NCBI GenBank assembly: GCA_024639145.1
Contig: JAHEIZ010000014.1
Location: forward strand, 4,543 to 68,542
DNA length: 64,000 bases
Reading direction: 5' to 3'
Source of the DNA: Actinomycetes bacterium
Lineage (GTDB): Bacteria; Actinomycetota; Actinomycetes; S36-B12
Shown here: positions 1-64,000 of the stretch, in pieces
Layout: each line of letters starts with the position of its first letter
Position numbering within the stretch: position 1 is the first letter of the stretch
Notes under the pieces: generated by a model
What the model was told of the DNA's origin: nothing
Database searches by the model: none
Seen by the model: only the letters and a program-made list of their open reading frames with translations
Program-made: the position numbers and the translations under genes

Positions 1-1057
1 GAGCTTCCTGCAGTCGGTGCAGCAAGCGATTGGCGAGTGCATCAGCCTGCATTCCCGCATTTCCGGGCGACTTGGGGAGTAGATCCTCTAGCGCCTGCTC
101 GGCTGCCGAGTAAATCGTCAACTCAATTCCATCTTTGACTGCACGTTTCTGCAATTGAGCAACGTCGATGTTTTGCGGGTAGAGGACATTGCCTAGCGCG
201 AAGTACATGGCGCGGTCACCGCCAATGGCCTTCACACGATCAACGAATGCTTGGATTTCGGAGGTGACGACGGCCTTTTGCTTCACTTCTGCCCAGAGCC
301 AGAACTTGCCATCACTGCCAACTTGGACATCCCCGGGGATGGTTGCAGACGGGTCATTGTTATTACCCATTCGGACTGCATTGCTTGGAAACAAGATGTC
401 AAAGAGCGCGGCCGCAAAGGCCTGACCAACCTTGCCTGCCTCAGAGTTGCTCGCCACGAATTCGGTGGTGGCGTCCATGATCGCGATCAAAGTACGTCGA
501 TCGCCGGTGATAACGAGGTGTTCGGTATCGGGCTTCGCGGCTCCGCGACGCAAGTGGAATACCAGAGCCAAGATCTCGGCTGCCGCCGCACTGGAGAGCT
601 GTTCCACGCGCTCGGCGGCGGCATAGAACTGAGCGTAGGCCGCCTTGACTCGGTCGCCCGCCATGTCCGGCATAACTCGCTTCTTGTACGTGAAGGGCTG
701 ACTGTTCATGACCTGACTGCTGGTCGTACGCAGGTCAATGCCCACTTGAGTGACGAACTTGATCAAGTGTCCAGCAATGCTGGATGCCGAATAGCCGCGC
801 GGACTGGAACCTTGCTGAATATCCAGCACATCCAGATCGGACTTCCCGCGAATCGACCGGGCGACGAGCATCACGGTCAGGACCGGAAGGTACGTAACAG
901 GGCACTCATCGCTGGATAAGAAACTCAATTCTGCGACCCAGTCCGGAAACCGCTCACACAGGTCTTCTCCGTGCTCACGCGCGGATTCATCTGCTCGACT
1001 CAGGACGCTCATAATGTCGTCCCGCCTGAGGTTCTCCGCTGCATCGGTGGAAACCAT
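1..1057 (-). CDS. putative type II restriction endonuclease (partial, 3' end runs off the window; absent from ORF track)
   Basis: Minus-strand ATG at 1057-1055 follows a G-rich stretch, 22 nt downstream of the methyltransferase stop. My hand translation (MVSTDAAENLRRDDIMSVLS...) stays open to nt 1. It contains GDVQVGSDGKFWLWAEVKQK (about nt 281-340), which fits a PD-(D/E)xK D...E-x-K core. Its position directly after a C5-MTase suggests the cognate nuclease. The family cannot be assigned by eye. Confidence 0.55.
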   Translation of the reverse strand, partial: MVSTDAAENLRRDDIMSVLSRADESAREHGEDLCERFPDWVAELSFLSSDECPVTYLPVLTVMLVARSIRGKSDLDVLDIQQGSSPRGYSASSIAGHLIKFVTQVGIDLRTTSSQVMNSQPFTYKKRVMPDMAGDRVKAAYAQFYAAAERVEQLSSAAAAEILALVFHLRRGAAKPDTEHLVITGDRRTLIAIMDATTEFVASNSEAGKVGQAFAAALFDILFPSNAVRMGNNNDPSATIPGDVQVGSDGKFWLWAEVKQKAVVTSEIQAFVDRVKAIGGDRAMYFALGNVLYPQNIDVAQLQKRAVKDGIELTIYSAAEQALEDLLPKSPGNAGMQADALANRLLHRLQEA

Positions 1058-1079
1058 GCCCCCGAACCTTCCCGCCGCG

Positions 1080-2489
1080 CTAAGCGGCGTCTTCCTCGTC
1101 AATCTCGGAATCCACGAAAGCCAGTCCACTGCTGCCCCCAAGGAGCCGCGTGGATTCAACGATTTTCCCACCCCAAGTCACACCAGCACTTGCGAAAAGA
1201 TGCGCAGCCACAAACTGGACCGTGCCCACATTCACGCCGTTACCTGCCTGCTTGTAAGCGGTGGAATCGTCGACTCCTGAATTCGGAAAGACATCGTCCG
1301 GAAGCCCCTGAAGGCGACCGGCTTCCACGGGCGTGATGCGTCGCCGGCGCGAGCCGATCACAGATGTCTGCGTGATTGCCACGAGCGCGGGAAGGTAGCT
1401 GGCGGGCTTGACGCGCACCCCCGACGGACGGAAGTGGATAGTGAGTTTCCAGATGTCGCGATCCACGGCCCGAGGCTGTGCGAGTCGAGCCTGCCACTCG
1501 AACTTTCGTCGACTCGCGGGGAAGTCCGCGACTCGATAGCCCTTGCCCGAGATCCAGGACTTCCGCAGCCACGAGCGAATGAACGTGCGGTGCTGCAGGT
1601 AAAAGGCGCTGTTCTTGCGGAGGAAGTCTGCCTTCCACGCAGGCGTGTCATCATCGATTTCTGGCTTCTCGGTAAAGGCATCCACCCAAATCGGGAAACC
1701 CGGGAGGTCGTCCGAGGGTATGCCTTGAATGAAGGCCTGCCAGGCCTCGAGCCAGGCAATCTCCTCATCGCGCAGCCGGTAGGAGTCCAGGTTCTCGATC
1801 TCTGAATCTTCGAGCAACCAGTCCTCAATGTTCCACTCGTTTGGGTTCCATCCCCCTATAGGGCCTCGACGAATCAGTGGCTCCTGCTCTAACTCCTCGC
1901 CAACTTCTGCTCGCGAGGCAAGGATGAAGACACGGTCCCGAGACTGCGGCCTGCCGCCAAGCTCTTCGGGCAGGAAGTGTGGACTGAAGACGACCGGCTC
2001 GCTCGAGACTCTGTAGCCAAGTTCCCGAAGAGTCTGCACGATCGTGGCCCACGTGTCTGCGTGACGCGGTCCCGCGAGATTACGGACATTTTCGAGCAGC
2101 AAGAAGCGGGGCTGCTTCGCCTGGACGATCTTGACGATGTCGAAAAAGAGAGTCCCTCGCGTCGAATCCAAGACACCCTTCTGAGCCCCTGACTTGCTAA
2201 AGGGCTGGCAGGGAAAACCAGCGCAGAGAACATCATGGTCGGGAATCAATGCGGCCAACTCAGCCTGTGACCGATCAGTGCCATCCTCATTCAAGGTGAA
2301 GTCGCGAATATCGCCATGAAGTGCGCGCTTGGGCATTCCCGGCCACGTGGCGGCGTAAACCTCGCGACAGGATTCGTCGATATCGCTGGCCAGGACGCAC
2401 TGGCCGCCGAACTCAGGAGCTGAAAGGGCGTGGTGGAAGCCACCTACCCCGGCGAAGAGATCAATGAACCGGAAAGCCGGCTTGGTCAT
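1080..2489 (-). CDS. DNA (cytosine-5)-methyltransferase
   Basis: Carries C5-MTase motifs: motif I FIDLFAGVGGF, motif IV GFPCQPFS, motif VI LLENV, and a C-terminal QAGNGV. The likely start is ATG 2489 (MTKPAFRF...). The ORF-track start at 2528 is a TTG 13 codons upstream. Confidence 0.92.
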   Translation of the reverse strand: MTKPAFRFIDLFAGVGGFHHALSAPEFGGQCVLASDIDESCREVYAATWPGMPKRALHGDIRDFTLNEDGTDRSQAELAALIPDHDVLCAGFPCQPFSKSGAQKGVLDSTRGTLFFDIVKIVQAKQPRFLLLENVRNLAGPRHADTWATIVQTLRELGYRVSSEPVVFSPHFLPEELGGRPQSRDRVFILASRAEVGEELEQEPLIRRGPIGGWNPNEWNIEDWLLEDSEIENLDSYRLRDEEIAWLEAWQAFIQGIPSDDLPGFPIWVDAFTEKPEIDDDTPAWKADFLRKNSAFYLQHRTFIRSWLRKSWISGKGYRVADFPASRRKFEWQARLAQPRAVDRDIWKLTIHFRPSGVRVKPASYLPALVAITQTSVIGSRRRRITPVEAGRLQGLPDDVFPNSGVDDSTAYKQAGNGVNVGTVQFVAAHLFASAGVTWGGKIVESTRLLGGSSGLAFVDSEIDEEDAA

Positions 2490-2728
2490 GCGCAAAACAG
2501 GGTCTCCTCTCGACGGAAGCCGAGTCAATGGCAGGCCGCGCTGCCGAATCTGGTCTCAAGGACGACCAATCCCTGAGGCCTCTCATCCTGCCTCAAGCAT
2601 CTGACACTCCGTGTCTGACCCGCTCGTGAAGAGCACAGGAATTCTTCGGCAAGTGGGCTGGGGGAGCCACCCCACGAGATCGGCGGGTTATTACCGGGTT
2701 ACTAGAACCGCAAAATGACGGTTTTGCT

Positions 2729-2803
2729 TGGAGCCGCCTCGGGGATTTGAACCCCGGACCTACGCATTACGAGTGCGTTGCTCTACCCCTGAGCTAAGGC
2801 GGC
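2729..2803 (-). tRNA. tRNA-Thr (anticodon CGT)
   Basis: The reverse complement reads GCCGCCT-TA-GCTC-AGGGGTA-GAGC-A-ACGCA-CTCGTAA-TGCGT-AGGTC-CGGGG-TTCAAAT-CCCCG-AGGCGGC-T-CCA. This folds as a full cloverleaf, the anticodon loop is CT-CGT-AA, and CCA is encoded. Confidence 0.93.
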
Positions 2804-2874
2804 CTGCACTTGGAGGGGCCATACGGCAGCCCTCCAAGGGCTAGGGAATGCTACCCCAGTTGCCCGGGGGTCAA

Positions 2875-4353
2875 TTAACCGACGTGAGCCATAGGCGCAT
2901 CGTTGGCGGCCATGTCCTTCTTGGTCATGTTCACCAGCGAAATCCAGAGGATGCCGGCCACGGCCAGGATGATCGCGCCCCACAGGAAACCTCGGTTGAA
3001 ACCGGCCACCAGTGCTTCGGGTGTCGGTCCCTGAAGCTTGTTGCTGACAATGAATGCTGTCGTCGCCGAGGCGGCGATCGTGTTCAGGAAGGCGACGCCG
3101 ATGGCACCACCGATCTGCTGGCTTGTGTTGAGAACAGCTGAGGCGACACCCGCATCGTGGTTGCCGACAGCGAACAGCGATACCGCCGACAGCGGCACGA
3201 AGACCAGGCCCATGCCGAGGCTGATGATGATCAGCGAGGGCAGGATGTCGGAGACGTAACCGCTCGCCGGATTCATGCGCTGCAGTAGCAGCATGCCGAT
3301 GACCGTCATGATGAAGCCGGTGCCGGTGACCCAGCGCGGCCCGAAGCGCGGCAGCAACTGGCTTGCGAGACCGGCACTGACGATGACACCCGCGGAGAAC
3401 GGCAGGAAGAGCAGACCGGACTTCAGCGGGCTGTAGCCGAGAACGCCTTGGAAGAAGTAGGTGAGGAACAAGAACATCGCGAACAGGCCGATGCCGACGA
3501 AGAACGAGGCGAGGTAGGCGCCGCCACGATTGCGGTTCTTCAGGATCTTCATCGGGAGCAGCGGGTGGGTCGACTTGCTCTCGATGAAGAGGAAGATCGC
3601 GAGCAGCAGCAGGCCAAGGCCCATGAAGGTCAGCGTCTGCGTGCCTGTCCAGCCCTCGGTGTTGGCCTTGGTGATGCCGTAGACGAGTGCAACAAGACCA
3701 GCGGTCGCGGTGATCGCACCGGGAATGTCGTACTTGGTGTTGCCGGTTGCCCGCGATTCGCGCACGAACGGAATGGCCAGGAAGACAGCGATGATCGCGA
3801 TCGGCACGTTGACGAGAAGGGTCCAGTGCCAGTTGGCGTACTCGGTGAGGATGCCGCCGAGGACCAGACCGATGGCAGCGCCGCCGCCGGAGAGCGCACC
3901 GTAGACGCCGAAGGCCTTGGCGCGCTCCTTGGAGTCGGTGAAGGTGACCGAGATCAGGCTCAGTGCGGCCGGAGCCAGGATTGCCGCGAACAGGCCCTGG
4001 AGCGCGCGGGCGGCGAAGAGCGTGCCTTCGGTCTGCGAGATGCCGCCGAGGAAGGAAGCGAAGGCAAAGCCGATCAGGCCGATGATGAACATGCGCTTGC
4101 GCCCTGCGTAGTCGGCGATGCGACCGCCGAGGAGGAGCAGGCCGCCGAAGGCGAGGGTGTAGGCCGTGATGACCCACTGGCGGTCGGCATCGGAGATACC
4201 AAGGTCGACCTGCATGGAGGGCAGGGCGATGTTCACGATCGAGGCATCGAGCACGACCATCAGCTGGGCGATGGCGATGACGACGAGCGCCCCCCAGCGC
4301 TTGGGGTCGGGGATGACTGCCGAGGCAGTCGAGGGCGCGGTGGCGTCAGACAC
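2875..4353 (-). CDS. MFS transporter, DHA2 (14-TMS EmrB/QacA-like) drug:H+ antiporter family
   Basis: 492 aa and hydrophobic throughout with about 14 predicted helices. The N-terminus (WGALVVIAIAQLMVVLDASIVNIALP) and the GGRIADYAGRKRMF motif are typical of DHA2 exporters. Confidence 0.85.
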   Translation of the reverse strand: MSDATAPSTASAVIPDPKRWGALVVIAIAQLMVVLDASIVNIALPSMQVDLGISDADRQWVITAYTLAFGGLLLLGGRIADYAGRKRMFIIGLIGFAFASFLGGISQTEGTLFAARALQGLFAAILAPAALSLISVTFTDSKERAKAFGVYGALSGGGAAIGLVLGGILTEYANWHWTLLVNVPIAIIAVFLAIPFVRESRATGNTKYDIPGAITATAGLVALVYGITKANTEGWTGTQTLTFMGLGLLLLAIFLFIESKSTHPLLPMKILKNRNRGGAYLASFFVGIGLFAMFLFLTYFFQGVLGYSPLKSGLLFLPFSAGVIVSAGLASQLLPRFGPRWVTGTGFIMTVIGMLLLQRMNPASGYVSDILPSLIIISLGMGLVFVPLSAVSLFAVGNHDAGVASAVLNTSQQIGGAIGVAFLNTIAASATTAFIVSNKLQGPTPEALVAGFNRGFLWGAIILAVAGILWISLVNMTKKDMAANDAPMAHVG

Positions 4354-4392
4354 GAGTACTCCTGGATGTGAACGGTGTTTAGTTAGGGAACC

Positions 4393-5898
4393 CTAGCACG
4401 TTTGTTGAACGGGCAACTTTCCGCTCAGAAGGTAGGCGTCTACCTGCTCGTCAATGCAGGCCGATCCTCGGCTGTAGGCCGTGTGCTGGTGTGCATCCCA
4501 GGTGAGCAGGCCCGCATTCTCGAGCTGACCGGCCACCTGCTGGGCCCAGGCATAGGGCGTGGCCGGGTCGTGGGTGGTGCCCACGACCAGGATCGGGGCA
4601 GAGCCCGCGGCCGTCACGCGCGTGATGGGCGGCGAGCTCCCGGCCGCTGCCGGCCAGTTGCTGCAGGCGAGCATCCCCCAGGCCAGCGATGGCCCGAAGG
4701 TCGGCGCCTCGGCCGACCACTCCCGGGCAAGGGTGGCAGTGGAGTCTATCGTGCCGGCATACGGACGATCGATGCAGGTCACCGCATAGAACGACTCCAG
4801 CGCATTGGTGGAGTAATGACCTTGCGCATCTCGATCCGAGCGCTGATCCCACAGCGCGAGCAGCTGATCGGGCTGGGCCTTCGTCACTGCGTTCTCGAGC
4901 GCGGGGATGAGACTCTCGTAGTCCCCGGGCGGGAAGTAGAGATACGAGACGACAGCGGATTGCGCAAGCGCTTGAGTGAGCTCACGACCATCGGTTCCCT
5001 TGAGCGGATTCGAATCCAGCGAGACGAACCAGGCCTGCATCTGCGTGACGATCTCGTCCGCGCTCCCCTGCCAGGGGCACGCATCGGATTCACTGCATGT
5101 CGTGGCGAAGTTGTGAAGCTCGTGCTCAAGAGCGATGGCCTGCACGCGCGTGGTCTCGACGAGATCAGAGTCGGCCGGCAGCACCCCGTCGAGCACCATG
5201 CGTCCGACGTGCGTCGGGAAGAGCTCGGCATAGGCCTGTCCGAGATACGTGCCATAGGACTTGCCGAGGAAATTGAACGCGGCATCGCCCACTACTGCGC
5301 GCACGATGTCGAGATCGCGAGCGGCATCCGCAGTTCCCATGCGCCCGTATAGCGGTGACCCCGATGCCGCGCAGCCATCACGGAGGATCGAGCTGACTTT
5401 CTCGAGCTGCGTCACTTCCTGCGGGGTATCCGGAGACGAGTCCGTGGCGACGAGGGTGTCTTTTTGCTCATCGGTCAGGCATTCGATCGGCGAACTATGG
5501 GCAACACCACGAGGATCCACGCCGATCAGGTCGAAGTGCTTGAGCACGTCAGCGCTGACGACAGCTTCAGCGGCCTTCGCGTAATCGAAAGCACTTCCCC
5601 CCGGCCCGCCGGGATTGACGAACAGTGATCCCAGATCGCCGTCGCCGGTGCTCACGCGTGTGACATTGAGTTCGGTCGTGGCACTGTGCGGCCTCGAGTA
5701 GTCGACCGGGACCTTGACTGTCATGCAATCGGCATCGCCGCAGTTGTGCCATCTCGCCGGCTGCTCGTAGAACGCGGCAAGCTCAGCCGGCGGAGTGGGC
5801 ATCACGGAGGGAAGCACCGGGGTGACGGCGGGGGAATTCGCACACGCAGCGAGCAGCAGCGCCGCCAGCGAGAGCAGCGATCCCGTGATGCGCCGCAT
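4393..5898 (-). CDS. secreted lipoprotein alpha/beta hydrolase (tripeptidyl-aminopeptidase-like, S33 type)
   Basis: Has a lipoprotein signal (MRRITGSLLSLAALLLAAC, lipobox LAAC) and the nucleophile elbow GKSYGT. Length and C-terminal region resemble Streptomyces Tap-like peptidases. Its start overlaps the oxyR stop by 1 nt (TGATG). Confidence 0.75.
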   Translation of the reverse strand: MRRITGSLLSLAALLLAACANSPAVTPVLPSVMPTPPAELAAFYEQPARWHNCGDADCMTVKVPVDYSRPHSATTELNVTRVSTGDGDLGSLFVNPGGPGGSAFDYAKAAEAVVSADVLKHFDLIGVDPRGVAHSSPIECLTDEQKDTLVATDSSPDTPQEVTQLEKVSSILRDGCAASGSPLYGRMGTADAARDLDIVRAVVGDAAFNFLGKSYGTYLGQAYAELFPTHVGRMVLDGVLPADSDLVETTRVQAIALEHELHNFATTCSESDACPWQGSADEIVTQMQAWFVSLDSNPLKGTDGRELTQALAQSAVVSYLYFPPGDYESLIPALENAVTKAQPDQLLALWDQRSDRDAQGHYSTNALESFYAVTCIDRPYAGTIDSTATLAREWSAEAPTFGPSLAWGMLACSNWPAAAGSSPPITRVTAAGSAPILVVGTTHDPATPYAWAQQVAGQLENAGLLTWDAHQHTAYSRGSACIDEQVDAYLLSGKLPVQQTC

Positions 5899-6836
5899 CA
5901 GAGTCCGCCGACAGTGCGGGCAGGGAGCTTCGCCTTATCGACCGCGCGTCGCAGGATCTCAGCGAGATCCTGATACTCCTCCAGGCGTGAACTCGTATTG
6001 CGAAACACGAGTCCCACTCGGCGACCGGGAGCGGGCGCCGTGAACCGAGCAATCCCGAGTGCCGCACCACGCGCCTCGACGCGAACCGCTGTCTCAGGGA
6101 GCAAGGTGGCGCCGTGGCCGGCCGACACGAGCTGCACGATCGTGCCGAGGGACGAGGCACGCGCCGGATCCGAGCCGGCATCAGCGAGACCGGCCTGCAT
6201 GCACACGTCGAGCGCCTGATCGCGAAGGCAGTGACCCTCATCGAGCAGCAGGAGCCGCATATTGGTGAGGCGGGCGAGATCGACATTCTCGGCGTCGGCG
6301 AGAGGATCATCGGCTGCAACGGCGAGAACGAAATCCTCGTCGTACACGGGAATCTCGACAAGATTGGGCTCCCCGGTCGGGAGGGCCAAGAGCGCCACAT
6401 CGATGTCGCCGTGGCGAAGTGCCTCGATCAGGCGGCCGGTCTGATCCTCGTGAACCTCCGGCTGGAGGTCCGGGGCTTCCTTGCGCAGCGTGCGCAGCAT
6501 CGCGGGGAGAAGGTACGGGGCGATCGTCGGGATGATGCCGATGCGCAGTCGACCGGTGAGCCAACGTGCAGGAATAGCCGCCTCGGAAACGGCATCGACG
6601 GCCTCGACTGCCCGCCGCGCAAGCGGTAGCAAGCTCTCGCCGGCCGGGGTGAGCAGTACTTGGCGCGGGTTGCGTTCCACCAGCTGCACCTGCAGATTCG
6701 TCTCAAGGGAAACGAGCGCCTGGCTCAAGGTGGGCTGAGAGACACCAATGATGGTCGCGGCCTCCCCGAAGTGGAGAGTCTGAGCGATCGCCACGAAGGC
6801 GCGTAATTGCGCGACCGTCGGCGAAGGGGTGCTCAT
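5898..6836 (-). CDS. oxyR: LysR-family peroxide-sensing regulator OxyR
   Basis: N-terminal LysR HTH (LRAFVAIAQTLHFGEAA...VSQPTLSQ). The OxyR signature LLDEGHCLRDQALDVC contains both redox cysteines, equivalent to E. coli C199/C208. Confidence 0.85.
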   Translation of the reverse strand: MSTPSPTVAQLRAFVAIAQTLHFGEAATIIGVSQPTLSQALVSLETNLQVQLVERNPRQVLLTPAGESLLPLARRAVEAVDAVSEAAIPARWLTGRLRIGIIPTIAPYLLPAMLRTLRKEAPDLQPEVHEDQTGRLIEALRHGDIDVALLALPTGEPNLVEIPVYDEDFVLAVAADDPLADAENVDLARLTNMRLLLLDEGHCLRDQALDVCMQAGLADAGSDPARASSLGTIVQLVSAGHGATLLPETAVRVEARGAALGIARFTAPAPGRRVGLVFRNTSSRLEEYQDLAEILRRAVDKAKLPARTVGGL

Positions 6837-6877
6837 AGAAAAAGACTATGACACGAGGATTCGCGATCGGCCAAGCC

Positions 6878-8071
6878 TCAGGCAGAGGCGGTGCGGATCC
6901 AGGGATCCTTCAGTTCGACCATCAATGACTCGAGCGCCGAGAGAGGCGCGACGTTCGCACGGATCTGCGCGCGGGTGTGCTCGATCGCATCGAGACGACG
7001 GCCAGTGTCATTGGCAGTGCTCGAGGCCGCCAGTTGACTCAGTTGCGGACGCATCTCGTCGTTGATGAGCATGACGGGTGAATCGAGCTGAATCATCAGC
7101 ACGTCGCGATACAGGCCGAGCAGATCGACCAGGGCGCGATCGAGTTGATCTCGCACCGTGCGCGTCGCCCGCTTCTTCTGCGAGTCAGTGAGCTCTTTCT
7201 GCGCGGACTTCATCAGCTTGTCCATCTTGACCTTGGTCACACCCTCGGCGCCGGCGCCATACGTGGTCTCCAGCCGCGCCTGCTCTGCAGCATCGAGCGG
7301 TTCGGTGATTGCTTTCGCGTCATCGGTCGCCGCCCCAAGCAGGTTGCTCGCGGATGCAAAGCAACCGGGGATGTCATGCAGGCTGAGCGGAATGCGCAGA
7401 ACCTCCTGACGGCGCATGCGTGCATGCTCGTCTTTCGCCAGCGCACGTGCTCGTCCGATGTGACCCTGCGAGGCGCGAGCCGCGAATGACGCCATCGCGG
7501 TGTCGACGCCGTAGGCCTCGATCAGCAGCTGTGCCACTGACGCGGTGCTGGGCGTCGCGAGATTCACGTGACGCGTGCGCGAGACAATGGTCGGCAGCAC
7601 GTCCTCCACACTCGGAGCACACAGAATCCATACGGTGTGCGGAGGCGGCTCCTCGAGAGCCTTCAGCAGCACATTGACTGCACGCTCGGTAAGTCGATCG
7701 GCATCCTCGACCACGATCACGTGCCAGGGTGCACTGACGGGCGACATCGACGAAGTGCGCACGAGCTCGCGTGCATCATCAACTCCGTAGGTGAGTTCGG
7801 ACGTGCTGACCACATCGACGTCGGCGTGCCCATTGAGAGGTGCGGTGCGGCAGGCCTGGCACGAACCACATCCGCCATCCGCGCACACGAGCGCAGCGGC
7901 AAAGCACGTGGCGGCGGTGGACCGCCCTGAGCCGGGCGGGCCCGTGAACAGCCAGGCGTGGGTCATGGAAGGACCGTTCTCGCCCCGCAGAACAAGCTGT
8001 GCGTCCGCAGCGGCGCGGCTCAACTGCTCGACCACGGCATCCTGGCCGACCAGTGACGACCAGATGGTCAC
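6878..8071 (-). CDS. holB: DNA polymerase III subunit delta'
   Basis: AAA+ clamp-loader fold with GPPGSGRS, the Zn module CGSCQAC, and an SRT(R) sensor (IVSRTRHV). Overlaps the tmk stop by 4 nt. Confidence 0.9.
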   Translation of the reverse strand: MTIWSSLVGQDAVVEQLSRAAADAQLVLRGENGPSMTHAWLFTGPPGSGRSTAATCFAAALVCADGGCGSCQACRTAPLNGHADVDVVSTSELTYGVDDARELVRTSSMSPVSAPWHVIVVEDADRLTERAVNVLLKALEEPPPHTVWILCAPSVEDVLPTIVSRTRHVNLATPSTASVAQLLIEAYGVDTAMASFAARASQGHIGRARALAKDEHARMRRQEVLRIPLSLHDIPGCFASASNLLGAATDDAKAITEPLDAAEQARLETTYGAGAEGVTKVKMDKLMKSAQKELTDSQKKRATRTVRDQLDRALVDLLGLYRDVLMIQLDSPVMLINDEMRPQLSQLAASSTANDTGRRLDAIEHTRAQIRANVAPLSALESLMVELKDPWIRTASA

Positions 8072-8688
8072 GCGCGTGCTCCAAGTTCGGCATCGACTCG
8101 CGTGCGGATCTCGGCAGCGATCTCGTCGATGGTCTGGCGGGCATCCACCACCAGGTAGCGAGCCGGGTCGAGTGCGGCGAGAGTCAGGAATCCCTGGCGC
8201 ACGCTGCGATGGAACTCGACGGGCTCGGCTTCCATGCGATCAGGATTCGCAACGCGCGAGAGCCCGAGCGACGGGTCGACGTCGAGCACGATGGTCAGAT
8301 CGGGAACGCAATCCTGCGTGGCCCAGATGCTCAGATCGCGGATGGTCTCGATGCCGAGCTCGCGCCCGACACCTTGATACGAGACAGAGGAGTCAATGTA
8401 GCGATCGCAGATGACGACATCGCCGCGCTCAAGCGCCGGCCGGATGACACGCACTACGTGCTCACCCCGCGCCGCCGCGAAGAGTAGCGCCTCGGCACGT
8501 GAGTCAAGGCCGGTGAATTCGGGATTGAGCACCACCGAGCGAATAGCCTCGCTCGCCGGCGTGCCACCTGGCTCGCGAGTGCGCACGATGGAGTGACCGT
8601 TCGCGGCCAGATGCGCTGCCAGCAAGCCCTCCTGCGTGGACTTGCCCGCACCCTCGCCGCCCTCGAAGGCGATGAAGTATCCGGTCAC
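8068..8688 (-). CDS. tmk: dTMP (thymidylate) kinase
   Basis: P-loop FIAFEGGEGAGKSTQ, a DRY motif (CDRYIDSS), and 206 aa in length. Confidence 0.93.
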   Translation of the reverse strand: MTGYFIAFEGGEGAGKSTQEGLLAAHLAANGHSIVRTREPGGTPASEAIRSVVLNPEFTGLDSRAEALLFAAARGEHVVRVIRPALERGDVVICDRYIDSSVSYQGVGRELGIETIRDLSIWATQDCVPDLTIVLDVDPSLGLSRVANPDRMEAEPVEFHRSVRQGFLTLAALDPARYLVVDARQTIDEIAAEIRTRVDAELGARA

Positions 8689-8692
8689 GGCA

Positions 8693-11401
8693 CTACTTCG
8701 CCGAAGCCGCGGTCTTCTTGGCGGCCTTCTTCGCAGCCGTTTTCTTGGTGGCCTTCACGACGCGTGCCGTGGTCTTGGCAGGCGCCTTCTTGGCCGTCTT
8801 CTTCACGGCACGCTTGGCCGTCTTCTTCACCGGCTTGCCTTCGAGCGCTTCCTTGGAACGACGTTCGGACAGCAGGTCGCTCGCTCGCTCGACGCTGACA
8901 GTCATGGGGTCATCAGCTACGCGCAGCGAGGCATTGGTCTCGCCGTCGGTGACGTACGGGCCGAAGCGGCCTTCCTTCACCACGATCGGCTTGCCACTCG
9001 TCGGATCATTGCCGACCTCGCGCAGCGGTGCCTTGGCCGCGCCGCGACCGCGCACCTTCGGCTGAGCAAACAGCTCGAGAGCCTTGGCAAGATCAACGGT
9101 GAAAATCTCGTCCTCACTGGTGAGCGAACGCGAGTCGGTGCCCTTCATCAGGTACGGGCCGTAACGGCCGTTCTGCGAGGTGATCTCGACGCCATCAGCG
9201 GGGTCGGTGCCGACCACGCGCGGAAGGCTGAGCAGGCGCAGTGCGTCGTCGAGGGTGATCTCACCAAGGTTCATGTCACTGAACAGTGATGCGGTGCGCG
9301 GCTTTGCTGACTTCGGAGATCCCTCGGGCAGCACCTCAGTGACATACGGGCCGTAGCGACCTGACTTCGACATGATCTCCAGGCCGGTGTCGGGGTCGAC
9401 GCCGAGAAGGCGATCTCCCGATGGCATGGCAAGAAGTTCCTCGGCCAGCTCAGCTGTGAGCTCATCGGGCGCAGTTCCGACGGGGATATTCGCCCGCTCC
9501 TCGCCGCGTTCGACGTAGGCGCCGTAGCGTCCGACGCGAAGGTACGCATCGGTGCCCTCGATCGGCGTGATCGCAATCTCTCGCGCATCAATTGCTCCGA
9601 GATCCTCGGTCAGTGCCTTGATGCCCGGGAACTGGCCGTTGACGCTCTCGCCGCCGCGCCAGAAGGCTTCGAGCTGCTTGACGCGATCAGTCTCGCCGGC
9701 AGCGATGAGGTCGAGTACTTCTTCCATGTTTGCCGTGAACTGGTAGTCGATGAGCGAGGTGAAGTGCTCCTCGAGTAGTCGGATCACCGAGAACGCTGTG
9801 AAGCTGGGAACGAGCGCCGAGCCCTTCTTCCAGACGTATCCACGATCGACAATGGTCGACATGATCGATGCGTAGGTCGATGGGCGACCGATGCCGAGCT
9901 CTTCGAGACGGGCAACCAGCGAAGCCTCAGTAAATCGCGCCGGCGGAGTCGTGTTGTGGCTCGCGGGGTTGAGCGAGTTGGCGTGCACGAGCTGGCCCTC
10001 GGCCATATTCGGCAGCTCGCGCTCGCGCTCGTCGTCGTCGAGGCTCTCCTCGGTGATGTCCTTGAGTGCCGCAAGGAAACCGGGGAACACGATGACAGTG
10101 CCCGAGGCGCTGAACTCGGCGTCCTTGCCATTCGTGGCGACGGCGCCGACCTTGACGGTCGTAGTGGCAATCTTCGCGTCGACCATCTGCGAGGCGACCG
10201 TGCGCTTCCAGATCAGCTCGTAGAGGGCGAACTCGTCACCGTGGAGTTCCTTGGAGACCTCACCGGGTGTGCGGAAGACATCACCGGACGGGCGAATGGC
10301 CTCATGTGCCTCCTGCGCGTTCTTGACCTTGCGGTCGTAACGGCGCGGAACCTCGGAGACGTACTCGGGGCCGTACAGTTCGCGCGCCTGATTGCGTGCG
10401 GCATTGAGAGCTTGATCCGACAGCGTGGTGGAGTCGGTACGCATGTAGGTGATGTAGCCGTTCTCGTACAGCGACTGCGCCACGCGCATGGTGCGCTGCG
10501 AGCCCCAGCGCAGGCGTTTGGAGGCCTCCTGCTGCAGTGTCGAGGTCATGAACGGCGCCGACGGGCGGCGAGTGCCGGGCTTCTGCACGACCGAGCGCAC
10601 CGTGAAGTCGGAGCCGATCAAGTGATTGGCGAGCTCATTGGCCGTGCGCTCATCAAGAAGTACGACGCTGCCACCTTTGAGCACGCCCTGCTCGTCGAAG
10701 TCCTTGCCAGTCGCGACGCGAACGCCGTCGACTGAGCTCAACTTCGCATCGAAGTTGCCCGGGGCGAACTCGGCGAGGATGTCCCAGTAGTTGCCGCTGC
10801 GGAATGCGATGCGCTCGCGTTCACGATCAACGACGAGGCGCACCGCGACCGACTGCACGCGGCCTGCCGAGCGAGCCTCGCGACCGATCTTCTTCCAGAG
10901 CACCTCGGAGACCGGGTAGCCGTAGAGACGGTCGACGATACGGCGAGTCTCCTGCGCGTCGACGAGCTGCATGTCGAGATCACGCGGGTTGTTGACCGCG
11001 GCCCGGATGGCCTCCGGGGTGATCTCGTTGAACACCATGCGCTGGACGGGAACCTTCGGGCGCAGCACCTCCATGAGGTGCCAGCTGATGGCCTCGCCCT
11101 CGCGGTCCTCGTCAGTGGCGAGAAGAAGTTCATCGGCGTCCTTGAGAGCCTTCTTGAGTTCGGTGATGGTCGCCTTCTTGGAGTCATGGACGACGTAGAT
11201 GGGCTGGAACTCATCATCGACATTCACGGCCAGCTTCGACCACGGCTTCTTGCGATCGGCTTCGGGAAGCTGGGAGGCCTTGGCGGCGAGGTCGCGGATA
11301 TGGCCGACCGAGGCCAGGACCGTGTAGTCGGGGCCGAGGTAGCCCGCGATCTTCTTGGCCTTGGCCGGTGACTCGACGATCACCAGGGTCTTGTGCGCCA
11401 C
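8693..11401 (-). CDS. topA: DNA topoisomerase I
   Basis: Toprim N-terminus (LVIVESPAKAKKI), a catalytic Tyr region (YITYMRTDS), and four C-terminal GR(Y/F)G(P/A)Y repeats in place of Zn fingers. It ends in a Lys/Ala-rich basic tail, as is usual in actinobacterial TopA. Confidence 0.96.
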   Translation of the reverse strand: MAHKTLVIVESPAKAKKIAGYLGPDYTVLASVGHIRDLAAKASQLPEADRKKPWSKLAVNVDDEFQPIYVVHDSKKATITELKKALKDADELLLATDEDREGEAISWHLMEVLRPKVPVQRMVFNEITPEAIRAAVNNPRDLDMQLVDAQETRRIVDRLYGYPVSEVLWKKIGREARSAGRVQSVAVRLVVDRERERIAFRSGNYWDILAEFAPGNFDAKLSSVDGVRVATGKDFDEQGVLKGGSVVLLDERTANELANHLIGSDFTVRSVVQKPGTRRPSAPFMTSTLQQEASKRLRWGSQRTMRVAQSLYENGYITYMRTDSTTLSDQALNAARNQARELYGPEYVSEVPRRYDRKVKNAQEAHEAIRPSGDVFRTPGEVSKELHGDEFALYELIWKRTVASQMVDAKIATTTVKVGAVATNGKDAEFSASGTVIVFPGFLAALKDITEESLDDDERERELPNMAEGQLVHANSLNPASHNTTPPARFTEASLVARLEELGIGRPSTYASIMSTIVDRGYVWKKGSALVPSFTAFSVIRLLEEHFTSLIDYQFTANMEEVLDLIAAGETDRVKQLEAFWRGGESVNGQFPGIKALTEDLGAIDAREIAITPIEGTDAYLRVGRYGAYVERGEERANIPVGTAPDELTAELAEELLAMPSGDRLLGVDPDTGLEIMSKSGRYGPYVTEVLPEGSPKSAKPRTASLFSDMNLGEITLDDALRLLSLPRVVGTDPADGVEITSQNGRYGPYLMKGTDSRSLTSEDEIFTVDLAKALELFAQPKVRGRGAAKAPLREVGNDPTSGKPIVVKEGRFGPYVTDGETNASLRVADDPMTVSVERASDLLSERRSKEALEGKPVKKTAKRAVKKTAKKAPAKTTARVVKATKKTAAKKAAKKTAASAK

Positions 11402-11523
11402 GAAAGCCTCTCCTTTATATGCAGCCGGGATTACTCGGCGGAGTCTGACGGTAGGTCAGGCCCCCCTGTCAAATTCGGGCACCCCCGGAATTAGCGGATT
11501 TTGCCCTTCCCCTACGGGGAAAG

Positions 11524-11565
11524 CAGTTCGCCCCGTGTCCGATTATCGGAGCACGGGGCGAACTG
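11524..11565 (-). terminator. hairpin terminator downstream of hppA
   Basis: CAGTTCGCCCCGTG ... CACGGGGCGAACTG forms a 14-bp perfect stem, 11 nt after the hppA stop. There is no clear U-tract. Confidence 0.6.
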
Positions 11566-11575
11566 ACGAACGGAC

Positions 11576-13906
11576 CTACTGGGCGTTGATGACCTCCGGA
11601 TCGCCCACGGCGATCGGACGACGCTTCGAGATCACCACGGCGGTGACCACGATGATCACGGCCACGAGGGCAATGATCCAACGCAGCGGAGCATTCTCAT
11701 CAGCGCCGATGCTCATGGCCACGACAGCCGGTGCGATCAGCAGCGCGACCAGGTTCATCACCTTGATCAGCGGGTTGATCGCCGGGCCTGCGGTGTCCTT
11801 GAACGGATCGCCCACGGTGTCGCCGATGACGGTGGCTGCATGGGCCTCAGAGCCCTTGCCGCCGAAGTGACCGTCTTCCACGAACTTCTTCGCGTTGTCC
11901 CATGCTCCGCCCGAGTTCGACAGGAACACGGCCATGAGCACGCCCGTGGCGATGGTGCCCGCGAGGTACGCGCCCAGTGCGCCGACGCCGAGGCCGAAGC
12001 CGACAGCGATCGGTGCGAACACCGCGAGGATGCCCGGGGTGACGAGCTCACGAAGCGAGTCGCGCGTGACGATGTCGACAACCTTGCCGTACTCGGGCTT
12101 CTCGGTGCCGAGCATGATGCCCGGGTGCTCGCGGAACTGGCGACGCACCTCGAAGATCACGGCGCCGGCAGCGCGGGACACCGCGTTGATGGCAAGACCC
12201 GAGAACAGGAACACGACTGCGGCACCGATGATCAAGCCGACCAGGTTCGCCGGGGAGGCGACGTCGAGGATGCCTGCGTACTGCCACGGATCCTTGACGG
12301 TGTTCAGGATGTCGTTGGCGCCCGATGACTGAGTGGCGCCGATGATCGCATCGCGGAATGCACCGAACAGCGCGGTCGCGGCCAGCACTGCCGTCGCGAT
12401 CGCGATGCCCTTGGTGATTGCCTTGGTCGAGTTGCCGACGGCATCGAGGCGGGTGAGCACTGCTGCGCCCTCGCCGTGAACGTCGCCCGACATCTCGGCG
12501 ATGCCCTGGGCGTTGTCGGAGACCGGGCCGAAGGTATCCATCGACACGATGACGCCGACCGTGGTCAGCAGGCCGGTGCCGGCGAGTGCAATCGCGAAGA
12601 GCGAGAGCAGCACGGAGCCGCCGCCGACCAGGAATGCGCCGTACACCGCAGCACCGATGAGCAGCGCGGAGTAAACAGCCGACTCGAGGCCGAGCGAGAT
12701 GCCCGAGAGGATGACCGTGGCCGGGCCGGTGAGCGAGGTCTTGGCGACATCGTCAACGGGGCGACGGTTGGTCTCGGTGAAGTACGCGGTCAGCTGCTGG
12801 ATCAGTGCGGCAAGCAGGATGCCGATGATGACAGCGAAGATCACGAACATGCGCGGGCCGATGGTGTCGCCCGAAGAGACAGCATCGATGCCGCCGATGG
12901 AGGCGATTTCGTCCCAGCTCGCGGGAACCCACGTGAACACTGCTGCGATCACGAGCACTGCGGAAATCACTGCCGACAGGAAGAAGCCGCGGTTGATCGA
13001 CGACATTCCCGAACGGTCGGTGGCACGCGGCGAGACCGCGAAGATGCCGATGACTGCCGTGATGACGCCGATGGCGGGGATGATCAGCGGGAGCACGAGA
13101 CCGAGCTCGCCGAATGCAGCCTTGCCCAGAATGAGCGCAGCCACCAACGTGACGGCGTACGACTCGAAGAGGTCGGCTGCCATGCCGGCGCAGTCACCGA
13201 CGTTGTCACCGACGTTGTCGGCGATGGTCGCTGCGTTGCGGGGGTCATCCTCGGGAATGCCCTGCTCGACCTTGCCGACGAGGTCGGCGCCGACGTCAGC
13301 GGCCTTGGTGAAAATGCCGCCGCCGACGCGCATGAACATGGCGAGCAGTGCGGCACCGAAGCCGAAGCCCTCGAGAACCTTGGGTGCATCGCCCTTGTAG
13401 ACGAGCACGACGAGTGCGGCACCGAAGAGGCCGAGGCCGACGGTGAACATGCCGGCCACGCCACCGGTGCGGAAGGCGATCTTCATGGCCTTCTGCTCGC
13501 CGGAATCCTTGGCAGCGGCGGCCACGCGGACGTTGCCGCGCACGGCGAGCCACATGCCCATGTAGCCGGTGATGCCGGAGAACACCGCGCCCACCAGGAA
13601 GAAGATGCTGCGACCGACGCGCTCGCCCGTGGTCTCTGCAGGAAGCAGGAACAGGACGAAGAACACGACGACGGCGAAGACCGCGAGGGTCTTGAACTGT
13701 CGATTGAGGTACGCCGAGGCGCCCTCCTGGACGGCTGCTGCGATCTCCTTCATCTTGTCGGTGCCTTCATCGGCCGCGAGAACTTCGCGCACGAGGATGG
13801 CAGCGACGACGAGGGCAGCGAGCGCGATGACGGCAACAATGACGACGAGCGTCAGGTTGCTTCCGGTCAACTCGATCATGGGACTCCTCATTGTGGGCAC
13901 GGTCAC
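11576..13906 (-). CDS. hppA: membrane-bound H+-translocating pyrophosphatase
   Basis: 776 aa and polytopic, with H+-PPase signatures GGIFTKAADVGADLVGKVE, DNVGDNVGDCAGMAADLFESY and GDTVGDPFKDT. Confidence 0.95.
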   Translation of the reverse strand: MTVPTMRSPMIELTGSNLTLVVIVAVIALAALVVAAILVREVLAADEGTDKMKEIAAAVQEGASAYLNRQFKTLAVFAVVVFFVLFLLPAETTGERVGRSIFFLVGAVFSGITGYMGMWLAVRGNVRVAAAAKDSGEQKAMKIAFRTGGVAGMFTVGLGLFGAALVVLVYKGDAPKVLEGFGFGAALLAMFMRVGGGIFTKAADVGADLVGKVEQGIPEDDPRNAATIADNVGDNVGDCAGMAADLFESYAVTLVAALILGKAAFGELGLVLPLIIPAIGVITAVIGIFAVSPRATDRSGMSSINRGFFLSAVISAVLVIAAVFTWVPASWDEIASIGGIDAVSSGDTIGPRMFVIFAVIIGILLAALIQQLTAYFTETNRRPVDDVAKTSLTGPATVILSGISLGLESAVYSALLIGAAVYGAFLVGGGSVLLSLFAIALAGTGLLTTVGVIVSMDTFGPVSDNAQGIAEMSGDVHGEGAAVLTRLDAVGNSTKAITKGIAIATAVLAATALFGAFRDAIIGATQSSGANDILNTVKDPWQYAGILDVASPANLVGLIIGAAVVFLFSGLAINAVSRAAGAVIFEVRRQFREHPGIMLGTEKPEYGKVVDIVTRDSLRELVTPGILAVFAPIAVGFGLGVGALGAYLAGTIATGVLMAVFLSNSGGAWDNAKKFVEDGHFGGKGSEAHAATVIGDTVGDPFKDTAGPAINPLIKVMNLVALLIAPAVVAMSIGADENAPLRWIIALVAVIIVVTAVVISKRRPIAVGDPEVINAQ

Positions 13907-13960
13907 ATTTGGGCCGCGACGCGTGGGAGTCTACGCACGCTCCCTATGAGGGATACGGGA

Positions 13961-13988
13961 CCTCAATGAGATGTACGTCTCATTGAGG
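13961..13988. promoter_or_regulatory. 28-nt near-perfect palindrome (terminator of the STAS gene and/or operator upstream of hppA)
   Basis: CCTCAATGAGA-TGTACG-TCTCATTGAGG has 11-bp arms. It is relatively AT-rich and lies between the STAS stop (14018) and the hppA start (13906). Confidence 0.4.
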
Positions 13989-14017
13989 TGACGATTGGAT
14001 AACGCCCCGTTCAGGCG

Positions 14018-14347
14018 TCAGGCGCCCAGTGCCTCGGCGAGGGTCGGGTGCAGGGAAAGGGCCGAATCGAGGCCGGTCAGGGTGAAGACCTTGACCACGC
14101 GCGGTGCACTGGCCACCACGGCCAAGGTTGCCTGGCGCTCACGCGCATCAGCCAGGGCATTGACGAACACGCTCAGGCCCGTGGAGTCGAGGAAGCTCAC
14201 ACCGGTGAGATCGACAACGATGCGCCCGCTGGAGTCGAGCGCCGCGAGCGCGGCCTGCAGGCTTGGCGCCGTGTGCACGTCGAGCTCGCCACCGACGGTG
14301 ACAACGGTCGCCGAGGGCTCCTCATGAACATCGATGGTCAGATCCAC
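14018..14347 (-). CDS. STAS-domain anti-sigma-factor antagonist
   Basis: 109 aa with the SpoIIAA-like pattern (GELDVHTAP...VDLTGVSFLDSTGLSV), including the conserved phosphorylatable Ser context DSTG. Confidence 0.85.
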   Translation of the reverse strand: MDLTIDVHEEPSATVVTVGGELDVHTAPSLQAALAALDSSGRIVVDLTGVSFLDSTGLSVFVNALADARERQATLAVVASAPRVVKVFTLTGLDSALSLHPTLAEALGA

Positions 14348-14381
14348 GGGCCAACTGTGGCATACGTGTGGGCGTCAGCAA

Positions 14382-14783
14382 CTAGATGAGCGCAATTCCC
14401 GCTGCTGCTGCCGCTTTCCCCAGCTTTGCGTCCACAGTGGCGAGCGGGAGGTTCGTCTGCATGGCCACCCAGGCATAACTCGCGTCGTAAACACTGAGAT
14501 CGAGACGGTTGGCGATAGCGAGGACTTGTGGGCGATCAATCGACTGACGATGTGTCTCAATACGAAGGCCGGAAAGCCCTTGAAGTGCATTGGTGATCGC
14601 CGCTTCAGTTATGCGTCCGCGTCTTTCCGCGGAACGGAGGCCGTTCAGCACCTCGTACTCCCAGAGAGCAGGCACCACCGCGCCGTCCGCGGCAATTCTC
14701 GAGAGCGCTCGCTCCGATTCCGAGGTGAACTCATCGGCCAGGACGAAACTCAGAGCCATCGACGCATCGAGAACGCACTTCAC
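14382..14783 (-). CDS. vapC: PIN-domain toxin VapC
   Basis: 133 aa. It has an N-terminal acidic residue (LDASMAL), a central E and a C-terminal D (YDASY) typical of PIN nucleases. It overlaps the upstream antitoxin gene by 4 nt. Confidence 0.85.
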   Translation of the reverse strand: MKCVLDASMALSFVLADEFTSESERALSRIAADGAVVPALWEYEVLNGLRSAERRGRITEAAITNALQGLSGLRIETHRQSIDRPQVLAIANRLDLSVYDASYAWVAMQTNLPLATVDAKLGKAAAAAGIALI

Positions 14784-15022
14784 GGCCGCCGACCCTCGTC
14801 GATGAGTTCACGAAGTGAGCCCGCGCCCGCCTTCGAGGACTCTCGTGCAGCCAGAAGAAGCGCCAGCGAACGCTCTACCTCGGATGACTCGTTGATCGGA
14901 ACGAGTCGCGCTACCGCCTTGCCGCGACGGGTGATGAGGATGTCGTCACCGCCATTGGCTACTTGCTCCACGAGCTCGGACAGCCTGGTCTTGGCGTCAA
15001 AAAGACCCACAGTCATGCTCAT
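14780..15022 (-). CDS. vapB: Phd/YefM-fold antitoxin partner of VapC
   Basis: 80 aa. The N-terminus (FDAKTRLSELVEQVANGGDDILITRRGKAVARLVP) is the prevent-host-death antitoxin fold. Confidence 0.82.
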   Translation of the reverse strand: MSMTVGLFDAKTRLSELVEQVANGGDDILITRRGKAVARLVPINESSEVERSLALLLAARESSKAGAGSLRELIDEGRRP

Positions 15023-15030
15023 GGGAACAG

Positions 15031-15049
15031 ACTAGTTTATTGATCTAGT
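15031..15049. promoter_or_regulatory. inverted repeat, candidate VapB operator
   Basis: ACTAG-N9-CTAGT lies 9 nt upstream of the vapB start, in an AT-rich patch of the 76-bp intergenic region. Confidence 0.35.
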
Positions 15050-15098
15050 TTTTTCAAGGCTCTCTCGCTGCTCAGAGAGCCGCCGAGACGCCCAATGA

Positions 15099-16337
15099 TC
15101 AGACCAGCGAGATCCGAATGTCCTCGGTGCCGCGAGCTGGCTCGAGCATCGACCAGGGCAGGCGGAACACCCGCCCTGGGGAGACCGGCCACGGCAGGGT
15201 GCGACGCGAGAGCACGCGAGCGCCCTGACGCACCACGATCTTGGGGAATGCGCGGTACTCCGAGGACCAGAGCAAGACTCGATCGCGGGCCGGGGCGACA
15301 TCGCCCGTGCGCACCAGACCCGGACTGACCCAGGTGAACGGGGCATCGGCCACGACACGTGCCGCGGTCCCCGGTGCCGGCTCTCCCGCGAGCCAGCGCA
15401 TCAACGCTCGAGCGGCATGCACCCCATCAAGTGAGGCAACATCGGCAGTATCGACCGGGTGAAGCAGATTTCCGGCGGCGAAGATGCCCTCGCGACTCGT
15501 GCGCAGCCCAGTGTCGACGATCGGGCCACGCGAACCAGGATCCATCTCGAGGCCATTGCTCTGAGCGAGTTCGTAATCAGGAATCCAGTCGCCGGTGAAG
15601 ATCACCGTGTCGCATTCGACGATGCGACGTCGGCCCGTAGTGATCTGCTCGATCTCGACGCCTTCGACACGTTCGCGTCCGATGACGCGAATGACACGGG
15701 TGCGGCGCGCAATGGGCACGCGCAGGGCGAGTCGGCCCGGGATCGCCATCGCCGCATAAGACTCGGGCTGATCGAACTGTGTCGTCATCGCGACAGTCGC
15801 GCAGCCGACCTCACGCAGTGTAAGAACAGCCGACCAACTCACGAGTTCCGCCCCGACGACCACTGCGCGCGTGCCCACCGCTTGGTGCTTCAGGTGAACG
15901 AGATTCTGCAACTGACCAGTGGTCATCACACCAGTGGGACGATCGCCGGGAATTCGACGAGCAGCTCGCGGCCGCTCCCGGGCGCCGGTTGCCAGGATGA
16001 TCGCGTCGGGAGTGATGACCTCGCGACCTCGCGCCGATGTGATCTCGGCACTCATGGGCCCACTCCAGCCGGTGACCATCGCACCCGTGCGAATCACGAC
16101 TCCACTCGACTGGGCACGCTCGACAAGCGTGCGCGCGTAGGAAGGGCCGCTCATCACGCGCTTGAGATCTCGAAGGCCATAGCCGGTGTGATCGCTGTGT
16201 CGCGGAATTCCACCGGCGTCGCTCTCACGCTCGATGATCGTGACGCTCTCGGCACCCTCAGCCTTGAGCTCACGTGCTGCGCTCAGGCCTGCGGGACCAC
16301 CGCCGATGATCAGGATCTCACTCACGATCATCACCAC
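15099..16337 (-). CDS. NAD(P)/FAD-dependent oxidoreductase (pyridine nucleotide-disulfide oxidoreductase-like)
   Basis: Has the dinucleotide motif IIGGGPAGLSAA, a second Rossmann region (AVVVGAELVSW), and GIFAAGN near the C-terminus. Its start overlaps the preceding flavoprotein gene. Confidence 0.8.
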   Translation of the reverse strand: MVMIVSEILIIGGGPAGLSAARELKAEGAESVTIIERESDAGGIPRHSDHTGYGLRDLKRVMSGPSYARTLVERAQSSGVVIRTGAMVTGWSGPMSAEITSARGREVITPDAIILATGARERPRAARRIPGDRPTGVMTTGQLQNLVHLKHQAVGTRAVVVGAELVSWSAVLTLREVGCATVAMTTQFDQPESYAAMAIPGRLALRVPIARRTRVIRVIGRERVEGVEIEQITTGRRRIVECDTVIFTGDWIPDYELAQSNGLEMDPGSRGPIVDTGLRTSREGIFAAGNLLHPVDTADVASLDGVHAARALMRWLAGEPAPGTAARVVADAPFTWVSPGLVRTGDVAPARDRVLLWSSEYRAFPKIVVRQGARVLSRRTLPWPVSPGRVFRLPWSMLEPARGTEDIRISLV

Positions 16338-17697
16338 CGACTCGCATCATCTCGTCGATCTCGGCAGCGCAGAAGAATCCCTGGCAGCGACCCATCAGTG
16401 CACGCGTGCGACGACGCAGCCCATCGAGATCGCACGGCGGAATGGGGGATGCGAGCGCATCGCGAATTTCGCCCCGGCTCACGCGCTCGCAGAAGCAGAC
16501 GATCTGGCCAAACTCAGGATCGCTCGCGATGAGATCAGCACGCTGGTACGGGCGCGGAAATGCTTCGCCGATATTGGGCATCTGCGGTGGCGGCGGCAGA
16601 TCAGTGCGAGCCGTGAGATCCATTCCCGCTTCAGCAAGAAGCTCACGTGAATGCTCCCCCAGGGCCATCGATGCCGTGAGGCCGGTGGAGCGAATGCCGC
16701 CGAGCAGGAGGTAACGCTGCTTCGCGTCGATATCGACGACGAAGTCACTGTGCTCAGTCGATGCGCGAAGGCCCGCATAGCTCGCGGTGACTTCCTGATC
16801 GATCAGCGTCGGCATCAGCGCCGCGCCCTTCTCGAGAAGGAAGGCGAAGCCTTCCTCGGAGGTAGACGTGTCGGTGCGATCGACGAGATTCTCCGAGGTC
16901 GGGCCCAGCATCACGTTGCCGAAAATGGTCGGGCTGATGAGCACGCCCTTGCCCTTTTCGGTCGGCACAGGAAGGACGATGGTGTTCGCCATCGGCCGTG
17001 TCAGCTTGTCGACGACGAAGAGTTCGCCTCGCCTGGGCACGATGGTGAAGCGGTCATAGCCGAGCATCCGATCAATGACATCGCCACCAAGCCCTGCGGC
17101 GTTGATGACCCATCGAGCCGTGATGTCACCTGACCTCGTATGCAGCGTCGTGGTGTCGGGACCGACATCAATCGACTCAACGAAGCAATTCAGGCGAAAT
17201 TCGACGCCGCGCGACTTGGCCTCCGTGGCGTAGGCCAGCGGAGTTGTCCATGGGCAGATGATCGACTCGTCAGGCACGGTCAGGCCGCCGAGCGCACCCG
17301 GGCCGAGAGCAGGCACGCGGCGATAGACCTCGTCAGCATCGACGATCTCGCACTTCGAATAGCCGTTCTTCTCCGCCTTGTCCCGCAACTTCGGGAGCGC
17401 GGCCAACTGATCAGGGTCCCAGGCAACCAGCAGGGCGCCGGTGCGCTCAACAGGAATGCCCGTTGCCTTCGCGTACTCCGAGAGCAGTTCATATCCGCGA
17501 GCAACCATGGTCGACTCCAGAGACCCAGGCACTGCATCGAACCCGGTGTGCAGAATCGCGGTGTTCGCCTTGCTGGTCGCATCACCGACATCGCCGCGTG
17601 CCTCAATCAGGACGATACGAAGATCAAAACCTGCAAGCTCTCGCGCAACAGCGCATCCGACAACTCCGCCGCCGATGATCGCGACGTCGTAGGTCAT
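16318..17697 (-). CDS. FAD-dependent dehydrogenase, GlpA/GlpD-like, with C-terminal BFD-type [2Fe-2S] Cys motif
   Basis: Has the DAO-type N-terminus (YDVAIIGGGVVGCAVA) and a C-terminal CFCERV...GRCQGFFC motif. The likely ATG at 17697 forms an ATGA overlap with the kinase stop. The track start at 17742 is 15 codons longer. Confidence 0.8.
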   Translation of the reverse strand: MTYDVAIIGGGVVGCAVARELAGFDLRIVLIEARGDVGDATSKANTAILHTGFDAVPGSLESTMVARGYELLSEYAKATGIPVERTGALLVAWDPDQLAALPKLRDKAEKNGYSKCEIVDADEVYRRVPALGPGALGGLTVPDESIICPWTTPLAYATEAKSRGVEFRLNCFVESIDVGPDTTTLHTRSGDITARWVINAAGLGGDVIDRMLGYDRFTIVPRRGELFVVDKLTRPMANTIVLPVPTEKGKGVLISPTIFGNVMLGPTSENLVDRTDTSTSEEGFAFLLEKGAALMPTLIDQEVTASYAGLRASTEHSDFVVDIDAKQRYLLLGGIRSTGLTASMALGEHSRELLAEAGMDLTARTDLPPPPQMPNIGEAFPRPYQRADLIASDPEFGQIVCFCERVSRGEIRDALASPIPPCDLDGLRRRTRALMGRCQGFFCAAEIDEMMRVGGDDRE

Positions 17698-19118
17698 CGC
17701 CCTCCCTCCGCTGGCAGAGTGCGCTCCACTGCAGCACGCCATTTGCCCATGAAGTGTGCCGCACGATCGGAACTCCAGCGCGGCTCGTACACGTGTTCCG
17801 GGCTCCAGTCGATCGTCGGTACTGAGTCCTGTGGCCGGATCGCGAGCCGACCCAGCGCAGCGGCGCCGAGTGCAGTTGCATGAGCGGAGGGGTAGACCTC
17901 AATCGGAAGCTGAAGGATGTCGGCCTGCGTTTGCATCAGCACGGCCGAGCGGGTCAGCCCGCCATCGACTCTAAGTGAGCGCAACGGCTCGCCGAGGTCA
18001 GCGGCACATGCGGCCGCGAGATCCGCGATCTGCGCCGCGATGCCTTCGAGCACGGCACGAATGAGCTGCCCGCGATCGGTCGCCAGGCTCATCCCGCTGA
18101 ATGCCGCTTTTGCATCGGCTCGCCACCAGGGGGCAGCGAGCCCGGCGAGTGCGGGCACGAAGGAGACATTGCCGCTGTCCGGTGCCGCAGCAGAGTCGAT
18201 ATCCCGAGCGTCAGAGATCAGGCCGAGTTCCTGCAGCCAGCGAATTGCTGATGCAGCCGTGAATACCTGGCCGTCAATGCAGTACTTCGACTCGCCTCGG
18301 ATTGTCCAGGCCACCGATGTCGTCAAACCATTCGTCGAGCGCGGGGCGGCAACGCCCGTGTTCATCAGTAGGAACGCACCAGTGCCGTAGGTGCACTTCG
18401 CTTCTCCCACCTCCAGGCATCCCTCCGCAAGAAGTGCAGCCTGCTGATCGACGATCACTCCGCCGACAGCTATCGAGCCGCCGAAGGCACTTGTCTCACC
18501 GATGAGTGCATCGCACGAAGTAATGCGCGGCAGAGCTTCGTCTTCAAGATTGAAATATCCGAGTAGCTCGTCATCCCATGCGCGCGAATCGAGATTCATG
18601 ATCAGCGATCGGCTTGCGGTCGACACGTCAGTGACGAATTCCCCGGTGAGGCGATGCAGCAACCATGAATCGGACGTCGTCACGACTCCCTCGCGAGTGA
18701 GGTTCTCGCGAATCCAGGTCATCTTCGGGGCGGAGAAATAGGGGTCGAGCACCAGACCGGATTGCTCGGCGATGACATCGGCCCGTGAACGAAGCCGATC
18801 GCACACTGACTGTGCCCTGCTGTCCTGCCATACCAACGCGGTAGTGAGCGGCTCACCCGTGGCGGGATCCCAGGCCAGAACTGTTTCGCCCTGGTTCGCT
18901 AGCGAAATCACCTCGATGGGTACGCCGGCCTCGTCGATTGCGCGACGTCCTGCGATGAGAATCGATTCGAGTAACTCGCTCGGGTCTTGCTCGACAGCCC
19001 CGTCAGCCAGGTATTGCGGGCGAACCGGCTCCTCTGCCAGAGAAAGAACCGTGCCCGCCTCGTCGACAACGATTGCCTTGGTGCCCGAGGTTCCCTGATC
19101 GATGGCAAGGACGCTCAC
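17694..19118 (-). CDS. FGGY-family carbohydrate kinase (glycerol-kinase-like)
   Basis: Has the N-terminal phosphate-1 motif (LAIDQGTSGTKAIVVD) and the C-terminal VDGGLTRSAVLMQTQADIL motif typical of GlpK/FGGY kinases. I place the start at GTG 19118. The track's 103 extra N-terminal codons overlap the divergent helicase gene and look non-coding. Confidence 0.85.
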   Translation of the reverse strand: MSVLAIDQGTSGTKAIVVDEAGTVLSLAEEPVRPQYLADGAVEQDPSELLESILIAGRRAIDEAGVPIEVISLANQGETVLAWDPATGEPLTTALVWQDSRAQSVCDRLRSRADVIAEQSGLVLDPYFSAPKMTWIRENLTREGVVTTSDSWLLHRLTGEFVTDVSTASRSLIMNLDSRAWDDELLGYFNLEDEALPRITSCDALIGETSAFGGSIAVGGVIVDQQAALLAEGCLEVGEAKCTYGTGAFLLMNTGVAAPRSTNGLTTSVAWTIRGESKYCIDGQVFTAASAIRWLQELGLISDARDIDSAAAPDSGNVSFVPALAGLAAPWWRADAKAAFSGMSLATDRGQLIRAVLEGIAAQIADLAAACAADLGEPLRSLRVDGGLTRSAVLMQTQADILQLPIEVYPSAHATALGAAALGRLAIRPQDSVPTIDWSPEHVYEPRWSSDRAAHFMGKWRAAVERTLPAEGGR

Positions 19119-19136
19119 GTCCGTACTCTCGCATAG

Positions 19137-21443
19137 TTGGCGTACGTTGATGCGATGGATGTCCTGAGTCGGCTCGCCGTCGGTCGCGCTGACCGACTCG
19201 TGCACTCCGAGCGCATCCCGGCCCGCACGGCCCGGCTTGCTGACTGGCCCGATTGGCTGGCACCGGAGATTCGCGATGCGTTTACCGAGCGCGGCATCGA
19301 TCGACCATGGATCCATCAGGCGGAGGCCGCGAACTTGGCGCACGGCGGCCAGCACGTGGTGCTTTCCACCGGTACGGCCTCGGGCAAGAGCCTCGGCTTC
19401 GGAATGCCCGTGCTCCAGGCGATCCATGACGGGCTAAGTGCTCCGAATGGTCGAGGTGCCACTGCTCTCTACCTCTCGCCCACCAAGGCCTTGGCGAATG
19501 ACCAGCTGCGATCCCTCTCAGGGCTCGGGCTCCCCTGGCTTCGTGCCGCCACCTATGACGGCGATACCGCTGTCGAGGCTCGCAACTGGGCGCGCAGTCA
19601 CGCGAACTACGTGCTCACCAATCCGGATCTCATTCACCACTCGATGCTCGGCTTCCATCAGAGCTGGGCACCATTTCTCAGACGCTTGCGCTACATCGTC
19701 ATCGATGAGTGCCACGCGTATCGGGGAGTATTCGGAGCTCACGTGGCTGAGGTAATTCGCCGGCTGCGCCGGATCTGCGAGTCGTACGGCGCCGCTCCGA
19801 TCGTTATCTGCGCATCGGCCACCGTCGCCCAGCCCGGTGATGCCGCAACGCGACTCGTCGGCTCTCCTGTTGCGGAGGTGACCGACGACGGTTCACCCGC
19901 GGGTGAACGTGTAATCGCCCTCTGGGAGCCGGAGCTCACCGCATTCACTGGCGAGAACGGCGCGCCGATCAGGCGCACTGCGACAGCGGAGTGCGCAGAC
20001 TTGCTCGCCGACCTGGTAGTCGAAGGGGCACAGAGCCTGGCATTCGTACGCAGTCGCAAGGCCGCCGAGTCGGTCGCAGTGATGACACGAGACCTTCTTC
20101 TCGATGTCGATCCCTCACTCACCGAATCCGTAGCGTCGTACCGCGGCGGCTACCTTCCCGAAGAACGGCGTGAGCTTGAGTCTCGCCTTCGCTCCGGAAG
20201 CCTGCGTGCGCTCGCCACGACCAACGCACTCGAGCTCGGTATCGACATCAGCGGGCTCGATGCTGTCATCACCGCCGGGTGGCCGGGGACTCGGGCATCG
20301 CTGTGGCAGCAGTTCGGTCGGGCAGGTCGGAGCGGAGCACCGGCACTGTCGATCTTCATTGCACGCGATGAGCCGCTCGACACCTACCTCGTGCATCACC
20401 CAGCAGCAATGCTCGGCCGACCTGTCGAGGCCAATGTCTTCAATCCCGAGAACCCCTATGTGCTTGCACCTCACTTGTGCGCCGCTGCATCGGAGCTACC
20501 GCTGACTGCTGACGATGCCGTGCGCTGGTTCGGAACCGGCTCACTTGCCCTGCTCGATTCACTCGTAGCCGACGGCTTCCTCCGCAAGCGCCCCACCGGC
20601 TGGTACTGGACCCGCCGAGATCGTGCGAGCGATCTCGCTGACCTTCGCGGCACCGGTGGGCCGCCGGTTCGCATCGTGGAGGAGGGCACCGGACGCATTC
20701 TTGGCACGATGGATGTCGCGGCAGCGCATGCCAACGCTCACCCTGGTGCCGTCTACATGCATCAAGGAGTGAGTCACCTCGTCACCTCCCTCAATCTCGC
20801 GGACTCCGTTGCAACGGTCATCGAGCAAGACGTCGACTACACCACATCAGCTCGCGAGGTCAGCGACATCCGCATTCTCGAGGAACTTGAGCGAGTGACC
20901 ATGGGTGAAGCGACCATGAGCTTCGGTCGCGTGCACGTGAGCTCACAAGTGGTCGCCTTCATGCGACGTCGAGCCATCACGGGTGAGCTCCTCGGCGAGG
21001 AGGCTCTCGACATGCCGGTACGCGAACTCGAGACCGCTGCGGTGTGGTGGACATTGAGTGACGGGCAGATCACCGGCTCAGGGGTGGAGGTCACGGAGGT
21101 TCCGGGTGCTGCCCATGCGGCCGAGCATGCATCGATCGGCATGCTGCCGCTGTTCGCCACCTGCGATCGCTGGGATATCGGTGGCGTATCCACTGCTCAT
21201 CACATCGACACAGGTCGCATGACTGTCTTCGTCTACGACGGTCTTGCCGGCGGCGCGGGTTTTGCCGAGTACGGGTACCACCACGCGCGCGAGTGGCTTA
21301 CGGCGACGCGAGTATTGATCGCGGAGTGCTCATGCGAGAGCGGTTGCCCCGCGTGCATCCAGTCACCGAAGTGCGGCAACGCCAACAATCCGCTCGACAA
21401 GCCCGGAGCGATTGCCTTTCTGGATCAGCTGCTCAGTCAGTAA
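19137..21443 (+). CDS. DECH-box helicase with C-terminal DUF1998 zinc module (YprA/MrfA-like; 'helicase/secretion neighbourhood' helicase)
   Basis: Has motif I TGTASGKS, motif II DECH, motif III SAT, and the C-terminal 4-Cys cluster CSCESGCPACIQSPKCGN. The start may be ATG 19155 rather than TTG 19137. Confidence 0.9.
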   Translation: MAYVDAMDVLSRLAVGRADRLVHSERIPARTARLADWPDWLAPEIRDAFTERGIDRPWIHQAEAANLAHGGQHVVLSTGTASGKSLGFGMPVLQAIHDGLSAPNGRGATALYLSPTKALANDQLRSLSGLGLPWLRAATYDGDTAVEARNWARSHANYVLTNPDLIHHSMLGFHQSWAPFLRRLRYIVIDECHAYRGVFGAHVAEVIRRLRRICESYGAAPIVICASATVAQPGDAATRLVGSPVAEVTDDGSPAGERVIALWEPELTAFTGENGAPIRRTATAECADLLADLVVEGAQSLAFVRSRKAAESVAVMTRDLLLDVDPSLTESVASYRGGYLPEERRELESRLRSGSLRALATTNALELGIDISGLDAVITAGWPGTRASLWQQFGRAGRSGAPALSIFIARDEPLDTYLVHHPAAMLGRPVEANVFNPENPYVLAPHLCAAASELPLTADDAVRWFGTGSLALLDSLVADGFLRKRPTGWYWTRRDRASDLADLRGTGGPPVRIVEEGTGRILGTMDVAAAHANAHPGAVYMHQGVSHLVTSLNLADSVATVIEQDVDYTTSAREVSDIRILEELERVTMGEATMSFGRVHVSSQVVAFMRRRAITGELLGEEALDMPVRELETAAVWWTLSDGQITGSGVEVTEVPGAAHAAEHASIGMLPLFATCDRWDIGGVSTAHHIDTGRMTVFVYDGLAGGAGFAEYGYHHAREWLTATRVLIAECSCESGCPACIQSPKCGNANNPLDKPGAIAFLDQLLSQ

Positions 21444-21927
21444 TGGGAAGGGTCGCGAGGTCACCTTCGATGACCGCGCGATCATCGTCATCGAGATCAA
21501 TCGCCGCCGCGTAGGAGAGATTGCGTTCCGCACGCGCGGCTTCCATGTCGCCGAGCACACAGTAGGCACGCGCCATCGCCTCGTGAGCTGATGCGGGCAC
21601 GAAGGAGCCCACCTCGAACTCCGTGCAGATCTCGCTCGCGCGACGACCGTGATACAGCGACTGCTCACCCCGACCGAGAACTGCGTAGACGCGGCTGCAG
21701 AGCCACTCGCCGATCGCCCACTGCTCCGGGCCGCCGACCTTGCCCCAGTGCCAGCGACTCGCATGCGCCGCATGCACCATGGCATCGTCTTCCGCTGGAG
21801 TACGCGACTCCATGCCCATGAAATCCCACGTGAGATTGAAGAGTTCACTCGCGAGATTGCGCTCGCCCAGCGGCTCGAGCAGGGCCTTGTCATCGGGCGG
21901 AGGCGCGTCACTGAACATGCCGGTCAT
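21433..21927 (-). CDS. conserved hypothetical protein (helical, TPR-like by eye)
   Basis: Coding-like composition. The likely start is ATG 21927 (MTGMFSD...), preceded by CAGGTGG. It converges on the helicase gene with an 11-nt overlap. I recognise no motif. Confidence 0.55.
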   Translation of the reverse strand: MTGMFSDAPPPDDKALLEPLGERNLASELFNLTWDFMGMESRTPAEDDAMVHAAHASRWHWGKVGGPEQWAIGEWLCSRVYAVLGRGEQSLYHGRRASEICTEFEVGSFVPASAHEAMARAYCVLGDMEAARAERNLSYAAAIDLDDDDRAVIEGDLATLPITD

Positions 21928-21946
21928 CTTGCCACCTGTCTTGTCG

Positions 21947-22210
21947 CTAGCGGTATGCCTCGCGACGGTGAGCGACCTTTCGAATCTCGATGATCCTGAT
22001 CTCCTCGTCAATGGAGTACAGGATGCGATAGTCGCCTACTCGCACGCGGTAAACATTCGTGCTTCCGACCAGCGGCGTAGATCGCGGCGGGCGAGGATGC
22101 TCGGCGAGCAGCTCAAGCGCGGCTTGAATTCGGAGCCTGAGAACGCGATCGAATCGCTCGAACGACTTCTGGGCGCGCGGGAGAATGATGACGGCGTAGG
22201 GCCGTGTCAC
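21947..22210 (-). CDS. relE: RelE/ParE-family toxin
   Basis: 87 aa. The pattern (...LLAEHPRP...VYRVRVGDYRILYSIDEEIRIIEIRKVAHRREAY) is the RelE/ParE fold. It overlaps the antitoxin stop by 4 nt. Confidence 0.85.
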   Translation of the reverse strand: MTRPYAVIILPRAQKSFERFDRVLRLRIQAALELLAEHPRPPRSTPLVGSTNVYRVRVGDYRILYSIDEEIRIIEIRKVAHRREAYR

Positions 22211-22440
22211 TCGAGCCCAAGCTCACGCTTGACTTGCTCCCACGGGATTCCGATCTCGCCCTCCGTCTCGGCGAGGGTCTCGAGATCCATGTAGTCCTCG
22301 AGTCGCTCCACGACGTTCTCGAAGAGCTCGTAGTCGACGAGAACCGCAATGGGCTTGCCGTGCTTCGTCAGGTAGAGCGGTTCACCCGATCGACGTGTCG
22401 CGTCGACGACCTCCGCGAGGTTTTCCCGGACCTTGCTCAT
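22207..22440 (-). CDS. yefM: Phd/YefM-family antitoxin
   Basis: MSKVRENLAEVVDATRRSGEPLYLTKHGKPIAVLV is the YefM N-domain. ATG 22440 has an AAGGAG sequence 7 nt upstream. The track start at 22470 is probably too long. Confidence 0.85.
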   Translation of the reverse strand: MSKVRENLAEVVDATRRSGEPLYLTKHGKPIAVLVDYELFENVVERLEDYMDLETLAETEGEIGIPWEQVKRELGLE

Positions 22441-22454
22441 GGGCATCTCCTTCA

Positions 22455-22469
22455 TGTACGAATTGTACA
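22455..22469. promoter_or_regulatory. TGTACA-type inverted repeat, candidate YefM operator
   Basis: The minus strand reads TTGTACAATTCGTACATG, with TGTAC/GTACA arms just upstream of the RBS. The E. coli yefM-yoeB operator is built on TGTACA cores. Confidence 0.4.
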
Positions 22470-22478
22470 ATTGCTTGG

Positions 22479-22823
22479 TCAGTCCGAGGCATGTCCTGCC
22501 CTCGCCGTGACCTCGAGGCGGGTCTGCCCGAGCCAGCGCGTGATCGCGGGGGCAGGAAGGCCGACGGTCACGAGCGCCTCACCGCCCTCGGCAGAGCAGG
22601 CGAGCAGTTCGGCCCCGTTCGCGACCGCGATGTGTCCGGCGGCCGTGCAGGAATCGCCTGCGCTCGAGGCCGCTGCCAGTGCTGCGAGATCGGCCGCCGT
22701 GCCGGCATGCGCGTGAGCCAGGGCGAGACCGCAGAGGGAGATGCCGGCACCGCCGACGATCGCCAGGGTGCCGGCTAGAACGAGCGACAGCAGCAACGCA
22801 TATCCGCCATCGCGCGACTTCAT
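22479..22823 (-). CDS. TadE-like pseudopilin (Rv3654c-type, helicase/secretion neighbourhood)
   Basis: 114 aa with an N-terminal hydrophobic helix (GGYALLLSLVLAGTLAIVG). It is the last gene of the tad-like operon and overlaps the preceding gene by 4 nt. Confidence 0.7.
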   Translation of the reverse strand: MKSRDGGYALLLSLVLAGTLAIVGGAGISLCGLALAHAHAGTAADLAALAAASSAGDSCTAAGHIAVANGAELLACSAEGGEALVTVGLPAPAITRWLGQTRLEVTARAGHASD

Positions 22824-23203
22824 GGCGCCGACTCCAGCGGTGCGGTCGCCGACTGTGTGACGGTGAAGCCAAGTTCACGGAACACCGGGATCGGCAGTGA
22901 CACCTCATGCGCGGCAGTGATGACGACTTCGGCGCCTCGCGATTCGAGGGCGAGTTCAGCATCGGGAAGCGAGGCCTGCAGTCGCGACATCACGGAATCG
23001 GTGTCATCACCGCGCGCGATGAGTCGTGCACTCGTGCGCACCGCATCGCCCATCGCGAGTGCGGTGAAGCCGACACCCATGGCCCACATCAGCGCAGCCG
23101 CCACGAGCAGCAGGAGCGGAAGCACCAACGCGGCCTCGAGCGTCACACTGCCGCGATCGCGGTGCACCGAGCCACGACTCGGTGCACCGCAACGCCGGAC
23201 CAT
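22820..23203 (-). CDS. TadE/TadG-family pseudopilin
   Basis: 127 aa with a TadE N-terminal motif (DRGSVTLEAALVLPLLLLV). Confidence 0.75.
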   Translation of the reverse strand: MVRRCGAPSRGSVHRDRGSVTLEAALVLPLLLLVAAALMWAMGVGFTALAMGDAVRTSARLIARGDDTDSVMSRLQASLPDAELALESRGAEVVITAAHEVSLPIPVFRELGFTVTQSATAPLESAP

Positions 23204-23207
23204 GTCG

Positions 23208-23387
23208 TTACGCGCCGATGAACGAGAACGCGCTCTTCAGCACGCTCCAGATCAGGTCACGCACCGTGTTGCTGGTCAGCAGCTTGATCAGGATTCCGCC
23301 GAGACCTGCAACTGCCACGGTGCCAACTGCGTACTCGGCAGTGGTCATGCCGCGGTCATCCGAGAACCGAGCCTTGAGCTTGCGCAT
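23208..23387 (-). CDS. Flp-type pilin (DUF4244-like)
   Basis: 59 aa: MRKLKARFSDDRG/MTTAEYAVGTVAVAGLGGILIKLL... This is a Flp prepilin G/xxxxEY processing motif followed by a hydrophobic helix. ATG 23387 has a strong GGAGGA RBS. The track ORF (160 aa) is over-extended. Confidence 0.85.
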   Translation of the reverse strand: MRKLKARFSDDRGMTTAEYAVGTVAVAGLGGILIKLLTSNTVRDLIWSVLKSAFSFIGA

Positions 23388-23508
23388 ATTTCCTCCTCGC
23401 GTCGAGTGCGACCTCGTGGCCGCTTCTGAACGATCGCGAATCAGGACACTCAAGTGAAGGGTGCGCCGAGGTCTGTGGATACGCGTGCGAATTCGCGGTG
23501 CCTGTGAA

Positions 23509-24222
23509 TTACGAATGTAGGAGCTGTTCCGCGAAGGAGGCGATGATCGGGGCAACACCGATGAGAAAGAAGGCGGGGAGGAAGCAGGCAGCCAATGGTG
23601 CCACCGCGCGAACCCCTGCAGATCTGGCCGCAATCTCCACCCGCACCCGATGCTCGCGACGCGCATCGCTGCTCGCACCTGCGAGAACAACGGCCAACGG
23701 TGCGCCTGACTGAGCCGAGCGCGTCATCGCAGTCGCCCACGGGCGCATCACTGCATGTGTCGAGGACCATGCCTGTTCTGCGCTCGCGCCAAGTGCCAGT
23801 GCGCGCGTGACCTTATCGAGTTCGATGCCGAGTGGTGGCCCAAGCGCTTGGCCGACGGCACGGAGTGCCTCCGCAGGCGGCGTGCCGGCCTCGAGTATCG
23901 AGATCATCACATCGAGGCCATCAGCCAACTGGCGCTCCAGCGCCTGTCGAATCCGGCGAGTCTCCGCCGACTCAAGTCGACTCACTAGCCTCGGTACCAG
24001 AAGCACTCCGACAACGGCGAGGGGAACTCCGGGCATGACCCCGAGCATGCTCACGCACCCCAGTGCCACGAGTGCTGCTGCGGCAGCTCCCTTCTGGCTC
24101 GCGGTCAGGGAACTCCTGCGCTGCGTGGGAGCGGTGACAAGACGCTGCAACCGTGGCTCGGGGCGGCCGGGGATCAAGGTGAAGACTGACAATGCGACGA
24201 GCAGTGCTGCCACCGTGCTCAT
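23509..24222 (-). CDS. tadC: TadC-like type II secretion system F-family membrane protein
   Basis: Start ATG 24222 (MSTVAALLVAL...) forms an ATGA overlap with the tadB stop. It has a T2SSF-like helical domain between TM segments. The track ORF carries a spurious 104-codon extension. Confidence 0.8.
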   Translation of the reverse strand: MSTVAALLVALSVFTLIPGRPEPRLQRLVTAPTQRRSSLTASQKGAAAAALVALGCVSMLGVMPGVPLAVVGVLLVPRLVSRLESAETRRIRQALERQLADGLDVMISILEAGTPPAEALRAVGQALGPPLGIELDKVTRALALGASAEQAWSSTHAVMRPWATAMTRSAQSGAPLAVVLAGASSDARREHRVRVEIAARSAGVRAVAPLAACFLPAFFLIGVAPIIASFAEQLLHS

Positions 24223-24902
24223 AGCAGCATCTCGACTCGGCTGACGATGCGCGATGTCCACCAGTAGCCCAGCCCGGCAAGCGCGATTCCCGCGAGCAGG
24301 CACGCGATTCCCGGAAGAGTCCCGAGGAGCCAGCCCAATGGATTGACACCCATCAACATTCCCATCGCGATTCCGAATGCCGGCAGGAGCATCAGGATGC
24401 GGGCAGTTGCGCGAGGGCCGGCCAACTGAGCCGACAGCTGAACCCGGATGTCCTCCGCGATTCGCGCCTGCTCGGCCATGCGAGCAACCGATATGGCGAG
24501 TCCGCCCCCCTGTTGCTCGGACACTGACCAGCACGCAGCAAGCGGCGCGAGAAGCGGCATCCGCACGGCGTCCTGCCGAAGTGCCGCGGCGATATCGCCG
24601 TCGAAGCGCACGGCCCCGCTGGCCGCGGGCCAGACTCCTTCGCCCGAGGAAATCAGTGCTTGTTGTTGCGGCATGCCGGCGCTGAGGTCTGCCGCGAGTG
24701 TCGCCAGTGCTTCGATCGCACGCTTGCGCGCCTCATTCGCCTTCTGCTTCCGGGCGGCGATGCGCAGAAGGGAGGCCGGCAAGGATCCCCTCGCCGGAGC
24801 TCCTCGGACATCTCCGACGATCAGTTCAAGGCGATGCCCCGGGTCGGGGCGGATGGCCAAGAACACCGCAGCGGCGATGAGACCAGCCGACATCCAATTC
24901 AT
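24219..24902 (-). CDS. tadB: TadB-like type II secretion system F-family membrane protein
   Basis: 227 aa with an N-terminal TM, a cytoplasmic helical domain and C-terminal TMs. It has an ATGA overlap with the ATPase gene. Confidence 0.8.
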   Translation of the reverse strand: MNWMSAGLIAAAVFLAIRPDPGHRLELIVGDVRGAPARGSLPASLLRIAARKQKANEARKRAIEALATLAADLSAGMPQQQALISSGEGVWPAASGAVRFDGDIAAALRQDAVRMPLLAPLAACWSVSEQQGGGLAISVARMAEQARIAEDIRVQLSAQLAGPRATARILMLLPAFGIAMGMLMGVNPLGWLLGTLPGIACLLAGIALAGLGYWWTSRIVSRVEMLL

Positions 24903-26059
24903 CGTGACTCCACTCGATGACGACTGAGCCTCGCCAGAAAGCCGTCTGCATAATCGTCAACGCGCGTGATCCCGTTCGAGGTGACAGCTATCGGACGCAC
25001 CGTGGCACGTGCATCAGCACCTCGCTCGAGTGCGTAGATCCCTTGCACGACTCGCTGCCCGCTCGGAAGTCGCTCGACATGGACAACGCAATCCAGCCCG
25101 GCACAGATCAACGAGTGCACGGCCATTCGATCGAGACCCGCCATCAGGGCGAGGGCCTCGAGTCGCGCCGGCACATCATCGGCCGAGTTCGCGTGCACGG
25201 TTCCGCATCCGCCTTCATGCCCGGTGTTGAGTGCCGTGAGCAGCTCGACCACTTCAGCGCCTCGCACCTCACCGATGCACAGCCGATCGGGACGCATGCG
25301 CAGCGATTGCCGCACTAGATCACGCATGGTGATGACGCCGGCACCCTCGACATTCGCGGTTCGCGCCTGCATGCGCACCACGTGACCGCAGTGAGGCGTC
25401 AATTCAGCAGAATCCTCGACGAGAACCAATCGCTCGCTGTCGCCGATGCGCGAGAGCAGTGCACCGAGCACGGTGGTCTTTCCTGCGCCCGTGCCACCAC
25501 TGATGACGAAGGAGAGCCGAGAGTCGATGAGGTCAGCGAGGAACTCGCCCATGACCGATGTCACGGCGCCTGATTCACCCAGTTCCTGAAGAGTGAATCC
25601 GGATGCCCGCGGGATACGAATCGAGATTGCCGTTCCGTCTGAGGACAGGGGAGGGATGATCGCATGCAGCCGCGCACCGTTGGCTAGTCGCGCATCGACG
25701 AATGGCGCCGCTTCGTCGAGTCGTCGGCCGGCACTCGCAGCGAGACGTTGAGCCAATCGGCGCACTTCGTCCTCGCCGGTGAACGTGATGTCAGTGCGGA
25801 TGAGGCCGGAGCCCTCATCGATCCAGACGGAGTCCGGCGCATTGACCAAGACATCGGTGATCCCCGGAAGCCGTAGCAAAGGATCGAGGCGACCAGCCCC
25901 CAGTAGCTCTCGTCGAAGTACTTCGACAAGTTCGAGTACGGCACTATCGCCGAGCAGCACGCCTTCCTCGCGGAGGGCTGCGGCGACATGGGCCGGCGTC
26001 GCCTCTCCCTGACCGGCAATGAGTCGCGTGCGCACGCGCTCGAGGAGTGAGGGCGCCAT
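24899..26059 (-). CDS. tadA: TadA/CpaF-family secretion ATPase
   Basis: Has Walker A GGTGAGKTT, Walker B/Asp box (LVLVEDSAEL), and a His box (TGHEGGCGTVHAN). Confidence 0.92.
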   Translation of the reverse strand: MAPSLLERVRTRLIAGQGEATPAHVAAALREEGVLLGDSAVLELVEVLRRELLGAGRLDPLLRLPGITDVLVNAPDSVWIDEGSGLIRTDITFTGEDEVRRLAQRLAASAGRRLDEAAPFVDARLANGARLHAIIPPLSSDGTAISIRIPRASGFTLQELGESGAVTSVMGEFLADLIDSRLSFVISGGTGAGKTTVLGALLSRIGDSERLVLVEDSAELTPHCGHVVRMQARTANVEGAGVITMRDLVRQSLRMRPDRLCIGEVRGAEVVELLTALNTGHEGGCGTVHANSADDVPARLEALALMAGLDRMAVHSLICAGLDCVVHVERLPSGQRVVQGIYALERGADARATVRPIAVTSNGITRVDDYADGFLARLSRHRVESR

Positions 26060-26064
26060 GATTC

Positions 26065-27114
26065 CTAGGCCGCGAGAGCAGGGCGATGGCTCAGGTCGAT
26101 CTCCGCGCAGGCACGGAGCACGCTTTCGGGAATGCGCGGCAGCTGGCCATCGTCGACGAAGGGGGTACCGACGGGCAGGGAGCCGAGAATCGGGATGCCG
26201 AGAATGTCGCCGATGGCCTCGGGCCGAACGCCATGAGGACGCTCACGAACGACCACCCGAATGTCAGTGGCGAGCGCCGTGAGCTCCTCCAGGTAACGCG
26301 CAGCGGCTATCGCACCGCGCACCCGCGCACTGACGACGAGCACTACCGCGTGAGCTCGGCTGAGCACAGTTGCCGATGCGGTGCCCAGATCCCGCGGAAG
26401 ATCGACGACGGTGAGATCAAAGCCCCGACTGCCGGCATCGAGCACGGAGTTCCATGACTCGGGAGTTGCCTCGGGCGATCCCTCGCGATCCCAGGAGAGA
26501 ACAGCAGCACCCGACATGGTCGGCAGGGCCTGCCGGAAAGCGGAGGTCGCGAGCCGACCTCGAGTGTCGACCAGCTCGGGCCAGCGAACACCAACGGCGT
26601 TTTCGCCGCCCAGGGCAATGTCGATGCCACCACCGAGTCGGTCGCCGTCGATCAGCAGACTCGATCGACCATCGGCTGCGGACTGCACGGCGCAGGCGGC
26701 TGCGAGGGTTGATGCTCCGGCACCACCGGTCGCGGGCACGCACGCAATCAGGCGTCCGGCGCGTGAGGGCTCATCCGAGCATGACGTCAGCCTCTCGATC
26801 AGCCAGGACTCGGCATCAGGGAGGCAGGCAACGTGCTCGGCTCCGATCGACACGGCCACTCGCCAGGCGGTCGGATCCACTGAGTCGCCGGAGCCGCGTG
26901 TCACGAGGATCACTCCACTTCGTCGAGGCAAGTGATCGGCATCAGCCGAGCTCTCCACGTCAATGAGCACGAGTGGCGCCTGCGCCCAGCGGGTGCGCTC
27001 TGCGGCCGGATCCTCGGACACGTGAAGTTCCATGCCCGAAGCAGCCGAGAGCCGGGCACACTCCTCAATGAGCTCCGCATCGCGGCTGATGAGTAATGGT
27101 CGTGCGATATTCAT
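26065..27114 (-). CDS. CpaE-like / Ssd-like protein of the helicase/secretion neighbourhood (degenerate P-loop)
   Basis: Has an N-terminal receiver-like domain and a MinD/ParA-like domain. The P-loop position reads ATGGAGAST, with no lysines. ATG 27114 has a GGGAGG RBS. The track start at 27156 is 14 codons longer. Confidence 0.75.
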   Translation of the reverse strand: MNIARPLLISRDAELIEECARLSAASGMELHVSEDPAAERTRWAQAPLVLIDVESSADADHLPRRSGVILVTRGSGDSVDPTAWRVAVSIGAEHVACLPDAESWLIERLTSCSDEPSRAGRLIACVPATGGAGASTLAAACAVQSAADGRSSLLIDGDRLGGGIDIALGGENAVGVRWPELVDTRGRLATSAFRQALPTMSGAAVLSWDREGSPEATPESWNSVLDAGSRGFDLTVVDLPRDLGTASATVLSRAHAVVLVVSARVRGAIAAARYLEELTALATDIRVVVRERPHGVRPEAIGDILGIPILGSLPVGTPFVDDGQLPRIPESVLRACAEIDLSHRPALAA

Positions 27115-27232
27115 GAGGCCTCCCTGGTGATACTCGGAGCATCGATGCACGGACACACACGATCAATGCCTCAGCTCGACCTGTGGATGATGCGTGCGCC
27201 CCGGAGACCTGTGGACGAGGTAGCGTCAGCAC

Positions 27233-28039
27233 ATGACTTCAGGTGCCGTCTCTCGCGCGCCGATCGCCGCATTCTTCGACCTCGACAAGACGATCCTGGC
27301 CAAGTCGAGCTCATTCGCCTTCGCCCGTCCCTTCTATAAGGAGGGCTTGATCGGCCGCGCTGACGTCATCAAGAGTGCGTACGCGCAGTTCGTGTACCTG
27401 GCTTCAGGCGCTGACCACGATCAGATGGAGTCGATGCGCCAGTACATGTCGAATCTGGTCACCGGCTGGGAGGTCGAGAAGGTCCAGCAGATCGTGGCCG
27501 AGACCCTCGACACGATCGTCGATCCGATGGTCTACGAGGAAGCCCTCGATCTCATCGCCCATCACCGAATGCTCGGGCACCAGATCATCATCATCTCGTC
27601 ATCGGGCACCGATGTCGTCGAGCCCATCGGCCAGCGCCTCGGCGCAGACCTCGCTATCGGCACGCAGGTTGGCATCGAAGATGGGAAGTACACTGGCGAG
27701 ATTCTGTTCTACGCCTATGGCCCCGGGAAGGCTGAGGCGATGAGGAGCCTGGCCGTAGAGCGCGGCTACGACCTCGCTGAGTGCTACGCGTACTCCGACT
27801 CCTTCACCGACGTGCCGATGCTCGAGGCTGTCGGCCATCCGGTCGCCGTCAACCCTGACACTGAACTTCGCAAACTTGCAGTCGAGAACGACTGGCCCAT
27901 TCGCGACTTCGCGAAGCCGGTCGCGATGAAGAGCCGCATCGACAAGAAGCAAGCAGCGGCAGCAGGCGCCGGAGTTGCACTGGGTGCCGTCGCGCTGGGC
28001 ATTGCCTGGTACGCGCGACGCCGCTCGCTTCGCGCCTAG
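27233..28039 (+). CDS. HAD-IB family hydrolase (SerB-like) with C-terminal TM anchor
   Basis: Has HAD motif I FFDLDKT, motif II SSSG and motif IV YSDSFTD, with a C-terminal hydrophobic segment (AAAGAGVALGAVALGIAWY). Confidence 0.85.
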   Translation: MTSGAVSRAPIAAFFDLDKTILAKSSSFAFARPFYKEGLIGRADVIKSAYAQFVYLASGADHDQMESMRQYMSNLVTGWEVEKVQQIVAETLDTIVDPMVYEEALDLIAHHRMLGHQIIIISSSGTDVVEPIGQRLGADLAIGTQVGIEDGKYTGEILFYAYGPGKAEAMRSLAVERGYDLAECYAYSDSFTDVPMLEAVGHPVAVNPDTELRKLAVENDWPIRDFAKPVAMKSRIDKKQAAAAGAGVALGAVALGIAWYARRRSLRA

Positions 28040-28806
28040 ATCTCGACGGCCTTAGCGCCCATCGCCAGGGCGGTGGCAAACCAGGTGACGTACGCATTGA
28101 TGCCCTCCGCCGTTCCGGCCGAGTACTCGCGTATCGCAGCGACGTAGGCGGGTCGCCCGAGCTCGAACATCCCGTGCTCCGGAATGGTGAACAGTGACGG
28201 GTCGATTCCCTTGGATGCCATCACGAGCCGAACGCTCGCGCGTGCGACCAGGCCGCTGCCGATCTCGAACGGGCGAAGAGCCGAGAGCTCACCATGGACG
28301 ATCGCGGCGATCAGAAGCGCAGGCGAGGTCGACGTGGTGATCACAGTCGCCAGGCTCGCCATCCGAGGGCTGATCACGCTCGAGGGGGGAAGCAGGCCCA
28401 TGTTGAGCGGATCGCGCACCTCATCGCCACTGCGCGGCCGACCGCGCTCCTCGTCGGAGGCGAACCCCTGCGCGGCAATCGCATGCAATTCGGCGAGAAC
28501 CTGCAGCGGTGCGGTGGTCCAGGTGTCAACGAGTGCGGGAATCCTGCCCGTGAGCACCTGGGCATTACCGAGAATCCGACCCATCGGTGAGTCATCGACA
28601 ACCGCGGTGTCAGCGCCATCGATGGCTGCGGAGTCGCGGGCACCGCGCATGGCCGAGGCGGCAGCGACTTCAGCGGCCTTGGCCCGGATTCCCCTATCCC
28701 ACAGCACCGCATCGATCTCGTCGCGAGTGGCAGAGAGCAGACGTGATGACTGCTCCGAGAGTGGCAATCCGGCGAGCGGATCAGAGGTGCCGGGGCTGGT
28801 TGCCAT
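28036..28806 (-). CDS. conserved hypothetical protein with degenerate Fic-like motif
   Basis: 256 aa. Residues 171-189 (HGELSALRPFEIGSGLVAR) resemble the Fic core HPFx[DE]GNGRxxR but lack the catalytic His and several other motif residues. It overlaps the convergent HAD gene end by 4 nt. Confidence 0.45.
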   Translation of the reverse strand: MATSPGTSDPLAGLPLSEQSSRLLSATRDEIDAVLWDRGIRAKAAEVAAASAMRGARDSAAIDGADTAVVDDSPMGRILGNAQVLTGRIPALVDTWTTAPLQVLAELHAIAAQGFASDEERGRPRSGDEVRDPLNMGLLPPSSVISPRMASLATVITTSTSPALLIAAIVHGELSALRPFEIGSGLVARASVRLVMASKGIDPSLFTIPEHGMFELGRPAYVAAIREYSAGTAEGINAYVTWFATALAMGAKAVEI

Positions 28807-28848
28807 GCACCTATCTAACTAGTGAGAGTTCGTGGACTCAGTGGCGCA

Positions 28849-29526
28849 CTAGGCCAGACCCGATTGCGTTGCACGATAGGAGACCTCAGAACGATTGCGC
28901 GCACCAATCTTCTTCATCGCATTGTGCAGATGAAACTTGACGGTGCTCTCGCTGATGAAGAGCGCCTGCGCGATCTCGCGATTCGATTGACCATGTGCGA
29001 CAAGGCGCACCACTTCGCGCTCGCGCTCCGAGAGCGTGGCTTCCGCAGGCAAATGACCGCCGATCGTGCGCGCGACAACCGAGGCCACCTCAGCACTGAA
29101 TGCGCTATCACCGTGATCGATCGACTGCACCATCTTGCCGAGCTCATCAGGCGAACACCGCTTGAGCGCGTAGCCGACAGCACCGCGACGAAGTGACTCG
29201 ACCACGATCAATTCGGAGACTGCAGTGCTCAATACGAGCACTCGCACTCGTGGGAACTGCCTGCTGATGTCCTGCAGGAGTGCGAGTCCCTTGGTCGTGT
29301 CATCCTCAAGATCGACGTCGATGATCACAAGATCAGGCTCGAGGCTGGCGATCTGGTCGAGAGCCGTGGCAGAGTCACCGCACTCGGAGATGACCGCGAT
29401 TCCCGGGCGACGTTCGAGCACGGTTCTCGTGCCGGCGCGGAAGATGATGTTCGAATCGACCAGCGCAATGCGGATCTTGGCGTTAGGGGCGCGGTAGGAA
29501 CGCGGCAGTGAATGACCCGACGACAT
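28849..29526 (-). CDS. NarL/LuxR-family response regulator (no adjacent kinase)
   Basis: Has a receiver domain (IALVDSN...DLVIIDVDL...LVLST...YALK) and a LuxR HTH (LSEREREVVRLVAHGQSNREIAQALFISESTVKFHL). I place the start at ATG 29526, which has a GGAAGGGAG RBS. Confidence 0.85.
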   Translation of the reverse strand: MSSGHSLPRSYRAPNAKIRIALVDSNIIFRAGTRTVLERRPGIAVISECGDSATALDQIASLEPDLVIIDVDLEDDTTKGLALLQDISRQFPRVRVLVLSTAVSELIVVESLRRGAVGYALKRCSPDELGKMVQSIDHGDSAFSAEVASVVARTIGGHLPAEATLSEREREVVRLVAHGQSNREIAQALFISESTVKFHLHNAMKKIGARNRSEVSYRATQSGLA

Positions 29527-29705
29527 CCCACTCCCTTCCACCGAAGCACCCAGTCCCTGGCAACCTAGCCGAACGGCCAGGGGGTCGACCAGCCTTTTCG
29601 ACAGTTGGGAGTCAGTCCGCGCCCATAGACGCGCGACGGCTGTGACCTGGCTCATAGCGTCCCGTCCATCACGGGATCACCCGATCCAGTCCCTCAAGGA
29701 GACTC

Positions 29706-31229
29706 ATGACTGTCTACGCAGCGCCCGGCCAGCCCGGCAGCAAGATGACCTACAAGTCGCGTTACGACAACTACATCGGTGGCAAGTACGTGCCGCCGTC
29801 AAGCGGCCAGTACTTCGAGAACATCACCCCCGTCACCGGTCAGGTCTTCTGCGAGATGGCTCGCGGCAATGCCGATGACGTCGAACTGGCCCTGGACGCC
29901 GCGCATGCCGCTGCACCGGCCTGGGGCCGTACCTCGGTAACCGAGCGCTCCAACATCCTGCTCAAGATTGCCGACCGCATGGAGGCCAATCTCGAGGCCA
30001 TCGCCGTCGCCGAGACCTGGGAGAACGGAAAGCCGGTGCGCGAAACCCTCGCCGCTGATATTCCACTTGCCATCGATCATTTCCGCTACTTCGCCGGCGC
30101 CATCCGCGCTCAGGAGGGCACCCTTGGCGAGATCAACGACGACATGGTCGCGTACCACTTCCATGAGCCGCTGGGCGTCGTCGCACAGATCATCCCGTGG
30201 AACTTCCCGATCCTGATGGCCGTGTGGAAGCTCGCTCCCGCACTCGCCGCCGGCAACTGCGTCGTGCTCAAGCCCGCCGAGCAGACTCCCGCGTCGATCC
30301 ATTACTTGATGTCGCTGATCGAGGACCTGCTTCCCGCAGGCGTGCTCAACATCATCAACGGCTTCGGCGTCGAGGCGGGTAAGCCACTCGCCTCCTCGCG
30401 TCGCGTGGCCAAGGTCGCCTTCACTGGCGAGACCACCACGGGTCGTCTGATCATGCAGTACGCAGCTGAGAACATCATCCCCGTCACGCTCGAGCTCGGC
30501 GGAAAGAGCCCGAACATCTTCTTCGCTGACGTTGCGGCAGAGAAGGATGACTTCTACGACAAGGCCCTCGAGGGTTTCACGATGTTCGCGCTCAATCAGG
30601 GCGAGGTCTGCACCTGCCCGTCGCGTGCACTCATCGACGCCAAGATCTACGACTCGTTCCTTGGCGATGCAGTCGAGCGCACCAAGATGGTCAAGCAGGG
30701 CAATCCTCTCGATGTCAGCACCATGATCGGTGCACAGGCAAGCAACGACCAGCTCGAGAAGATCCTGTCGTACATCGACATCGGCAAGGCCGAGGGAGCA
30801 AAGATCCTGACCGGTGGCACCCGCGTCGATCTCGGCGGCGATCTCTCCGGCGGCTTCTACGTTGCACCCACGGTATTCGAGGGCAACAACGCGATGCGCA
30901 TCTTCCAGGAGGAGATCTTCGGCCCCGTCGTCTCGGTCGCGAAGTTCAGCGGCTACGACGATGCGATCAAGATCGCCAATGACACTCTCTACGGTCTCGG
31001 TGCCGGTGTCTGGACGCGCGATGGCAACACTGCCTACCGCGCAGGTCGCGCCATTCAGGCCGGTCGTGTCTGGACCAACTGTTACCACGACTACTCCGCG
31101 CATGCGGCGTTCGGTGGCTACAAGCAGTCGGGCATCGGTCGCGAGACCCACAAGATGATGCTCGATCACTACCAGCAGACCAAGAACCTGCTGGTGTCGT
31201 ACTCCCCGAAGGCACTCGGCTTCTTCTAA
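29706..31229 (+). CDS. NAD-dependent aldehyde dehydrogenase (acetaldehyde dehydrogenase-like)
   Basis: 507 aa with ALDH signatures (ELGGKSP, catalytic Cys context [11 protein letters not shown]) and the C-terminal [10 protein letters not shown]. Confidence 0.92.
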
Positions 31230-31235
31230 GCCGCG

Positions 31236-31646
31236 GTGGAGAATACGACCGTGAACTCACGAGTCGATGTGACCGCGGAGGCGGCGGAGTTGCTCCGTCG
31301 CCTTCGCGTCATGCACGGCCCATTGATGTTCCACCAATCCGGCGGATGCTGCGATGGCTCGGCTCCGATGTGCTACCTCGCCGGGGAGTTCCGGGTGGGC
31401 GGGCAGGATGTCCGTCTTGCCGAGCTGCAGATCGATGGCATTGCGGAGCCCATTGGCTTCTGGATGTCCCTCTCCCAATTCGAGTACTGGTCGCACACGC
31501 ATCTGACCGTCGATGCCGTGCCCGGCCGAGGCGGCGGGTTCTCCCTCGAGAGCCCGGAGGGGATGCGATTCCTGATTCGCTCCCGCCTGTTTACCGATGA
31601 CGAGGCAGCGGCATTGCCCGCCGTCGTCGGCGGAAACGAGATCTAG
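31236..31646 (+). CDS. DUF779-family protein
   Basis: 136 aa. It has the Cys-rich HQSGGCCDGSAPMCY motif and sits directly after an aldehyde dehydrogenase, which is the usual DUF779 context. Confidence 0.8.
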   Translation: MENTTVNSRVDVTAEAAELLRRLRVMHGPLMFHQSGGCCDGSAPMCYLAGEFRVGGQDVRLAELQIDGIAEPIGFWMSLSQFEYWSHTHLTVDAVPGRGGGFSLESPEGMRFLIRSRLFTDDEAAALPAVVGGNEI

Positions 31647-31751
31647 GCCGCATCGGGGCAAAAGGCCCCCTACCGAGTGCCTTCCCTCCCCTAACCTGAG
31701 CTGGCCTGTAGCACTCCCGCACCTCGCGGGACCGAACACCGAAGGATCCCC

Positions 31752-33707
31752 ATGAGCACCGACGCCCTGTCGAATCTCGGTTCTGAGTCACGTACCTTCG
31801 CGCCGAGCCCCGATTTCGCCGCGGCCGCCAACGCCCAGCCGAGCCTGTACGCGGAGGCTTCCGCTGACCGACTGGCCTTCTGGGCCGCGCAGGCCGAGCG
31901 CCTCGACTGGGCCGAGCCCTTCACCCAGGTACTCGACTGGTCGAATGCTCCGTTCGCACGCTGGTTCGTGGGCGGCAAGCTCAACGTCGCGTATAACTGC
32001 GTCGATCGCCACGTCGAGGCCGGCTACGGCGGACAGGTCGCGATTCGCTTCGAGGGCGAGCCCGGCGATCTTCGCAACATCACGTATGCCGAACTGCAAG
32101 ACGAGGTCTGCAAGGCCGCCAATGCGCTCACTGAACTCGGCATCACCGCAGGCGATCGCGTCGCGATCTACATGCCGATGATTCCGGAGGCGGTCATCGC
32201 GATGCTCGCCTGCGCTCGAGTTGGCGCTCCTCACTCGGTCATCTTCGGCGGATTCGCCGCACATGCACTGGAGAGTCGCATCAACGATGCCGAGGCCAAG
32301 CTCGTCATCACGACCGATGGCCAGAACCGACGCGGTTCCGTAATGCCGCTGAAGCCTGCTGTTGACGAGGCCGTCAAGACAACTCCGACTGTCGAGCACG
32401 TTCTCGTCGTCAAGCGCACCGGGGGCGAGGTCGACTGGAACCCGGATCTCGACGTGTGGTGGCACGACATCGTCGACAGCCAGAGCCCGCTGCATGAGCC
32501 CGAGGCTTTCGACAGCGAGCATCCGCTCTTCATCCTGTACACATCAGGAACGACCGGAAAGCCGAAGGGCATCCTGCACACCACCGGCGGTTACCTCACC
32601 CAGACCTCCTACACGCATTACAACGTATTCGACCTGAAGCCCGAGACAGATGTGTTCTGGTGCACCGCAGATATCGGCTGGGTCACCGGCCATTCGTACG
32701 TCGTCTACGGCCCGCTCTCCAATCGCGCGACGCAGGTCATCTACGAAGGCACTCCTGATACCCCGGGGCAGGATCGCTGGTGGGACATCATCGAGCGTCA
32801 CAAGGTGTCGATTCTCTACACGGCTCCGACGGCCATTCGCACTTTCATGAAGTGGGGCGATGACCTTCCGCAGTCGAAGAATCTCTCGTCACTTCGCGTG
32901 CTCGGCTCGGTCGGTGAGTCGATCAATCCGGAAGCGTGGATGTGGTACCGCGATGTCATCGGCGGCAATCGCTGCCCGATCGTCGATACGTGGTGGCAGA
33001 CCGAGACCGGCGCGATGATGGTGTCGCCGCTTCCCGGTGTCACCGCAACGAAGCCCGGCTCCGCCATGGGCGCACTCCCCGGCATCTCCGTCGCCATCGT
33101 CGATGACAACGGAACGCCCGTGGGCAATGGCCATGGCGGCTACCTAGTGCTCACCGAGCCCTGGCCCTCGATGCTCCGCGGAATCTGGGGAGACAACGAG
33201 CGCTATGTCGATACCTACTGGTCGCGCTGGCCGCAGTACTACTTCGCCGGAGATGGCGCGAAGTTCGACGACGATGGCGCACTGTGGTTGCTGGGTCGTG
33301 TTGACGACGTCATGAACGTCTCGGGCCACCGCATCTCGACTACCGAGGTCGAGTCGGCGCTCGTCTCGCACCCGACTGTCGCGGAGGCTGCAGTCGTCGG
33401 CGCAAACGACGAGATGACCGGTCAGGGCATCGTCGCCTTCGTGATCTTGCGCAAGGGCTCCGAGGATGGCCCGGGTGTCGCCAAGGCACTTCGCGATCAT
33501 GTGGCCAAGGAGATCGGGCCTATTGCGAAGCCGCGCCAGATCATGATCGTGGCCGAGCTGCCGAAGACCCGCTCGGGCAAGATCATGCGACGACTCCTGC
33601 GTGATGTCGCGGAGAATCGTGATCTCGGGGATTCGACCACTCTCGCCGATCCGACTGTCATGAATATGATCGCGGCAGGCCTATCAAGTTCACCAACCGA
33701 GGAGTAA
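31752..33707 (+). CDS. acs: acetyl-CoA synthetase
   Basis: 651 aa with the AMP-binding motif YTSGTTGKPKG, WWQTETG, and the C-terminal PKTRSGKIMRR carrying the regulatory Lys. Confidence 0.95.
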   Translation: MSTDALSNLGSESRTFAPSPDFAAAANAQPSLYAEASADRLAFWAAQAERLDWAEPFTQVLDWSNAPFARWFVGGKLNVAYNCVDRHVEAGYGGQVAIRFEGEPGDLRNITYAELQDEVCKAANALTELGITAGDRVAIYMPMIPEAVIAMLACARVGAPHSVIFGGFAAHALESRINDAEAKLVITTDGQNRRGSVMPLKPAVDEAVKTTPTVEHVLVVKRTGGEVDWNPDLDVWWHDIVDSQSPLHEPEAFDSEHPLFILYTSGTTGKPKGILHTTGGYLTQTSYTHYNVFDLKPETDVFWCTADIGWVTGHSYVVYGPLSNRATQVIYEGTPDTPGQDRWWDIIERHKVSILYTAPTAIRTFMKWGDDLPQSKNLSSLRVLGSVGESINPEAWMWYRDVIGGNRCPIVDTWWQTETGAMMVSPLPGVTATKPGSAMGALPGISVAIVDDNGTPVGNGHGGYLVLTEPWPSMLRGIWGDNERYVDTYWSRWPQYYFAGDGAKFDDDGALWLLGRVDDVMNVSGHRISTTEVESALVSHPTVAEAAVVGANDEMTGQGIVAFVILRKGSEDGPGVAKALRDHVAKEIGPIAKPRQIMIVAELPKTRSGKIMRRLLRDVAENRDLGDSTTLADPTVMNMIAAGLSSSPTEE

Positions 33708-33711
33708 GCCC

Positions 33712-34953
33712 ATGGCGAGAGCGCAATTCCTCTCTCGCCCATCTCTCTTCCAGAGGACGTGGCTGCGCACCCAACTGCGCGATGAGACCGTCGGCGGCAT
33801 CCTGCTGCTCGTCATGGCCATCGCCGCATTGATCTGGGCTAACTCACGCTGGGGAGACTCCTATGTCGAACTCGTCGCCCGCCAGGTGGGACCACAGTCA
33901 CTGCACCTTCATCTGAGCTTGGGCACCTGGGCAGCAGACGGCCTGCTCGCAGTGTTCTTCTTCATCGCGGGGCTCGAGCTCAAGCATGAGTTCGTTCTCG
34001 GCACGCTGTCGAAACCGGCACAGGCGGTAGTGCCCGTCGCCGCTGCGATCGGCGGAATGCTCCTGCCTGCGGTGATCTTCGTGGTCGTGAATGCCACGGC
34101 AGCCAATGGAGCACCGGGCGGCTGGGGCATCCCGATGGCCACCGATATCGCCTTCGCCCTGGCGGTGCTCGCTGTTGTCGGCAGAAGACTTCCGTTACCC
34201 CTGCGTGCCTTTCTGCTCGCCCTTGCCGTGGTCGATGATCTCGGTGCCATCACGGTGATCGCGATCTTCTACTCGCACGGATTCAGCGCGGGGTGGTTCG
34301 TCGCTGCGCTTGCACTCTTCACCATCTACGCATGTGCGCAGCGTGCTCGCTGGCGTACGCCCTTTCTCTACGTGCCACTTGCCCTCCTCGCCTGGTACTG
34401 CCTCTTCCAGAGTGGTATCCACGCCACCGTGGCGGGCGTTGCCCTCGGCCTGCTCACGCGGGTGAAGCCCGATCCCGGCGAGACCTCGAGCCCTGCCGAG
34501 CGCATGACTCACCTGATTCATCCGATCAGCGCGGGACTGTGCGTCCCTCTCTTCGCCTTCTTCGCGTCAGGTGTCGATCTCCGCAGCAGCGGCCTGCTCG
34601 GCGCGCTCAACAATCCCATCGCGATCGGCGTGCTCATCGGCCTGGTGATCGGCAAGCCCCTGGGCGTCTTCGGCACCGCGTGGCTCACTGCCCGATTCAC
34701 TCGCGCCCAGTTGAACCCACTCCTCGCCTGGCGAGACATCGCCACGGTGGGTCTGCTCGCCGGCATCGGCTTCACCGTCGCACTGCTCATCAGCGAGCTT
34801 GCCTACCCGGGCTCCCCCGTGGAGACGAACAGCGCGAAGGTCGCCGTCCTCACCGCCTCAGTGATCTCCGCGGCACTTGCCACGATCGCGATCAGGGCCC
34901 GAAATCGCCACTATCGCCTCGTGGAATCGATTGAGCAGGCCGAGGAGCGGTAA
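33712..34953 (+). CDS. nhaA: Na+/H+ antiporter NhaA
   Basis: 413 aa and polytopic, with the conserved VVDDLGAI double-Asp motif. Confidence 0.92.
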   Translation: MARAQFLSRPSLFQRTWLRTQLRDETVGGILLLVMAIAALIWANSRWGDSYVELVARQVGPQSLHLHLSLGTWAADGLLAVFFFIAGLELKHEFVLGTLSKPAQAVVPVAAAIGGMLLPAVIFVVVNATAANGAPGGWGIPMATDIAFALAVLAVVGRRLPLPLRAFLLALAVVDDLGAITVIAIFYSHGFSAGWFVAALALFTIYACAQRARWRTPFLYVPLALLAWYCLFQSGIHATVAGVALGLLTRVKPDPGETSSPAERMTHLIHPISAGLCVPLFAFFASGVDLRSSGLLGALNNPIAIGVLIGLVIGKPLGVFGTAWLTARFTRAQLNPLLAWRDIATVGLLAGIGFTVALLISELAYPGSPVETNSAKVAVLTASVISAALATIAIRARNRHYRLVESIEQAEER

Positions 34954-34962
34954 TCTGCTGCC

Positions 34963-35352
34963 ATGGCTAACGACGCAAGCATCGCTGACCTCGTGCGCAA
35001 GACCGCGAACGACGCCAAGCGCCTCGTGCAGGCTCAGGTGGCCTTCACCCAGGCAGAGCTCAAGAGCTCCGGCGAGGCCGTCGCTCGCACGAGCATCATG
35101 GCTGTTGTCACGCTGGTCACGATCAGCCTGTTCGCCATCTTCATCCTGATCACCATCGCCTTCGCCCTGGCGGCCATGGGGCTTCCGACCTGGGCCGGCT
35201 TCGGGCTCGTCTCACTCTTCTTGCTCATTGCCGCGATCGTGACCGGCATTCTCACCAAGAAGAACGCCTCCTCCATCAAGGGCCCTGACCTCTCGATGGC
35301 CGAGCTTCGCAAGACCCAGGAGACCCTGGCTCCCGCGAAGCCTGTCGAGTAA
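34963..35352 (+). CDS. small membrane protein, actinobacterial holin-X-like family
   Basis: 129 aa with an amphipathic N-terminus followed by two TM helices. It resembles the family annotated as putative actinobacterial holin-X. There is no phage context. Confidence 0.55.
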   Translation: MANDASIADLVRKTANDAKRLVQAQVAFTQAELKSSGEAVARTSIMAVVTLVTISLFAIFILITIAFALAAMGLPTWAGFGLVSLFLLIAAIVTGILTKKNASSIKGPDLSMAELRKTQETLAPAKPVE

Positions 35353-35368
35353 TTCCCTCGCACTTCAC

Positions 35369-36280
35369 ATGACTCTCATCGAGCCCGATGCTGCCATTCG
35401 CCTTGCCGGTGAATGGACGCACCGCGATGTCTCCGCGAATGGCGCTCGATTTCACGTCGTCGAGCAAGGCGAGGGGCCTGCGGTGGTTCTCCTGCATGGG
35501 TTTCCCACCTTCTGGTGGACATGGCGCCATCAGATCTCCGCACTCGCTGACGCCGGATATCGGGCCATCGCGATGGACCTCCGTGGCTATGGCGGTTCCG
35601 ACCATCCGCCGCAGGGCTACGACCCTTTCACCTTGTCGGCAGATGTTGCCGCTGTCATTCGCTCCCTCGGTGAGAGCGAGGCAGTCATCGTCGGTCACGG
35701 CTGGGGTGCCTTCGTCGCATGGTCGATGGCCGTCCTCGAGCCCGAGGTTGTCACCGCGATCGTGCCGGTGAGCTCACCGCATCCGCGTCGCGTGCGCAGT
35801 GCTTCGCTGCAACCCTGGCGTCGACGAATCTCCCTGGGCTACGCCGCCGGATTCCAGGTGCCGTTCCTCCCCGAACGCGCGCTCACGCGCGATGAAGGCG
35901 CTCGAGTCGGCGATCTGATCGCGGAATGGTCAGGCACCCCGGGCTGGCCCGACACCGAGGCACTGTCGATGTACCGTTCGGCATTCATGCGCTGGCCCAC
36001 GGCACATACCGCTATCGAATTCCATCGCTGGGCCGGTCGTTCCGTGCCCCGACCCGATGGCTTGCGTTACATGGCACGAATGAAGGCCGCGATCACTGCG
36101 GATGTCCTTCATGTGCACGGAACGCGTGATCCGATGATGAGCATTGATGCCTGCACAGGAAGCGAGTCGTTTGTGTGCGGTGCCTACGCACTCTCGGCCT
36201 TGCAAACCGGGCACTTCCCGCATGAGGAGAATCCGCAGCAGTTCAATGAACTGCTCATCACCTGGCTGAATGGCGAATAG
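35369..36280 (+). CDS. alpha/beta-fold hydrolase, epoxide-hydrolase-like (EphE-like), nucleophile position substituted
   Basis: Has the HGFP oxyanion motif (LLHGFPTFWW) and the C-terminal GHFPHEE His. The nucleophile elbow reads GHGWG instead of the canonical GHDWG. Confidence 0.8.
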   Translation: MTLIEPDAAIRLAGEWTHRDVSANGARFHVVEQGEGPAVVLLHGFPTFWWTWRHQISALADAGYRAIAMDLRGYGGSDHPPQGYDPFTLSADVAAVIRSLGESEAVIVGHGWGAFVAWSMAVLEPEVVTAIVPVSSPHPRRVRSASLQPWRRRISLGYAAGFQVPFLPERALTRDEGARVGDLIAEWSGTPGWPDTEALSMYRSAFMRWPTAHTAIEFHRWAGRSVPRPDGLRYMARMKAAITADVLHVHGTRDPMMSIDACTGSESFVCGAYALSALQTGHFPHEENPQQFNELLITWLNGE

Positions 36281-37471
36281 TCACTCGTCGATCCGGCAGG
36301 AGCCCGTGGTCACTCGCTCATTGGTGCGCAATGCTCGCGCTGACGCCACACTGAGCTGCTCGGCAGTGAGGGCATAGCCGGTCTTGTCCGCGCCCGAGGC
36401 GAAGATCATGCCGAGTACGTCACCGCGCTTCGTCAAGAGCGGGCCGCCGGAATTACCGTGACGCACGATTCCGCGGAAGGAGTACACCTCCCGCTCAACA
36501 CCTGACTTGCTGTAGATGTCATCGCCTCGCGCCGTAATCGCATCGCGAATTCGGGCGGGCGCAGAATCGTACGGACCGCCTTCGGGGAAGCCGGCGATCA
36601 CCGCATCATCACCTGACTGCGCAGGATCGGTGGCGAATGCCAGCTCAGGAGCGTTGAGCTCAGGCACGTAGAGCACTGCGATATCAAGTTGCGGGTCGAA
36701 GTAGACAACAGTCGCAGAAAGTAGTGGTTGCGAGGTACGCACCTGAATCTCAGGCGCCGTCACCCCAGCGACGACATGCGCGTTGGTCAGGACATGTTGC
36801 GGGGCATAGACGAACCCGGATCCGCTCACGGATACCTCGCATTCATCGGCATCTCCGGTGACCCGAACGACAGACGGGCGCGCATTCGTGACGGCACCGC
36901 CGAGAATCACCGTGGGATCAGGCAGGGCGACGCTCGGGCCGGAGAGTGAACCCAGCTCGGAGAAGACATGTGGCACGTCTGCACTGCTCACCATGTTGCG
37001 AAGGCCCACGAAGGCATCGCGTACCTGATTCGGCACGGCTGTGTCGACAAGAAGGAGAAGCCGCGATTGCTGGATCTGCGTGGCCATCGGGAGCTGCGGA
37101 AGGAAGGCCACGGCACTCGCCACGATCCAGGCCATGATCGCAAGCGCGATAACTGCGAGTGTTGATCCCGCAGCGTTATCGACGAGTCGAGCAGGCCGCC
37201 AGGTGATCGCGTCATGGAGTCGACGGCCAAGAAGCGAGGCAATGAACTGACCGATGAGGGCGGCAATGATGACTCCCACGACCACGATGCCGACTCTCAT
37301 CACCGAGTTGTCGGTGATTGATGTCGACAATCGCGGCAGGATGAACGCCGCGGCGAGAGCTCCGCCGAGAAAGCCCGCGAATGACAGCACGCCGGCCACG
37401 AATCCCTGACGCCATCCTGCCCACGCGAAGACGATCGTGGCGCCGACAAGAACCCAGTCGACGAGGTTCAC
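36281..37471 (-). CDS. marP: MarP-family membrane-anchored serine protease
   Basis: Has an N-terminal CvpA-like 4-TM domain and a C-terminal chymotrypsin-fold protease (TNAHVV, GNSGGPLL). Confidence 0.9.
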   Translation of the reverse strand: MNLVDWVLVGATIVFAWAGWRQGFVAGVLSFAGFLGGALAAAFILPRLSTSITDNSVMRVGIVVVGVIIAALIGQFIASLLGRRLHDAITWRPARLVDNAAGSTLAVIALAIMAWIVASAVAFLPQLPMATQIQQSRLLLLVDTAVPNQVRDAFVGLRNMVSSADVPHVFSELGSLSGPSVALPDPTVILGGAVTNARPSVVRVTGDADECEVSVSGSGFVYAPQHVLTNAHVVAGVTAPEIQVRTSQPLLSATVVYFDPQLDIAVLYVPELNAPELAFATDPAQSGDDAVIAGFPEGGPYDSAPARIRDAITARGDDIYSKSGVEREVYSFRGIVRHGNSGGPLLTKRGDVLGMIFASGADKTGYALTAEQLSVASARALRTNERVTTGSCRIDE

Positions 37472-38235
37472 GATGTCACGGGCTCTTCGTCAGGCGTCGC
37501 GATGATGTCGAGATCGACCATGGTGGCGTGATCCCACGGCAGCGCGAGGCCGGAGTGATCGAGGATCAGGTCGATGAGTCCACCCGTGAAGCCCCAGACC
37601 AGCATGTCGTTGACTCGAAAGCCGGGACCGACGTAGCCCGACGGATGACGCACGCTGACGCGGTTCGCGGGATCGATCAGGTCGGCAAGCCGGACGCGAG
37701 TGACCGACTCGACCTCGTCGGGCTCACGTGCCCAGACCTCACTGGGCTGCTCCCACCAGGCGATGACCGGAGTGACCACGAAGCCGCTGACGCTGAGCCA
37801 CAGGTCGGGCAGATGTCCGAGCACGCGCACCCCAGCGGGATCGAGCCCGGTCTCCTCGACCGCCTCGCGCACGGCGGCCGCTCGCGCATCGGCATCGGTG
37901 GCGTCGACGGCGCCGCCCGGGAAGGCCGGCTGGCCGGCATGGGCGCGCATCCGCGCCGCCCGCTGGATCATCAGCAGATCCGGGTCAGGGCCCTCGCCGA
38001 AGAGGATCAGCACGGCCGAGTGCCTGCCCTCGCCATCGGTCGGAACGGCGTACTTCAGCTCATCGGATCTGATGCTCTGTACGCACGTAACCACGGGTTG
38101 GAGCCAGGCCGGCAGACCGTGCAGGGCGCCGGCATCGACTTTTCCCTCACGAATCCAGGTTCGGCTCGGTTCGGACACCGCCCCAGCGTACGTCCGCGGG
38201 GGACCTGGCCTGGTCCTCGAGGTCGCGATGCGCAA
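37468..38235 (-). CDS. NUDIX hydrolase (CoA pyrophosphatase-like)
   Basis: Has a Nudix box (GGAVDATDADARAAAVREAVEETG). The true start may lie downstream of 38235, because the divergent crp gene starts only 20 nt away. Confidence 0.8.
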   Translation of the reverse strand: MRIATSRTRPGPPRTYAGAVSEPSRTWIREGKVDAGALHGLPAWLQPVVTCVQSIRSDELKYAVPTDGEGRHSAVLILFGEGPDPDLLMIQRAARMRAHAGQPAFPGGAVDATDADARAAAVREAVEETGLDPAGVRVLGHLPDLWLSVSGFVVTPVIAWWEQPSEVWAREPDEVESVTRVRLADLIDPANRVSVRHPSGYVGPGFRVNDMLVWGFTGGLIDLILDHSGLALPWDHATMVDLDIIATPDEEPVTS

Positions 38236-38255
38236 GAATGTGGACTCCCTAGTAA

Positions 38256-38948
38256 ATGATGACGGAGGTCACAGTGGACGACGTGCTGATGCAAGCACCT
38301 TTGTTCGCGGCGCTCGACGCCGAAGGCGCTGCAGCACTGCGAGCCAGTCTCGTCGAGATCCACATCACCAAGGGCGAGGAACTCTTCACCGAGGGCCAGC
38401 CCGGCGACCGTCTCTACGTCATCCTCGACGGCAAGCTCAAGCTCGGCCAGTCCTCTGCCGATGGCCGTGAGTCCCTGATGCTGGTGCTCGGCCCCGGCGA
38501 GATGTGCGGTGAGCTCAGCCTCTTCGATCCCGGCCCCCGTCGCGCCACTGCCACCGCGCTCACCGATGCCACCGTTCTCGGCCTGAGCCATGAGCAGCTT
38601 GGCCCCTGGCTCGCAGGTCGCCCCGAGGTTGCCTCGGCACTCCTCCAGGCCCTGGCCCGTCGCCTGCGCCGCACGAACGAGGCAATGGCCGATCTCGTCT
38701 TCTCCGATGTTCCCGGTCGCGTAGCCAAGGCCCTGATGGATCTCGGCGAGAAGTTCGGCCAGATCACCCCCGAAGGCCTGATGGTCACCCATGACATGAC
38801 TCAGGAAGAACTCGCACAGCTCGTCGGCGCATCCCGCGAGACTGTGAACAAGGCACTTGCCGACTTCGCGCAGCGCGGCTGGATCCGTCTCGAATCGCGC
38901 CAGGTGATGATCCTCGACGTTGAGCGTTTGGGCCGCCGCGCACGCTAG
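38256..38948 (+). CDS. crp: Crp/Fnr-family cAMP-responsive transcription regulator
   Basis: Has a cNMP-binding domain (GEMCGELSLFDPGPRRATATA) and a C-terminal HTH (RETVNKALADF). It is closely similar to actinobacterial Crp/GlxR. Confidence 0.93.
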   Translation: MMTEVTVDDVLMQAPLFAALDAEGAAALRASLVEIHITKGEELFTEGQPGDRLYVILDGKLKLGQSSADGRESLMLVLGPGEMCGELSLFDPGPRRATATALTDATVLGLSHEQLGPWLAGRPEVASALLQALARRLRRTNEAMADLVFSDVPGRVAKALMDLGEKFGQITPEGLMVTHDMTQEELAQLVGASRETVNKALADFAQRGWIRLESRQVMILDVERLGRRAR

Positions 38949-38975
38949 GCCGGGTCAGCACTTCCGCCGCGCACG

Positions 38976-39788
38976 CTAGTCGGACAGGTAATCCATCTGT
39001 GCTTGCACGCTGAGCCTTGCCGCACCGAGCAGACTCTCGGGGGTCTGTGCGTAGACAATGGCCACCACCTCATCAGCGGTGACCGCACCGGCGTGAAGAG
39101 CGGCACGAACTTCGTCCAGGCGCTCTGCGCGATGCGCGATGTACTTCTCGATACGGGTCGAAGGATCCATGACCAACGGGCCATGCCCGGGGTAGATGTG
39201 CACGATCGCGTGCGCACTGATGGTCTCCGCCAACGTCTCAAGCGTCGCCAGGTATTCGCCGAGCTTCCCCTCAGGCCAGGCGATCACAGTGGTGCCGCGG
39301 CCCAGAACCGTGTCCCCGGTGAGGATGGCGGCATCTCCGTTCACGCGAAAGGAGAGTGAATCGGCGGAGTGACCGGGCGTTGAGATGACATCGATAACGA
39401 GGTCGCCGAATTCAATGACCTCACCTGACTGAAGGCCTTCCCCGCCGTGCACATGCTCAGGATCAAGGGCGCGCACCGGTGCACCGGTCATGCGCGAGAG
39501 AGCGAGCGCACCTGCCGAGTGATCGGCGTGACCGTGAGTAAGCAGGATCTGCGCAATGGCTCCCCGTTCACCCACCGTGGACACAACGCGCTCAAGATGC
39601 GCTGCGGAGTCAGGGCCGGGATCAACAACGACAACATCCGTTGATCCAGGTGCGGCAACGAGCCAGGTGTTCGTGCCCTCGAGAGTCCACGCCGAGGGGT
39701 TGGGCGCGAGCAGGCAGGTGCTCCAGTCACTGACCACGCCACCTGTCCATGCCGCCTCACTCCCGAGCGGGAGCAAGCGCCCGCTCAT
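38976..39788 (-). CDS. MBL-fold metallo-hydrolase
   Basis: Has the LLTHGHADHSAG metal-binding motif and is 270 aa. Confidence 0.88.
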   Translation of the reverse strand: MSGRLLPLGSEAAWTGGVVSDWSTCLLAPNPSAWTLEGTNTWLVAAPGSTDVVVVDPGPDSAAHLERVVSTVGERGAIAQILLTHGHADHSAGALALSRMTGAPVRALDPEHVHGGEGLQSGEVIEFGDLVIDVISTPGHSADSLSFRVNGDAAILTGDTVLGRGTTVIAWPEGKLGEYLATLETLAETISAHAIVHIYPGHGPLVMDPSTRIEKYIAHRAERLDEVRAALHAGAVTADEVVAIVYAQTPESLLGAARLSVQAQMDYLSD

Positions 39789-40552
39789 CGACTGATGCCG
39801 CCTGTCTCGAGATGTGCGGGGGGAACGACGTTGGTCGCGATGACCTCGCCAGTGCGCTCATTGATGATGTTCCAGCTGAGGTCGCTCTCGCCGACGGGAG
39901 TCGCACGAGGCATTCGGGCCACGATCTCGCGCGATCGAGCCACCTCAAGCGCTTGATCAGTCGATGACACAGGGGCAAGGAAACGAAGAAGTTCCAAGGT
40001 GGGGCGCAGCATGGGCAGCTCATCGCGCGAATGGCGTTCGAGCGCATCAGCCGGACGCACCCACTCGGCATGGTCAGCTTCATCGGAGGCTACATAAGCA
40101 TGCTGGCCTTCGGGAAGCCGGGCGAGAAAGAATCGCACGTCGAATCGGCGACTCTCATGCTCGGGCGTGACCCAATGATCCGCGAGGACGACATCGCTCG
40201 CATCCGTGAATTCAACGCCGGCCTCCTCCTTGGTCTCGCGAATCGCGCAGGCGAGGAGCGCGCGAAATTCGCGCGCCGTCGCACTCGCGCGCCGTCCGTT
40301 GATCTCCGCGAATTCCTCATCAAGGGAATCCGTGATCGCGGCGTCGAAGTCCGAGTCGTCAAGAGCGCCACCGGGATATACCGACATACCCGGCGCGAAC
40401 TTCATCGTGAGCGGTCGACGCATGAGGAAGGTCTCGACACCATTCCCGCAATCGCGAATGAGCACGAGGGTCGAAGCCGGTCGCGGCACGGGAGGGACCC
40501 ACTCCTGCGACCCGGATGCGAGCAGGAGCGCGCGCTCGCGTACGACTGACAT
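39785..40552 (-). CDS. NUDIX-domain protein
   Basis: Has a Nudix-box remnant (ACAIRETKEEAGV) and a 4-nt overlap with the MBL gene. Confidence 0.7.
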   Translation of the reverse strand: MSVVRERALLLASGSQEWVPPVPRPASTLVLIRDCGNGVETFLMRRPLTMKFAPGMSVYPGGALDDSDFDAAITDSLDEEFAEINGRRASATAREFRALLACAIRETKEEAGVEFTDASDVVLADHWVTPEHESRRFDVRFFLARLPEGQHAYVASDEADHAEWVRPADALERHSRDELPMLRPTLELLRFLAPVSSTDQALEVARSREIVARMPRATPVGESDLSWNIINERTGEVIATNVVPPAHLETGGISR

Positions 40553-40554
40553 GA

Positions 40555-41019
40555 CTAGTCGGCTACCTCGACGATGACCTCGACCTCGACAGGCGCATTG
40601 CGCGGAAGAACCGCCACGCCTACAGCGGAGCGAGCATGTCGGCCGGCGTCACCGAACGCCTCAAGAAGCAGATTGCTCGCGCCGTTCATGACCGCCGGCT
40701 GACCGGAGAACTCGGGATCACTCGCGACGAAACCGACGACCTTGACGACGCGCACGACCTTGTCGAGATCGCCAATAACCGACTTGATTGCCGCGATGGC
40801 ATTGAGTGCGCATCGAGCGGCGAGCTCCGCTGCCTGCTCCGGGTCGATTTCTACGCCGACCTTGCCGGTGGCGATCAACTCGCCATCGACAACAGGAAGC
40901 TGACCGGAGGTGTAGACGTACCTGCCGGAGAGGACAGCGGGCACGTAAGCCGCGAGCGGCGTGGTGGCCTCGGGCAGGGTCAGTCCGGCGGCCGCGAGTC
41001 GGGATTCAACTGTTGACAC
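40555..41019 (-). CDS. ridA: RidA/YjgF-family reactive-intermediate deaminase
   Basis: 154 aa with the YjgF fold pattern (SGQLP...GKVG...[19 protein letters not shown]). Confidence 0.85.
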
Positions 41020-41021
41020 GA

Positions 41022-41177
41022 CTAGCCCAGCGGTCGCTTCATGTAGGCGATGAGATTCTCGGAATTCGGGCCCGGAACGACCTGAACGAGCTCCCAGCCA
41101 TCAAGCCCCCAGTTGTCGAGGATCTGCTTGGTGGCGTGCACGAGCAGTGGCACGGTGGCGTATTCCCATTTCGTCAT
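41022..41177 (-). CDS. DUF4177-family small protein
   Basis: 51 aa: MTKWEYATVPLLVHATKQILDNWGLDGWELVQVVPG... The track ORF (102 aa) is over-extended. Confidence 0.7.
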   Translation of the reverse strand: MTKWEYATVPLLVHATKQILDNWGLDGWELVQVVPGPNSENLIAYMKRPLG

Positions 41178-41224
41178 GGTGCGACAGTAGTAGGTGAGTG
41201 CGTGGTTGCGCATAGGCTGGTTCA

Positions 41225-42211
41225 GTGAGCGATGCGCAGTTGTGGCCGGGAGTCGACCTGCACGTCGTATCCGGCAAGGGCGGTACGGGCAAGACCACTG
41301 TCGCCGCCTCCCTTGCCCTCGCACTCGCACAGGGTGGCAAGCGCACTCTGCTCATGGAGGTCGAGGGCCGTCAGGGCATCGCGCAGCTCTTCGACACCGC
41401 TCCGCTGCCCTACGAGGAGCGGATGATCGCGGTTGCCCCACAGGGCGGCGAAGTCTGGGCGTTGGCGGTGGACCCGCAGGAAGCCCTCCTCGATTACCTC
41501 GAGCAGTTCTACAACCTGCGGCGCGCAGGCGCTGCGCTGAAGAAGATGGGTGCCGTTGACTTCGCGACCACCATCGCACCGGGGCTTCGCGATGTCCTGC
41601 TGACCGGCAAGGCCGTCGAGGTCGTCCGACGCAAGCCCGATGACAAGAAGAACCGGTACGACTCTGTCGTGATCGACGCTCCCCCGACCGGCCGCATCAC
41701 CAAGTTCTTGAACGTGAATTCCGAGATGTCCGGGCTCGCCAAGGTCGGCCCCATTCGCAATCATGCAGATCTGGTGATGAGCGTGATTGCTTCGCCGCGC
41801 ACAGCGGTCCACCTCGTCACCCTGCTCGAGGAAATGCCGGTGCAGGAGACCATCGACGGGATTGCCGAGCTCGGTGCCGCCGGGCTTCCCGTGGGTTCGG
41901 TCTTCGTCAACATGACTCGGCCGTCCGTGCTCACCGAGGAGCAGCGCGCGGCCGCTATCGCCGGAACGTTGCCGATCGAACAGATCGGTGCTGAGCTCGT
42001 CACCGCCGGAATTGCCGCAGAACCACTGGCCGCGGAGCTTGCCGCCGAAGCCCGCGACTACGCACTGCGCATTGCACTGGAGGGTCGCGAGCTCCAGCGG
42101 ATCGACGAGCTCAGCATTTCGCACCTGACTTTGCCGCTGCTTCCCGGTGGCGTCGATCTCGGCGGCCTCTACGAGCTTGCTGCCTGCCTACGCGCGGAGG
42201 GAGCGAGATGA
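41225..42211 (+). CDS. ArsA/Get3-like ATPase (first of a pair)
   Basis: Has the P-loop SGKGGTGKTTVAAS. It is the homologue-by-position of the mycobacterial Rv3679-type ATPase. It overlaps the next gene by 4 nt. Confidence 0.88.
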   Translation: MSDAQLWPGVDLHVVSGKGGTGKTTVAASLALALAQGGKRTLLMEVEGRQGIAQLFDTAPLPYEERMIAVAPQGGEVWALAVDPQEALLDYLEQFYNLRRAGAALKKMGAVDFATTIAPGLRDVLLTGKAVEVVRRKPDDKKNRYDSVVIDAPPTGRITKFLNVNSEMSGLAKVGPIRNHADLVMSVIASPRTAVHLVTLLEEMPVQETIDGIAELGAAGLPVGSVFVNMTRPSVLTEEQRAAAIAGTLPIEQIGAELVTAGIAAEPLAAELAAEARDYALRIALEGRELQRIDELSISHLTLPLLPGGVDLGGLYELAACLRAEGAR

Positions 42212-43362
42212 CCTCGTTTGAGAGTGCGCCGCCACTCGATATCGACGCCCTGATCGCCGATCACGACATCAAGATCCTGGTATGCACCGGTGCCGGCGGA
42301 GTAGGTAAGACCACTACTGCTGCGGCGCTCGCCCTGCGGGCAGCCGAGCATGGCCGCAAGGTGTGCGTGCTGACCATTGATCCTGCAAAGCGACTGGCAC
42401 AGGCACTGGGTCTCACGAGTCTCGATAACACTCCGCGCGAGGTCGTGGGAATCCATTCACCAGATGGCAACGGCTCGCTCCACGCGATGATGCTCGATAT
42501 GAAGCGCACCTTCGACGAGGTCGTCGAGACGCACGCGGACCCCGAGAGAGCCAAGCAGATCCTCGAAAATCCCTTTTACCAGGCACTGTCCTCCTCGTTC
42601 GCGGGAACGCAGGAGTACATGGCCATGGAGAAACTCGGCCAGCTGAGCGCTCGCGCCGATCTCGAGGGCACCTGGGATCTCATCATTGTCGACACCCCGC
42701 CCTCGCGGAGTGCACTCGACTTCCTCGATGCTCCCGCCCGATTGGGCTCGTTCCTCGACGGGAAGTTCATCCGGATCCTTACGGCGCCGGCGCGTTCGGC
42801 AGGGCGCGGCATCGGCAAGATTGCCGCCCTCGGCTTCGGCATCTTCACCGGCGTGCTCAACAAGATCCTCGGCACGCAGGTACTTACGGATGTAGGCACG
42901 TTCGTCGCTGCGATTGACACCACCTTCGGCGGCTTCCGCGAGCGCGCCGACAAGACCTATGCCCTGCTCAAGCAGCCGAGTAGTCGCTTTGTCGTCATCG
43001 CTGCTCCAGAACCCGATGCACTGCGCGAGGCCGCGTACTTCGTCGAGCGGCTGAAGACCGATGCCATGCCGTTGGCGGGTCTCGTCCTCAATCGCGTGCA
43101 GTACATCGATGCGCCCGAGCTGTCTGCCGACAGGGCGCGGGTGGCCGCGGCATCACTGAGCACCGGTGGGCACGAGCTGACGGCAGCACTGCTGGGCATT
43201 CACGCGAATCGCCAGGCTCAGGCCGAGCGGCAACGACACCTGGCGGAGAGATTCACGGCTGCGCATCCGAGCGTGCCGATGGCGATGATGCCCGCGATGG
43301 CGGAGGACATCCACGACCTCGAGGGACTTCGCGCGATCGGCGATCGGCTCGCCGAGAGGTAA
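42208..43362 (+). CDS. ArsA/Get3-like ATPase (second of a pair)
   Basis: Has the P-loop TGAGGVGKTTTAAA and DTPPS. It is the Rv3680-type partner. Confidence 0.88.
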   Translation: MTSFESAPPLDIDALIADHDIKILVCTGAGGVGKTTTAAALALRAAEHGRKVCVLTIDPAKRLAQALGLTSLDNTPREVVGIHSPDGNGSLHAMMLDMKRTFDEVVETHADPERAKQILENPFYQALSSSFAGTQEYMAMEKLGQLSARADLEGTWDLIIVDTPPSRSALDFLDAPARLGSFLDGKFIRILTAPARSAGRGIGKIAALGFGIFTGVLNKILGTQVLTDVGTFVAAIDTTFGGFRERADKTYALLKQPSSRFVVIAAPEPDALREAAYFVERLKTDAMPLAGLVLNRVQYIDAPELSADRARVAAASLSTGGHELTAALLGIHANRQAQAERQRHLAERFTAAHPSVPMAMMPAMAEDIHDLEGLRAIGDRLAER

Positions 43363-43387
43363 GAACCCGCCGAGGGCGAGAATTAGG

Positions 43388-43702
43388 TTAGGAAACCGCG
43401 CCGATCCGACCGGTGAGGATGCTCTGGCGATCAAATTCATCCTGGGCAGTCTGGAGCAGATGGCGCCACGAGGTGACATTCGGGCGACGACGCAAAAGCG
43501 CGCGACGCTCCCGTTCGGTCATTCCGCCCCACACGCCGAACTCGACGCGATTGTCGAGGGCGTCGGCAAGGCAGTCAGTACGCACCACGCAGCCGGAGCA
43601 GATGGCCTTGGCGCGGTTCTGCGCGGCGCCTTGCACGAAGAGGGTGTCGGGATCCGACGTTCGGCACGCGGCCTGTGCTGCCCAAGCTGAGTCGACCGAC
43701 AT
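43388..43702 (-). CDS. whiB: WhiB-family Fe-S transcription factor
   Basis: Has four Cys residues (C...CSGCVVRTDC) followed by the GVWGG turn and a basic tail. Confidence 0.92.
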   Translation of the reverse strand: MSVDSAWAAQAACRTSDPDTLFVQGAAQNRAKAICSGCVVRTDCLADALDNRVEFGVWGGMTERERRALLRRRPNVTSWRHLLQTAQDEFDRQSILTGRIGAVS

Positions 43703-43922
43703 GTACTACGCCCACCCCTTCAGTTGCTGCATGTTTCTGCTGATGACCTGCTGTTACTGCTTGATCGCGGACGCTACGCCCCGCAGCCCTGCACATACAG
43801 GCTCTAAAGAACTATTCCTGACTAGTTAATTAGTGTCAATAGTTCCCGTGGGGGTGAGTCGCCAGGGGAGCAATCGCGCGCCGCGCCCCGCGCGGGAACA
43901 GCCCGACTTACGCTGACGTCTG

Positions 43923-46199
43923 ATGAGCATGCCACCCGATCACCTCGACACCCCCGCCCTCCTGCGGCGCCTGGGGCTGCTCCTGGGCGTCATCGTGGCA
44001 ACCGGCGTGGTGGCTGCCCTGATCGCGGTGCCGTTTGTCGGCGGCCTGGGAGTCCTCACCAAGAGCGCCGTGCAGAACTTCGAGGCCCTGCCGGCCTCCC
44101 TCGATACTCCTCCACTTCCGCAGCGCACCGTGCTCCTGGCCTCCGACGGCACCACCTTGGCCACGCTCTACTACCAAAATCGTGTCGAGGTCCCTCTGGG
44201 AGAGATTGCCCCGGTCATGCGCCAGGCGATCGTCGCGGTCGAGGACTCCCGCTATCTCCAGCATCACGGCTTCGACTTTCGCGGGGGCATGCGCGCACTC
44301 GCCTCGAATACCTCCTCCGGCGGCGTGCAGGAGGGTGCCTCCACGCTGACCATGCAGTACATCAAGAACGTGCTCGTGACCGAGGCGAGCAACGGAGCAG
44401 AACTCGAGGCAGCACGCGGGCGAAGTGCCACGCGCAAGCTGCGCGAGATCCGACTCGCCCTTGCCTTGGAGAAGCGTTACTCGAAGTCGGAGATCCTCCA
44501 GCGCTACCTGAACATCGCGTACTTCGGCTCAGGTGCTTACGGCGTCGAGGCAGCATCGCGTCGCTACTTCTCCAAGCCGGCATCTGATCTGACCCTTGCC
44601 GAGGCGGCAACACTTGCCGGCATCGTGCAGCAGCCCACCGCGTTCGATCCGCTGCGCAATCCCGAACTCTCGGCAAAACGCCGCAATGTCGTACTGCGAC
44701 GGATGGCTGATCAGGGATACATCACCTCGACGCAGGCCGAGCAGGCGTCACTCACCCCGATGTCATCAGTGCTCGCACCATCACGCGTCACTAACGGATG
44801 CACGACGTCCTACGCACCGTTCTTCTGCGACTACGTGCTGCACATGATTCGCACCGATCCCGCCTTCGGCGACACTCCCGAGGCACGCGAGGCCTTCCTC
44901 AAGCGCGGCGGGTACACGATCCGCACCACACTCGATGCACAGGCGCAGCAGGCCGCGTTCACTGCCGTGACGACGAAGATCCCGATCGAGGATGACAGCA
45001 AGCGAGCCGCGGCGATCACGATGATCCAGCCGGGTACCGGAAATATCCTCGCGATGACCCAGAACCGACTGTGGGGAACATCAGGTCCGGGCCGAACCAC
45101 GTACAACTACAACGTCGATCGGGCAGCCGGTGGCACGATCGGCATGCAGGCCGGTTCGACATTCAAGATCTTCACTCTCGCAGCGGCGCTCGAGGCAGGC
45201 ATCTCTCCCACCGAGTACATCTCGTCACCGAGCCCGAATACTTTCGAGAACTTCAAGAACTGCGACACAGGGGTTCCCTACGGCCCGATCACCGTGCGCA
45301 ACAGCACCGGTGCCGGAAGCTTCGACATGGCTCGCGCCACCGCGTACTCCATCAACACCTACTTCATGGCCATCGAGGAGCGCACCGGGCAGTGTCGGCC
45401 GGCCGATATCGCGGAGTCCATGGGCGTTCGACTCGGCTCAGGAGAACCGCTGCTTCGCGTTCCTTCCTTCACGCTCGGCACGATGGAGGTCACGCCTCTG
45501 CAGGTGGCCAACGCCTATGCCACCTTCGCGAATCACGGTTCCTACTGCACGCCTCGAGTGCTGCTCGATATTCGCGACCGTGATGGCCACGCCGTACCCG
45601 TGCCTCCCGTCAACTGCACGCAGGTGCTCACTCGAGACGTCGCGGATTCGACGACTGCACTTCTTACCGGCGTCATCGACGGCTACATCGGCGGGCGCAC
45701 CGGCCAGGCGATGTCACTTGCCGATCGTCCGGCGGCAGGAAAGACCGGCACCACGAATGAGTCGGCAGCGGTCTGGTTCGCCGGCTTCACCCCTGATATC
45801 TCGGCAGCGGTCTGGGTCGGTGATCCGCGCGGTGGCTATGGCTTCCCGATGAAGGACGTCACCATCGCCGGTCGCTACTACTCGCAGGTCTTCGGAAGCA
45901 CCCTGCCCGGACCGATCTGGAAGGAGGCCATGACCGGGGCCTCCGAGGGTCACGCCGCGAACAACTTCATCCTGGAATCGAGTGTCGGGCTCAAGCCCGC
46001 TCGCGAGACGTCGGCGAGCTACTACCGCCCTACCGCCCCGACCACCAAGCCGGTCAAGCCGGAATTCGAGTTCACGAATCCGGAGCCGGAACCCGTGGCC
46101 TCCGACGTGGCATCGGCGCCGCCGGTGACTGATCCGGCTGCCTCAGGGCAGGACCCAGCACCGGTCCAGCAGGACCCTGCGCCCGTTCCCGGGCAGTAG
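43923..46199 (+). CDS. class A penicillin-binding protein (transglycosylase/transpeptidase)
   Basis: Has an N-terminal TM, the GT51 motif AVEDSRYLQHHG, and the transpeptidase motifs STFK, SIN and KTGT. The C-terminal tail is Pro-rich. Confidence 0.93.
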   Translation: MSMPPDHLDTPALLRRLGLLLGVIVATGVVAALIAVPFVGGLGVLTKSAVQNFEALPASLDTPPLPQRTVLLASDGTTLATLYYQNRVEVPLGEIAPVMRQAIVAVEDSRYLQHHGFDFRGGMRALASNTSSGGVQEGASTLTMQYIKNVLVTEASNGAELEAARGRSATRKLREIRLALALEKRYSKSEILQRYLNIAYFGSGAYGVEAASRRYFSKPASDLTLAEAATLAGIVQQPTAFDPLRNPELSAKRRNVVLRRMADQGYITSTQAEQASLTPMSSVLAPSRVTNGCTTSYAPFFCDYVLHMIRTDPAFGDTPEAREAFLKRGGYTIRTTLDAQAQQAAFTAVTTKIPIEDDSKRAAAITMIQPGTGNILAMTQNRLWGTSGPGRTTYNYNVDRAAGGTIGMQAGSTFKIFTLAAALEAGISPTEYISSPSPNTFENFKNCDTGVPYGPITVRNSTGAGSFDMARATAYSINTYFMAIEERTGQCRPADIAESMGVRLGSGEPLLRVPSFTLGTMEVTPLQVANAYATFANHGSYCTPRVLLDIRDRDGHAVPVPPVNCTQVLTRDVADSTTALLTGVIDGYIGGRTGQAMSLADRPAAGKTGTTNESAAVWFAGFTPDISAAVWVGDPRGGYGFPMKDVTIAGRYYSQVFGSTLPGPIWKEAMTGASEGHAANNFILESSVGLKPARETSASYYRPTAPTTKPVKPEFEFTNPEPEPVASDVASAPPVTDPAASGQDPAPVQQDPAPVPGQ

Positions 46200-46202
46200 T
46201 CG

Positions 46203-46655
46203 CTACTGGCCGAGAGCGGCGCGCACGATGGCAGCGACCTGACCGCCATCGGCCTTGCCCTTGACCTGCGGCTGCACGATCTTCATGACGGCGCCCAGAT
46301 TCTGCGGACCCACGCCCACCTCGGCCACAGCCGCATCGACGATTGCGCGAATCTCTGACTCGGTCATCTGCTGGGGAAGATAGACGGTGAGCACGCCGAG
46401 CTCCGCGCGCTCACGTTCGGCGCGATCGGGGTGACCGGCGGAGTCGAACGCCTCGGCAGCTTCACGGCGCTTCTTTGCCTCGCGGCCAAGAACCGTGATC
46501 ACTTCGTCATCGCTGAGCTCTCGCGCAGACTTTCCCGAGACCTCTTCGTTCGTGATGGCCGTGAGGGCCATGCGTAAGGTCGCCGCGGTCAACTCGTCAC
46601 GCGCCTTCATGGCCGTCGTGAGATTCGCCTGCAGGGTCGCCTTAAGTGAGCTCAT
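46203..46655 (-). CDS. GatB/YqeY-domain protein
   Basis: MSSLKATLQANLTTAMKARD... is a typical YqeY sequence. I place the start at ATG 46655. Confidence 0.85.
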   Translation of the reverse strand: MSSLKATLQANLTTAMKARDELTAATLRMALTAITNEEVSGKSARELSDDEVITVLGREAKKRREAAEAFDSAGHPDRAERERAELGVLTVYLPQQMTESEIRAIVDAAVAEVGVGPQNLGAVMKIVQPQVKGKADGGQVAAIVRAALGQ

Positions 46656-46692
46656 TTTCGTATTCTCGCACCCTTCGTGCCACGATCTGACC

Positions 46693-47574
46693 ATGCGCAC
46701 TCCCGTGAAAGCCGCCCTCGGCGTACTCGCGCTGGGTGCTGCCGGGCTTGTCTACTCGGCTTGGGAGGCGCAGAACTACACGCTGCGTCGAGCGACAGTG
46801 CCTGCACTCGGCGAAAATCAACCCGAGTTGCGCATCCTGCATCTCTCGGATCTTCACCTTGTTCCCGGGCAACGCAAGAAGAAGGAGTGGGTGCGCTCAC
46901 TGCGCGAACTGCGTCCGGACGCAGTCATCGCCACCGGTGACTTCCTCTCCCACGCCGATGCAGTGCCCGAAGCGCTCGATGCACTCGACTCCGTCCTCGA
47001 CATTCCCGGCGCATTCGTGCTCGGCAGCAATGACTACTTTGCACCGCGCCCGCTGAACCCGGCGCAGTACCTGCGCGGCCCGTCACAGCTCGAGCCGAGT
47101 CGTCCGATGCTGCCGTGGCCCGATCTCGTTGCGGGGCTCACCGACGCAGGCTGGCTCGACCTCTCGAACTCACGTGGGGTTCTCGAGATCGACGGTCGCA
47201 CGATCGACCTCCGCGGCGTCGATGATCCGCACATCTCGCGAGATCGCTACGACGACGTTGCCGGAGCATTCTCTGCGGACGCTGATCTCGCTCTCGGCGT
47301 GGTGCACGCACCGTACCTGCGAGTGCTCGACGGCATGGCTGCCGACGGTGCCGACTTGATCCTGGCCGGGCACACACACGGAGGTCAGCTCGCGCTTCCC
47401 GGCCTCGGCGCGCTGGTCACCAATTGCGATCTAGATCGCAAGAGAGCAAAGGGGCTTTCCTCTCATCTTGGCTCCCACCTGCACGTCTCAGCTGGCCTGG
47501 GCACCTCGCCCTATGCCCCCGTGCGATTCGCCTGCCCGCCTGAAGCCACCCTGCTCACCGTGACCGGTCGCTGA
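46693..47574 (+). CDS. membrane-anchored metallophosphoesterase
   Basis: Has an N-terminal TM and the calcineurin-like motifs ILHLSDLHL, GDF and GHTHGGQ. The true ATG is at 46693. The track ORF start at 46495 overlaps the YqeY gene. Confidence 0.85.
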   Translation: MRTPVKAALGVLALGAAGLVYSAWEAQNYTLRRATVPALGENQPELRILHLSDLHLVPGQRKKKEWVRSLRELRPDAVIATGDFLSHADAVPEALDALDSVLDIPGAFVLGSNDYFAPRPLNPAQYLRGPSQLEPSRPMLPWPDLVAGLTDAGWLDLSNSRGVLEIDGRTIDLRGVDDPHISRDRYDDVAGAFSADADLALGVVHAPYLRVLDGMAADGADLILAGHTHGGQLALPGLGALVTNCDLDRKRAKGLSSHLGSHLHVSAGLGTSPYAPVRFACPPEATLLTVTGR

Positions 47575-47608
47575 GCACTCCCGTGACTGGGCTAGACTCA
47601 TGCAGCCT

Positions 47609-47683
<75 letters not shown>

Positions 47684-47688
47684 CTCAG

Positions 47689-47718
47689 GGTCGGGGGCCG
47701 AGAAATCGGCCCCCGACC
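47689..47718 (+). terminator. hairpin terminator after tRNA-Pro
   Basis: GGTCGGGGGCCG-AGAAAT-CGGCCCCCGACC forms a 12-bp perfect GC-rich stem followed by GCTTCTT. Confidence 0.7.
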
Positions 47719-47737
47719 GCTTCTTGGCAGGAGTCTG

Positions 47738-48529
47738 ATGAGCACACCTGATCGCCGCCCCAAGGCCGCTGACCTGGGCAAGACCACCGGAGCCTTCGTG
47801 CGCTCGGCCGGCTGGCGCTCGGTGAACCTGCATACCCACATCTCCCTGGTGAACCGCTACGTCTACTTCGAGGTACCCAAGGCCGGCTGCGGCACCATGA
47901 AAGCCACCCTCGGGGGTCTCGAGGCCGCACGCCTGAGCACTGGCGCGGTCGAGCGGGTGCAGGAACGCCCGCATGATCGCTCGCTGATGACCCCGTTCAT
48001 CAAGCCCTTTCAGCTTCCGGCTGACCAGCTCGAGGATGCCCTCACCAGCCGCAAGTTCACTCGGTTCTCCGTCGTGCGAGAGCCGGCGTCACGCCTGCTC
48101 TCGGGCTACCTGGAGAAGATCTGCCAGGGCCTGCAGCAGGCCCAGCCGATCTACGACATCCTCGTGGAGCAAGGTCACGCCCCCGATTCACCGAGTGATA
48201 TCTCCTTCGCGCAGTTCATCGATGTCGTGACCGCCTTGCCATCACGCGACCAAGACCCCCACTGGCGTCGTCAGACCGACCAGATCGGTTACGGCATCGT
48301 GAAGTTCGACGACATCATCCGGCTCAATGAGCTGGATGCATCATGGGACAAAGTGGCGAAGCTGACGCGCACACCCGATCTGCAGGATCAGTTCTTCTGC
48401 CGGAACTCCACGGGTGCTAGCTCGAAGATCACCGATTTCTACACACCGGAGCTTCTCGCCAAGGTCGTCGAGTCATACGCCGACGACTACAAGGAATTCG
48501 GCTTCGCCGTTCCGTCACTTAGCCGCTAG
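47738..48529 (+). CDS. PAPS-dependent sulfotransferase, carbohydrate-sulfotransferase-like (Sulfotransfer_2 type)
   Basis: Has a 5'-PSB-like motif (VPKAGCGTMK) and a 3'-PB-like motif (RFSVVREPASRLLSGY) with the spacing seen in this family. It is 263 aa with no signal peptide. Confidence 0.75.
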   Translation: MSTPDRRPKAADLGKTTGAFVRSAGWRSVNLHTHISLVNRYVYFEVPKAGCGTMKATLGGLEAARLSTGAVERVQERPHDRSLMTPFIKPFQLPADQLEDALTSRKFTRFSVVREPASRLLSGYLEKICQGLQQAQPIYDILVEQGHAPDSPSDISFAQFIDVVTALPSRDQDPHWRRQTDQIGYGIVKFDDIIRLNELDASWDKVAKLTRTPDLQDQFFCRNSTGASSKITDFYTPELLAKVVESYADDYKEFGFAVPSLSR

Positions 48530-48538
48530 CGGCAAGTA

Positions 48539-50868
<2,330 letters not shown>

Positions 50869-50914
50869 AAGCGTAAATTCTAATGGTCACGCTTACATCG
50901 CGAAAATCGGGCGT

Positions 50915-51265
50915 TCAGAGCACATTCCGCATTCGTGGGATAGCTGCCATGAGGGCCTCGAGCGGTGAATCCAGAGTGCGGGTCACGATCGTCGAGTTAA
51001 TCCGAAAATATTCGTGGGCCACGACGTTTCGCATCCCGATCATCGCCTCCCACGGGAGCGACGGCTCGGAGTCCCGAACTCGTGCCGGAAGATTGCGAAT
51101 GATCTCTCCAAGGATCACCAGCACATAGAGGACGGCGTCGAAGGACGTGGCGGCCAGATCGAGGTCACCGTCATTCTCGGCTTGATGCATGAGCCGCTCC
51201 GCCACTCGGATTGCGAGAATCCGAGTCTCGAGATCGTCGAGTAGTTGCTCAGGTGACCGACTCAT
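50915..51265 (-). CDS. hepT: HEPN-domain toxin (HepT/DUF86-like)
   Basis: 116 aa with the Rx4HxY motif (MRNVVAHEY). It overlaps the MNT gene stop by 4 nt. Confidence 0.85.
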   Translation of the reverse strand: MSRSPEQLLDDLETRILAIRVAERLMHQAENDGDLDLAATSFDAVLYVLVILGEIIRNLPARVRDSEPSLPWEAMIGMRNVVAHEYFRINSTIVTRTLDSPLEALMAAIPRMRNVL

Positions 51266-51768
51266 AGGGGTACCGCCTCACGCAATGCGCGCTCCGCGAC
51301 AGCTGGTCGAAGCAGCGCCACAGGAGCAATATCGACCTGGCGGCCGAGTATCTCCTCGACCTCTCGCTTGAGTTCGACGATCGGGAGCAAACCCCCGGCA
51401 AGGTCGAAATCGACCAGGAGATCAATATCGCTATCTGGCGAGTCCTCACCTCGCGCGCTGGAACCGAAGAGTCGGACGTTGGTGGCTCCGGCCACCCGGG
51501 CACGATGAATGATCTCCATCCGATGCGAGCGGACGAGCACAGCATTCGGGGATGACAAATCCGCTACGGGAGCCGATGAGGAATTCAATTCGAGCTTGTG
51601 TCCCATTGCCTGCATGACGCGTTCCAGAGTGGAGACCGCGGGTGAAGAGACACCAGATTCATATCGGGCGATTGCCGCCTGCGAGGTTCCCGCCCTCCGT
51701 GCCAACTCGGCCTGGGTAATGCCGACTTCGACTCGGGTCGCGTGGATGAGATCTGCCGCTGGAGCCAT
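51262..51768 (-). CDS. mntA: XRE-HTH fused to minimal nucleotidyltransferase antitoxin (MntA-like)
   Basis: Has an N-terminal HTH (ITQAELARRAGTSQAAIARYESG) and a C-terminal NTase motif (FGSSARGEDSPDSDIDLLVDF). Confidence 0.85.
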   Translation of the reverse strand: MAPAADLIHATRVEVGITQAELARRAGTSQAAIARYESGVSSPAVSTLERVMQAMGHKLELNSSSAPVADLSSPNAVLVRSHRMEIIHRARVAGATNVRLFGSSARGEDSPDSDIDLLVDFDLAGGLLPIVELKREVEEILGRQVDIAPVALLRPAVAERALREAVPL

Positions 51769-51776
51769 GGAACAAT

Positions 51777-51794
51777 TATACCTGTACAGGTATA
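51777..51794. promoter_or_regulatory. perfect 18-bp palindrome overlapping a TATAAT box, candidate operator/promoter of the MNT-HEPN operon
   Basis: TATACCTGTACAGGTATA. On the minus strand its 3' half runs into TATAAT (51780-51775), which ends 6 nt before the ATG at 51768. This fits a leaderless transcript. Confidence 0.55.
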
Positions 51795-51806
51795 GATGTT
51801 CATGCC

Positions 51807-52403
51807 TTATACGCGACGGCGACCCTCGAAGGCTCGACCCAGGGTGACCTCATCGGCGTATTCGAGGTCACCACCCACCGGCAGGCCGCTGGCCAGGCGT
51901 GAGACCGCCACCTCCAGCGGGCTGATCAGTCGGGCCAGGTAAGTGGCGGTGGCCTCACCTTCGAGATTGGGGTCAGTGGCCAGGATGACCTCGGTAATCG
52001 TGGCATCGGAGAGGCGACTCATGAGCTCGCGAATGCGCAGGTCATCGGGGCCGATGCCCTCGATCGGACTGATCGCCCCACCCAGTACGTGATAGCGGCC
52101 CTTGAACTCGCGCGTCTTTTCAATCGCGACGACATCCTTCGGCTCCTCGACAACGCACAGGATCGTGAGATCACGGCGCGGGTCGCGGCAGATGCGGCAC
52201 TGCTCCTCTTCGGCGACGTTGCCGCAGATCGTGCAGAAGCGCACTTTCTCCTTCACCTCGCGCAGCGCATCAACGAGGCGCTGCACGTCGATCGGATCAG
52301 CAGCGAGAATGTGAAAGGCGATGCGTTGCGCGCTCTTGGGCCCGACACCGGGCAGCCGGCCGAGCTCATCGATCAGGTCTTGGACTACGCCCTCGTACAT
52401 CAT
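51807..52403 (-). CDS. recR: recombination protein RecR
   Basis: Has a C4 zinc finger ([16 protein letters not shown]) and a Toprim domain. Its ATG shares 1 nt with the dnaX stop (TGATG). Confidence 0.95.
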
Positions 52404-54304
52404 CAGTGCTCGATCTCGCCGATCTGCGTGCCGCCGAGTTCGCGCATGATCAGGTCAACACCGGAGGTGTCGTCGAGATCCTCGTCATCAATGCTGGGTG
52501 CATCGGGCTCCACGACGACACTGACGGTCTGGGCCGGTGAGTTGGACGAGTCATCGGAGGGATCAACCGGCGCGGCATTCACCAGGCGCGCGGTCGCATT
52601 CGGCGCAAGCACGATGTCGATACGCACATCGGTACGGAAGACATCGAGAACTGCCTGGCGCAGCCGCTCATCGTGACCGCTGGCCTTGGCGTTCGCCGCC
52701 TTGCTCGCATTCTCGACGCCGACAGCCAGCACGCCGTTCTCGAGCGAGAGCGGTGCAGAATCGCTGAACACCATCCAGGCGACGCGCGAGTATGACTTGG
52801 TCGCATCGAGAATGGCCGGCCACATCGAGACAAGTTGCGCGAGCGAGGCGTTTTGGTTCGTGGGCGCCACGATCGGCTCGGCAGCTGCGGCTTCGACCTC
52901 GACTGCAGCGGCCTTCTCGGCAGGCTTCATCGGCGGGCGCGACGCCGCGGACTCCTTCTTGGTCGACGGCGCGACATCACTGAGCCTTGGCGGGCGTGAC
53001 GGCGCTGCTTCCGCAGGCGCTGCAGCTGCAACCGCTGGTGCGACCGGCGGAACGGGAATCGCAGGTGCTACCGGAGGGGGCATCGCAGCCGCGGGTGCAC
53101 TGATGGGCGCATCGCCGGGATGGGCCGCCTGGTGGAACTCTCCGGAGGAAATGCGACGCTCGAGCTGATCGAGTCGTGCGCGCGTGCCGCGCTCATCGGT
53201 ATCGGTAGCCGGAAGCAGAAGCTTCGCTGCCATGAGCTCAAGGTGCAGCCGCGGCGCAGTGGCACCCTTGAGTCCGCTGAGGCCCTCGCTCACGACATCG
53301 GAGGCACGGGCAAGCTCGGAGGCGCCGAACTGCGCCGACTGCTCGACCTGGCGGGCGATCTCGTCCTCGGGCGCATCGATGAGTCCGAGCTGTGCGGCAC
53401 CGCTGACGTGCTGCAGCACGATCAGGTTGCGCATGCGTTCGAGAAGATCGGTGACGAAGCGACGCGGATCATGGCCGGCATCCATCACCTGGTCGATCAC
53501 GGTGAACAGTGCGGCGCCGTCATGCGCTGCCAATGCGTCAACAGTGGCATCAAGCAGCGTCGAGTCGGTCATGCCGAGCTGCGCCACTGCGGTCGCATAG
53601 GTCACGCCATCGGGGCCGGAGCCGGAGATGACCTGGCTCAGGATCGACAGACTGTCTCGCACGCTCCCTGCACCGGCACGTGCGATAAGCGCGAGGGCAT
53701 TCGCCTCGAAAGGAACGCCCTCGGCTTCGCACACCGTTGCGAGATGCTGCTGCAGGACTCGCGCTGACACGAGTCGGAAAGTGTAATTGTGTGTGCGCGA
53801 GCGAATGGTCGGCAGGACCTTGTCGGCCTCCGTGGTCGCGAAGATGAAGCGCACGTGCTCGGGCGGCTCCTCGACCAGCTTCAACAGGGCGTTGAACCCT
53901 GCCGTGGTGACCATGTGGGCCTCGTCGATGATGTAGATCTTGTATCGAGAGGACGCCGGCGCGAACATCGCGCGTTCGCGAAGATCACGGGTGTCGTCGA
54001 CACCGCCATGGCTTGCGGCATCGAGCTCGATGACATCAATGGAACCCGCACCATTGGCCGCGAGATCAATGCAGCTCTGGCACTCACCGCATGGATCAGG
54101 GGTCGGGCCCTTCTCGCAGTTCAGTGAACGAGCGAGGATTCGAGCGGTCGAGGTCTTGCCACAGCCACGCGGGCCGGAGAATAGATATGCATGCGCGACG
54201 CGATCATTCTCGAGGGCGCGGCGCAGCGGGTTGGTGACGTGATCTTGGCCTACAACATCATCGAGTCGCGCGGGGCGATAGGTGCGATACAGGGCCTTGG
54301 ACAC
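52403..54304 (-). CDS. dnaX: DNA polymerase III subunits gamma/tau
   Basis: Has Walker [10 protein letters not shown], the Zn module CGECQSC, DEAHM, and SRT sensor. The central linker is Pro/Ala-rich. The start is GTG at 54304. Confidence 0.95.
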
Positions 54305-54360
54305 CCCGCAACCCTATGCGTCACGGCGGACATCAGTCACCCGGTCGGCGGGAGCTCCCG

Positions 54361-57300
54361 TCAGGGGACCAGGGACCTCGGAATAGGCAGGGCGCTTGTT
54401 CGAACTTCCACCCGTCGGTCCCCCGCGCTGCCCGAGCCGTTCAATGAACCCGCCCCCCAGTATCTGGTCCACACGCGCACCCCCTGCTCGACCAGGTAGG
54501 TCGCCGCAGCCCGGGCCCGGCGAGTCGAGAGAGTGGCAAGTTCGCTGGCGGGACCGGCTCCCCTGCGGGCGAATCCGGTGACGAAGACGCGCTCATTCGC
54601 CACGCGGGCGACCTGCGCGATTGCCCGCAGGCGGGCCCTGTCACGGGCGTCGAGGACGGCCGAACCGCCATTGAAGTAGATCGGCCTTCCCAGCACGGTT
54701 CCGAACAAAGTGGGCTGTCCCGAGCTCGTCCGCGCCGTGATGGTTGTCGCCCGCACCAGGGGGCTCTGTCGCAGTGCCCCGTCGGATACTCCGACCTCGT
54801 TGACGTTGTAGACGTTGACCAAGTACCCCGACGCGACAAACGGCACGGTGACCGTGGCCTGGCTCTGGCCGGGCTCGAGGGCAATGCTGATGCGCGATAC
54901 GACGGCTCCGCGACTGTCGCGCACGACCACGACCGTGGCGAGCACCTGTGATCCAGCGGCACCTTCAGGTTGCCTGATGCGCACGGTGCTGCGCGATCCA
55001 CCGGGTATCGGAGTGACCTGCACATCGCGAGGGCGAGGCGGAAGGGTGCGGCCGCGGGTCGATGTCGCGGCACCCGGCACCTTCGTCTGGTCAGTCGATT
55101 CCGTCGAACCGTTGCTCACCTCGACACCGGCTGTGGAGGAATTCGGACGCGACGGAATTCCGGTATCACTCGTGCCGCCACTCCCCCCTCCTCCGGTTCC
55201 GCCGTTCACGACAGGGGACGTCACCGTGATCGTGACCGTCGAGGAAGCAGCCATGTAGGCGATATCAGCGGCGATGCCCCCGGTGATCACGCACGTGCCG
55301 TCCGCGACCGCCGTGACTGTCGATCCCACCACCGCGCATACGCCGAGGCCCGTGGTTCGCGTCCAGGTGATCGCACCCGTTCCGCTGGCACCCGTGACGC
55401 TCAAGGAGGTTGAAGCGCCCGGCTGAAGGCTGGTCGAGAGCGCGGTCGCCGTGATCGACTGCGGGGAGAGCGCCACCGTGAAGGTGGCCGCGGTTGATCC
55501 AGCCGAGTATCGAGTGGTCATGACACTGGTAGCCGTGACCTGGCACTGACCGGTCGCGGCATAGGTCAGTGCCCCCGTGCCCGCATTCACGCTGCAGCCG
55601 GCTCCGCTGTCCGAGGTGACCGCATAGGTCATGGAGCCATCCCCGGTCGTCGTTGCGGCAGCAGGCGCCACCGTCGCTGCCGGCATCGCCAGCGCCGTCA
55701 CAGGTGACCAACTCACCGTGGGAATAGCGCGGGAGATGGCAAGCGTGGTCGATGACGTGGCCTGCGCATAGCCCGCTGTCGATGCAGCTGTGGCAGTCAC
55801 CGAGCATGAGCCTGAGGACGCGTACGTAAGCACAGGCCGCGTCGCATCAGCGAATGCGCAACCCGTGCCGCCTGCACTCGTGACTGAGTAGCTGATCGCA
55901 CCATCACCCGACGTGGAAGCCGGCCCCAGATCTACCGAGATGCTCGCGAGACTCAACGTCGACGGCGGTGACCACGTCACGGTCTGCGCGGCCTTGGAGA
56001 TGGCGAAGGTCTTGACCGAGGTGATCACGTTGTAGTCGGTCGTGCCGGCCACGGTTGCCGTGACCTCGCATGACCCGTCTGCCGAGAATGCCAGCGTTCG
56101 GGAGAGCGCGGGCAGGGAGCACCCTGTCGATCCCGCGTTGGTGACTGCGTACGTGATCACACCATCGCTATTCGTCGATGCTGCGGAGAATGTCGTCGAG
56201 CCAGCGGGCACTTCCTGAGAGAGACTCGGATTCCAGGTCAGGGTCGGAGTCGCGCGCGAGATCGTGAAGGTCACGTCAGTGAAGCCGCTGTCGTAGTTCG
56301 TGCTCTGCGCGGCGGTGGCGCGCACGGTGCACGTACCCGAACCCGAGTAGGTCAGCACTCCGGTACTCGAATCCACCGAGCACGAAGTCGTCGTGTTACT
56401 CACCTTCGAGTACGAGATCGAAGCACCGCCGAGGGCACTTGCCGGCGTGGATGGTGTCAGCGGCGATTGCACAGTTGTCACGGCGCCAGTCGGCGACCAC
56501 GTGACCGACTGCGCCACCCTGCTCACCGTGAATGTCACGTCAGTGGTGCCCGCGAGATAGCCAGCAGTCTCAGCTGCGGTCGCACGCACAGTGCATGTGC
56601 CCGCGCCTGAGTAGGTCAGTGCGCCAGTAGAGGAATCCACTGAGCAGGATGTCGTCGTGCTGCTCACCTTCGAGTAGGTGATCGCTCCGTCTCCGTTCGA
56701 CGTAGCAGCCGAGGATGGCGTCAATGGGGAGCCGGAAGTCGTGATCGCGGTCGTTGGTGCCCACGACACTGTTTGGGCGCTCTTTGCCTGACCGATCACC
56801 GTCGCACTGGCGCTGGCATATCCGGTGCGCGAGGCAGTCACCGTCAAGGTCCGTGAGACTCCCGCAGCCAAGCCCGTGATCGTCAAGGGCAACGTGGACC
56901 CAGACGCAACTCCCACGGACACCGTCGCCGAGGAAATCGATGGGGTCCAGGTGTAGGCGGCGTCGTAGTTCGTAACGTTGACCGTGAATCCATCACTCGT
57001 GCGAACGGGGGCGCTGAACGTGGGAGCGAGTCGCCCATCGGACCACACCGCGATGTACTTGGCTGTTACTCCACCAGCCTCCTGGAAGTGTCCGCCGGCC
57101 CAGATCCTGCCCTGGGAGTCCTCGAGCATCTCATAGACGTAGGACGAGACTCCGGTGCCCACCGCAGTCGCGACTCGGGTATTGCCGTTCCATGTCGCGA
57201 TATTTCTCGTGCTGGTTCCGTTGAAGGTGCCCCAAGTTCCACCGACGTACAGGGTCCCCGTTGATGCCGACAGCAGCGAGTAGATGTCGGAGCCACCGTT

Positions 57301-58131
57301 TCCGATTGGCGAGGTGTCCCAGGTCGCGTTCACTGAGTCATATCTCGTGAGAAAGAAGGATGACGTCGTGCCGTCACGACCGCCTGCATAGAGGTATCTG
57401 CCGTCGGAAGCCAGCGCACGCACGTTGTCGCCACCCCCGTTCGCGCTTACCCACGCCGTCCCGGACCATCGCGCCAAGTCGTAAACCCACGTCCCATTGA
57501 AGAATTCGAACGAACCTCCGGCGAAGAGGGACCCGGCGTGAAAGATCAAGCTGTATACCGAGGAAAGGCTGGAGAACTGGCTCCCCATTGCGGACCAGGA
57601 GGAACCATCCCACTTGGCTACGCCTGATGCCGCGACTCCGTCCATCGTCGACATGGAGCCGCCGGCAACATAGAGATTGCCCGACGAATCGAAGACGAGG
57701 GCATTCAGGCCATACGTGGTTCCGACACCTGACCCAACGGGTGCCCACGTGACGCCATCCCACACGGCGATGCTCTTCGCCGCCACCCCACCTGCTTGAG
57801 TGAACGTCCCGACCGCGTAGAGCTTGCCGTTGCGGAATGCCAAGTCATTCACATTGCCATTGACGCCGCTTCCCAGGGTCGACCAGGTGGATCCGTTCCA
57901 CATCGCCACCCGACTCGCACTCAAACCACCGGCAGCCGTGAAAGAGCCTCCGATGTAGATGTTGCCACTCGGGTCCGATGCGAGGGCGTACACGATTCCG
58001 TCAGTTCCTGCACCAACGGCGGACCAGCCTGCGGCAGCACTCGCAGGAGGCGCGACGACTGAAAGCCCGCAGAAGGCTAGAACGACGGTCATGGCGGCGA
58101 CGCACCACGAACTCCACGGGCCTCTTCGCAC
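54361..58131 (-). CDS. large secreted cell-envelope protein: signal peptide, beta-propeller, FN3-like domain, six Cys-pair Ig-like repeats, Gly-rich linker, FN3-like domain, C-terminal OmpA-like peptidoglycan-binding domain
   Basis: I place the start at GTG 58131 (VRRGPWSSWCVAAMTVVLAFCGLSVVAPPASAAA), which gives a signal peptide. The track start at 58374 would overlap the divergent regulator gene. Propeller blades repeat as G.V.AL..D..GN.Y.GG.F..AGG..A..IA.W.G..W. The C-terminus (PIYFNGGSAVLD...TRRARAAATYLVEQGV...DRRVEV) is OmpA_C-like. Confidence 0.8.
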   Translation of the reverse strand: MRRGPWSSWCVAAMTVVLAFCGLSVVAPPASAAAGWSAVGAGTDGIVYALASDPSGNIYIGGSFTAAGGLSASRVAMWNGSTWSTLGSGVNGNVNDLAFRNGKLYAVGTFTQAGGVAAKSIAVWDGVTWAPVGSGVGTTYGLNALVFDSSGNLYVAGGSMSTMDGVAASGVAKWDGSSWSAMGSQFSSLSSVYSLIFHAGSLFAGGSFEFFNGTWVYDLARWSGTAWVSANGGGDNVRALASDGRYLYAGGRDGTTSSFFLTRYDSVNATWDTSPIGNGGSDIYSLLSASTGTLYVGGTWGTFNGTSTRNIATWNGNTRVATAVGTGVSSYVYEMLEDSQGRIWAGGHFQEAGGVTAKYIAVWSDGRLAPTFSAPVRTSDGFTVNVTNYDAAYTWTPSISSATVSVGVASGSTLPLTITGLAAGVSRTLTVTASRTGYASASATVIGQAKSAQTVSWAPTTAITTSGSPLTPSSAATSNGDGAITYSKVSSTTTSCSVDSSTGALTYSGAGTCTVRATAAETAGYLAGTTDVTFTVSRVAQSVTWSPTGAVTTVQSPLTPSTPASALGGASISYSKVSNTTTSCSVDSSTGVLTYSGSGTCTVRATAAQSTNYDSGFTDVTFTISRATPTLTWNPSLSQEVPAGSTTFSAASTNSDGVITYAVTNAGSTGCSLPALSRTLAFSADGSCEVTATVAGTTDYNVITSVKTFAISKAAQTVTWSPPSTLSLASISVDLGPASTSGDGAISYSVTSAGGTGCAFADATRPVLTYASSGSCSVTATAASTAGYAQATSSTTLAISRAIPTVSWSPVTALAMPAATVAPAAATTTGDGSMTYAVTSDSGAGCSVNAGTGALTYAATGQCQVTATSVMTTRYSAGSTAATFTVALSPQSITATALSTSLQPGASTSLSVTGASGTGAITWTRTTGLGVCAVVGSTVTAVADGTCVITGGIAADIAYMAASSTVTITVTSPVVNGGTGGGGSGGTSDTGIPSRPNSSTAGVEVSNGSTESTDQTKVPGAATSTRGRTLPPRPRDVQVTPIPGGSRSTVRIRQPEGAAGSQVLATVVVVRDSRGAVVSRISIALEPGQSQATVTVPFVASGYLVNVYNVNEVGVSDGALRQSPLVRATTITARTSSGQPTLFGTVLGRPIYFNGGSAVLDARDRARLRAIAQVARVANERVFVTGFARRGAGPASELATLSTRRARAAATYLVEQGVRVWTRYWGAGSLNGSGSAGDRRVEVRTSALPIPRSLVP
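55225..56790 (-). repeat. six tandem coding repeats of about 85-88 codons (Ig-like, two conserved Cys each) inside the surface-protein gene
   Basis: The repeat consensus is ..TV(T/S)W.P........GDGAI(T/S)Y.V.......C.V...TG.LTY...G.C.V.AT.A....Y...T....F.I.. Unit borders fall near 56790, 56530, 56270, 56010, 55745, 55485 and 55225. Confidence 0.75.
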
Positions 58132-58255
58132 AAGCCCAGTAGGCGGGAGGTCGGACGGTTCATCAAGCGAACCCACCCGTACATCCACTATTGGGGGTGT
58201 AGGCCCCCATGCAGGCGAGTGTGAAGGACGCCCCGTCGACCACCGATGACATCCC

Positions 58256-58942
58256 GTGCAGAGTGAACTGATGGGATCAGCCGAGGAAGGGGCCAGCGTG
58301 GACTCGAACGGCACATGCGTCCTCGTCGTCGACGACGACGACTTCACTCGCACGCTCGTGACCTCACTCGTCACCTCCCTGGGCTACGAGGTCGCGGCCA
58401 GCGCCGAGGGCGTTCCGCAGGCGATGGCTCTCGCTCATGAGACACACCCGGCACTCGCCTTGCTCGATCTCGACCTCGGCGAGGGGCCCACGGGGATCGA
58501 CCTCGCCTACGGTCTGCGCAGGCTGAACCCGAGCATCGCCATAGTCATGCTCACCTCGTACGGCCACCCCACATGGATGGGACAGCGCCGCGAACCGCCG
58601 GTGGGCACTCGATACGTCGTCAAGGGAAAGCTCACCGACACCACCGTGCTGGCCGATGCACTCGCAGCAGCCCTGGCGCAACCTCTGATGCCTGAGACGT
58701 CCCTCCAGGTCGCTCCACCATTGAGCGATGGCCAGTGGGCGATCCTTCGCCTGGTCGCTGCCGGTTACACGAACGGCGAGATTGCCCGCAGACGATCGCT
58801 TACCGAGGATGCCGTCAACAAGTCCGTGTCGCGACTGGTGCGCCAGCTGGAAATCAACGTTGGCCCTTCCGGAAATGCACGCGTGCTCTTGACTCAGGCA
58901 TTTAACAAACTGACGGGAACAGTGAGTGAACGTCGCCATTAG
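58256..58942 (+). CDS. NarL/LuxR-family response regulator
   Basis: Has a receiver domain (VLVVDDDD...ALLDLDLG...VMLTS) and a LuxR HTH (LSDGQWAILRLVAAGYTNGEIARRRSLTEDAVNKSVSRL). The probable true start is GTG 58298, which has a GAGGAAGGGG RBS. Confidence 0.88.
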   Translation: MQSELMGSAEEGASVDSNGTCVLVVDDDDFTRTLVTSLVTSLGYEVAASAEGVPQAMALAHETHPALALLDLDLGEGPTGIDLAYGLRRLNPSIAIVMLTSYGHPTWMGQRREPPVGTRYVVKGKLTDTTVLADALAAALAQPLMPETSLQVAPPLSDGQWAILRLVAAGYTNGEIARRRSLTEDAVNKSVSRLVRQLEINVGPSGNARVLLTQAFNKLTGTVSERRH

Positions 58943-60620
58943 GCGCGGGGCGACTCAACTGATCGCCTTCGCCGCATTTTCTGCAGCAGTTCTCCTATCG
59001 AATTCCGAGACGATCAATCCGAAGAACGCACGTGCGTGGCTTGTCGCAGCTGCACTCACTGCCCTGGTGCCGGTGCTAGCACTCGATGTGGTGTGGTGGG
59101 TCAATAGACAAGTTCGTCAAGGACGTCGTCTATCCACTCGTGAGTCCATCCTGTTCTCCGTCCTCACGGCTACGGTATTTGCGCTTTCCGAACTGCTCAT
59201 CGCACGCGCCATGGGACTTGAATCCTCAACGCAACCTTTGGTCGGAGTGCTTGTCACCATCCTCGCTGTGTCGATGATCGGAATCGGCCTGATGGTTCTT
59301 ATGCAGGCGCGTCGATTCGAGGATGAGCGGCGCATGGCTCTGCTCGAAGAGGGCATTGCACTCGAACTCGCACGCCAGGAAGTCAGCGAGATCGTTCAGC
59401 GCATGCAGGTCGCGCTGCATACGGACATTGACGCTGCACTCGTGAACGCAAGGGTTGGGCTCGAGGAGCGATTGAAGGACCAGGAGCGAACGCTGGAGCA
59501 AGAGCACTGGCCAGCAATCGCCCAAGAGCTGAGATCTACTGCGGAAGACACGGTTCGGCCGCTGAGCAAATCCCTGTGGTCGCGCACGGTCATGCGGGAG
59601 TCCCGCCTTGGCTTTGTCGGCATTATTCGAAACATCCTGACGCAACAGCCATTTCGTCCGCTGACGGTCGTCGCGATTTACCTCCTCGCCGCAGCTGCCG
59701 AATCGATCACGATCCTTGGCTGGGCCGTGGGCTTGCTCTCGCTAGCCGTCGGGGTCGCCCTGATCGCCGTACTGCTCGCCACGGGCAACGCGGTCATGGC
59801 GCGTCATCCGGTTCATCACGCTTCGATCTTCGTCACGACGGTTGTCCTTGTCGAGATGACGGGGCTGCTCTCATTCCCTGTACGTGCTCGTTGGGGTTCC
59901 AGCGACTACACCTGGGGTGAGTTCATCGCGTCAGTGATCCTGGGCTCAATAGTGATCGTGGCCTCATCGGCTCTCGGATCAATTCGCACGCATCGAGACG
60001 ACATCGCACGAACCTTCCAGGCTGATATCGACCGCGAACTGATCGAGTCTCATGCGTCCAGCCGACAGGTGGCTCAGCTGGCTCGTGAATCCGCTCGCAT
60101 CCTGCACGGATCCGTGCAAACCCGCTTGATCGCCTGCGCGGTGGCTATTGAGCGCGCCACGGAGACAGATGATGTGACGGCTTTTCGCCTCGCCTTGCAA
60201 GAAGCGCACGAGGTGCTCACCACACCCCTCAGTTCGCCCCCGAGTCTTGACGTCGCTCTCCTCGATGAAGTCGAACGCAAAGTGTCGCTGTGGTCGAGTT
60301 TGTGCGCGATTGAGGTTCACCTCGACATGGCGCTCTCCGATGTTCGAGGGCGATTCGCTCGCGAAGTCGGTCGCGTGGTGGAGGAAGGCCTGAGCAACGC
60401 GATCCGCCACGGAGGCTCCTCTTCCATTCGCATCGACATTGCGAACTCTGCCGACAACGTGATCGTCCTCGTGGCGGACAACGGGATCGGGCCGACCGGC
60501 GGCAGACCTGGCCTGGGCTCTGCCGTGCTCGACGGCATCAGCGAGGAATGGTCCCTCACCCGCGAGGGAACAGGTGCAACGCTGAGAGTTCTGCTGCGTG
60601 CCGCTCCATTCGAGGCATAA
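58926..60620 (+). CDS. sensor histidine kinase (HisKA_3/NarX-like core) with two 4-TM blocks
   Basis: Has the H-box ARILHGSVQTRL, the N-box EEGLSNAIRHG and the G-box DNGIGP. About 8 hydrophobic helices are split by a roughly 110-aa charged helical segment. It overlaps the regulator gene by 17 nt. Confidence 0.85.
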   Translation: MNVAIRRGATQLIAFAAFSAAVLLSNSETINPKNARAWLVAAALTALVPVLALDVVWWVNRQVRQGRRLSTRESILFSVLTATVFALSELLIARAMGLESSTQPLVGVLVTILAVSMIGIGLMVLMQARRFEDERRMALLEEGIALELARQEVSEIVQRMQVALHTDIDAALVNARVGLEERLKDQERTLEQEHWPAIAQELRSTAEDTVRPLSKSLWSRTVMRESRLGFVGIIRNILTQQPFRPLTVVAIYLLAAAAESITILGWAVGLLSLAVGVALIAVLLATGNAVMARHPVHHASIFVTTVVLVEMTGLLSFPVRARWGSSDYTWGEFIASVILGSIVIVASSALGSIRTHRDDIARTFQADIDRELIESHASSRQVAQLARESARILHGSVQTRLIACAVAIERATETDDVTAFRLALQEAHEVLTTPLSSPPSLDVALLDEVERKVSLWSSLCAIEVHLDMALSDVRGRFAREVGRVVEEGLSNAIRHGGSSSIRIDIANSADNVIVLVADNGIGPTGGRPGLGSAVLDGISEEWSLTREGTGATLRVLLRAAPFEA

Positions 60621-60714
60621 GGGGACCCCCCGCACACCCATCAGAGCCCGCCTGCCCTTGCTGCCTTCCGGCCCTGGGGGGGTTCAGCGAGATGACGCCG
60701 CACGAGGGGTCGGC
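60621..60714 (-). ncRNA. ffs: signal recognition particle RNA (small, 4.5S-type)
   Basis: The minus strand reads ...GACCCCUCGUGCGGCGUCAUCUCGCUGAACCCCCCCAGGGCCGGAAGGCAGCAAGGGCAGGCGGGCUCUGAUGGGUGUGCGGGGGGUC... This is the conserved domain IV motif (AGGxCCGGAAGGxAGCA with a GGAA tetraloop) inside a long hairpin closed by GACCCC/GGGGUC. The ends are approximate. Confidence 0.78.
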
Positions 60715-60773
60715 ATAAGGGTACGCGGCAGGCGATTGGCTCACCAAGTGCCCCAACTTGTAGCCTCTCCCAC

Positions 60774-60858
60774 GGAGGATTCGCCTAGTGGCCTATGGCG
60801 CTCGCCTGGAACGCGGGTTGGGGGAAACCCCTCAGGGGTTCAAATCCCCTATCCTCCG
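60774..60858 (+). tRNA. tRNA-Ser (anticodon GGA)
   Basis: Reads GGAGGAT...CTCGC-CTGGAAC-GCGGG, followed by a long variable arm (TTGGGGGAAACCCCTCA), then GGGG-TTCAAAT-CCCC-T-ATCCTCC-G. This is a class II tRNA. Confidence 0.9.
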
Positions 60859-60869
60859 CGCTGATACGC

Positions 60870-60902
60870 AAGTGGGACGGACCGATTCGGTCCGTCCCAC
60901 TT
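60870..60902 (+). terminator. hairpin terminator after tRNA-Ser(GGA)
   Basis: AAGTGGGACGGACCG-ATT-CGGTCCGTCCCACTT forms a 15-bp perfect stem. Confidence 0.7.
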
Positions 60903-60923
60903 CGTGCTTGTAGGCTTTTCCGC

Positions 60924-61013
60924 GGTGGCGTGTCCGAGCGGCCAAAGGAGCACGCCTCGAAAGCGTGTGTGGGTGAAAGCTCACCGTGGGTTCAAATCCC
61001 ACCGCCACCGCCA
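60924..61013 (+). tRNA. tRNA-Ser (anticodon CGA)
   Basis: Reads GGTGGCG-TG-TCC-GAGCGGCCAAA-GGA-G-CACGC-CTCGAAA-GCGTG, followed by a long variable arm, then GTGGG-TTCAAAT-CCCAC-CGCCACC-G-CCA. Confidence 0.9.
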
Positions 61014-61052
61014 TGAGAACTGGGCATCCCGTATGGGGTGCCCAGTTCTCAT
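61014..61052 (+). terminator. hairpin terminator after tRNA-Ser(CGA)
   Basis: (A)TGAGAACTGGGCA...TGCCCAGTTCTCAT forms a 14-bp stem followed by TTCG. Confidence 0.7.
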
Positions 61053-61198
61053 TTCGATAGCGCGCGGGATTTGGGAGGAGCTCACGCAATGGGCGACGGT
61101 TGCGAAAACGTGCCCTGGCGCTGAATTCGTGTTCGACGTTCGCATCGAGGGAAATGCACTCCTGTAGCCTCACGGCAATGATGCGCGGAACGCAGGTG

Positions 61199-63079
61199 AT
61201 GGGTAACACCGACGCGTCTCGACGGTGGGTATTGCGCGTCTCCGCGCTCGCCATGGTGCTCACCACCGTGGCGGCATGCACGAATTCCCCGATTTCCTCG
61301 GCTCCTTCGGCCGACTCGATTGGGATGATCCGCGAGACCGACCAGGGCACCGCGCTCACGATTCCGGCTATGTGGGCTGCCAAGCAGAGCGACGGCTCGA
61401 TTGTCGGGGGCATCGAGCCTGCCGAGGTTCTCGTCGCGGTCAAGGGGGATGGTCAGTTCACTGTCGATCTCTCGACAATCGAGTCACGGGGAGCCGGCCC
61501 TCAATGGGAGGCGGCGACCGCTCAGGCAGCAGCAGTAGGAACCCTGCTCAGTGCATCGGATCCGTCGAAGATCGATCTCGGCTTCACGATCACCGGCCCC
61601 ATTGACGGGCCGTCGGCCGGCGGCCTCCTGACAGTCGGGGTGCTGGCGGCGATCAATCGCGATCCCCTACTTCCACACGTCACCATGACGGGCACCATCT
61701 CGCCGGACGGATCCATCGGTGCAGTCGGCTACGTGCCCACCAAGGTCGCCGCGGCTGCACAGGCGGGATACACGACGATCGTCGTGCCTTCGGGGCCGAT
61801 TCAGGTCACGAACGCTGATGGCTCAACGCAGCCGCTCGCCGAGTACGCGGCCACACTCGGCGTGAGAATCATCCCGGTGCGTACCGTGAACGAGGCGTAC
61901 AAGGAACTGACCGGCAGTGCCTACGTGCCCATCCCCGCGGTTCCCGTGGTGGCCTCGCCGCAGTCCGGCGCCGCCATCACCGCAACGACACGCACGATGC
62001 TCGCGCGACTCACCGCCGCAATCACGACGGCTCCGACCGGCACTGACGAGCAGGCCATTGCCCGGGCTCGGTCGGCGATTCCCCGGATGAAGGCGGCAAT
62101 GGCGAAGGGCGAGTGGGATCGCGCGTACGGTCTCGGTGCTTTCTCGTACCTGCGTCTGGCGCGCGAATCGGGCGCCGCACGCGTGGAATCAACGCTGTCG
62201 ACCTCGGGAATCGTGAAGGCGGAGATCGAACTTCGAGCGGCAACCACGGCTGCGCTGCAGGATGCGATCGAAGCCCGCGACTCCGCGATTGATTCCACGC
62301 CCCTGCTGCTCGAGAAGGCACTCGACCTACCGGGTGCGCTCGGTTGGGCGACGTACGCGATCGCCTCGTATCGGGGCATCCTGCTCGAACTTGATCAGCC
62401 GAATGACAAGGCCGCGTTGATCGCTGCAGGTCGCGTCCTCGCGGAAGAGTCCGCAGGAGTCAAGGACATGCTTCCCGACGCCTTGCAGGTGCTCAACGCC
62501 ATGCCCTCCCGCACATCGATCACCGCTGAGGAGCTTCGCTCCTTCCTCGCGGGCTATTCAGTTCTTCTGCGCAGTGCGGGCCAGGCGAACACCGATTATC
62601 TCGCGGCACTCATCGCACGATCGTGGGTCGCCGACGGCACGGTCAGCGATGACGGACTCATCGGCGCGAACCAGGTGCTGCAGTCGTCCGCCAGCAACGT
62701 GACGCCGGGTAGTGCAACAGAGGCCCTCGCGCAGTGCGCCGACGCTCTCACGTTCTATGTCGTCTCCAATGGACTTGTCTCCGGGCACCAGGCCTATGCG
62801 ATCACGGGCACCTCGAGCAGCCACTGGACCAGCCCGGTTCCCCTGGCGATCGACTCCGCTGTCGACACGGGTGCGGCAACCATCGAGGCCTACGGGGCCA
62901 TCCTTCGGGCGCGTGGGCTCACGGTCGGCTATCCGCTCTGGTCGTCCAGGTGGGGCAGGGCCGCCGCACTCGAGTACCGCGGACGCGCGGAGGCCACGGA
63001 TTCAGGCTGGCTCGCCCTGAACGAGACGTGGTACGACGCGGTGAGCATGTTCATGGTCAATGCCAAGACCCAGAGCTGA
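61199..63079 (+). CDS. secreted lipoprotein with Lon-type (S16) Ser-Lys peptidase domain and a long helical C-terminal domain of unknown function
   Basis: Has a signal/lipobox (RRWVLRVSALAMVLTTVAAC), the S16 catalytic Ser motif (ITGPIDGPSAGG), and the catalytic Lys context (IGAVGYVPTKVAAAAQAGYTTIVVP). The last roughly 390 aa have no motif I recognise. The start could also be ATG 61178/61181. Confidence 0.75.
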   Translation: MGNTDASRRWVLRVSALAMVLTTVAACTNSPISSAPSADSIGMIRETDQGTALTIPAMWAAKQSDGSIVGGIEPAEVLVAVKGDGQFTVDLSTIESRGAGPQWEAATAQAAAVGTLLSASDPSKIDLGFTITGPIDGPSAGGLLTVGVLAAINRDPLLPHVTMTGTISPDGSIGAVGYVPTKVAAAAQAGYTTIVVPSGPIQVTNADGSTQPLAEYAATLGVRIIPVRTVNEAYKELTGSAYVPIPAVPVVASPQSGAAITATTRTMLARLTAAITTAPTGTDEQAIARARSAIPRMKAAMAKGEWDRAYGLGAFSYLRLARESGAARVESTLSTSGIVKAEIELRAATTAALQDAIEARDSAIDSTPLLLEKALDLPGALGWATYAIASYRGILLELDQPNDKAALIAAGRVLAEESAGVKDMLPDALQVLNAMPSRTSITAEELRSFLAGYSVLLRSAGQANTDYLAALIARSWVADGTVSDDGLIGANQVLQSSASNVTPGSATEALAQCADALTFYVVSNGLVSGHQAYAITGTSSSHWTSPVPLAIDSAVDTGAATIEAYGAILRARGLTVGYPLWSSRWGRAAALEYRGRAEATDSGWLALNETWYDAVSMFMVNAKTQS

Positions 63080-63182
63080 GGAGCCGCACGCCGGTGAGTA
63101 ATCCGGGATGAAACCCCGTCCAAGGGTCGCCTACGATGAGAGCAGGCGCATCAACGACGACGCGCATCTTCGAAAGGCAGTG

Positions 63183-63479
63183 ATGACCAACCAAGAGCAG
63201 CCGGTGCACCTGAACAACCACCACACCGACACCCTCACGGCGATCTTCGCCCACCCCACCAGCCACAACGTTCGCTGGCACGACGCCATCAGCCTGCTCG
63301 AGGCCGTCGGCACCGTCGAGGAGAACCACAGCGGCAAGTTCAAGATCCACGTGGGCGACCAGATGGAGTTCTTCGACCGCCCCAAGGGCCACGACTGCGG
63401 CGAGCAGCAGGTCGTCGACTTCCGCAAGATGCTCAAGGCAGCCGGCTTCGAGCCGACCAAGCCGGGCCACGAGGACTAA
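63183..63479 (+). CDS. small conserved hypothetical protein (His-rich N-terminus)
   Basis: 98 aa (MTNQEQPVHLNNHHTDTLTAIFAHPTSHNVRWHD...). ATG 63183 has a GAAAGG sequence upstream, and a strong hairpin follows the gene. I recognise no motif. Confidence 0.55.
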   Translation: MTNQEQPVHLNNHHTDTLTAIFAHPTSHNVRWHDAISLLEAVGTVEENHSGKFKIHVGDQMEFFDRPKGHDCGEQQVVDFRKMLKAAGFEPTKPGHED

Positions 63480-63496
63480 TCCTCCGTTCGACTCCC

Positions 63497-63531
63497 GAAT
63501 CTCCCCGCCTGCACCTTGGGCGGGGAGATTC
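63497..63531 (+). terminator. hairpin terminator
   Basis: GAATCTCCCCGCC-N9-GGCGGGGAGATTC forms a 13-bp stem followed by GTCACTTTC. Confidence 0.65.
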
Positions 63532-63586
63532 GTCACTTTCGGGTCGATCGCCTGCCACGTACTGCCGACGTAAGTAAGTTGCGGGC

Positions 63587-64000
63587 ATGAGTTACGAGCA
63601 GATACAACTCGACATCGTCTCCCCCACCGCGACCATCACCCTCAATCGCCCCGAGGCGATGAACGCGATCACCGTGGTGATGCTCGGGGAGCTGGCCGAC
63701 GCCCTCGCCGTGATTGCCGCTGATCCGTCGATTCGCGCGGTGATCATCACCGGTGAGGGACGCGCCTTCAGCGCCGGAGTGGATCTCAAGGCACTGGGCA
63801 CGCGATCACTGGAGGGCGGTGCCGTCGGCGACTACCTCGATATCCCGGCGCGTGCGGTCATCACCGCGATCGCATCTCTCGAGGCGATCGTCATCGCGAA
63901 GGTCAACGGCTTCTGCTTCACCGGTGCTCTCGAACTCGCCCTTGCCTGCGACCTGATCATCGCCGCCGATGAGGCGAAGTTCGGTGACACGCATGCGAAG
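63587..64000 (+). CDS. enoyl-CoA hydratase/isomerase (crotonase) family protein, partial (runs off window; absent from ORF track)
   Basis: Hand translation from ATG 63587 gives MSYEQIQLDIVSPTATITLNRPEAMNAI...ITGEGRAFSAGVDLKAL...NGFCFTGALELALACDLIIAADEAKF. These are the classic crotonase oxyanion-hole motifs. Confidence 0.88.
   Translation, partial: MSYEQIQLDIVSPTATITLNRPEAMNAITVVMLGELADALAVIAADPSIRAVIITGEGRAFSAGVDLKALGTRSLEGGAVGDYLDIPARAVITAIASLEAIVIAKVNGFCFTGALELALACDLIIAADEAKFGDTHAK

Follow-up and report, generated by a model that had tools for sequence, protein, structure and literature searches.

Why a DNA helicase should be kept beside a pilus operon is the question that this locus raises. 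The locus lies in a 64-kb window (the whole stretch of DNA that we analyzed, 64,000 nucleotides), of which a preliminary description had recognized the actinobacterial "helicase/secretion neighborhood" and had called the joint function of its two parts undefined. That statement still holds, and a 2025 survey of 52,000 YprA-like helicases treats this branch as repair-related and files it under "no conserved genomic context". The locus type is already known, and the window adds a new member to it. Our preferred reading, to which we assign a probability of roughly 0.6, is that the helicase and the pilus genes belong to two distinct modules of the core genome, both ancient, whose tail-to-tail placement is a matter of inherited synteny, and that they do not make up one machine. 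The family assignments, the order of the genes, the conserved arrangement and the reciprocal losses are observed here directly; enzymatic activities and the task of the pilus are taken from homologs that have been studied.

The locus encodes an MrfA-type helicase and a Flp/Tad pilus

The preliminary description had assigned a helicase, a CpaE-like protein, TadA, TadB, TadC, a Flp-type pilin and two TadE-like pseudopilins to this neighborhood. All are present at the coordinates below, with scores above the curated cut-offs, including those of NF041390 and DUF4244. The models TIGR03817, TIGR03815, TIGR03819 and TIGR03816 all exceeded their curated cut-offs within 8 kb. In the following list, bit scores are given against the cut-off.

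19137-21443, + strand: MrfA/YprA/SftH-type SF2 DNA helicase, 768 aa (TIGR03817 and Pfam)
21433-21927, - strand: conserved hypothetical protein, 164 aa (weak TPR-like signal)
21947-22210, - strand: ParE/RelE-family toxin, type II toxin-antitoxin (Pfam ParE_toxin, E = 5.4e-14)
22207-22455, - strand: Phd/YefM-family antitoxin (TIGR01552, E = 1.8e-12; PhdYeFM_antitox, E = 3.7e-15)
22479-22823, - strand: Rv3654c-family TadE/G-like pseudopilin (TIGR03816, 58.3 bits vs 51)
22820-23203, - strand: TadE minor pilin, Rv3655c-type (NF041390, 54.3 bits vs 40; Pfam TadE)
23208-23387, - strand: Flp prepilin, 59 aa (Pfam DUF4244, E = 5e-19)
23509-24222, - strand: TadC platform protein (Pfam T2SSF, E = 8.5e-20); its own ATG overlaps the TadB stop
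24219-24902, - strand: TadB platform protein (Pfam T2SSF, E = 2e-7); 4-bp overlap with the TadA stop
24899-26059, - strand: TadA/CpaF-type secretion ATPase (TIGR03819, 477 bits vs 373; Pfam T2SSE)
26065-27114, - strand: Ssd/TadZ-CpaE-like protein, putatively of ParA/MinD fold (TIGR03815, 293 bits vs 154)
27233-28039, + strand: HAD-IB hydrolase, Rv3661-like (TIGR01490, E = 4e-58), divergent from ssd

In an NCBIfam profile search the helicase scored 1162 bits with TIGR03817 (cut-off 874), and four Pfam domains were identified: DEAD (E = 9e-27), Helicase_C (E = 2e-14), WHD_HRQ1 and MZB/DUF1998. The SF2 core is complete, with motif I (GTASGKS), motif II (DECH) and Helicase_C, and is followed by the winged-helix domain and the C-terminal MZB domain, both above the Pfam cut-offs. 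Cys731, 733, 737, 740 and 746 of the C-terminal zinc-cysteine module are invariant in an alignment of 22 helicase sequences. Motif II differs from that of most close relatives, which carry DEAH at the aligned position. The B. subtilis YprA/MrfA structure (6ZNP) matched the helicase end to end (E = 2.8e-137, residues 19-743), and the domain architecture is common to MrfA/YprA and M. smegmatis SftH. An alternative start codon, the ATG at 19155, may apply.

SftH is the biochemically characterized actinobacterial ortholog, a 3'-to-5' ssDNA translocase, and Rv3649 is its homolog in M. tuberculosis (PMC3424565). The family is spread far beyond the Actinobacteria, and DNA repair is the role of its studied members (PMC3424565, PMC7797055). 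Rv3649 is dispensable, and M. leprae lacks SftH. Based on the biochemistry of SftH, the window helicase is probably a DNA-dependent ATPase with 3'-to-5' translocase/helicase activity, and by homology the module would act as a monomeric ssDNA translocase/helicase in DNA repair or processing, without MrfB. Unlike B. subtilis MrfA with MrfB, the window helicase has no adjacent MrfB-type DEDDh exonuclease. It is flanked by glpK and by the gene for the 164-aa protein, which has neither an exonuclease nor a PDB match, so the helicase is not half of an MrfAB pair. The absence of an MrfB-like partner had already been noted beside the helicase, and it extends to every ORF of the 64-kb window, none of which matched an MrfB/DEDDh-like exonuclease domain.

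The minus-strand operon has the components that define a Flp/Tad (type IVc) system, namely a TadA ATPase, TadB and TadC, a Flp pilin with a G/XXXXEY site and TadE-type pseudopilins. TadA has GGTGAGKT as its Walker A motif and NTGHEGG as its His box, and both motifs are invariant. The Ssd-like protein scored well above the TIGR03815 cut-off, lacks a ParA-type domain in Pfam and has a P-loop (GGAGAST) from which the signature lysine is missing; its M. tuberculosis homologs have been described as septum-site protein Ssd (PMC3095998). The operon's strongest Shine-Dalgarno sequence (GAGGAGG) precedes flp, and the prepilin is predicted to be cleaved after G13 (...DRG/MTTAEY). TadE has a putative processing site at G/SVTLE, and the Rv3654c-like pseudopilin, which gave a weak match to Pfam Tad (PF13400), is without Glu at +5 and ends in an ARAG(P/Y) motif common to related loci.

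This operon had been called complete, which is correct for the core genes but not for the prepilin peptidase. We found no TadV or A24-type peptidase among the ORFs of the 64-kb window; one is possibly encoded elsewhere, and tad clusters without TadV are typical of Actinobacteria (PMC4322843). By analogy with studied homologs, the Ssd/TadZ-like protein may mark the assembly site, and a prepilin peptidase encoded elsewhere would cut Flp at G/MTTAEY before assembly. A TadA hexamer on the TadB/TadC platform would then polymerize the 46-residue Flp pilin, with the TadE-like and Rv3654c-like pseudopilins priming or capping the fiber.

Comparison with known systems

The locus had been equated with Rv3649 plus Rv3654c-Rv3660c of M. 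tuberculosis, where Rv3660c is Ssd. This equivalence is borne out by the window proteins, which match profile models that carry the names of Rv3654c, Rv3655c and Rv3660c, and by the literature on Rv3649 (PMC3424565) and on Rv3655c-Rv3660c, annotated as tadE, flp, tadC, tadB, tadA and tadZ (PMC9531140). The gene order tadZ/ssd, tadA, tadB, tadC, flp, tadE, Rv3654c-like is common to both organisms, as are the convergent helicase, the HAD gene divergent from ssd and the wider backbone (topA ... acs ... recR-dnaX). In contrast, the ParE/Phd pair and the 164-aa gene between the modules, as well as a glp insertion upstream of the helicase, are features of the window. The helicase-tad adjacency is found in M. 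tuberculosis too, with PE/PPE genes between the two modules. Host-directed roles have been reported for M. tuberculosis Rv3654c and Rv3655c (PMC2864267); because the window comes from an environmental actinomycete, these roles do not transfer.

TadA/CpaF, TadB/TadC, the G/XXXXEY site of Flp, TadE/F and a putative TadZ/CpaE-like protein are common to the window and to the tad cluster of Aggregatibacter and the cpa cluster of Caulobacter. However, the window version is monoderm, lacks the RcpA secretin, RcpB/C, TadD and an in-cluster TadV, and has a degenerate P-loop in its TadZ-like protein. We regard the pilus module as a monoderm Flp/Tad (type IVc) system, orthologous to Rv3654c-Rv3660c and to tad-2 of Micrococcus luteus.

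Conservation and loss of the helicase-tad arrangement

Any notion that the helicase and the tad genes form one operon is contradicted by their orientation, which the preliminary description had missed along with the genes that lie between them and the lack of a prepilin peptidase or com gene in the window. The helicase (+ strand) and the tad operon (- strand) are convergent both here and in all 62 related loci (62/62), and co-transcription is therefore impossible. TadA lies downstream of the helicase and convergent with it in 62 of 66 helicase-anchored genome loci. The adjacency has persisted across five or more orders of Actinobacteria, as well as on a Micrococcaceae-like contig (L104), and it is specific to TIGR03819-type systems: no helicase was nearby at 64 loci of other Tad ATPases (0/64), nor near any TadA relative of 47% identity or less.

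The two modules sit within a conserved backbone of approximately 60 kb (holB-tmk-topA ... acs ... recR-dnaX). Its order is holB, tmk, topA, H+-PPase, STAS, helicase, tad, HAD, Fic-like, acs, crp and whiB, after which come ponA, asd, ask, recR and dnaX. In our sample of 80 genome loci, mostly from Streptomyces and Nocardioides, the STAS-helicase junction was retained in 79/79 and PPase in 77/80. The HAD hydrolase gene accompanies the tad operon, adjoining Ssd in 58 loci and missing together with tad in contig L081. These flanking junctions join genes for which a functional connection is not plausible, and they are equally conserved, so the helicase-tad junction is not special and the link that had been suggested between the two is weakened. 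In the window itself the STAS-helicase junction is broken by the glp genes inserted upstream of the helicase, and at two other loci (L021 and L056) mobile elements lie inside the tad operon.

Loss occurs in both directions among near relatives. Contigs L081 and L085, from two independent samples, encode a helicase (78-79% identical) but no tad or HAD genes. Both retain glpK-helicase on one side and Fic-RR-aldDH on the other, and a methyltransferase gene and an ABC-F gene stand in place of window positions 21434-28068. Conversely, contig L088 has intact genes from Ssd to the Rv3654c-like protein, a mature Flp core identical to that of the window and a cleanly missing helicase, with only 37 bp between the stop of the Rv3654c-like gene (10113) and a putative STAS start (~10151). 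Two Kribbella species have the helicase without tad genes within 10 kb. These near relatives argue against an obligatory joint machine, with the losses scored on contigs, so that the missing partner could sit elsewhere in those genomes.

Three minus-strand genes, encoding Phd, ParE and the 164-aa protein, separate the helicase from the tad genes. The phd gene is directly upstream of parE with a 4-bp overlap, as in a type II ParE/Phd pair, and the toxin gene is not present at related loci. The 164-aa protein gave nothing above threshold in NCBIfam, Pfam or PDB. It has 1331 homologs, yet 0/80 helicase loci carry the gene, which is a lineage-specific insertion. One homolog, in another genome, sits after NuoB/C/I-like genes. 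Tolerance of such insertions, here of the 164-aa gene and the two toxin-antitoxin genes, was counted in favor of separate modules, and the long survival of the adjacency, the competence pilus of M. luteus and the broken STAS-helicase junction of the window were counted against them.

The convergent 3' ends could couple the modules by regulation. Transcripts of the long minus-strand unit, which extends from ssd through the 164-aa gene, would continue into the helicase 3' end, or vice versa, and the antisense interference would make pilus and helicase expression mutually exclusive and so keep the genes tail to tail. In the window, twelve minus-strand genes follow one another up to the helicase stop, which the last of them overlaps by 11 bp. 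Gaps along this strand are mostly below 20 bp (the largest, 121 bp, is between tadC and flp), and at L082, L084 and L090 the last tad gene shares 16-26 bp with the 3' end of the helicase gene. No terminator-like site was found between the modules in a crude scan, whose consensus is poorly suited to high-GC Actinobacteria. However, the spacing from the helicase stop to the last tad gene, a noisy measure, differs between loci, with values of about -59 up to +390 bp, and insertions of 1-4 kb are tolerated. We consider such coupling very unlikely.

A defensive role, in which the helicase would be a DruE-like effector acting on invading or pilus-imported DNA, is more improbable still. SftH (MSMEG_6160) and its M. 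tuberculosis homolog can substitute for DruE beside DruH to give phage resistance, SftH bound DruH in pull-downs, and a toxin-antitoxin pair lies near the helicase in the window. However, SftH alone does not confer phage defense. The window helicase belongs to the repair-type branch and is without the insertions or nuclease fusions of the defense clades; no DruH-like or other defense partner is present at the locus, which is a stable core-genome site and not a defense island.

Micrococcus luteus and DNA uptake

In M. luteus, tad-2 (Mlut_18150-18190) is required for transformation and encodes the major competence Flp pilin, and by gene numbering the orthologous helicase Mlut_18140, with its metal-binding cysteines, directly adjoins it. 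The order tadA, tadB/C, flp, tadE/F, tadG-like is common to tad-2 and the window, with the helicase beside the distal gene, and the pilin core TAEY...LTS is the same in both. This common gene order, helicase neighbor and pilin core point to orthology with tad-2, in a comparison that draws on the published N-terminal fragment of M. luteus and on contig L104, not on the full locus. TadB and TadC are fused in M. luteus and TadZ is reported missing, whereas the window has separate TadB, TadC and Ssd/TadZ-like proteins. M. luteus further depends on comEA/comEC and on another cluster, tad-1, for transformation, and its prepilin peptidase gene (Mlut_05160) is located elsewhere. None of comEA, comEC, dprA or tad-1 was found within the 64-kb window.

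The preliminary description had proposed a DNA-uptake pilus with the helicase processing incoming DNA. Because M. luteus has the same pair, with a similar Flp that serves in competence, DNA uptake is a reasonable idea for the pilus, with a stronger basis than that description had known, although com genes are absent from the window; for the helicase such a role is only hypothetical. In a functionally coupled system the Tad pilus would capture DNA, and the helicase would pull in, unwind or process the incoming strand in the cytoplasm. Homologs of ComEA, ComEC and DprA are the only competence homologs found in M. luteus, and thus the uptake motor is missing from its set. We know of no report in Actinobacteria of ComFA, the Firmicute DEAD-box protein proposed as an analog of the helicase. 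A helicase that moves 3' to 5' along ssDNA, as SftH does, would suit this task, and the restriction of the adjacency to TIGR03819-type systems is consistent with it. Two independent EMS SNPs in Mlut_18140 were also listed among the R-mutants of M. luteus.

However, those SNPs were neither followed up nor reintroduced, and Mlut_14650 was given as the cause of the R4 phenotype. A further, indirect argument is that deletions made in 2015 covered the ORFs on either side of the tad clusters, and yet tad genes alone are listed as required. The convergent transcription, the loss of either partner in close relatives and the equally conserved flanks also count against coupling, as does the presence of the locus in genera without known natural transformation. 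We therefore judge functional coupling in DNA uptake to be possible but unlikely. The stronger claim, that the helicase supplies the cytoplasmic motor or processing activity missing from Tad-pilus-dependent transformation in Actinomycetota, as a functional ComFA analog, and that the pairing is kept for uptake, appears decidedly doubtful; if true, lineages without one partner would have lost or rewired competence. For two separate modules, studied homologs suggest that the pilus most likely serves in surface contact and possibly in DNA capture, as in M. luteus.

The locus and its components

All of the components that the preliminary description had listed were found within 19137-27114, with curated family scores and Pfam in agreement. 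Loci of this type are very common across Actinomycetota, M. tuberculosis, Streptomyces, and Micrococcus among them; the type was defined years ago by curated families, and its identification here was correct. What is new is the setting, an actinomycete lineage of freshwater or soil that has been poorly sampled, and a lineage-specific variant in which a toxin-antitoxin insertion lies between the two modules. The helicase belongs to TIGR03817, the "helicase/secretion neighborhood putative DEAH-box helicase" family. That name records the question of how helicase and pilus are related, which the literature has left almost untouched. The features, in a window of ~64% G+C, are as follows.

19137-21443, +, helicase, 768 aa (TIGR03817, 1162 bits; cut-off 874)
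21433-21927, -, conserved hypothetical protein, 164 aa; its stop and that of the helicase overlap by 11 bp
21947-22210, -, ParE toxin
22207-22455, -, Phd/YefM antitoxin
22479-22823, -, Rv3654c-family protein (TIGR03816)
22820-23203, -, TadE (NF041390)
23208-23387, -, Flp prepilin, 59 aa (DUF4244; processing site G/MTTAEY)
23509-24222, -, TadC
24219-24902, -, TadB
24899-26059, -, TadA (TIGR03819, 477 bits)
26065-27114, -, Ssd/TadZ-like protein (TIGR03815, 293 bits)

The helicase has the Pfam domains DEAD, Helicase_C, WHD_HRQ1, and MZB/DUF1998, a motif II that reads DECH, and a cysteine cluster (C731/C733/C737/C740/C746) that was invariant in an alignment of 22 sequences. Its residues 19-743 aligned with B. 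subtilis YprA/MrfA (PDB 6ZNP; E = 2.8e-137). In B. subtilis, mitomycin C damage is repaired by MrfA together with the exonuclease MrfB (PMC7797055). The earlier claim that no MrfB-like partner stands by the helicase held up: there was no DEDDh exonuclease among the ORFs of the 64-kb window, and the 164-aa neighbor had no exonuclease match. We expect the window protein to act as a 3'-to-5' ssDNA translocase for repair or processing without an MrfB partner. The M. tuberculosis SftH homolog, Rv3649, is non-essential, and the gene is missing from M. leprae (PMC3424565). A 2025 survey of ~52,000 YprA-like helicases assigned proteins of this kind to a branch that is related to repair and comes "with no conserved genomic context", and did not mention Tad (10.1101/2025.09.15.676423). 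Papers on Druantia and YprA prompted us to consider the helicase as a member of a defense system; in a Druantia III system, SftH can substitute for DruE beside DruH, and SftH by itself gives no phage defense (PMC13316683). We rejected this candidate because the window protein has the repair-branch architecture and no partner gene, and a defense role is unlikely.

The helicase had been described as lying next to a complete tad operon. The genes are all there; however, helicase and operon are convergent, so a shared transcript is impossible, three extra minus-strand genes separate them, and no prepilin peptidase was found among the ORFs of the 64-kb window (nor were comEA, comEC, or dprA). Within the operon, successive genes overlap at their start and stop codons or are separated by a few bases; the exception is a gap of 121 bp before flp, the gene with the best ribosome-binding site. 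No promoter-like sites came out of a scan of 18800-27500. The two terminator-like sites that it gave were both intragenic and fewer than in shuffled sequences, and the scan was uninformative.

The operon product would be a Flp pilus of the monoderm kind. The assembly site would be set by the Ssd/TadZ-like protein, in which the signature lysine is missing from the P-loop (GGAGAST), and TadA would drive assembly upon a TadB/TadC platform. A peptidase encoded elsewhere would cut the prepilin after Gly13 to yield a 46-residue pilin. The TadE-like protein, which has Glu at +5, and the Rv3654c-like protein, which does not, may prime or cap the fiber; a Glu-less +5 position has been proposed as a feature of tip pilins (PMC6370729).

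The three genes between the modules (21433-22470) had no counterparts in any of 80 related helicase loci, which marks them as a lineage-specific insertion. The 164-aa gene was considered as an MrfB remnant and rejected; its product has a sub-threshold TPR_12 match only, with neither an exonuclease nor a PDB match, and its family is large (1331 homologs) and sited elsewhere. In another genome a member follows NuoB/NuoC/NuoI-like genes, and one homolog (P0193) is fused to a NuoI-like ferredoxin.

Conservation of the pairing

We scored 80 helicase-anchored genome loci with the proteins of the window. The helicases were 59-63% identical to that of the window and came from GTDB species representatives, mostly Streptomyces and Nocardioides, with the deep-branching classes outside the sample. 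TadA was present in 62 of the 66 loci having at least 6 kb downstream of the helicase, convergent with it in every case and at a median distance of 3.2 kb. Flanking junctions of no plausible functional meaning were kept at least as well: the STAS gene lay directly upstream of the helicase and divergent from it in 79/79 loci, the pyrophosphatase was present in 77/80, the HAD gene adjoined Ssd in 58, and the Fic-like gene came next in 55. The helicase-tad junction is therefore unexceptional.

Two of the four loci without a standard TadA belong to Kribbella species, which have unrelated genes after the helicase, and in the other two the tad operon is broken up by a mobile element. The operon is prone to insertion of mobile elements and to rearrangement. 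A tyrosine-recombinase trio and an IS lie within it in a Streptomyces locus (L056, 13157-20151), an integrase island interrupts it in L021 (13152-15097), and an inversion splits it in the metagenome contig L094.

In a reverse scan of metagenome contigs anchored on TadA, the helicase was found beside TIGR03819-type systems only (L090, L092, L094, and L104). It was near none of the more distant Tad ATPases (<50% identity; 0/64 loci, of which 36 include 5 kb or more of flank).

Reciprocal loss of the two modules in near relatives

The main new result is that near relatives have lost one module or the other. Two metagenome contigs from independent sequencing runs, L081 and L085, represent the closest relatives in the sample and encode helicases 78-79% identical to that of the window. 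L081 retains glpK-helicase on one flank and, on the other, the Fic-like gene, the response regulator (89%), and the aldehyde dehydrogenase (97%). Between them, the stretch corresponding to 21434-28068 of the window (~6.6 kb, from the 164-aa gene and the toxin-antitoxin pair through the whole tad operon to HAD) is swapped for 2.95 kb carrying a Methyltransf_21 gene and an ABC-F gene. The shorter L085 supports the helicase, methyltransferase, and ABC-F side only. The helicase is full length in these tad-less relatives.

A third contig, L088 (TadA 67%, pyrophosphatase 87%, and topA 79% identical to the window's), has the converse arrangement. Its gene order is acs, Fic-like, HAD, Ssd, TadA, TadB, TadC, Flp, TadE, Rv3654c-like, STAS, pyrophosphatase, and topA. 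The STAS gene begins ~37 bp after the Rv3654c-like stop on the same strand (9718-10486), the helicase having been cleanly lost from between them. The tad ORFs remain intact, and contig and window have the same mature pilin core, TAEYAVGTVAVAGLGGILIKLLTS. The standard pair is kept at a similar distance in L082, L084, L086, and L087. Either module can thus persist at the site alone, although the losses were read at this site on contigs and the absent partner might lie elsewhere in those genomes.

The suggestion that the pairing reflects more than synteny is weakened, given that the junction (62/66) stands out from its neighbors not at all and that each module has been lost without the other. The evidence leans toward independence. 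We consider the helicase and the tad operon to be two independent modules (probability roughly 0.6), and inherited backbone synteny is the best reading of their tail-to-tail position.

Relation to the tad-2 locus of Micrococcus luteus and DNA uptake

For M. tuberculosis, the genes Rv3655c-Rv3660c have been assigned as tadE, flp, tadC, tadB, tadA, and tadZ (PMC9531140). Rv3660c has also been described as the septum-site protein Ssd (PMC3095998), and Rv3654c and Rv3655c as secreted effectors (PMC2864267). The M. luteus tad-2 cluster (Mlut_18150-18190; tadA, tadB/C, flp, tadE/F, tadG-like) carries the gene for the major Flp pilin and is required for natural transformation (PMC4322843). The published N-terminus of M. 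luteus Flp, AITAEYGILTLAAVGFAGVLAVVLTSP (PMC6370729), has a TAEY...LTS core in common with the window pilin, as does the pilin of L104, a very high-GC, Micrococcaceae-like contig. This shared core, together with the comparison with tad-2, identifies the window operon as the predicted ortholog of tad-2. The pilus may serve surface contact or, by orthology with M. luteus, DNA capture.

The preliminary description had proposed that helicase and pilus are coupled in DNA uptake. A helicase lies beside the competence tad-2 of M. luteus, no uptake motor is known from Actinobacteria, the substrate and polarity of the helicase fit DNA uptake, and the pairing is specific to TIGR03819-type Tad. If the two were coupled in this way, the helicase would be the import motor that is still missing from natural transformation of high-GC Gram-positives, and the coupling would bear on horizontal gene transfer in a medically and industrially important phylum. 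However, the two units are transcribed convergently, their junction is ordinary among its neighbors, and the independent keeping and losing of the modules points away from a joint uptake machine. Nor is there a direct helicase phenotype in uptake: two EMS SNPs (C1962653T and C1964134T) in the M. luteus helicase gene, Mlut_18140, were listed without follow-up, and the phenotype of one mutant was traced to a different gene (PMC8467076). ORFs flanking the tad clusters were also deleted in a 2015 study, which names only tad genes as required and so bears on the helicase indirectly (PMC4322843). We therefore regard coupling as unlikely, and a ComFA-like role of the helicase as the uptake motor of actinobacterial transformation as quite improbable.

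Regulation of the locus

Two features weakly suggest a regulatory link through convergent transcription. The helicase and minus-strand genes overlap at their 3' ends by 11-26 bp in the window, L082, L084, and L090, and the scan placed no terminator-like site between the convergent units of the window, but overlap with the last minus-strand gene is not general across loci. Overlapping convergent stops acting as a lock were rejected as a general cause, as spacing among loci ranged from approximately -59 to +390 bp (a noisy measure in high-GC DNA).

DNA-damage regulation of the helicase was likewise rejected, as a scan of the STAS-helicase and ssd-HAD regions gave no general signal. LexA boxes were found in the STAS-helicase spacer of 1/80 loci and the ssd-HAD spacer of 0/58, against a background of 2%. 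RecA-NDp-like promoters were present in 4/80 STAS-helicase spacers, three of them from Kribbella, and 0/58 ssd-HAD spacers. The Kribbella motif, CTGTCCGTGG ... TAnnCT, lies 5' of the helicase ~200 bp into the spacer (L008, L012, and L016), and a similar motif is found 5' of the helicase in one Nocardioides locus (L050). Kribbella is the genus without a tad operon after the helicase.

In the window, glpK (start ~19118, -) and the helicase (start 19137 or 19155, +) are divergent, with starts <40 bp apart (19112-19160); their promoters must therefore be inside the adjacent genes, or the transcripts leaderless. The corresponding starts in L081 are 32 bp apart.

The surrounding backbone

The window is a conserved stretch of actinobacterial backbone. 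In order, it has holB, tmk, topA, the H+-pyrophosphatase, and the STAS anti-sigma antagonist, then a set of glp genes as an insertion. Next come the helicase and the tad operon, with the HAD-IB hydrolase, the Fic-like gene, a response regulator of the LuxR type, and an aldehyde dehydrogenase after them, and these are followed by acs, crp, two ArsA-like ATPases, whiB, a class A PBP, asd, ask, recR, and dnaX. The nearest named record, the MAG GCA_051006695.1 at NCBI ("Candidatus Nanopelagicales bacterium"), is ~84% identical in nucleotides over 6.8 kb, and its genes are collinear with the window's from the 164-aa gene through to the pyrophosphatase. The HAD-IB hydrolase gene, divergent from ssd, lies with the sub-threshold Fic/DOC-like gene at 27233-28806. 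Because HAD was lost together with tad in L081, it may be a truer functional neighbor of the pilus genes than the helicase.

Several other genes were observed in the window. Among the ORFs examined, there was no obvious restriction partner for a C-5 cytosine DNA methyltransferase of 482 aa (1080-2528, -). An actinobacterial Holin-X family gene (34963-35352, +) lies directly 3' of an NhaA Na+/H+ antiporter gene, with no phage genes nearby. Between ask and recR is a second toxin-antitoxin-like pair (50915-51768, -), comprising a HepT-like RNase and an HTH-nucleotidyltransferase (MNT). A 1337-aa ORF (54361-58374, -) whose G+C by codon position is unusual (0.54/0.65/0.74) contains beta-propeller repeats (Rax2, Reg_prop) and an OmpA-like C-terminal domain, and probably encodes a large cell-surface protein.

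Follow-up and report, generated by a model that had tools for sequence, protein, structure and literature searches.

The window, a 64-kb stretch of DNA from a freshwater actinobacterium related most closely, among named organisms, to 'Ca. Nanopelagicales' MAGs, carries ffs for the small bacterial SRP RNA (60618-60714, - strand; Rfam RF00169, 63 bits versus a gathering score of 40). ARAGORN predicts two tRNA genes at higher coordinates, one for tRNA-Ser(gga) (60774-60859) and one for tRNA-Ser(cga) (60924-61013); the 3' end of the latter is exactly where a second islet starts. On the same strand as ffs lie dnaX (52403-54304, GTG start at 54304; NCBIfam NF005846, 731 bits) and recR, which overlaps the dnaX stop (51807-52403, - strand; TIGR00615, 281 bits). 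As the initial annotation had stated, three genes unrelated to replication sit between the co-oriented ffs and dnaX, encoding a secreted protein of 1256 aa, a response regulator and a histidine kinase, and its coordinates for genes and spacers proved right to within a few bases when compared with Rfam, ARAGORN, profile matches and the ORF list. The kinase stop codon (60618-60620) does meet the final bases of ffs, the surface-protein stop is indeed 56 nt from the dnaX start (spacer 54305-54360, - strand), and the shared divergent control region, described as about 125-165 bp, extends from 58132 to 58255 or 58297 (124-166 nt). Bacillus subtilis and most Actinobacteria have ffs, dnaX and recR in this same order and orientation (scr(ffs)-dnaX-yaaK-recR); in the window, however, 6.3 kb, including two genes on the opposite strand, part ffs from dnaX. 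No ybaB/yaaK gene was found between dnaX and recR in the window.

The surface-protein gene (54361-58131, - strand, stop codon 54361-54363) was delimited from the ORF list and its homologues (P0002-P0013), and is predicted to encode a secreted, wall-anchored protein. The large ORF spans 54361-58374 (- strand). Gene callers chose the ATG at 58092, which gives 1243 aa (P0001), whereas the GTG at 58131, a start conserved in the related genome L081, gives 1256 aa and an N-terminus in which an RR n-region precedes a hydrophobic core and cleavage is predicted at ASA↓A. We read this N-terminus, which is likewise conserved in L081, as a Sec-type signal peptide (aa 1-32, MRRGPW...APPASA↓AAGW; 58036-58131, - strand). 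It is followed by a predicted seven-bladed beta-propeller head (aa 35-365; 57037-58029, - strand) with Pfam matches to Rax2, Reg_prop and DUF5122 and an AlphaFold pLDDT of about 90, and by a stalk (aa 366-972; 55216-57036, - strand) that is modelled as all-beta domains and encoded by DNA with 264-nt periodic repeats. The stalk is composed of one Fn3/Ig-like domain, five two-cysteine Ig-like repeats of ~88 aa and one Big_2-like domain (matches 7quz and 7r3t); that of L081 has one repeat fewer. A disordered linker rich in Gly, Ser, Thr and Pro (aa 973-1035; 55027-55215, - strand; pLDDT below 40) then leads to a beta-sandwich domain (aa 1036-1135; 54727-55026, - strand; model strands 157-231, pLDDT about 75) with Fn3/Ig-type matches, and to an OmpA_C-like putative peptidoglycan-binding anchor (aa 1140-1256; 54364-54714, - strand; 37.8 bits versus a Pfam cut-off of 27.2), which ends in the family-wide tail PIPRSLVP. 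The Pfam matches to the Rax2 propeller (4e-10), Reg_prop (3e-7) and OmpA (2.5e-9) are all above cut-offs, and Pfam, AlphaFold and Foldseek support this modelled domain structure, the C-terminal model being of modest confidence (pLDDT 63).

The best Foldseek match of the head was the sensor propeller of BT4663 (4a2l, E 5e-10), with CylK and Kelch next. BT4663 is a Bacteroides hybrid two-component system with a periplasmic Reg_prop propeller that binds a glycan. Reg_prop is found in both proteins; however, the BT4663 propeller is fused to a kinase while that of the window is on a separate secreted protein, and the identity is 11% with a modest TM-score of 0.44. The anchor matched 9uu2 (TM 0.77), the C domain of Mycobacterium tuberculosis ArfA/Rv0899 (2lbt/2kgw; 27-28% identity, both Pfam OmpA) and Pal. 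Rv0899 is a small membrane-anchored protein, whereas here the OmpA_C-like domain is carried by a multidomain display protein. It should be noted that the window protein reads TGFARRG and shows no evident canonical Asp of the peptidoglycan-binding motif of OmpA; its wall binding is thus suggested by fold only. As the initial annotation proposed, the protein may be an adhesin or receptor.

The divergently transcribed regulator gene (58298-58942, + strand) encodes a NarL/LuxR-type response regulator with a REC domain and a GerE HTH (Pfam Response_reg 1e-12, GerE 1.7e-6). Its GTG start at 58298 is preceded by GAGGAAGG, with alternative starts at 58256 and 58271, and it overlaps by 17 nt the gene for a histidine kinase of 564 aa (58926-60620, + strand), recognized by Pfam HATPase_c, its H-box and its hydropathy. 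The kinase has about 8 TM helices (seven clear ones plus one weaker hydrophobic segment), short outer loops, and a charged cytoplasmic loop of 115 aa between TM4 and TM5. Its HisKA_3-type H-box (H394), N-box (N491) and G-boxes are invariant in the kinase alignment; the kinase family comprises 169 clusters, all of them metagenomic. The 8-TM input domain had no Pfam match, and the only PDB sequence matches of the ATP-binding domain were to those of DosT and DevS. The regulator matched VraR (best), DevR/DosR, NarL and DesR in the PDB.

Like the DosS/DosT-DosR (DevS-DevR) system of M. tuberculosis, the pair consists of a HisKA_3-type kinase and a NarL-family regulator. However, DevR, although among the top regulator matches, shows low identity to the window regulator (E 1e-8), the window kinase lacks GAF and haem sensor domains like those of DosS/DosT, the base-contacting residues differ (EDAVNKS versus EKTVKNY in DosR), and DosR governs a dormancy regulon rather than a single adjacent surface-protein gene, the predicted target here. 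The LiaFSR and VraTSR systems of Firmicutes, which respond to envelope stress by intramembrane sensing, share with the window a NarL-type regulator, a kinase with short extracytoplasmic loops only, and an output at the cell envelope. Their kinases, with two TM helices each, depend on LiaF or VraT as an accessory membrane protein, in contrast to the about eight helices, the long cytoplasmic loop and the lack of a third regulatory gene in the window.

The three genes form one member of a recurrent cassette family that has not previously been described. High-GC freshwater Actinobacteria carry the cassette as a unit in no fewer than 12 distinct genomic contexts, and as far as sampled its hosts are only planktonic members of this group with 61-68% GC. 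Its layout is constant, with the regulator gene followed by the kinase gene and divergent from a gene for a signal-peptide protein. Unrelated contexts are those of L083, L084, L085, L087, L090, L091, L092, L094, L096 and L098; several of these cassettes adjoin toxin-antitoxin pairs, and cassettes at other sites have no adjoining RNA genes. The regulator, the predicted operator, the stalk and the anchor are kept across the family while the head is exchanged, being a propeller, Gly_rich_2, FG-GAP or Glug, suggesting a role in binding or recognition that is subject to diversifying pressure. This points to an adhesin, a polymer-capture protein, or a phage decoy or target as candidate roles of the surface protein.

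The divergent control region (58132-58297) contains a 16-bp imperfect palindrome, GGGGGTGTAGGCCCCC, at 58193-58208; 62 nt separate it from the start of the surface-protein gene and 90 nt from that of the regulator gene. The pattern GGGGNNNTANNNCCCC has this single match in the window (0.03 expected), and the same palindrome is present in the equivalent spacer of all 12 cassette instances with DNA. In a scan of 87 loci (about 1.5 Mb), strict matches were confined to cassette loci, all of them in the divergent spacer except one further site in L084. The palindrome, GGGG(A/G)C-CTAG-G(T/C)CCCC, agrees with the DosR box (GGGAC-N4-GTCCC) in its half-sites and in their 4-nt spacing; the published consensus of that box is TTSGGGACTWWAGTCCCSAA (PMC2275270). 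By conservation and by analogy with this box, it is likely the operator of the regulator.

The proposal that the two-component system controls the surface protein thus gains indirect support from comparative sequence data, namely the invariant divergent pairing and a conserved palindrome nearly confined to these spacers. We regard it as improbable that the two are mere co-transferred neighbours, in which case the palindrome would be autoregulatory or the regulator would act on distant genes, and the surface-protein promoter would be constitutive. All contexts examined, 12 with DNA and 1 without, show a divergent partner with a signal peptide despite the changing cargo type, the sole extra palindrome (L084) lies upstream of another secreted beta-propeller gene, and a second palindrome does not occur in the window, although autoregulation is common among NarL-family systems, the palindrome keeps as constant a distance to the regulator start (about 60-90 nt) as to the cargo start, and the divergent partner in L091 has just 151 aa.

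Among 79 actinobacterial loci surveyed for ffs-dnaX spacing, a co-oriented ffs lies upstream of dnaX in 73 (median gap 79 nt) and within 300 nt of it in 61. Judged from this gene order, the adjacency is ancestral and the rule in Actinobacteria. By blastn, window blocks 51811-54320 and 60622-61013 are contiguous in the sister species L001 and L002 (dnaX 95% and 89% identical to the window in amino acids), which have 105 nt in place of 54321-60621 and 12 nt in place of 54324-60621, respectively. Homology to the relatives stops at 60622 on the ffs side, where the ffs 3' end forms the left junction, while on the other side the last 16-19 nt of the 54305-54360 spacer are homologous to their dnaX leader. 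All three genes are absent from these closest relatives and also from L003 and L004, and none of the 80 dnaX loci of the genome scan (L001-L080) contained relatives of the kinase or the surface protein. The third sister species (L081/L082) has the same cassette with the same junctions at this slot, as does the X8 population. The ffs of the window is 100% identical to those of L001, L002 and L081.

These data uphold the view that an accessory unit occupies a conserved slot, given the ancestral adjacency, the absence from L001-L004 and the joint occurrence in unrelated contexts, and the three genes are variably present as a unit among relatives. They do not bear out a fresh import: the surface-protein and regulator genes have core-like codon usage, and GC3 is core-like in the cassette genes (0.74 for the surface-protein gene, inside the core range) and mildly deviant in the kinase gene, a deviation overstated because the core set was pre-filtered at GC3 >= 0.70. 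Identity between the window and L081 is 82% in the cassette and 85% in the core (nt). On these sequence grounds the segment is not a recent foreign import; the near-core composition and the shared junction at core-like divergence indicate that the insertion is old or that the cassette was repeatedly lost, and they fit an insertion and an older gain with subsequent losses in L001 and L002 equally.

A possible but doubtful alternative is that the cassette already occupied the slot in a genus-level, perhaps wider, ancestor, was cleanly deleted in L001, L002 and others, and was retained in the window. Retention fits the roughly equal distances among the window, L001, L002 and L081 (82-85% nt identity over dnaX plus recR), the window/L081 cassette identity with identical junctions, and the core-like composition. 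In the more distant L086 (dnaX 60% aa), too, a cassette-type surface-protein gene lies immediately upstream of dnaX, but the L086 cargo has the Gly_rich_2 head type seen at other sites, which fits independent arrival. Neither L001 nor L002 has any cassette remnant, and in L001 ffs is followed by a strong hairpin of its own. The slot is empty in the outgroups L003 and L004 and in the 61 loci with tight ffs-dnaX spacing, so a gain somewhere in the lineage is needed in any case.

Integrase-mediated islands, prophages and ICEs target tRNA and tmRNA genes, and the insertion starts no more than 1-2 nt from where ffs ends, the second islet begins at a tRNA gene, and the 8-nt GGTCCCCT is present at both junctions. 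A decayed remnant of such an element aimed at the ffs 3' end is nevertheless very unlikely, since the segment contains no integrase, transposase or phage gene and no terminal repeats were found, the 3' end of ffs has no att-like second copy in the window, the right-hand 8-mer encodes the family-wide cargo C-terminus SLVP* in all contexts, and the same cassette elsewhere does not lie beside RNA genes. With no integrase, transposase or att repeat, gain and loss most likely proceeded by homologous recombination between conserved flanks. The cassette resembles the replacement and additive flexible genomic islands of streamlined aquatic bacteria (PMC10872708, PMC12817590) in its presence or absence among close relatives at a fixed site beside stable RNA genes, its cell-surface cargo, the toxin-antitoxin genes nearby, and the fact that a mobility gene is unnecessary if exchange is by homologous recombination. 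However, it is one small regulated unit rather than a large glycosylation island, lacks the RNA-gene 3'-end repeats of additive islands, and is fixed in the sampled populations of the window's species, unlike these islands.

We consider it probable that the segment is a self-contained, regulated three-gene cassette for surface display, located at the ffs 3' end and splitting an ancestral ffs-dnaX-recR arrangement. The regulator-kinase operon would be translationally coupled and transcribed divergently from the secreted-protein gene. With about eight helices and only short outer loops, the kinase probably responds to a signal located within or at the membrane or envelope rather than to a soluble ligand, and its intact catalytic motifs suggest that it phosphorylates the NarL/DosR-like regulator. 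A regulator dimer would bind the palindrome midway between the divergent genes and control the surface-protein promoter, and probably its own promoter too. The surface protein would be exported by Sec and held on the wall by its C-terminal OmpA-like domain, displaying the propeller at the tip of a stalk of about 600 aa and seven Ig-like domains, which is joined through the flexible linker and one more beta-sandwich domain to the anchor. The cassette most likely spread and was lost by homologous recombination at the highly conserved sequences beside it, in the manner of a flexible genomic island.

As a consequence of the cassette, dnaX-recR follow the surface-protein gene and no longer ffs. The spacer at 54305-54360 has no predicted terminator and no significant RNA fold (z +0.7), and metatranscriptome contigs from two runs (54271-54427 and 54244-54437) span the surface-protein stop and the dnaX start. 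Short, shallow and unstranded as these RNA contigs are, with DNA carry-over possible, they support the suggested co-transcription of dnaX with the surface-protein gene and are also compatible with a promoter inside the surface-protein 3' end. We propose that read-through, or such a promoter, accounts for at least part of dnaX-recR transcription. Further RNA contigs lie inside the kinase and surface-protein genes.

The 6.3-kb segment at positions 54321-60621 of the window, here termed the cassette, lies between ffs, the small SRP RNA gene identified by Rfam (60618-60714, minus strand), and dnaX (52403-54304, minus strand). Two tRNA-Ser genes are found beyond ffs on the plus strand, and recR (51807-52403, minus strand) adjoins dnaX. 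The ORF of the surface protein, 1256 aa in length, is on the minus strand with its 3' end at 54361, leaving a 56-nt spacer to dnaX. Its likely start is GTG at 58131, which is kept in the sister genome L081 and gives a classical Sec signal peptide (MRRGPW...APPASA-AAGW). Divergent from it is a gene for a response regulator with REC and GerE domains (best start 58298, preceded by GAGGAAGG), which overlaps by 17 nt with the gene for a 564-aa histidine kinase, whose stop codon (60618-60620) abuts the 3' end of ffs. All coordinates of the initial annotation for this locus were right; the observation itself was confirmed and its interpretation was supported in outline. Three refinements are made here: the cassette is an old and patchy accessory unit, it belongs to a family with exchangeable heads, and its predicted operator is DosR-box-like.

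A scan with the dnaX protein, using one genome per species, yielded 80 actinobacterial loci (L001-L080), 79 of which include the dnaX start. A co-oriented ffs was located upstream of dnaX in 73 of these 79 loci, with a median gap of 79 nt and a gap of 300 nt or less in 61. No relatives of the three cassette genes were found in the four closest relatives, L001, L002, L003 and L004, whose dnaX products are 95%, 89%, 69% and 61% identical to that of the window (amino acid level). In the sister species L001 and L002, DNA matching window positions 51811-54320 and 60622-61013 is contiguous, and the window has 54321-60621 in place of 105 nt (L001) or 12 nt (L002). Together, the survey and the empty slot in relatives indicate that the tight ffs-dnaX state is ancestral and that the 6.3 kb are accessory. 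The cassette is present in the window, in the third sister species (L081) and in the related lake population X8 and missing from L001-L004, with flanks 84-100% identical. This variable presence across the aligned ffs-dnaX intervals bears out the proposal that the segment is an accessory unit in a conserved slot.

The same slot in L086 (dnaX 60% identical at the amino acid level) holds a cassette-type surface-protein gene with another head type, suggesting that the site has been used repeatedly. Very conserved as it is, the ffs-dnaX junction has repeatedly received accessory genes. Elsewhere, unrelated genes totalling 1-8 kb separate ffs from dnaX (e.g., L007, 823-4373, and L076, 2202-9992), and further loci with unrelated genes in this interval are L008, L010, L028, L054, L067, L068, and L074. 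Such insertions occur in Marmoricola, Kribbella, and some Streptomyces, and examples of their cargo are a Na/H exchanger, a binding protein, a hydrolase, an AMP-binding enzyme, PepSY_TM, and an adenylyltransferase. In two relatives (L004, 9878-9968, and L018, 7798-7890), ffs lies directly upstream of dnaX yet in the opposite orientation.

Two ENA assemblies of the third sister species (L081 and L082) contain the same three genes, with junction positions identical to those of the window. Over dnaX and recR, the window, L001, L002, and L081 are approximately equidistant (82-85% nucleotide identity), and the cassettes of the window and L081 are 82% identical. GC3 was 0.74 for the surface-protein gene, 0.75 for the regulator gene, and 0.67 for the kinase gene, compared with 0.77 ± 0.04 for core genes; the kinase gene had a GC3 z of -2.5, inflated by a core set pre-filtered at GC3 >= 0.70, and a codon-usage z of 3.5. 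Composition was uninformative as to foreign origin, since the deviation is mild, affects the kinase gene alone, and is measured against a core set biased by this filter. Variable presence as a unit supports the accessory-segment claim, with the qualification that GC3 and codon usage were mostly core-like. In the source metagenomes (X4-X6), the depth of the cassette contig equalled that of its flanks and the region assembled contiguously. No empty-site joint at ffs-dnaX was seen in four metagenomes, searched as Logan contigs, which hide rare variants. A population 92-99% similar to the window in another lake data set also has the cassette.

An integrase-mediated island at a stable-RNA gene is improbable, as no recombinase gene was found and the opposite junction does not repeat the 3' end of ffs. 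A domain search of the three genes of the segment detected no recombinase or transposase, the 18-nt ffs end was not found again in the window when up to 3 mismatches were allowed, and no convincing direct or inverted terminal repeats flank the segment. The 8-mer GGTCCCCT is found at both segment junctions (60614-60621 and 54359-54366). It was discounted as an att-like repeat because its right-hand copy encodes the family-wide C-terminus of the surface protein, and its recurrence is probably due to chance or microhomology. Given the sharing with L081, the near-core divergence and composition, the contiguity in metagenomes, and the lack of mobility genes and repeats, the cassette is no newly arrived foreign island; either part of the genus gained it long ago, or a still older gain was followed by losses. 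It is thus an old, patchily distributed accessory unit of the recombination type and not a recent import. Contigs of X8 form a mosaic relative to window positions 54433-60671, in which some pieces have 1-3 differences in ~650 bases and others differ by 6-9%, suggesting recombination inside the cassette or a mixture of strains.

The kinase contains H394 within an H-box (ARILHGSVQTRL), and its residues N491, D518, G520, G522, and G529-G531 are invariant in five homologues at 44-76% identity. Its HATPase_c score in Pfam (24.4 bits) is slightly below the cut-off of 26.4, and its PDB matches are DosT and DevS. The regulator exceeds the cut-offs for both Response_reg (48.7 bits) and GerE (28.0 bits), has readable receiver motifs (VVDDDD, LLDLDL, MLTS, VVKGK), and aligns over its full length to VraR, DevR, and NarL, with VraR, DevR/DosR, NarL, and DesR as solved relatives. 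The two proteins have the features of the HisKA_3 / NarL-FixJ two-component class, and phosphotransfer between them is predicted from their sequences. The hydropathy profile of the kinase shows seven clear segments and one weaker segment, and the positive-inside distribution fits eight transmembrane helices. Its outer loops are no longer than 14 aa and a charged cytoplasmic loop spans 115 aa, a topology which suggests that the signal is intramembrane or from the envelope. The N-terminal 360 aa consist of membrane helices with no Pfam domain, and no GAF or haem sensor domain was found in the kinase. In contrast, the kinases of the DosR regulon are GAF-domain, haem-based redox/gas sensors controlling a hypoxia regulon, whereas a single operator was found in the 64 kb of the window.

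Structure prediction was needed for the surface protein, since a sequence search against PDB gave no hits. In the AlphaFold model of the N-terminal part (pLDDT 78, and ~90 for the propeller), a seven-bladed beta-propeller precedes Ig-like domains. The best PDB match of the propeller was the glycan-binding sensor propeller of BT4663 (E 5e-10), with CylK, Kelch, and galactose oxidase next. The C-terminal model (pLDDT 63) runs from a Big_2-like domain through a disordered linker and a beta-sandwich to an OmpA_C-like domain, and between the two modelled parts there are five two-cysteine repeats of ~88 aa, one fewer in L081. The OmpA_C-like domain scored 37.8 bits for PF00691 (cut-off 27.2), and its Foldseek matches (9uu2 with a TMt of 0.77, 2kgw, and 4g4w) link it to the C domain of M. 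tuberculosis Rv0899 and to OmpA/Pal structures. OmpA_C-like domains contact the peptide stem of peptidoglycan through a conserved Asp/Arg pair. The Arg-rich helix LSTRRARAA is present in the surface protein, and TGFARRG seems to stand in place of the usual G-x-T-D.

Homologues of the surface protein and the kinase, both close and distant, were traced to their contigs, and a metagenome scan with the kinase alignment gave at least three loci. In this way, 12 distinct cassette instances with DNA and one without were obtained. The order regulator to kinase was found in all of them, the two genes overlapped by 17 nt in the instances where this was checked, and the divergent neighbour encoded a protein with an N-terminal signal peptide in every instance. 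The cargo is a propeller with an Ig stalk and OmpA domain in the window, L081, L083, and L084; a Gly_rich_2 head on the same stalk with OmpA in L085, L087, L090, and L098; FG-GAP with OmpA in L094; a Glug-type protein in L092 and L096; and a 151-aa protein in L091. Between head types, the stalk and anchor are 57-69% identical and share the tail PIPRSLVP. Cassettes are located beside PIN/MazE/Phd/HepT toxin-antitoxin pairs (L083, L084, L091, L094), near asd/ask and a sulfotransferase (L085, L087), or in other contexts, and the G+C content of all cassette loci is 61-68%. The family of the kinase numbers 169 clusters (540-590 aa), every one of metagenomic or MAG origin and without a specific name; with no Pfam family either, its input domain represents an uncharacterised type of sensor. 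The cassette is therefore a member of a recurrent, undescribed family with exchangeable heads, although the kinds of arrangement involved, a two-component system beside its target and a flexible island beside stable RNA genes, are known.

Alignment of the spacers between regulator and cargo genes revealed a single shared 16-bp palindrome amid otherwise unrelated sequence, which in the window is GGGGGTGTAGGCCCCC at 58193-58208. The pattern GGGGNNNTANNNCCCC has one match in the window versus 0.03 expected, and relaxed operator searches of the 64 kb returned further matches at chance level only. Across 87 loci (~1.5 Mb), the strict pattern was found exclusively in cassette loci and always in the regulator/cargo spacer, except for one site in L084. 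This extra site (6877-6892) is a perfect GGGGACCTAGGTCCCC that precedes, by 112 nt, the gene of a secreted beta-propeller protein with YVTN repeats, which suggests that the regulator may act on more than a single target. The palindrome is GGGGACCTAGGTCCCC in L084, L085, L087, and L090, and variants of the form GGGG(G)(C/T)CTA(G/C)ACCCCC are found in the window, L081, L083, L091, L092, L094, and L098. The predicted operator has half-sites equal to those of the DosR box (consensus TTSGGGACTWWAGTCCCSAA) and the same 4-nt spacing, GGGAC-N4-GTCCC (PMC2275270). Covariation cannot separate an RNA hairpin from a protein-binding palindrome since symmetric changes are expected in both, but the palindrome matches the DosR box and lies between divergent genes, which makes an RNA hairpin unlikely. 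Lying ~60-90 nt from each of the two start codons, the palindrome is placed for action on both divergent promoters. There is strong comparative evidence, at the sequence level, that the regulator acts at this palindrome, which does not specify the responding promoter. A scan for consensus sigma-70 promoters in this high-GC DNA gave nothing useful; -35/-10-like elements (TTGCCC ... TAATGA/TACTGG) downstream of the palindrome are possible and were not relied on.

Taken jointly, these data could be read as describing a dedicated and portable system by which streamlined freshwater Actinobacteria display surface proteins under regulation, a proposal that we consider unlikely. Under this proposal, a private kinase, regulator, and operator would be kept with a common stalk-and-anchor scaffold, on which heads (propeller, Gly_rich_2, FG-GAP, Glug) would be interchanged via recombination. 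The 8-TM kinase might monitor its own cargo or the state of the envelope, such as phage attack or substrate contact, so that a costly or risky surface structure could be switched on or off by the cell. In the lineage of the window, the cassette may also have captured transcription of the essential dnaX-recR genes.

The head domain of the cassette is swapped between lineages, a pattern typical of molecules facing phages, particles, or polymers. The hosts are abundant, hard-to-culture freshwater bacteria, and because their genomes are small, each retained regulatory system likely matters. As a concrete and testable unit, the cassette combines a single sensor and a single regulator with a predicted operator of 16 bp and one surface protein.

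With an ffs-dnaX gap of only 31 nt, dnaX of L002 must rely on transcription through or from ffs, and L001 has a strong hairpin 3' of ffs (z -4.0). In the window, neither a terminator nor a significant fold was found 3' of ffs or in the spacer that separates dnaX from the surface-protein gene. Two runs of a riverine metatranscriptome contained contigs (54271-54427 and 54244-54437) that run from the last 25 codons of the surface-protein gene across the spacer into the start of dnaX, the data being unstranded and sparse; further contigs fall within the surface-protein, kinase, and dnaX genes. Read-through into dnaX fits these RNA contigs no better than does a promoter within the surface-protein gene at its 3' end. 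The suggested co-transcription of dnaX with the surface-protein gene is thus consistent with the junction-spanning contigs and the lack of a terminator, but an internal promoter would explain them as well. Insertion at ffs-dnaX can change how an essential replication gene is transcribed. The dnaX start in relatives is GTGTCCATGG, in which GTG and ATG are both usable, while window positions 54296-54304 read GTGTCCAAGG, with GTG 54304 as the sole usable start. The dnaX (52403-54304) and recR (51807-52403) genes overlap by one base with no ybaB/yaaK (EbfC) between them, and several other actinobacterial loci have a dnaX-recR gap of several hundred bases.

Two other variable islets are found nearby. 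Between recR and the aspartokinase gene (50912-51810), there is a toxin-antitoxin pair consisting of an HTH and nucleotidyltransferase (MNT-like) gene (51262-51768) and a HepT ribonuclease gene (50915-51265). The pair is present in L081 and missing from L001-L004 and the X8 population (joint 50913->51811), and its genes are clearly atypical in composition (GC3 0.63 and 0.68, codon-usage z above 6). On the other side, an islet at 61014-63142 encodes a protein of 659 aa that combines a Lon_C (S16 protease) domain with a lipoprotein-like signal. It starts at the exact 3' end of tRNA-Ser(cga) and is missing from L001, L002, and the X8 population (joint 61038->63125), and several alternative continuations past 61014-61020 were found in the same metagenome. 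Window positions 50900-63150 therefore contain three separate variable islets within 12 kb, each beginning at the 3' end of a highly conserved gene (recR, ffs, and tRNA-Ser), and this region resembles a local hot spot where genes turn over by recombination.
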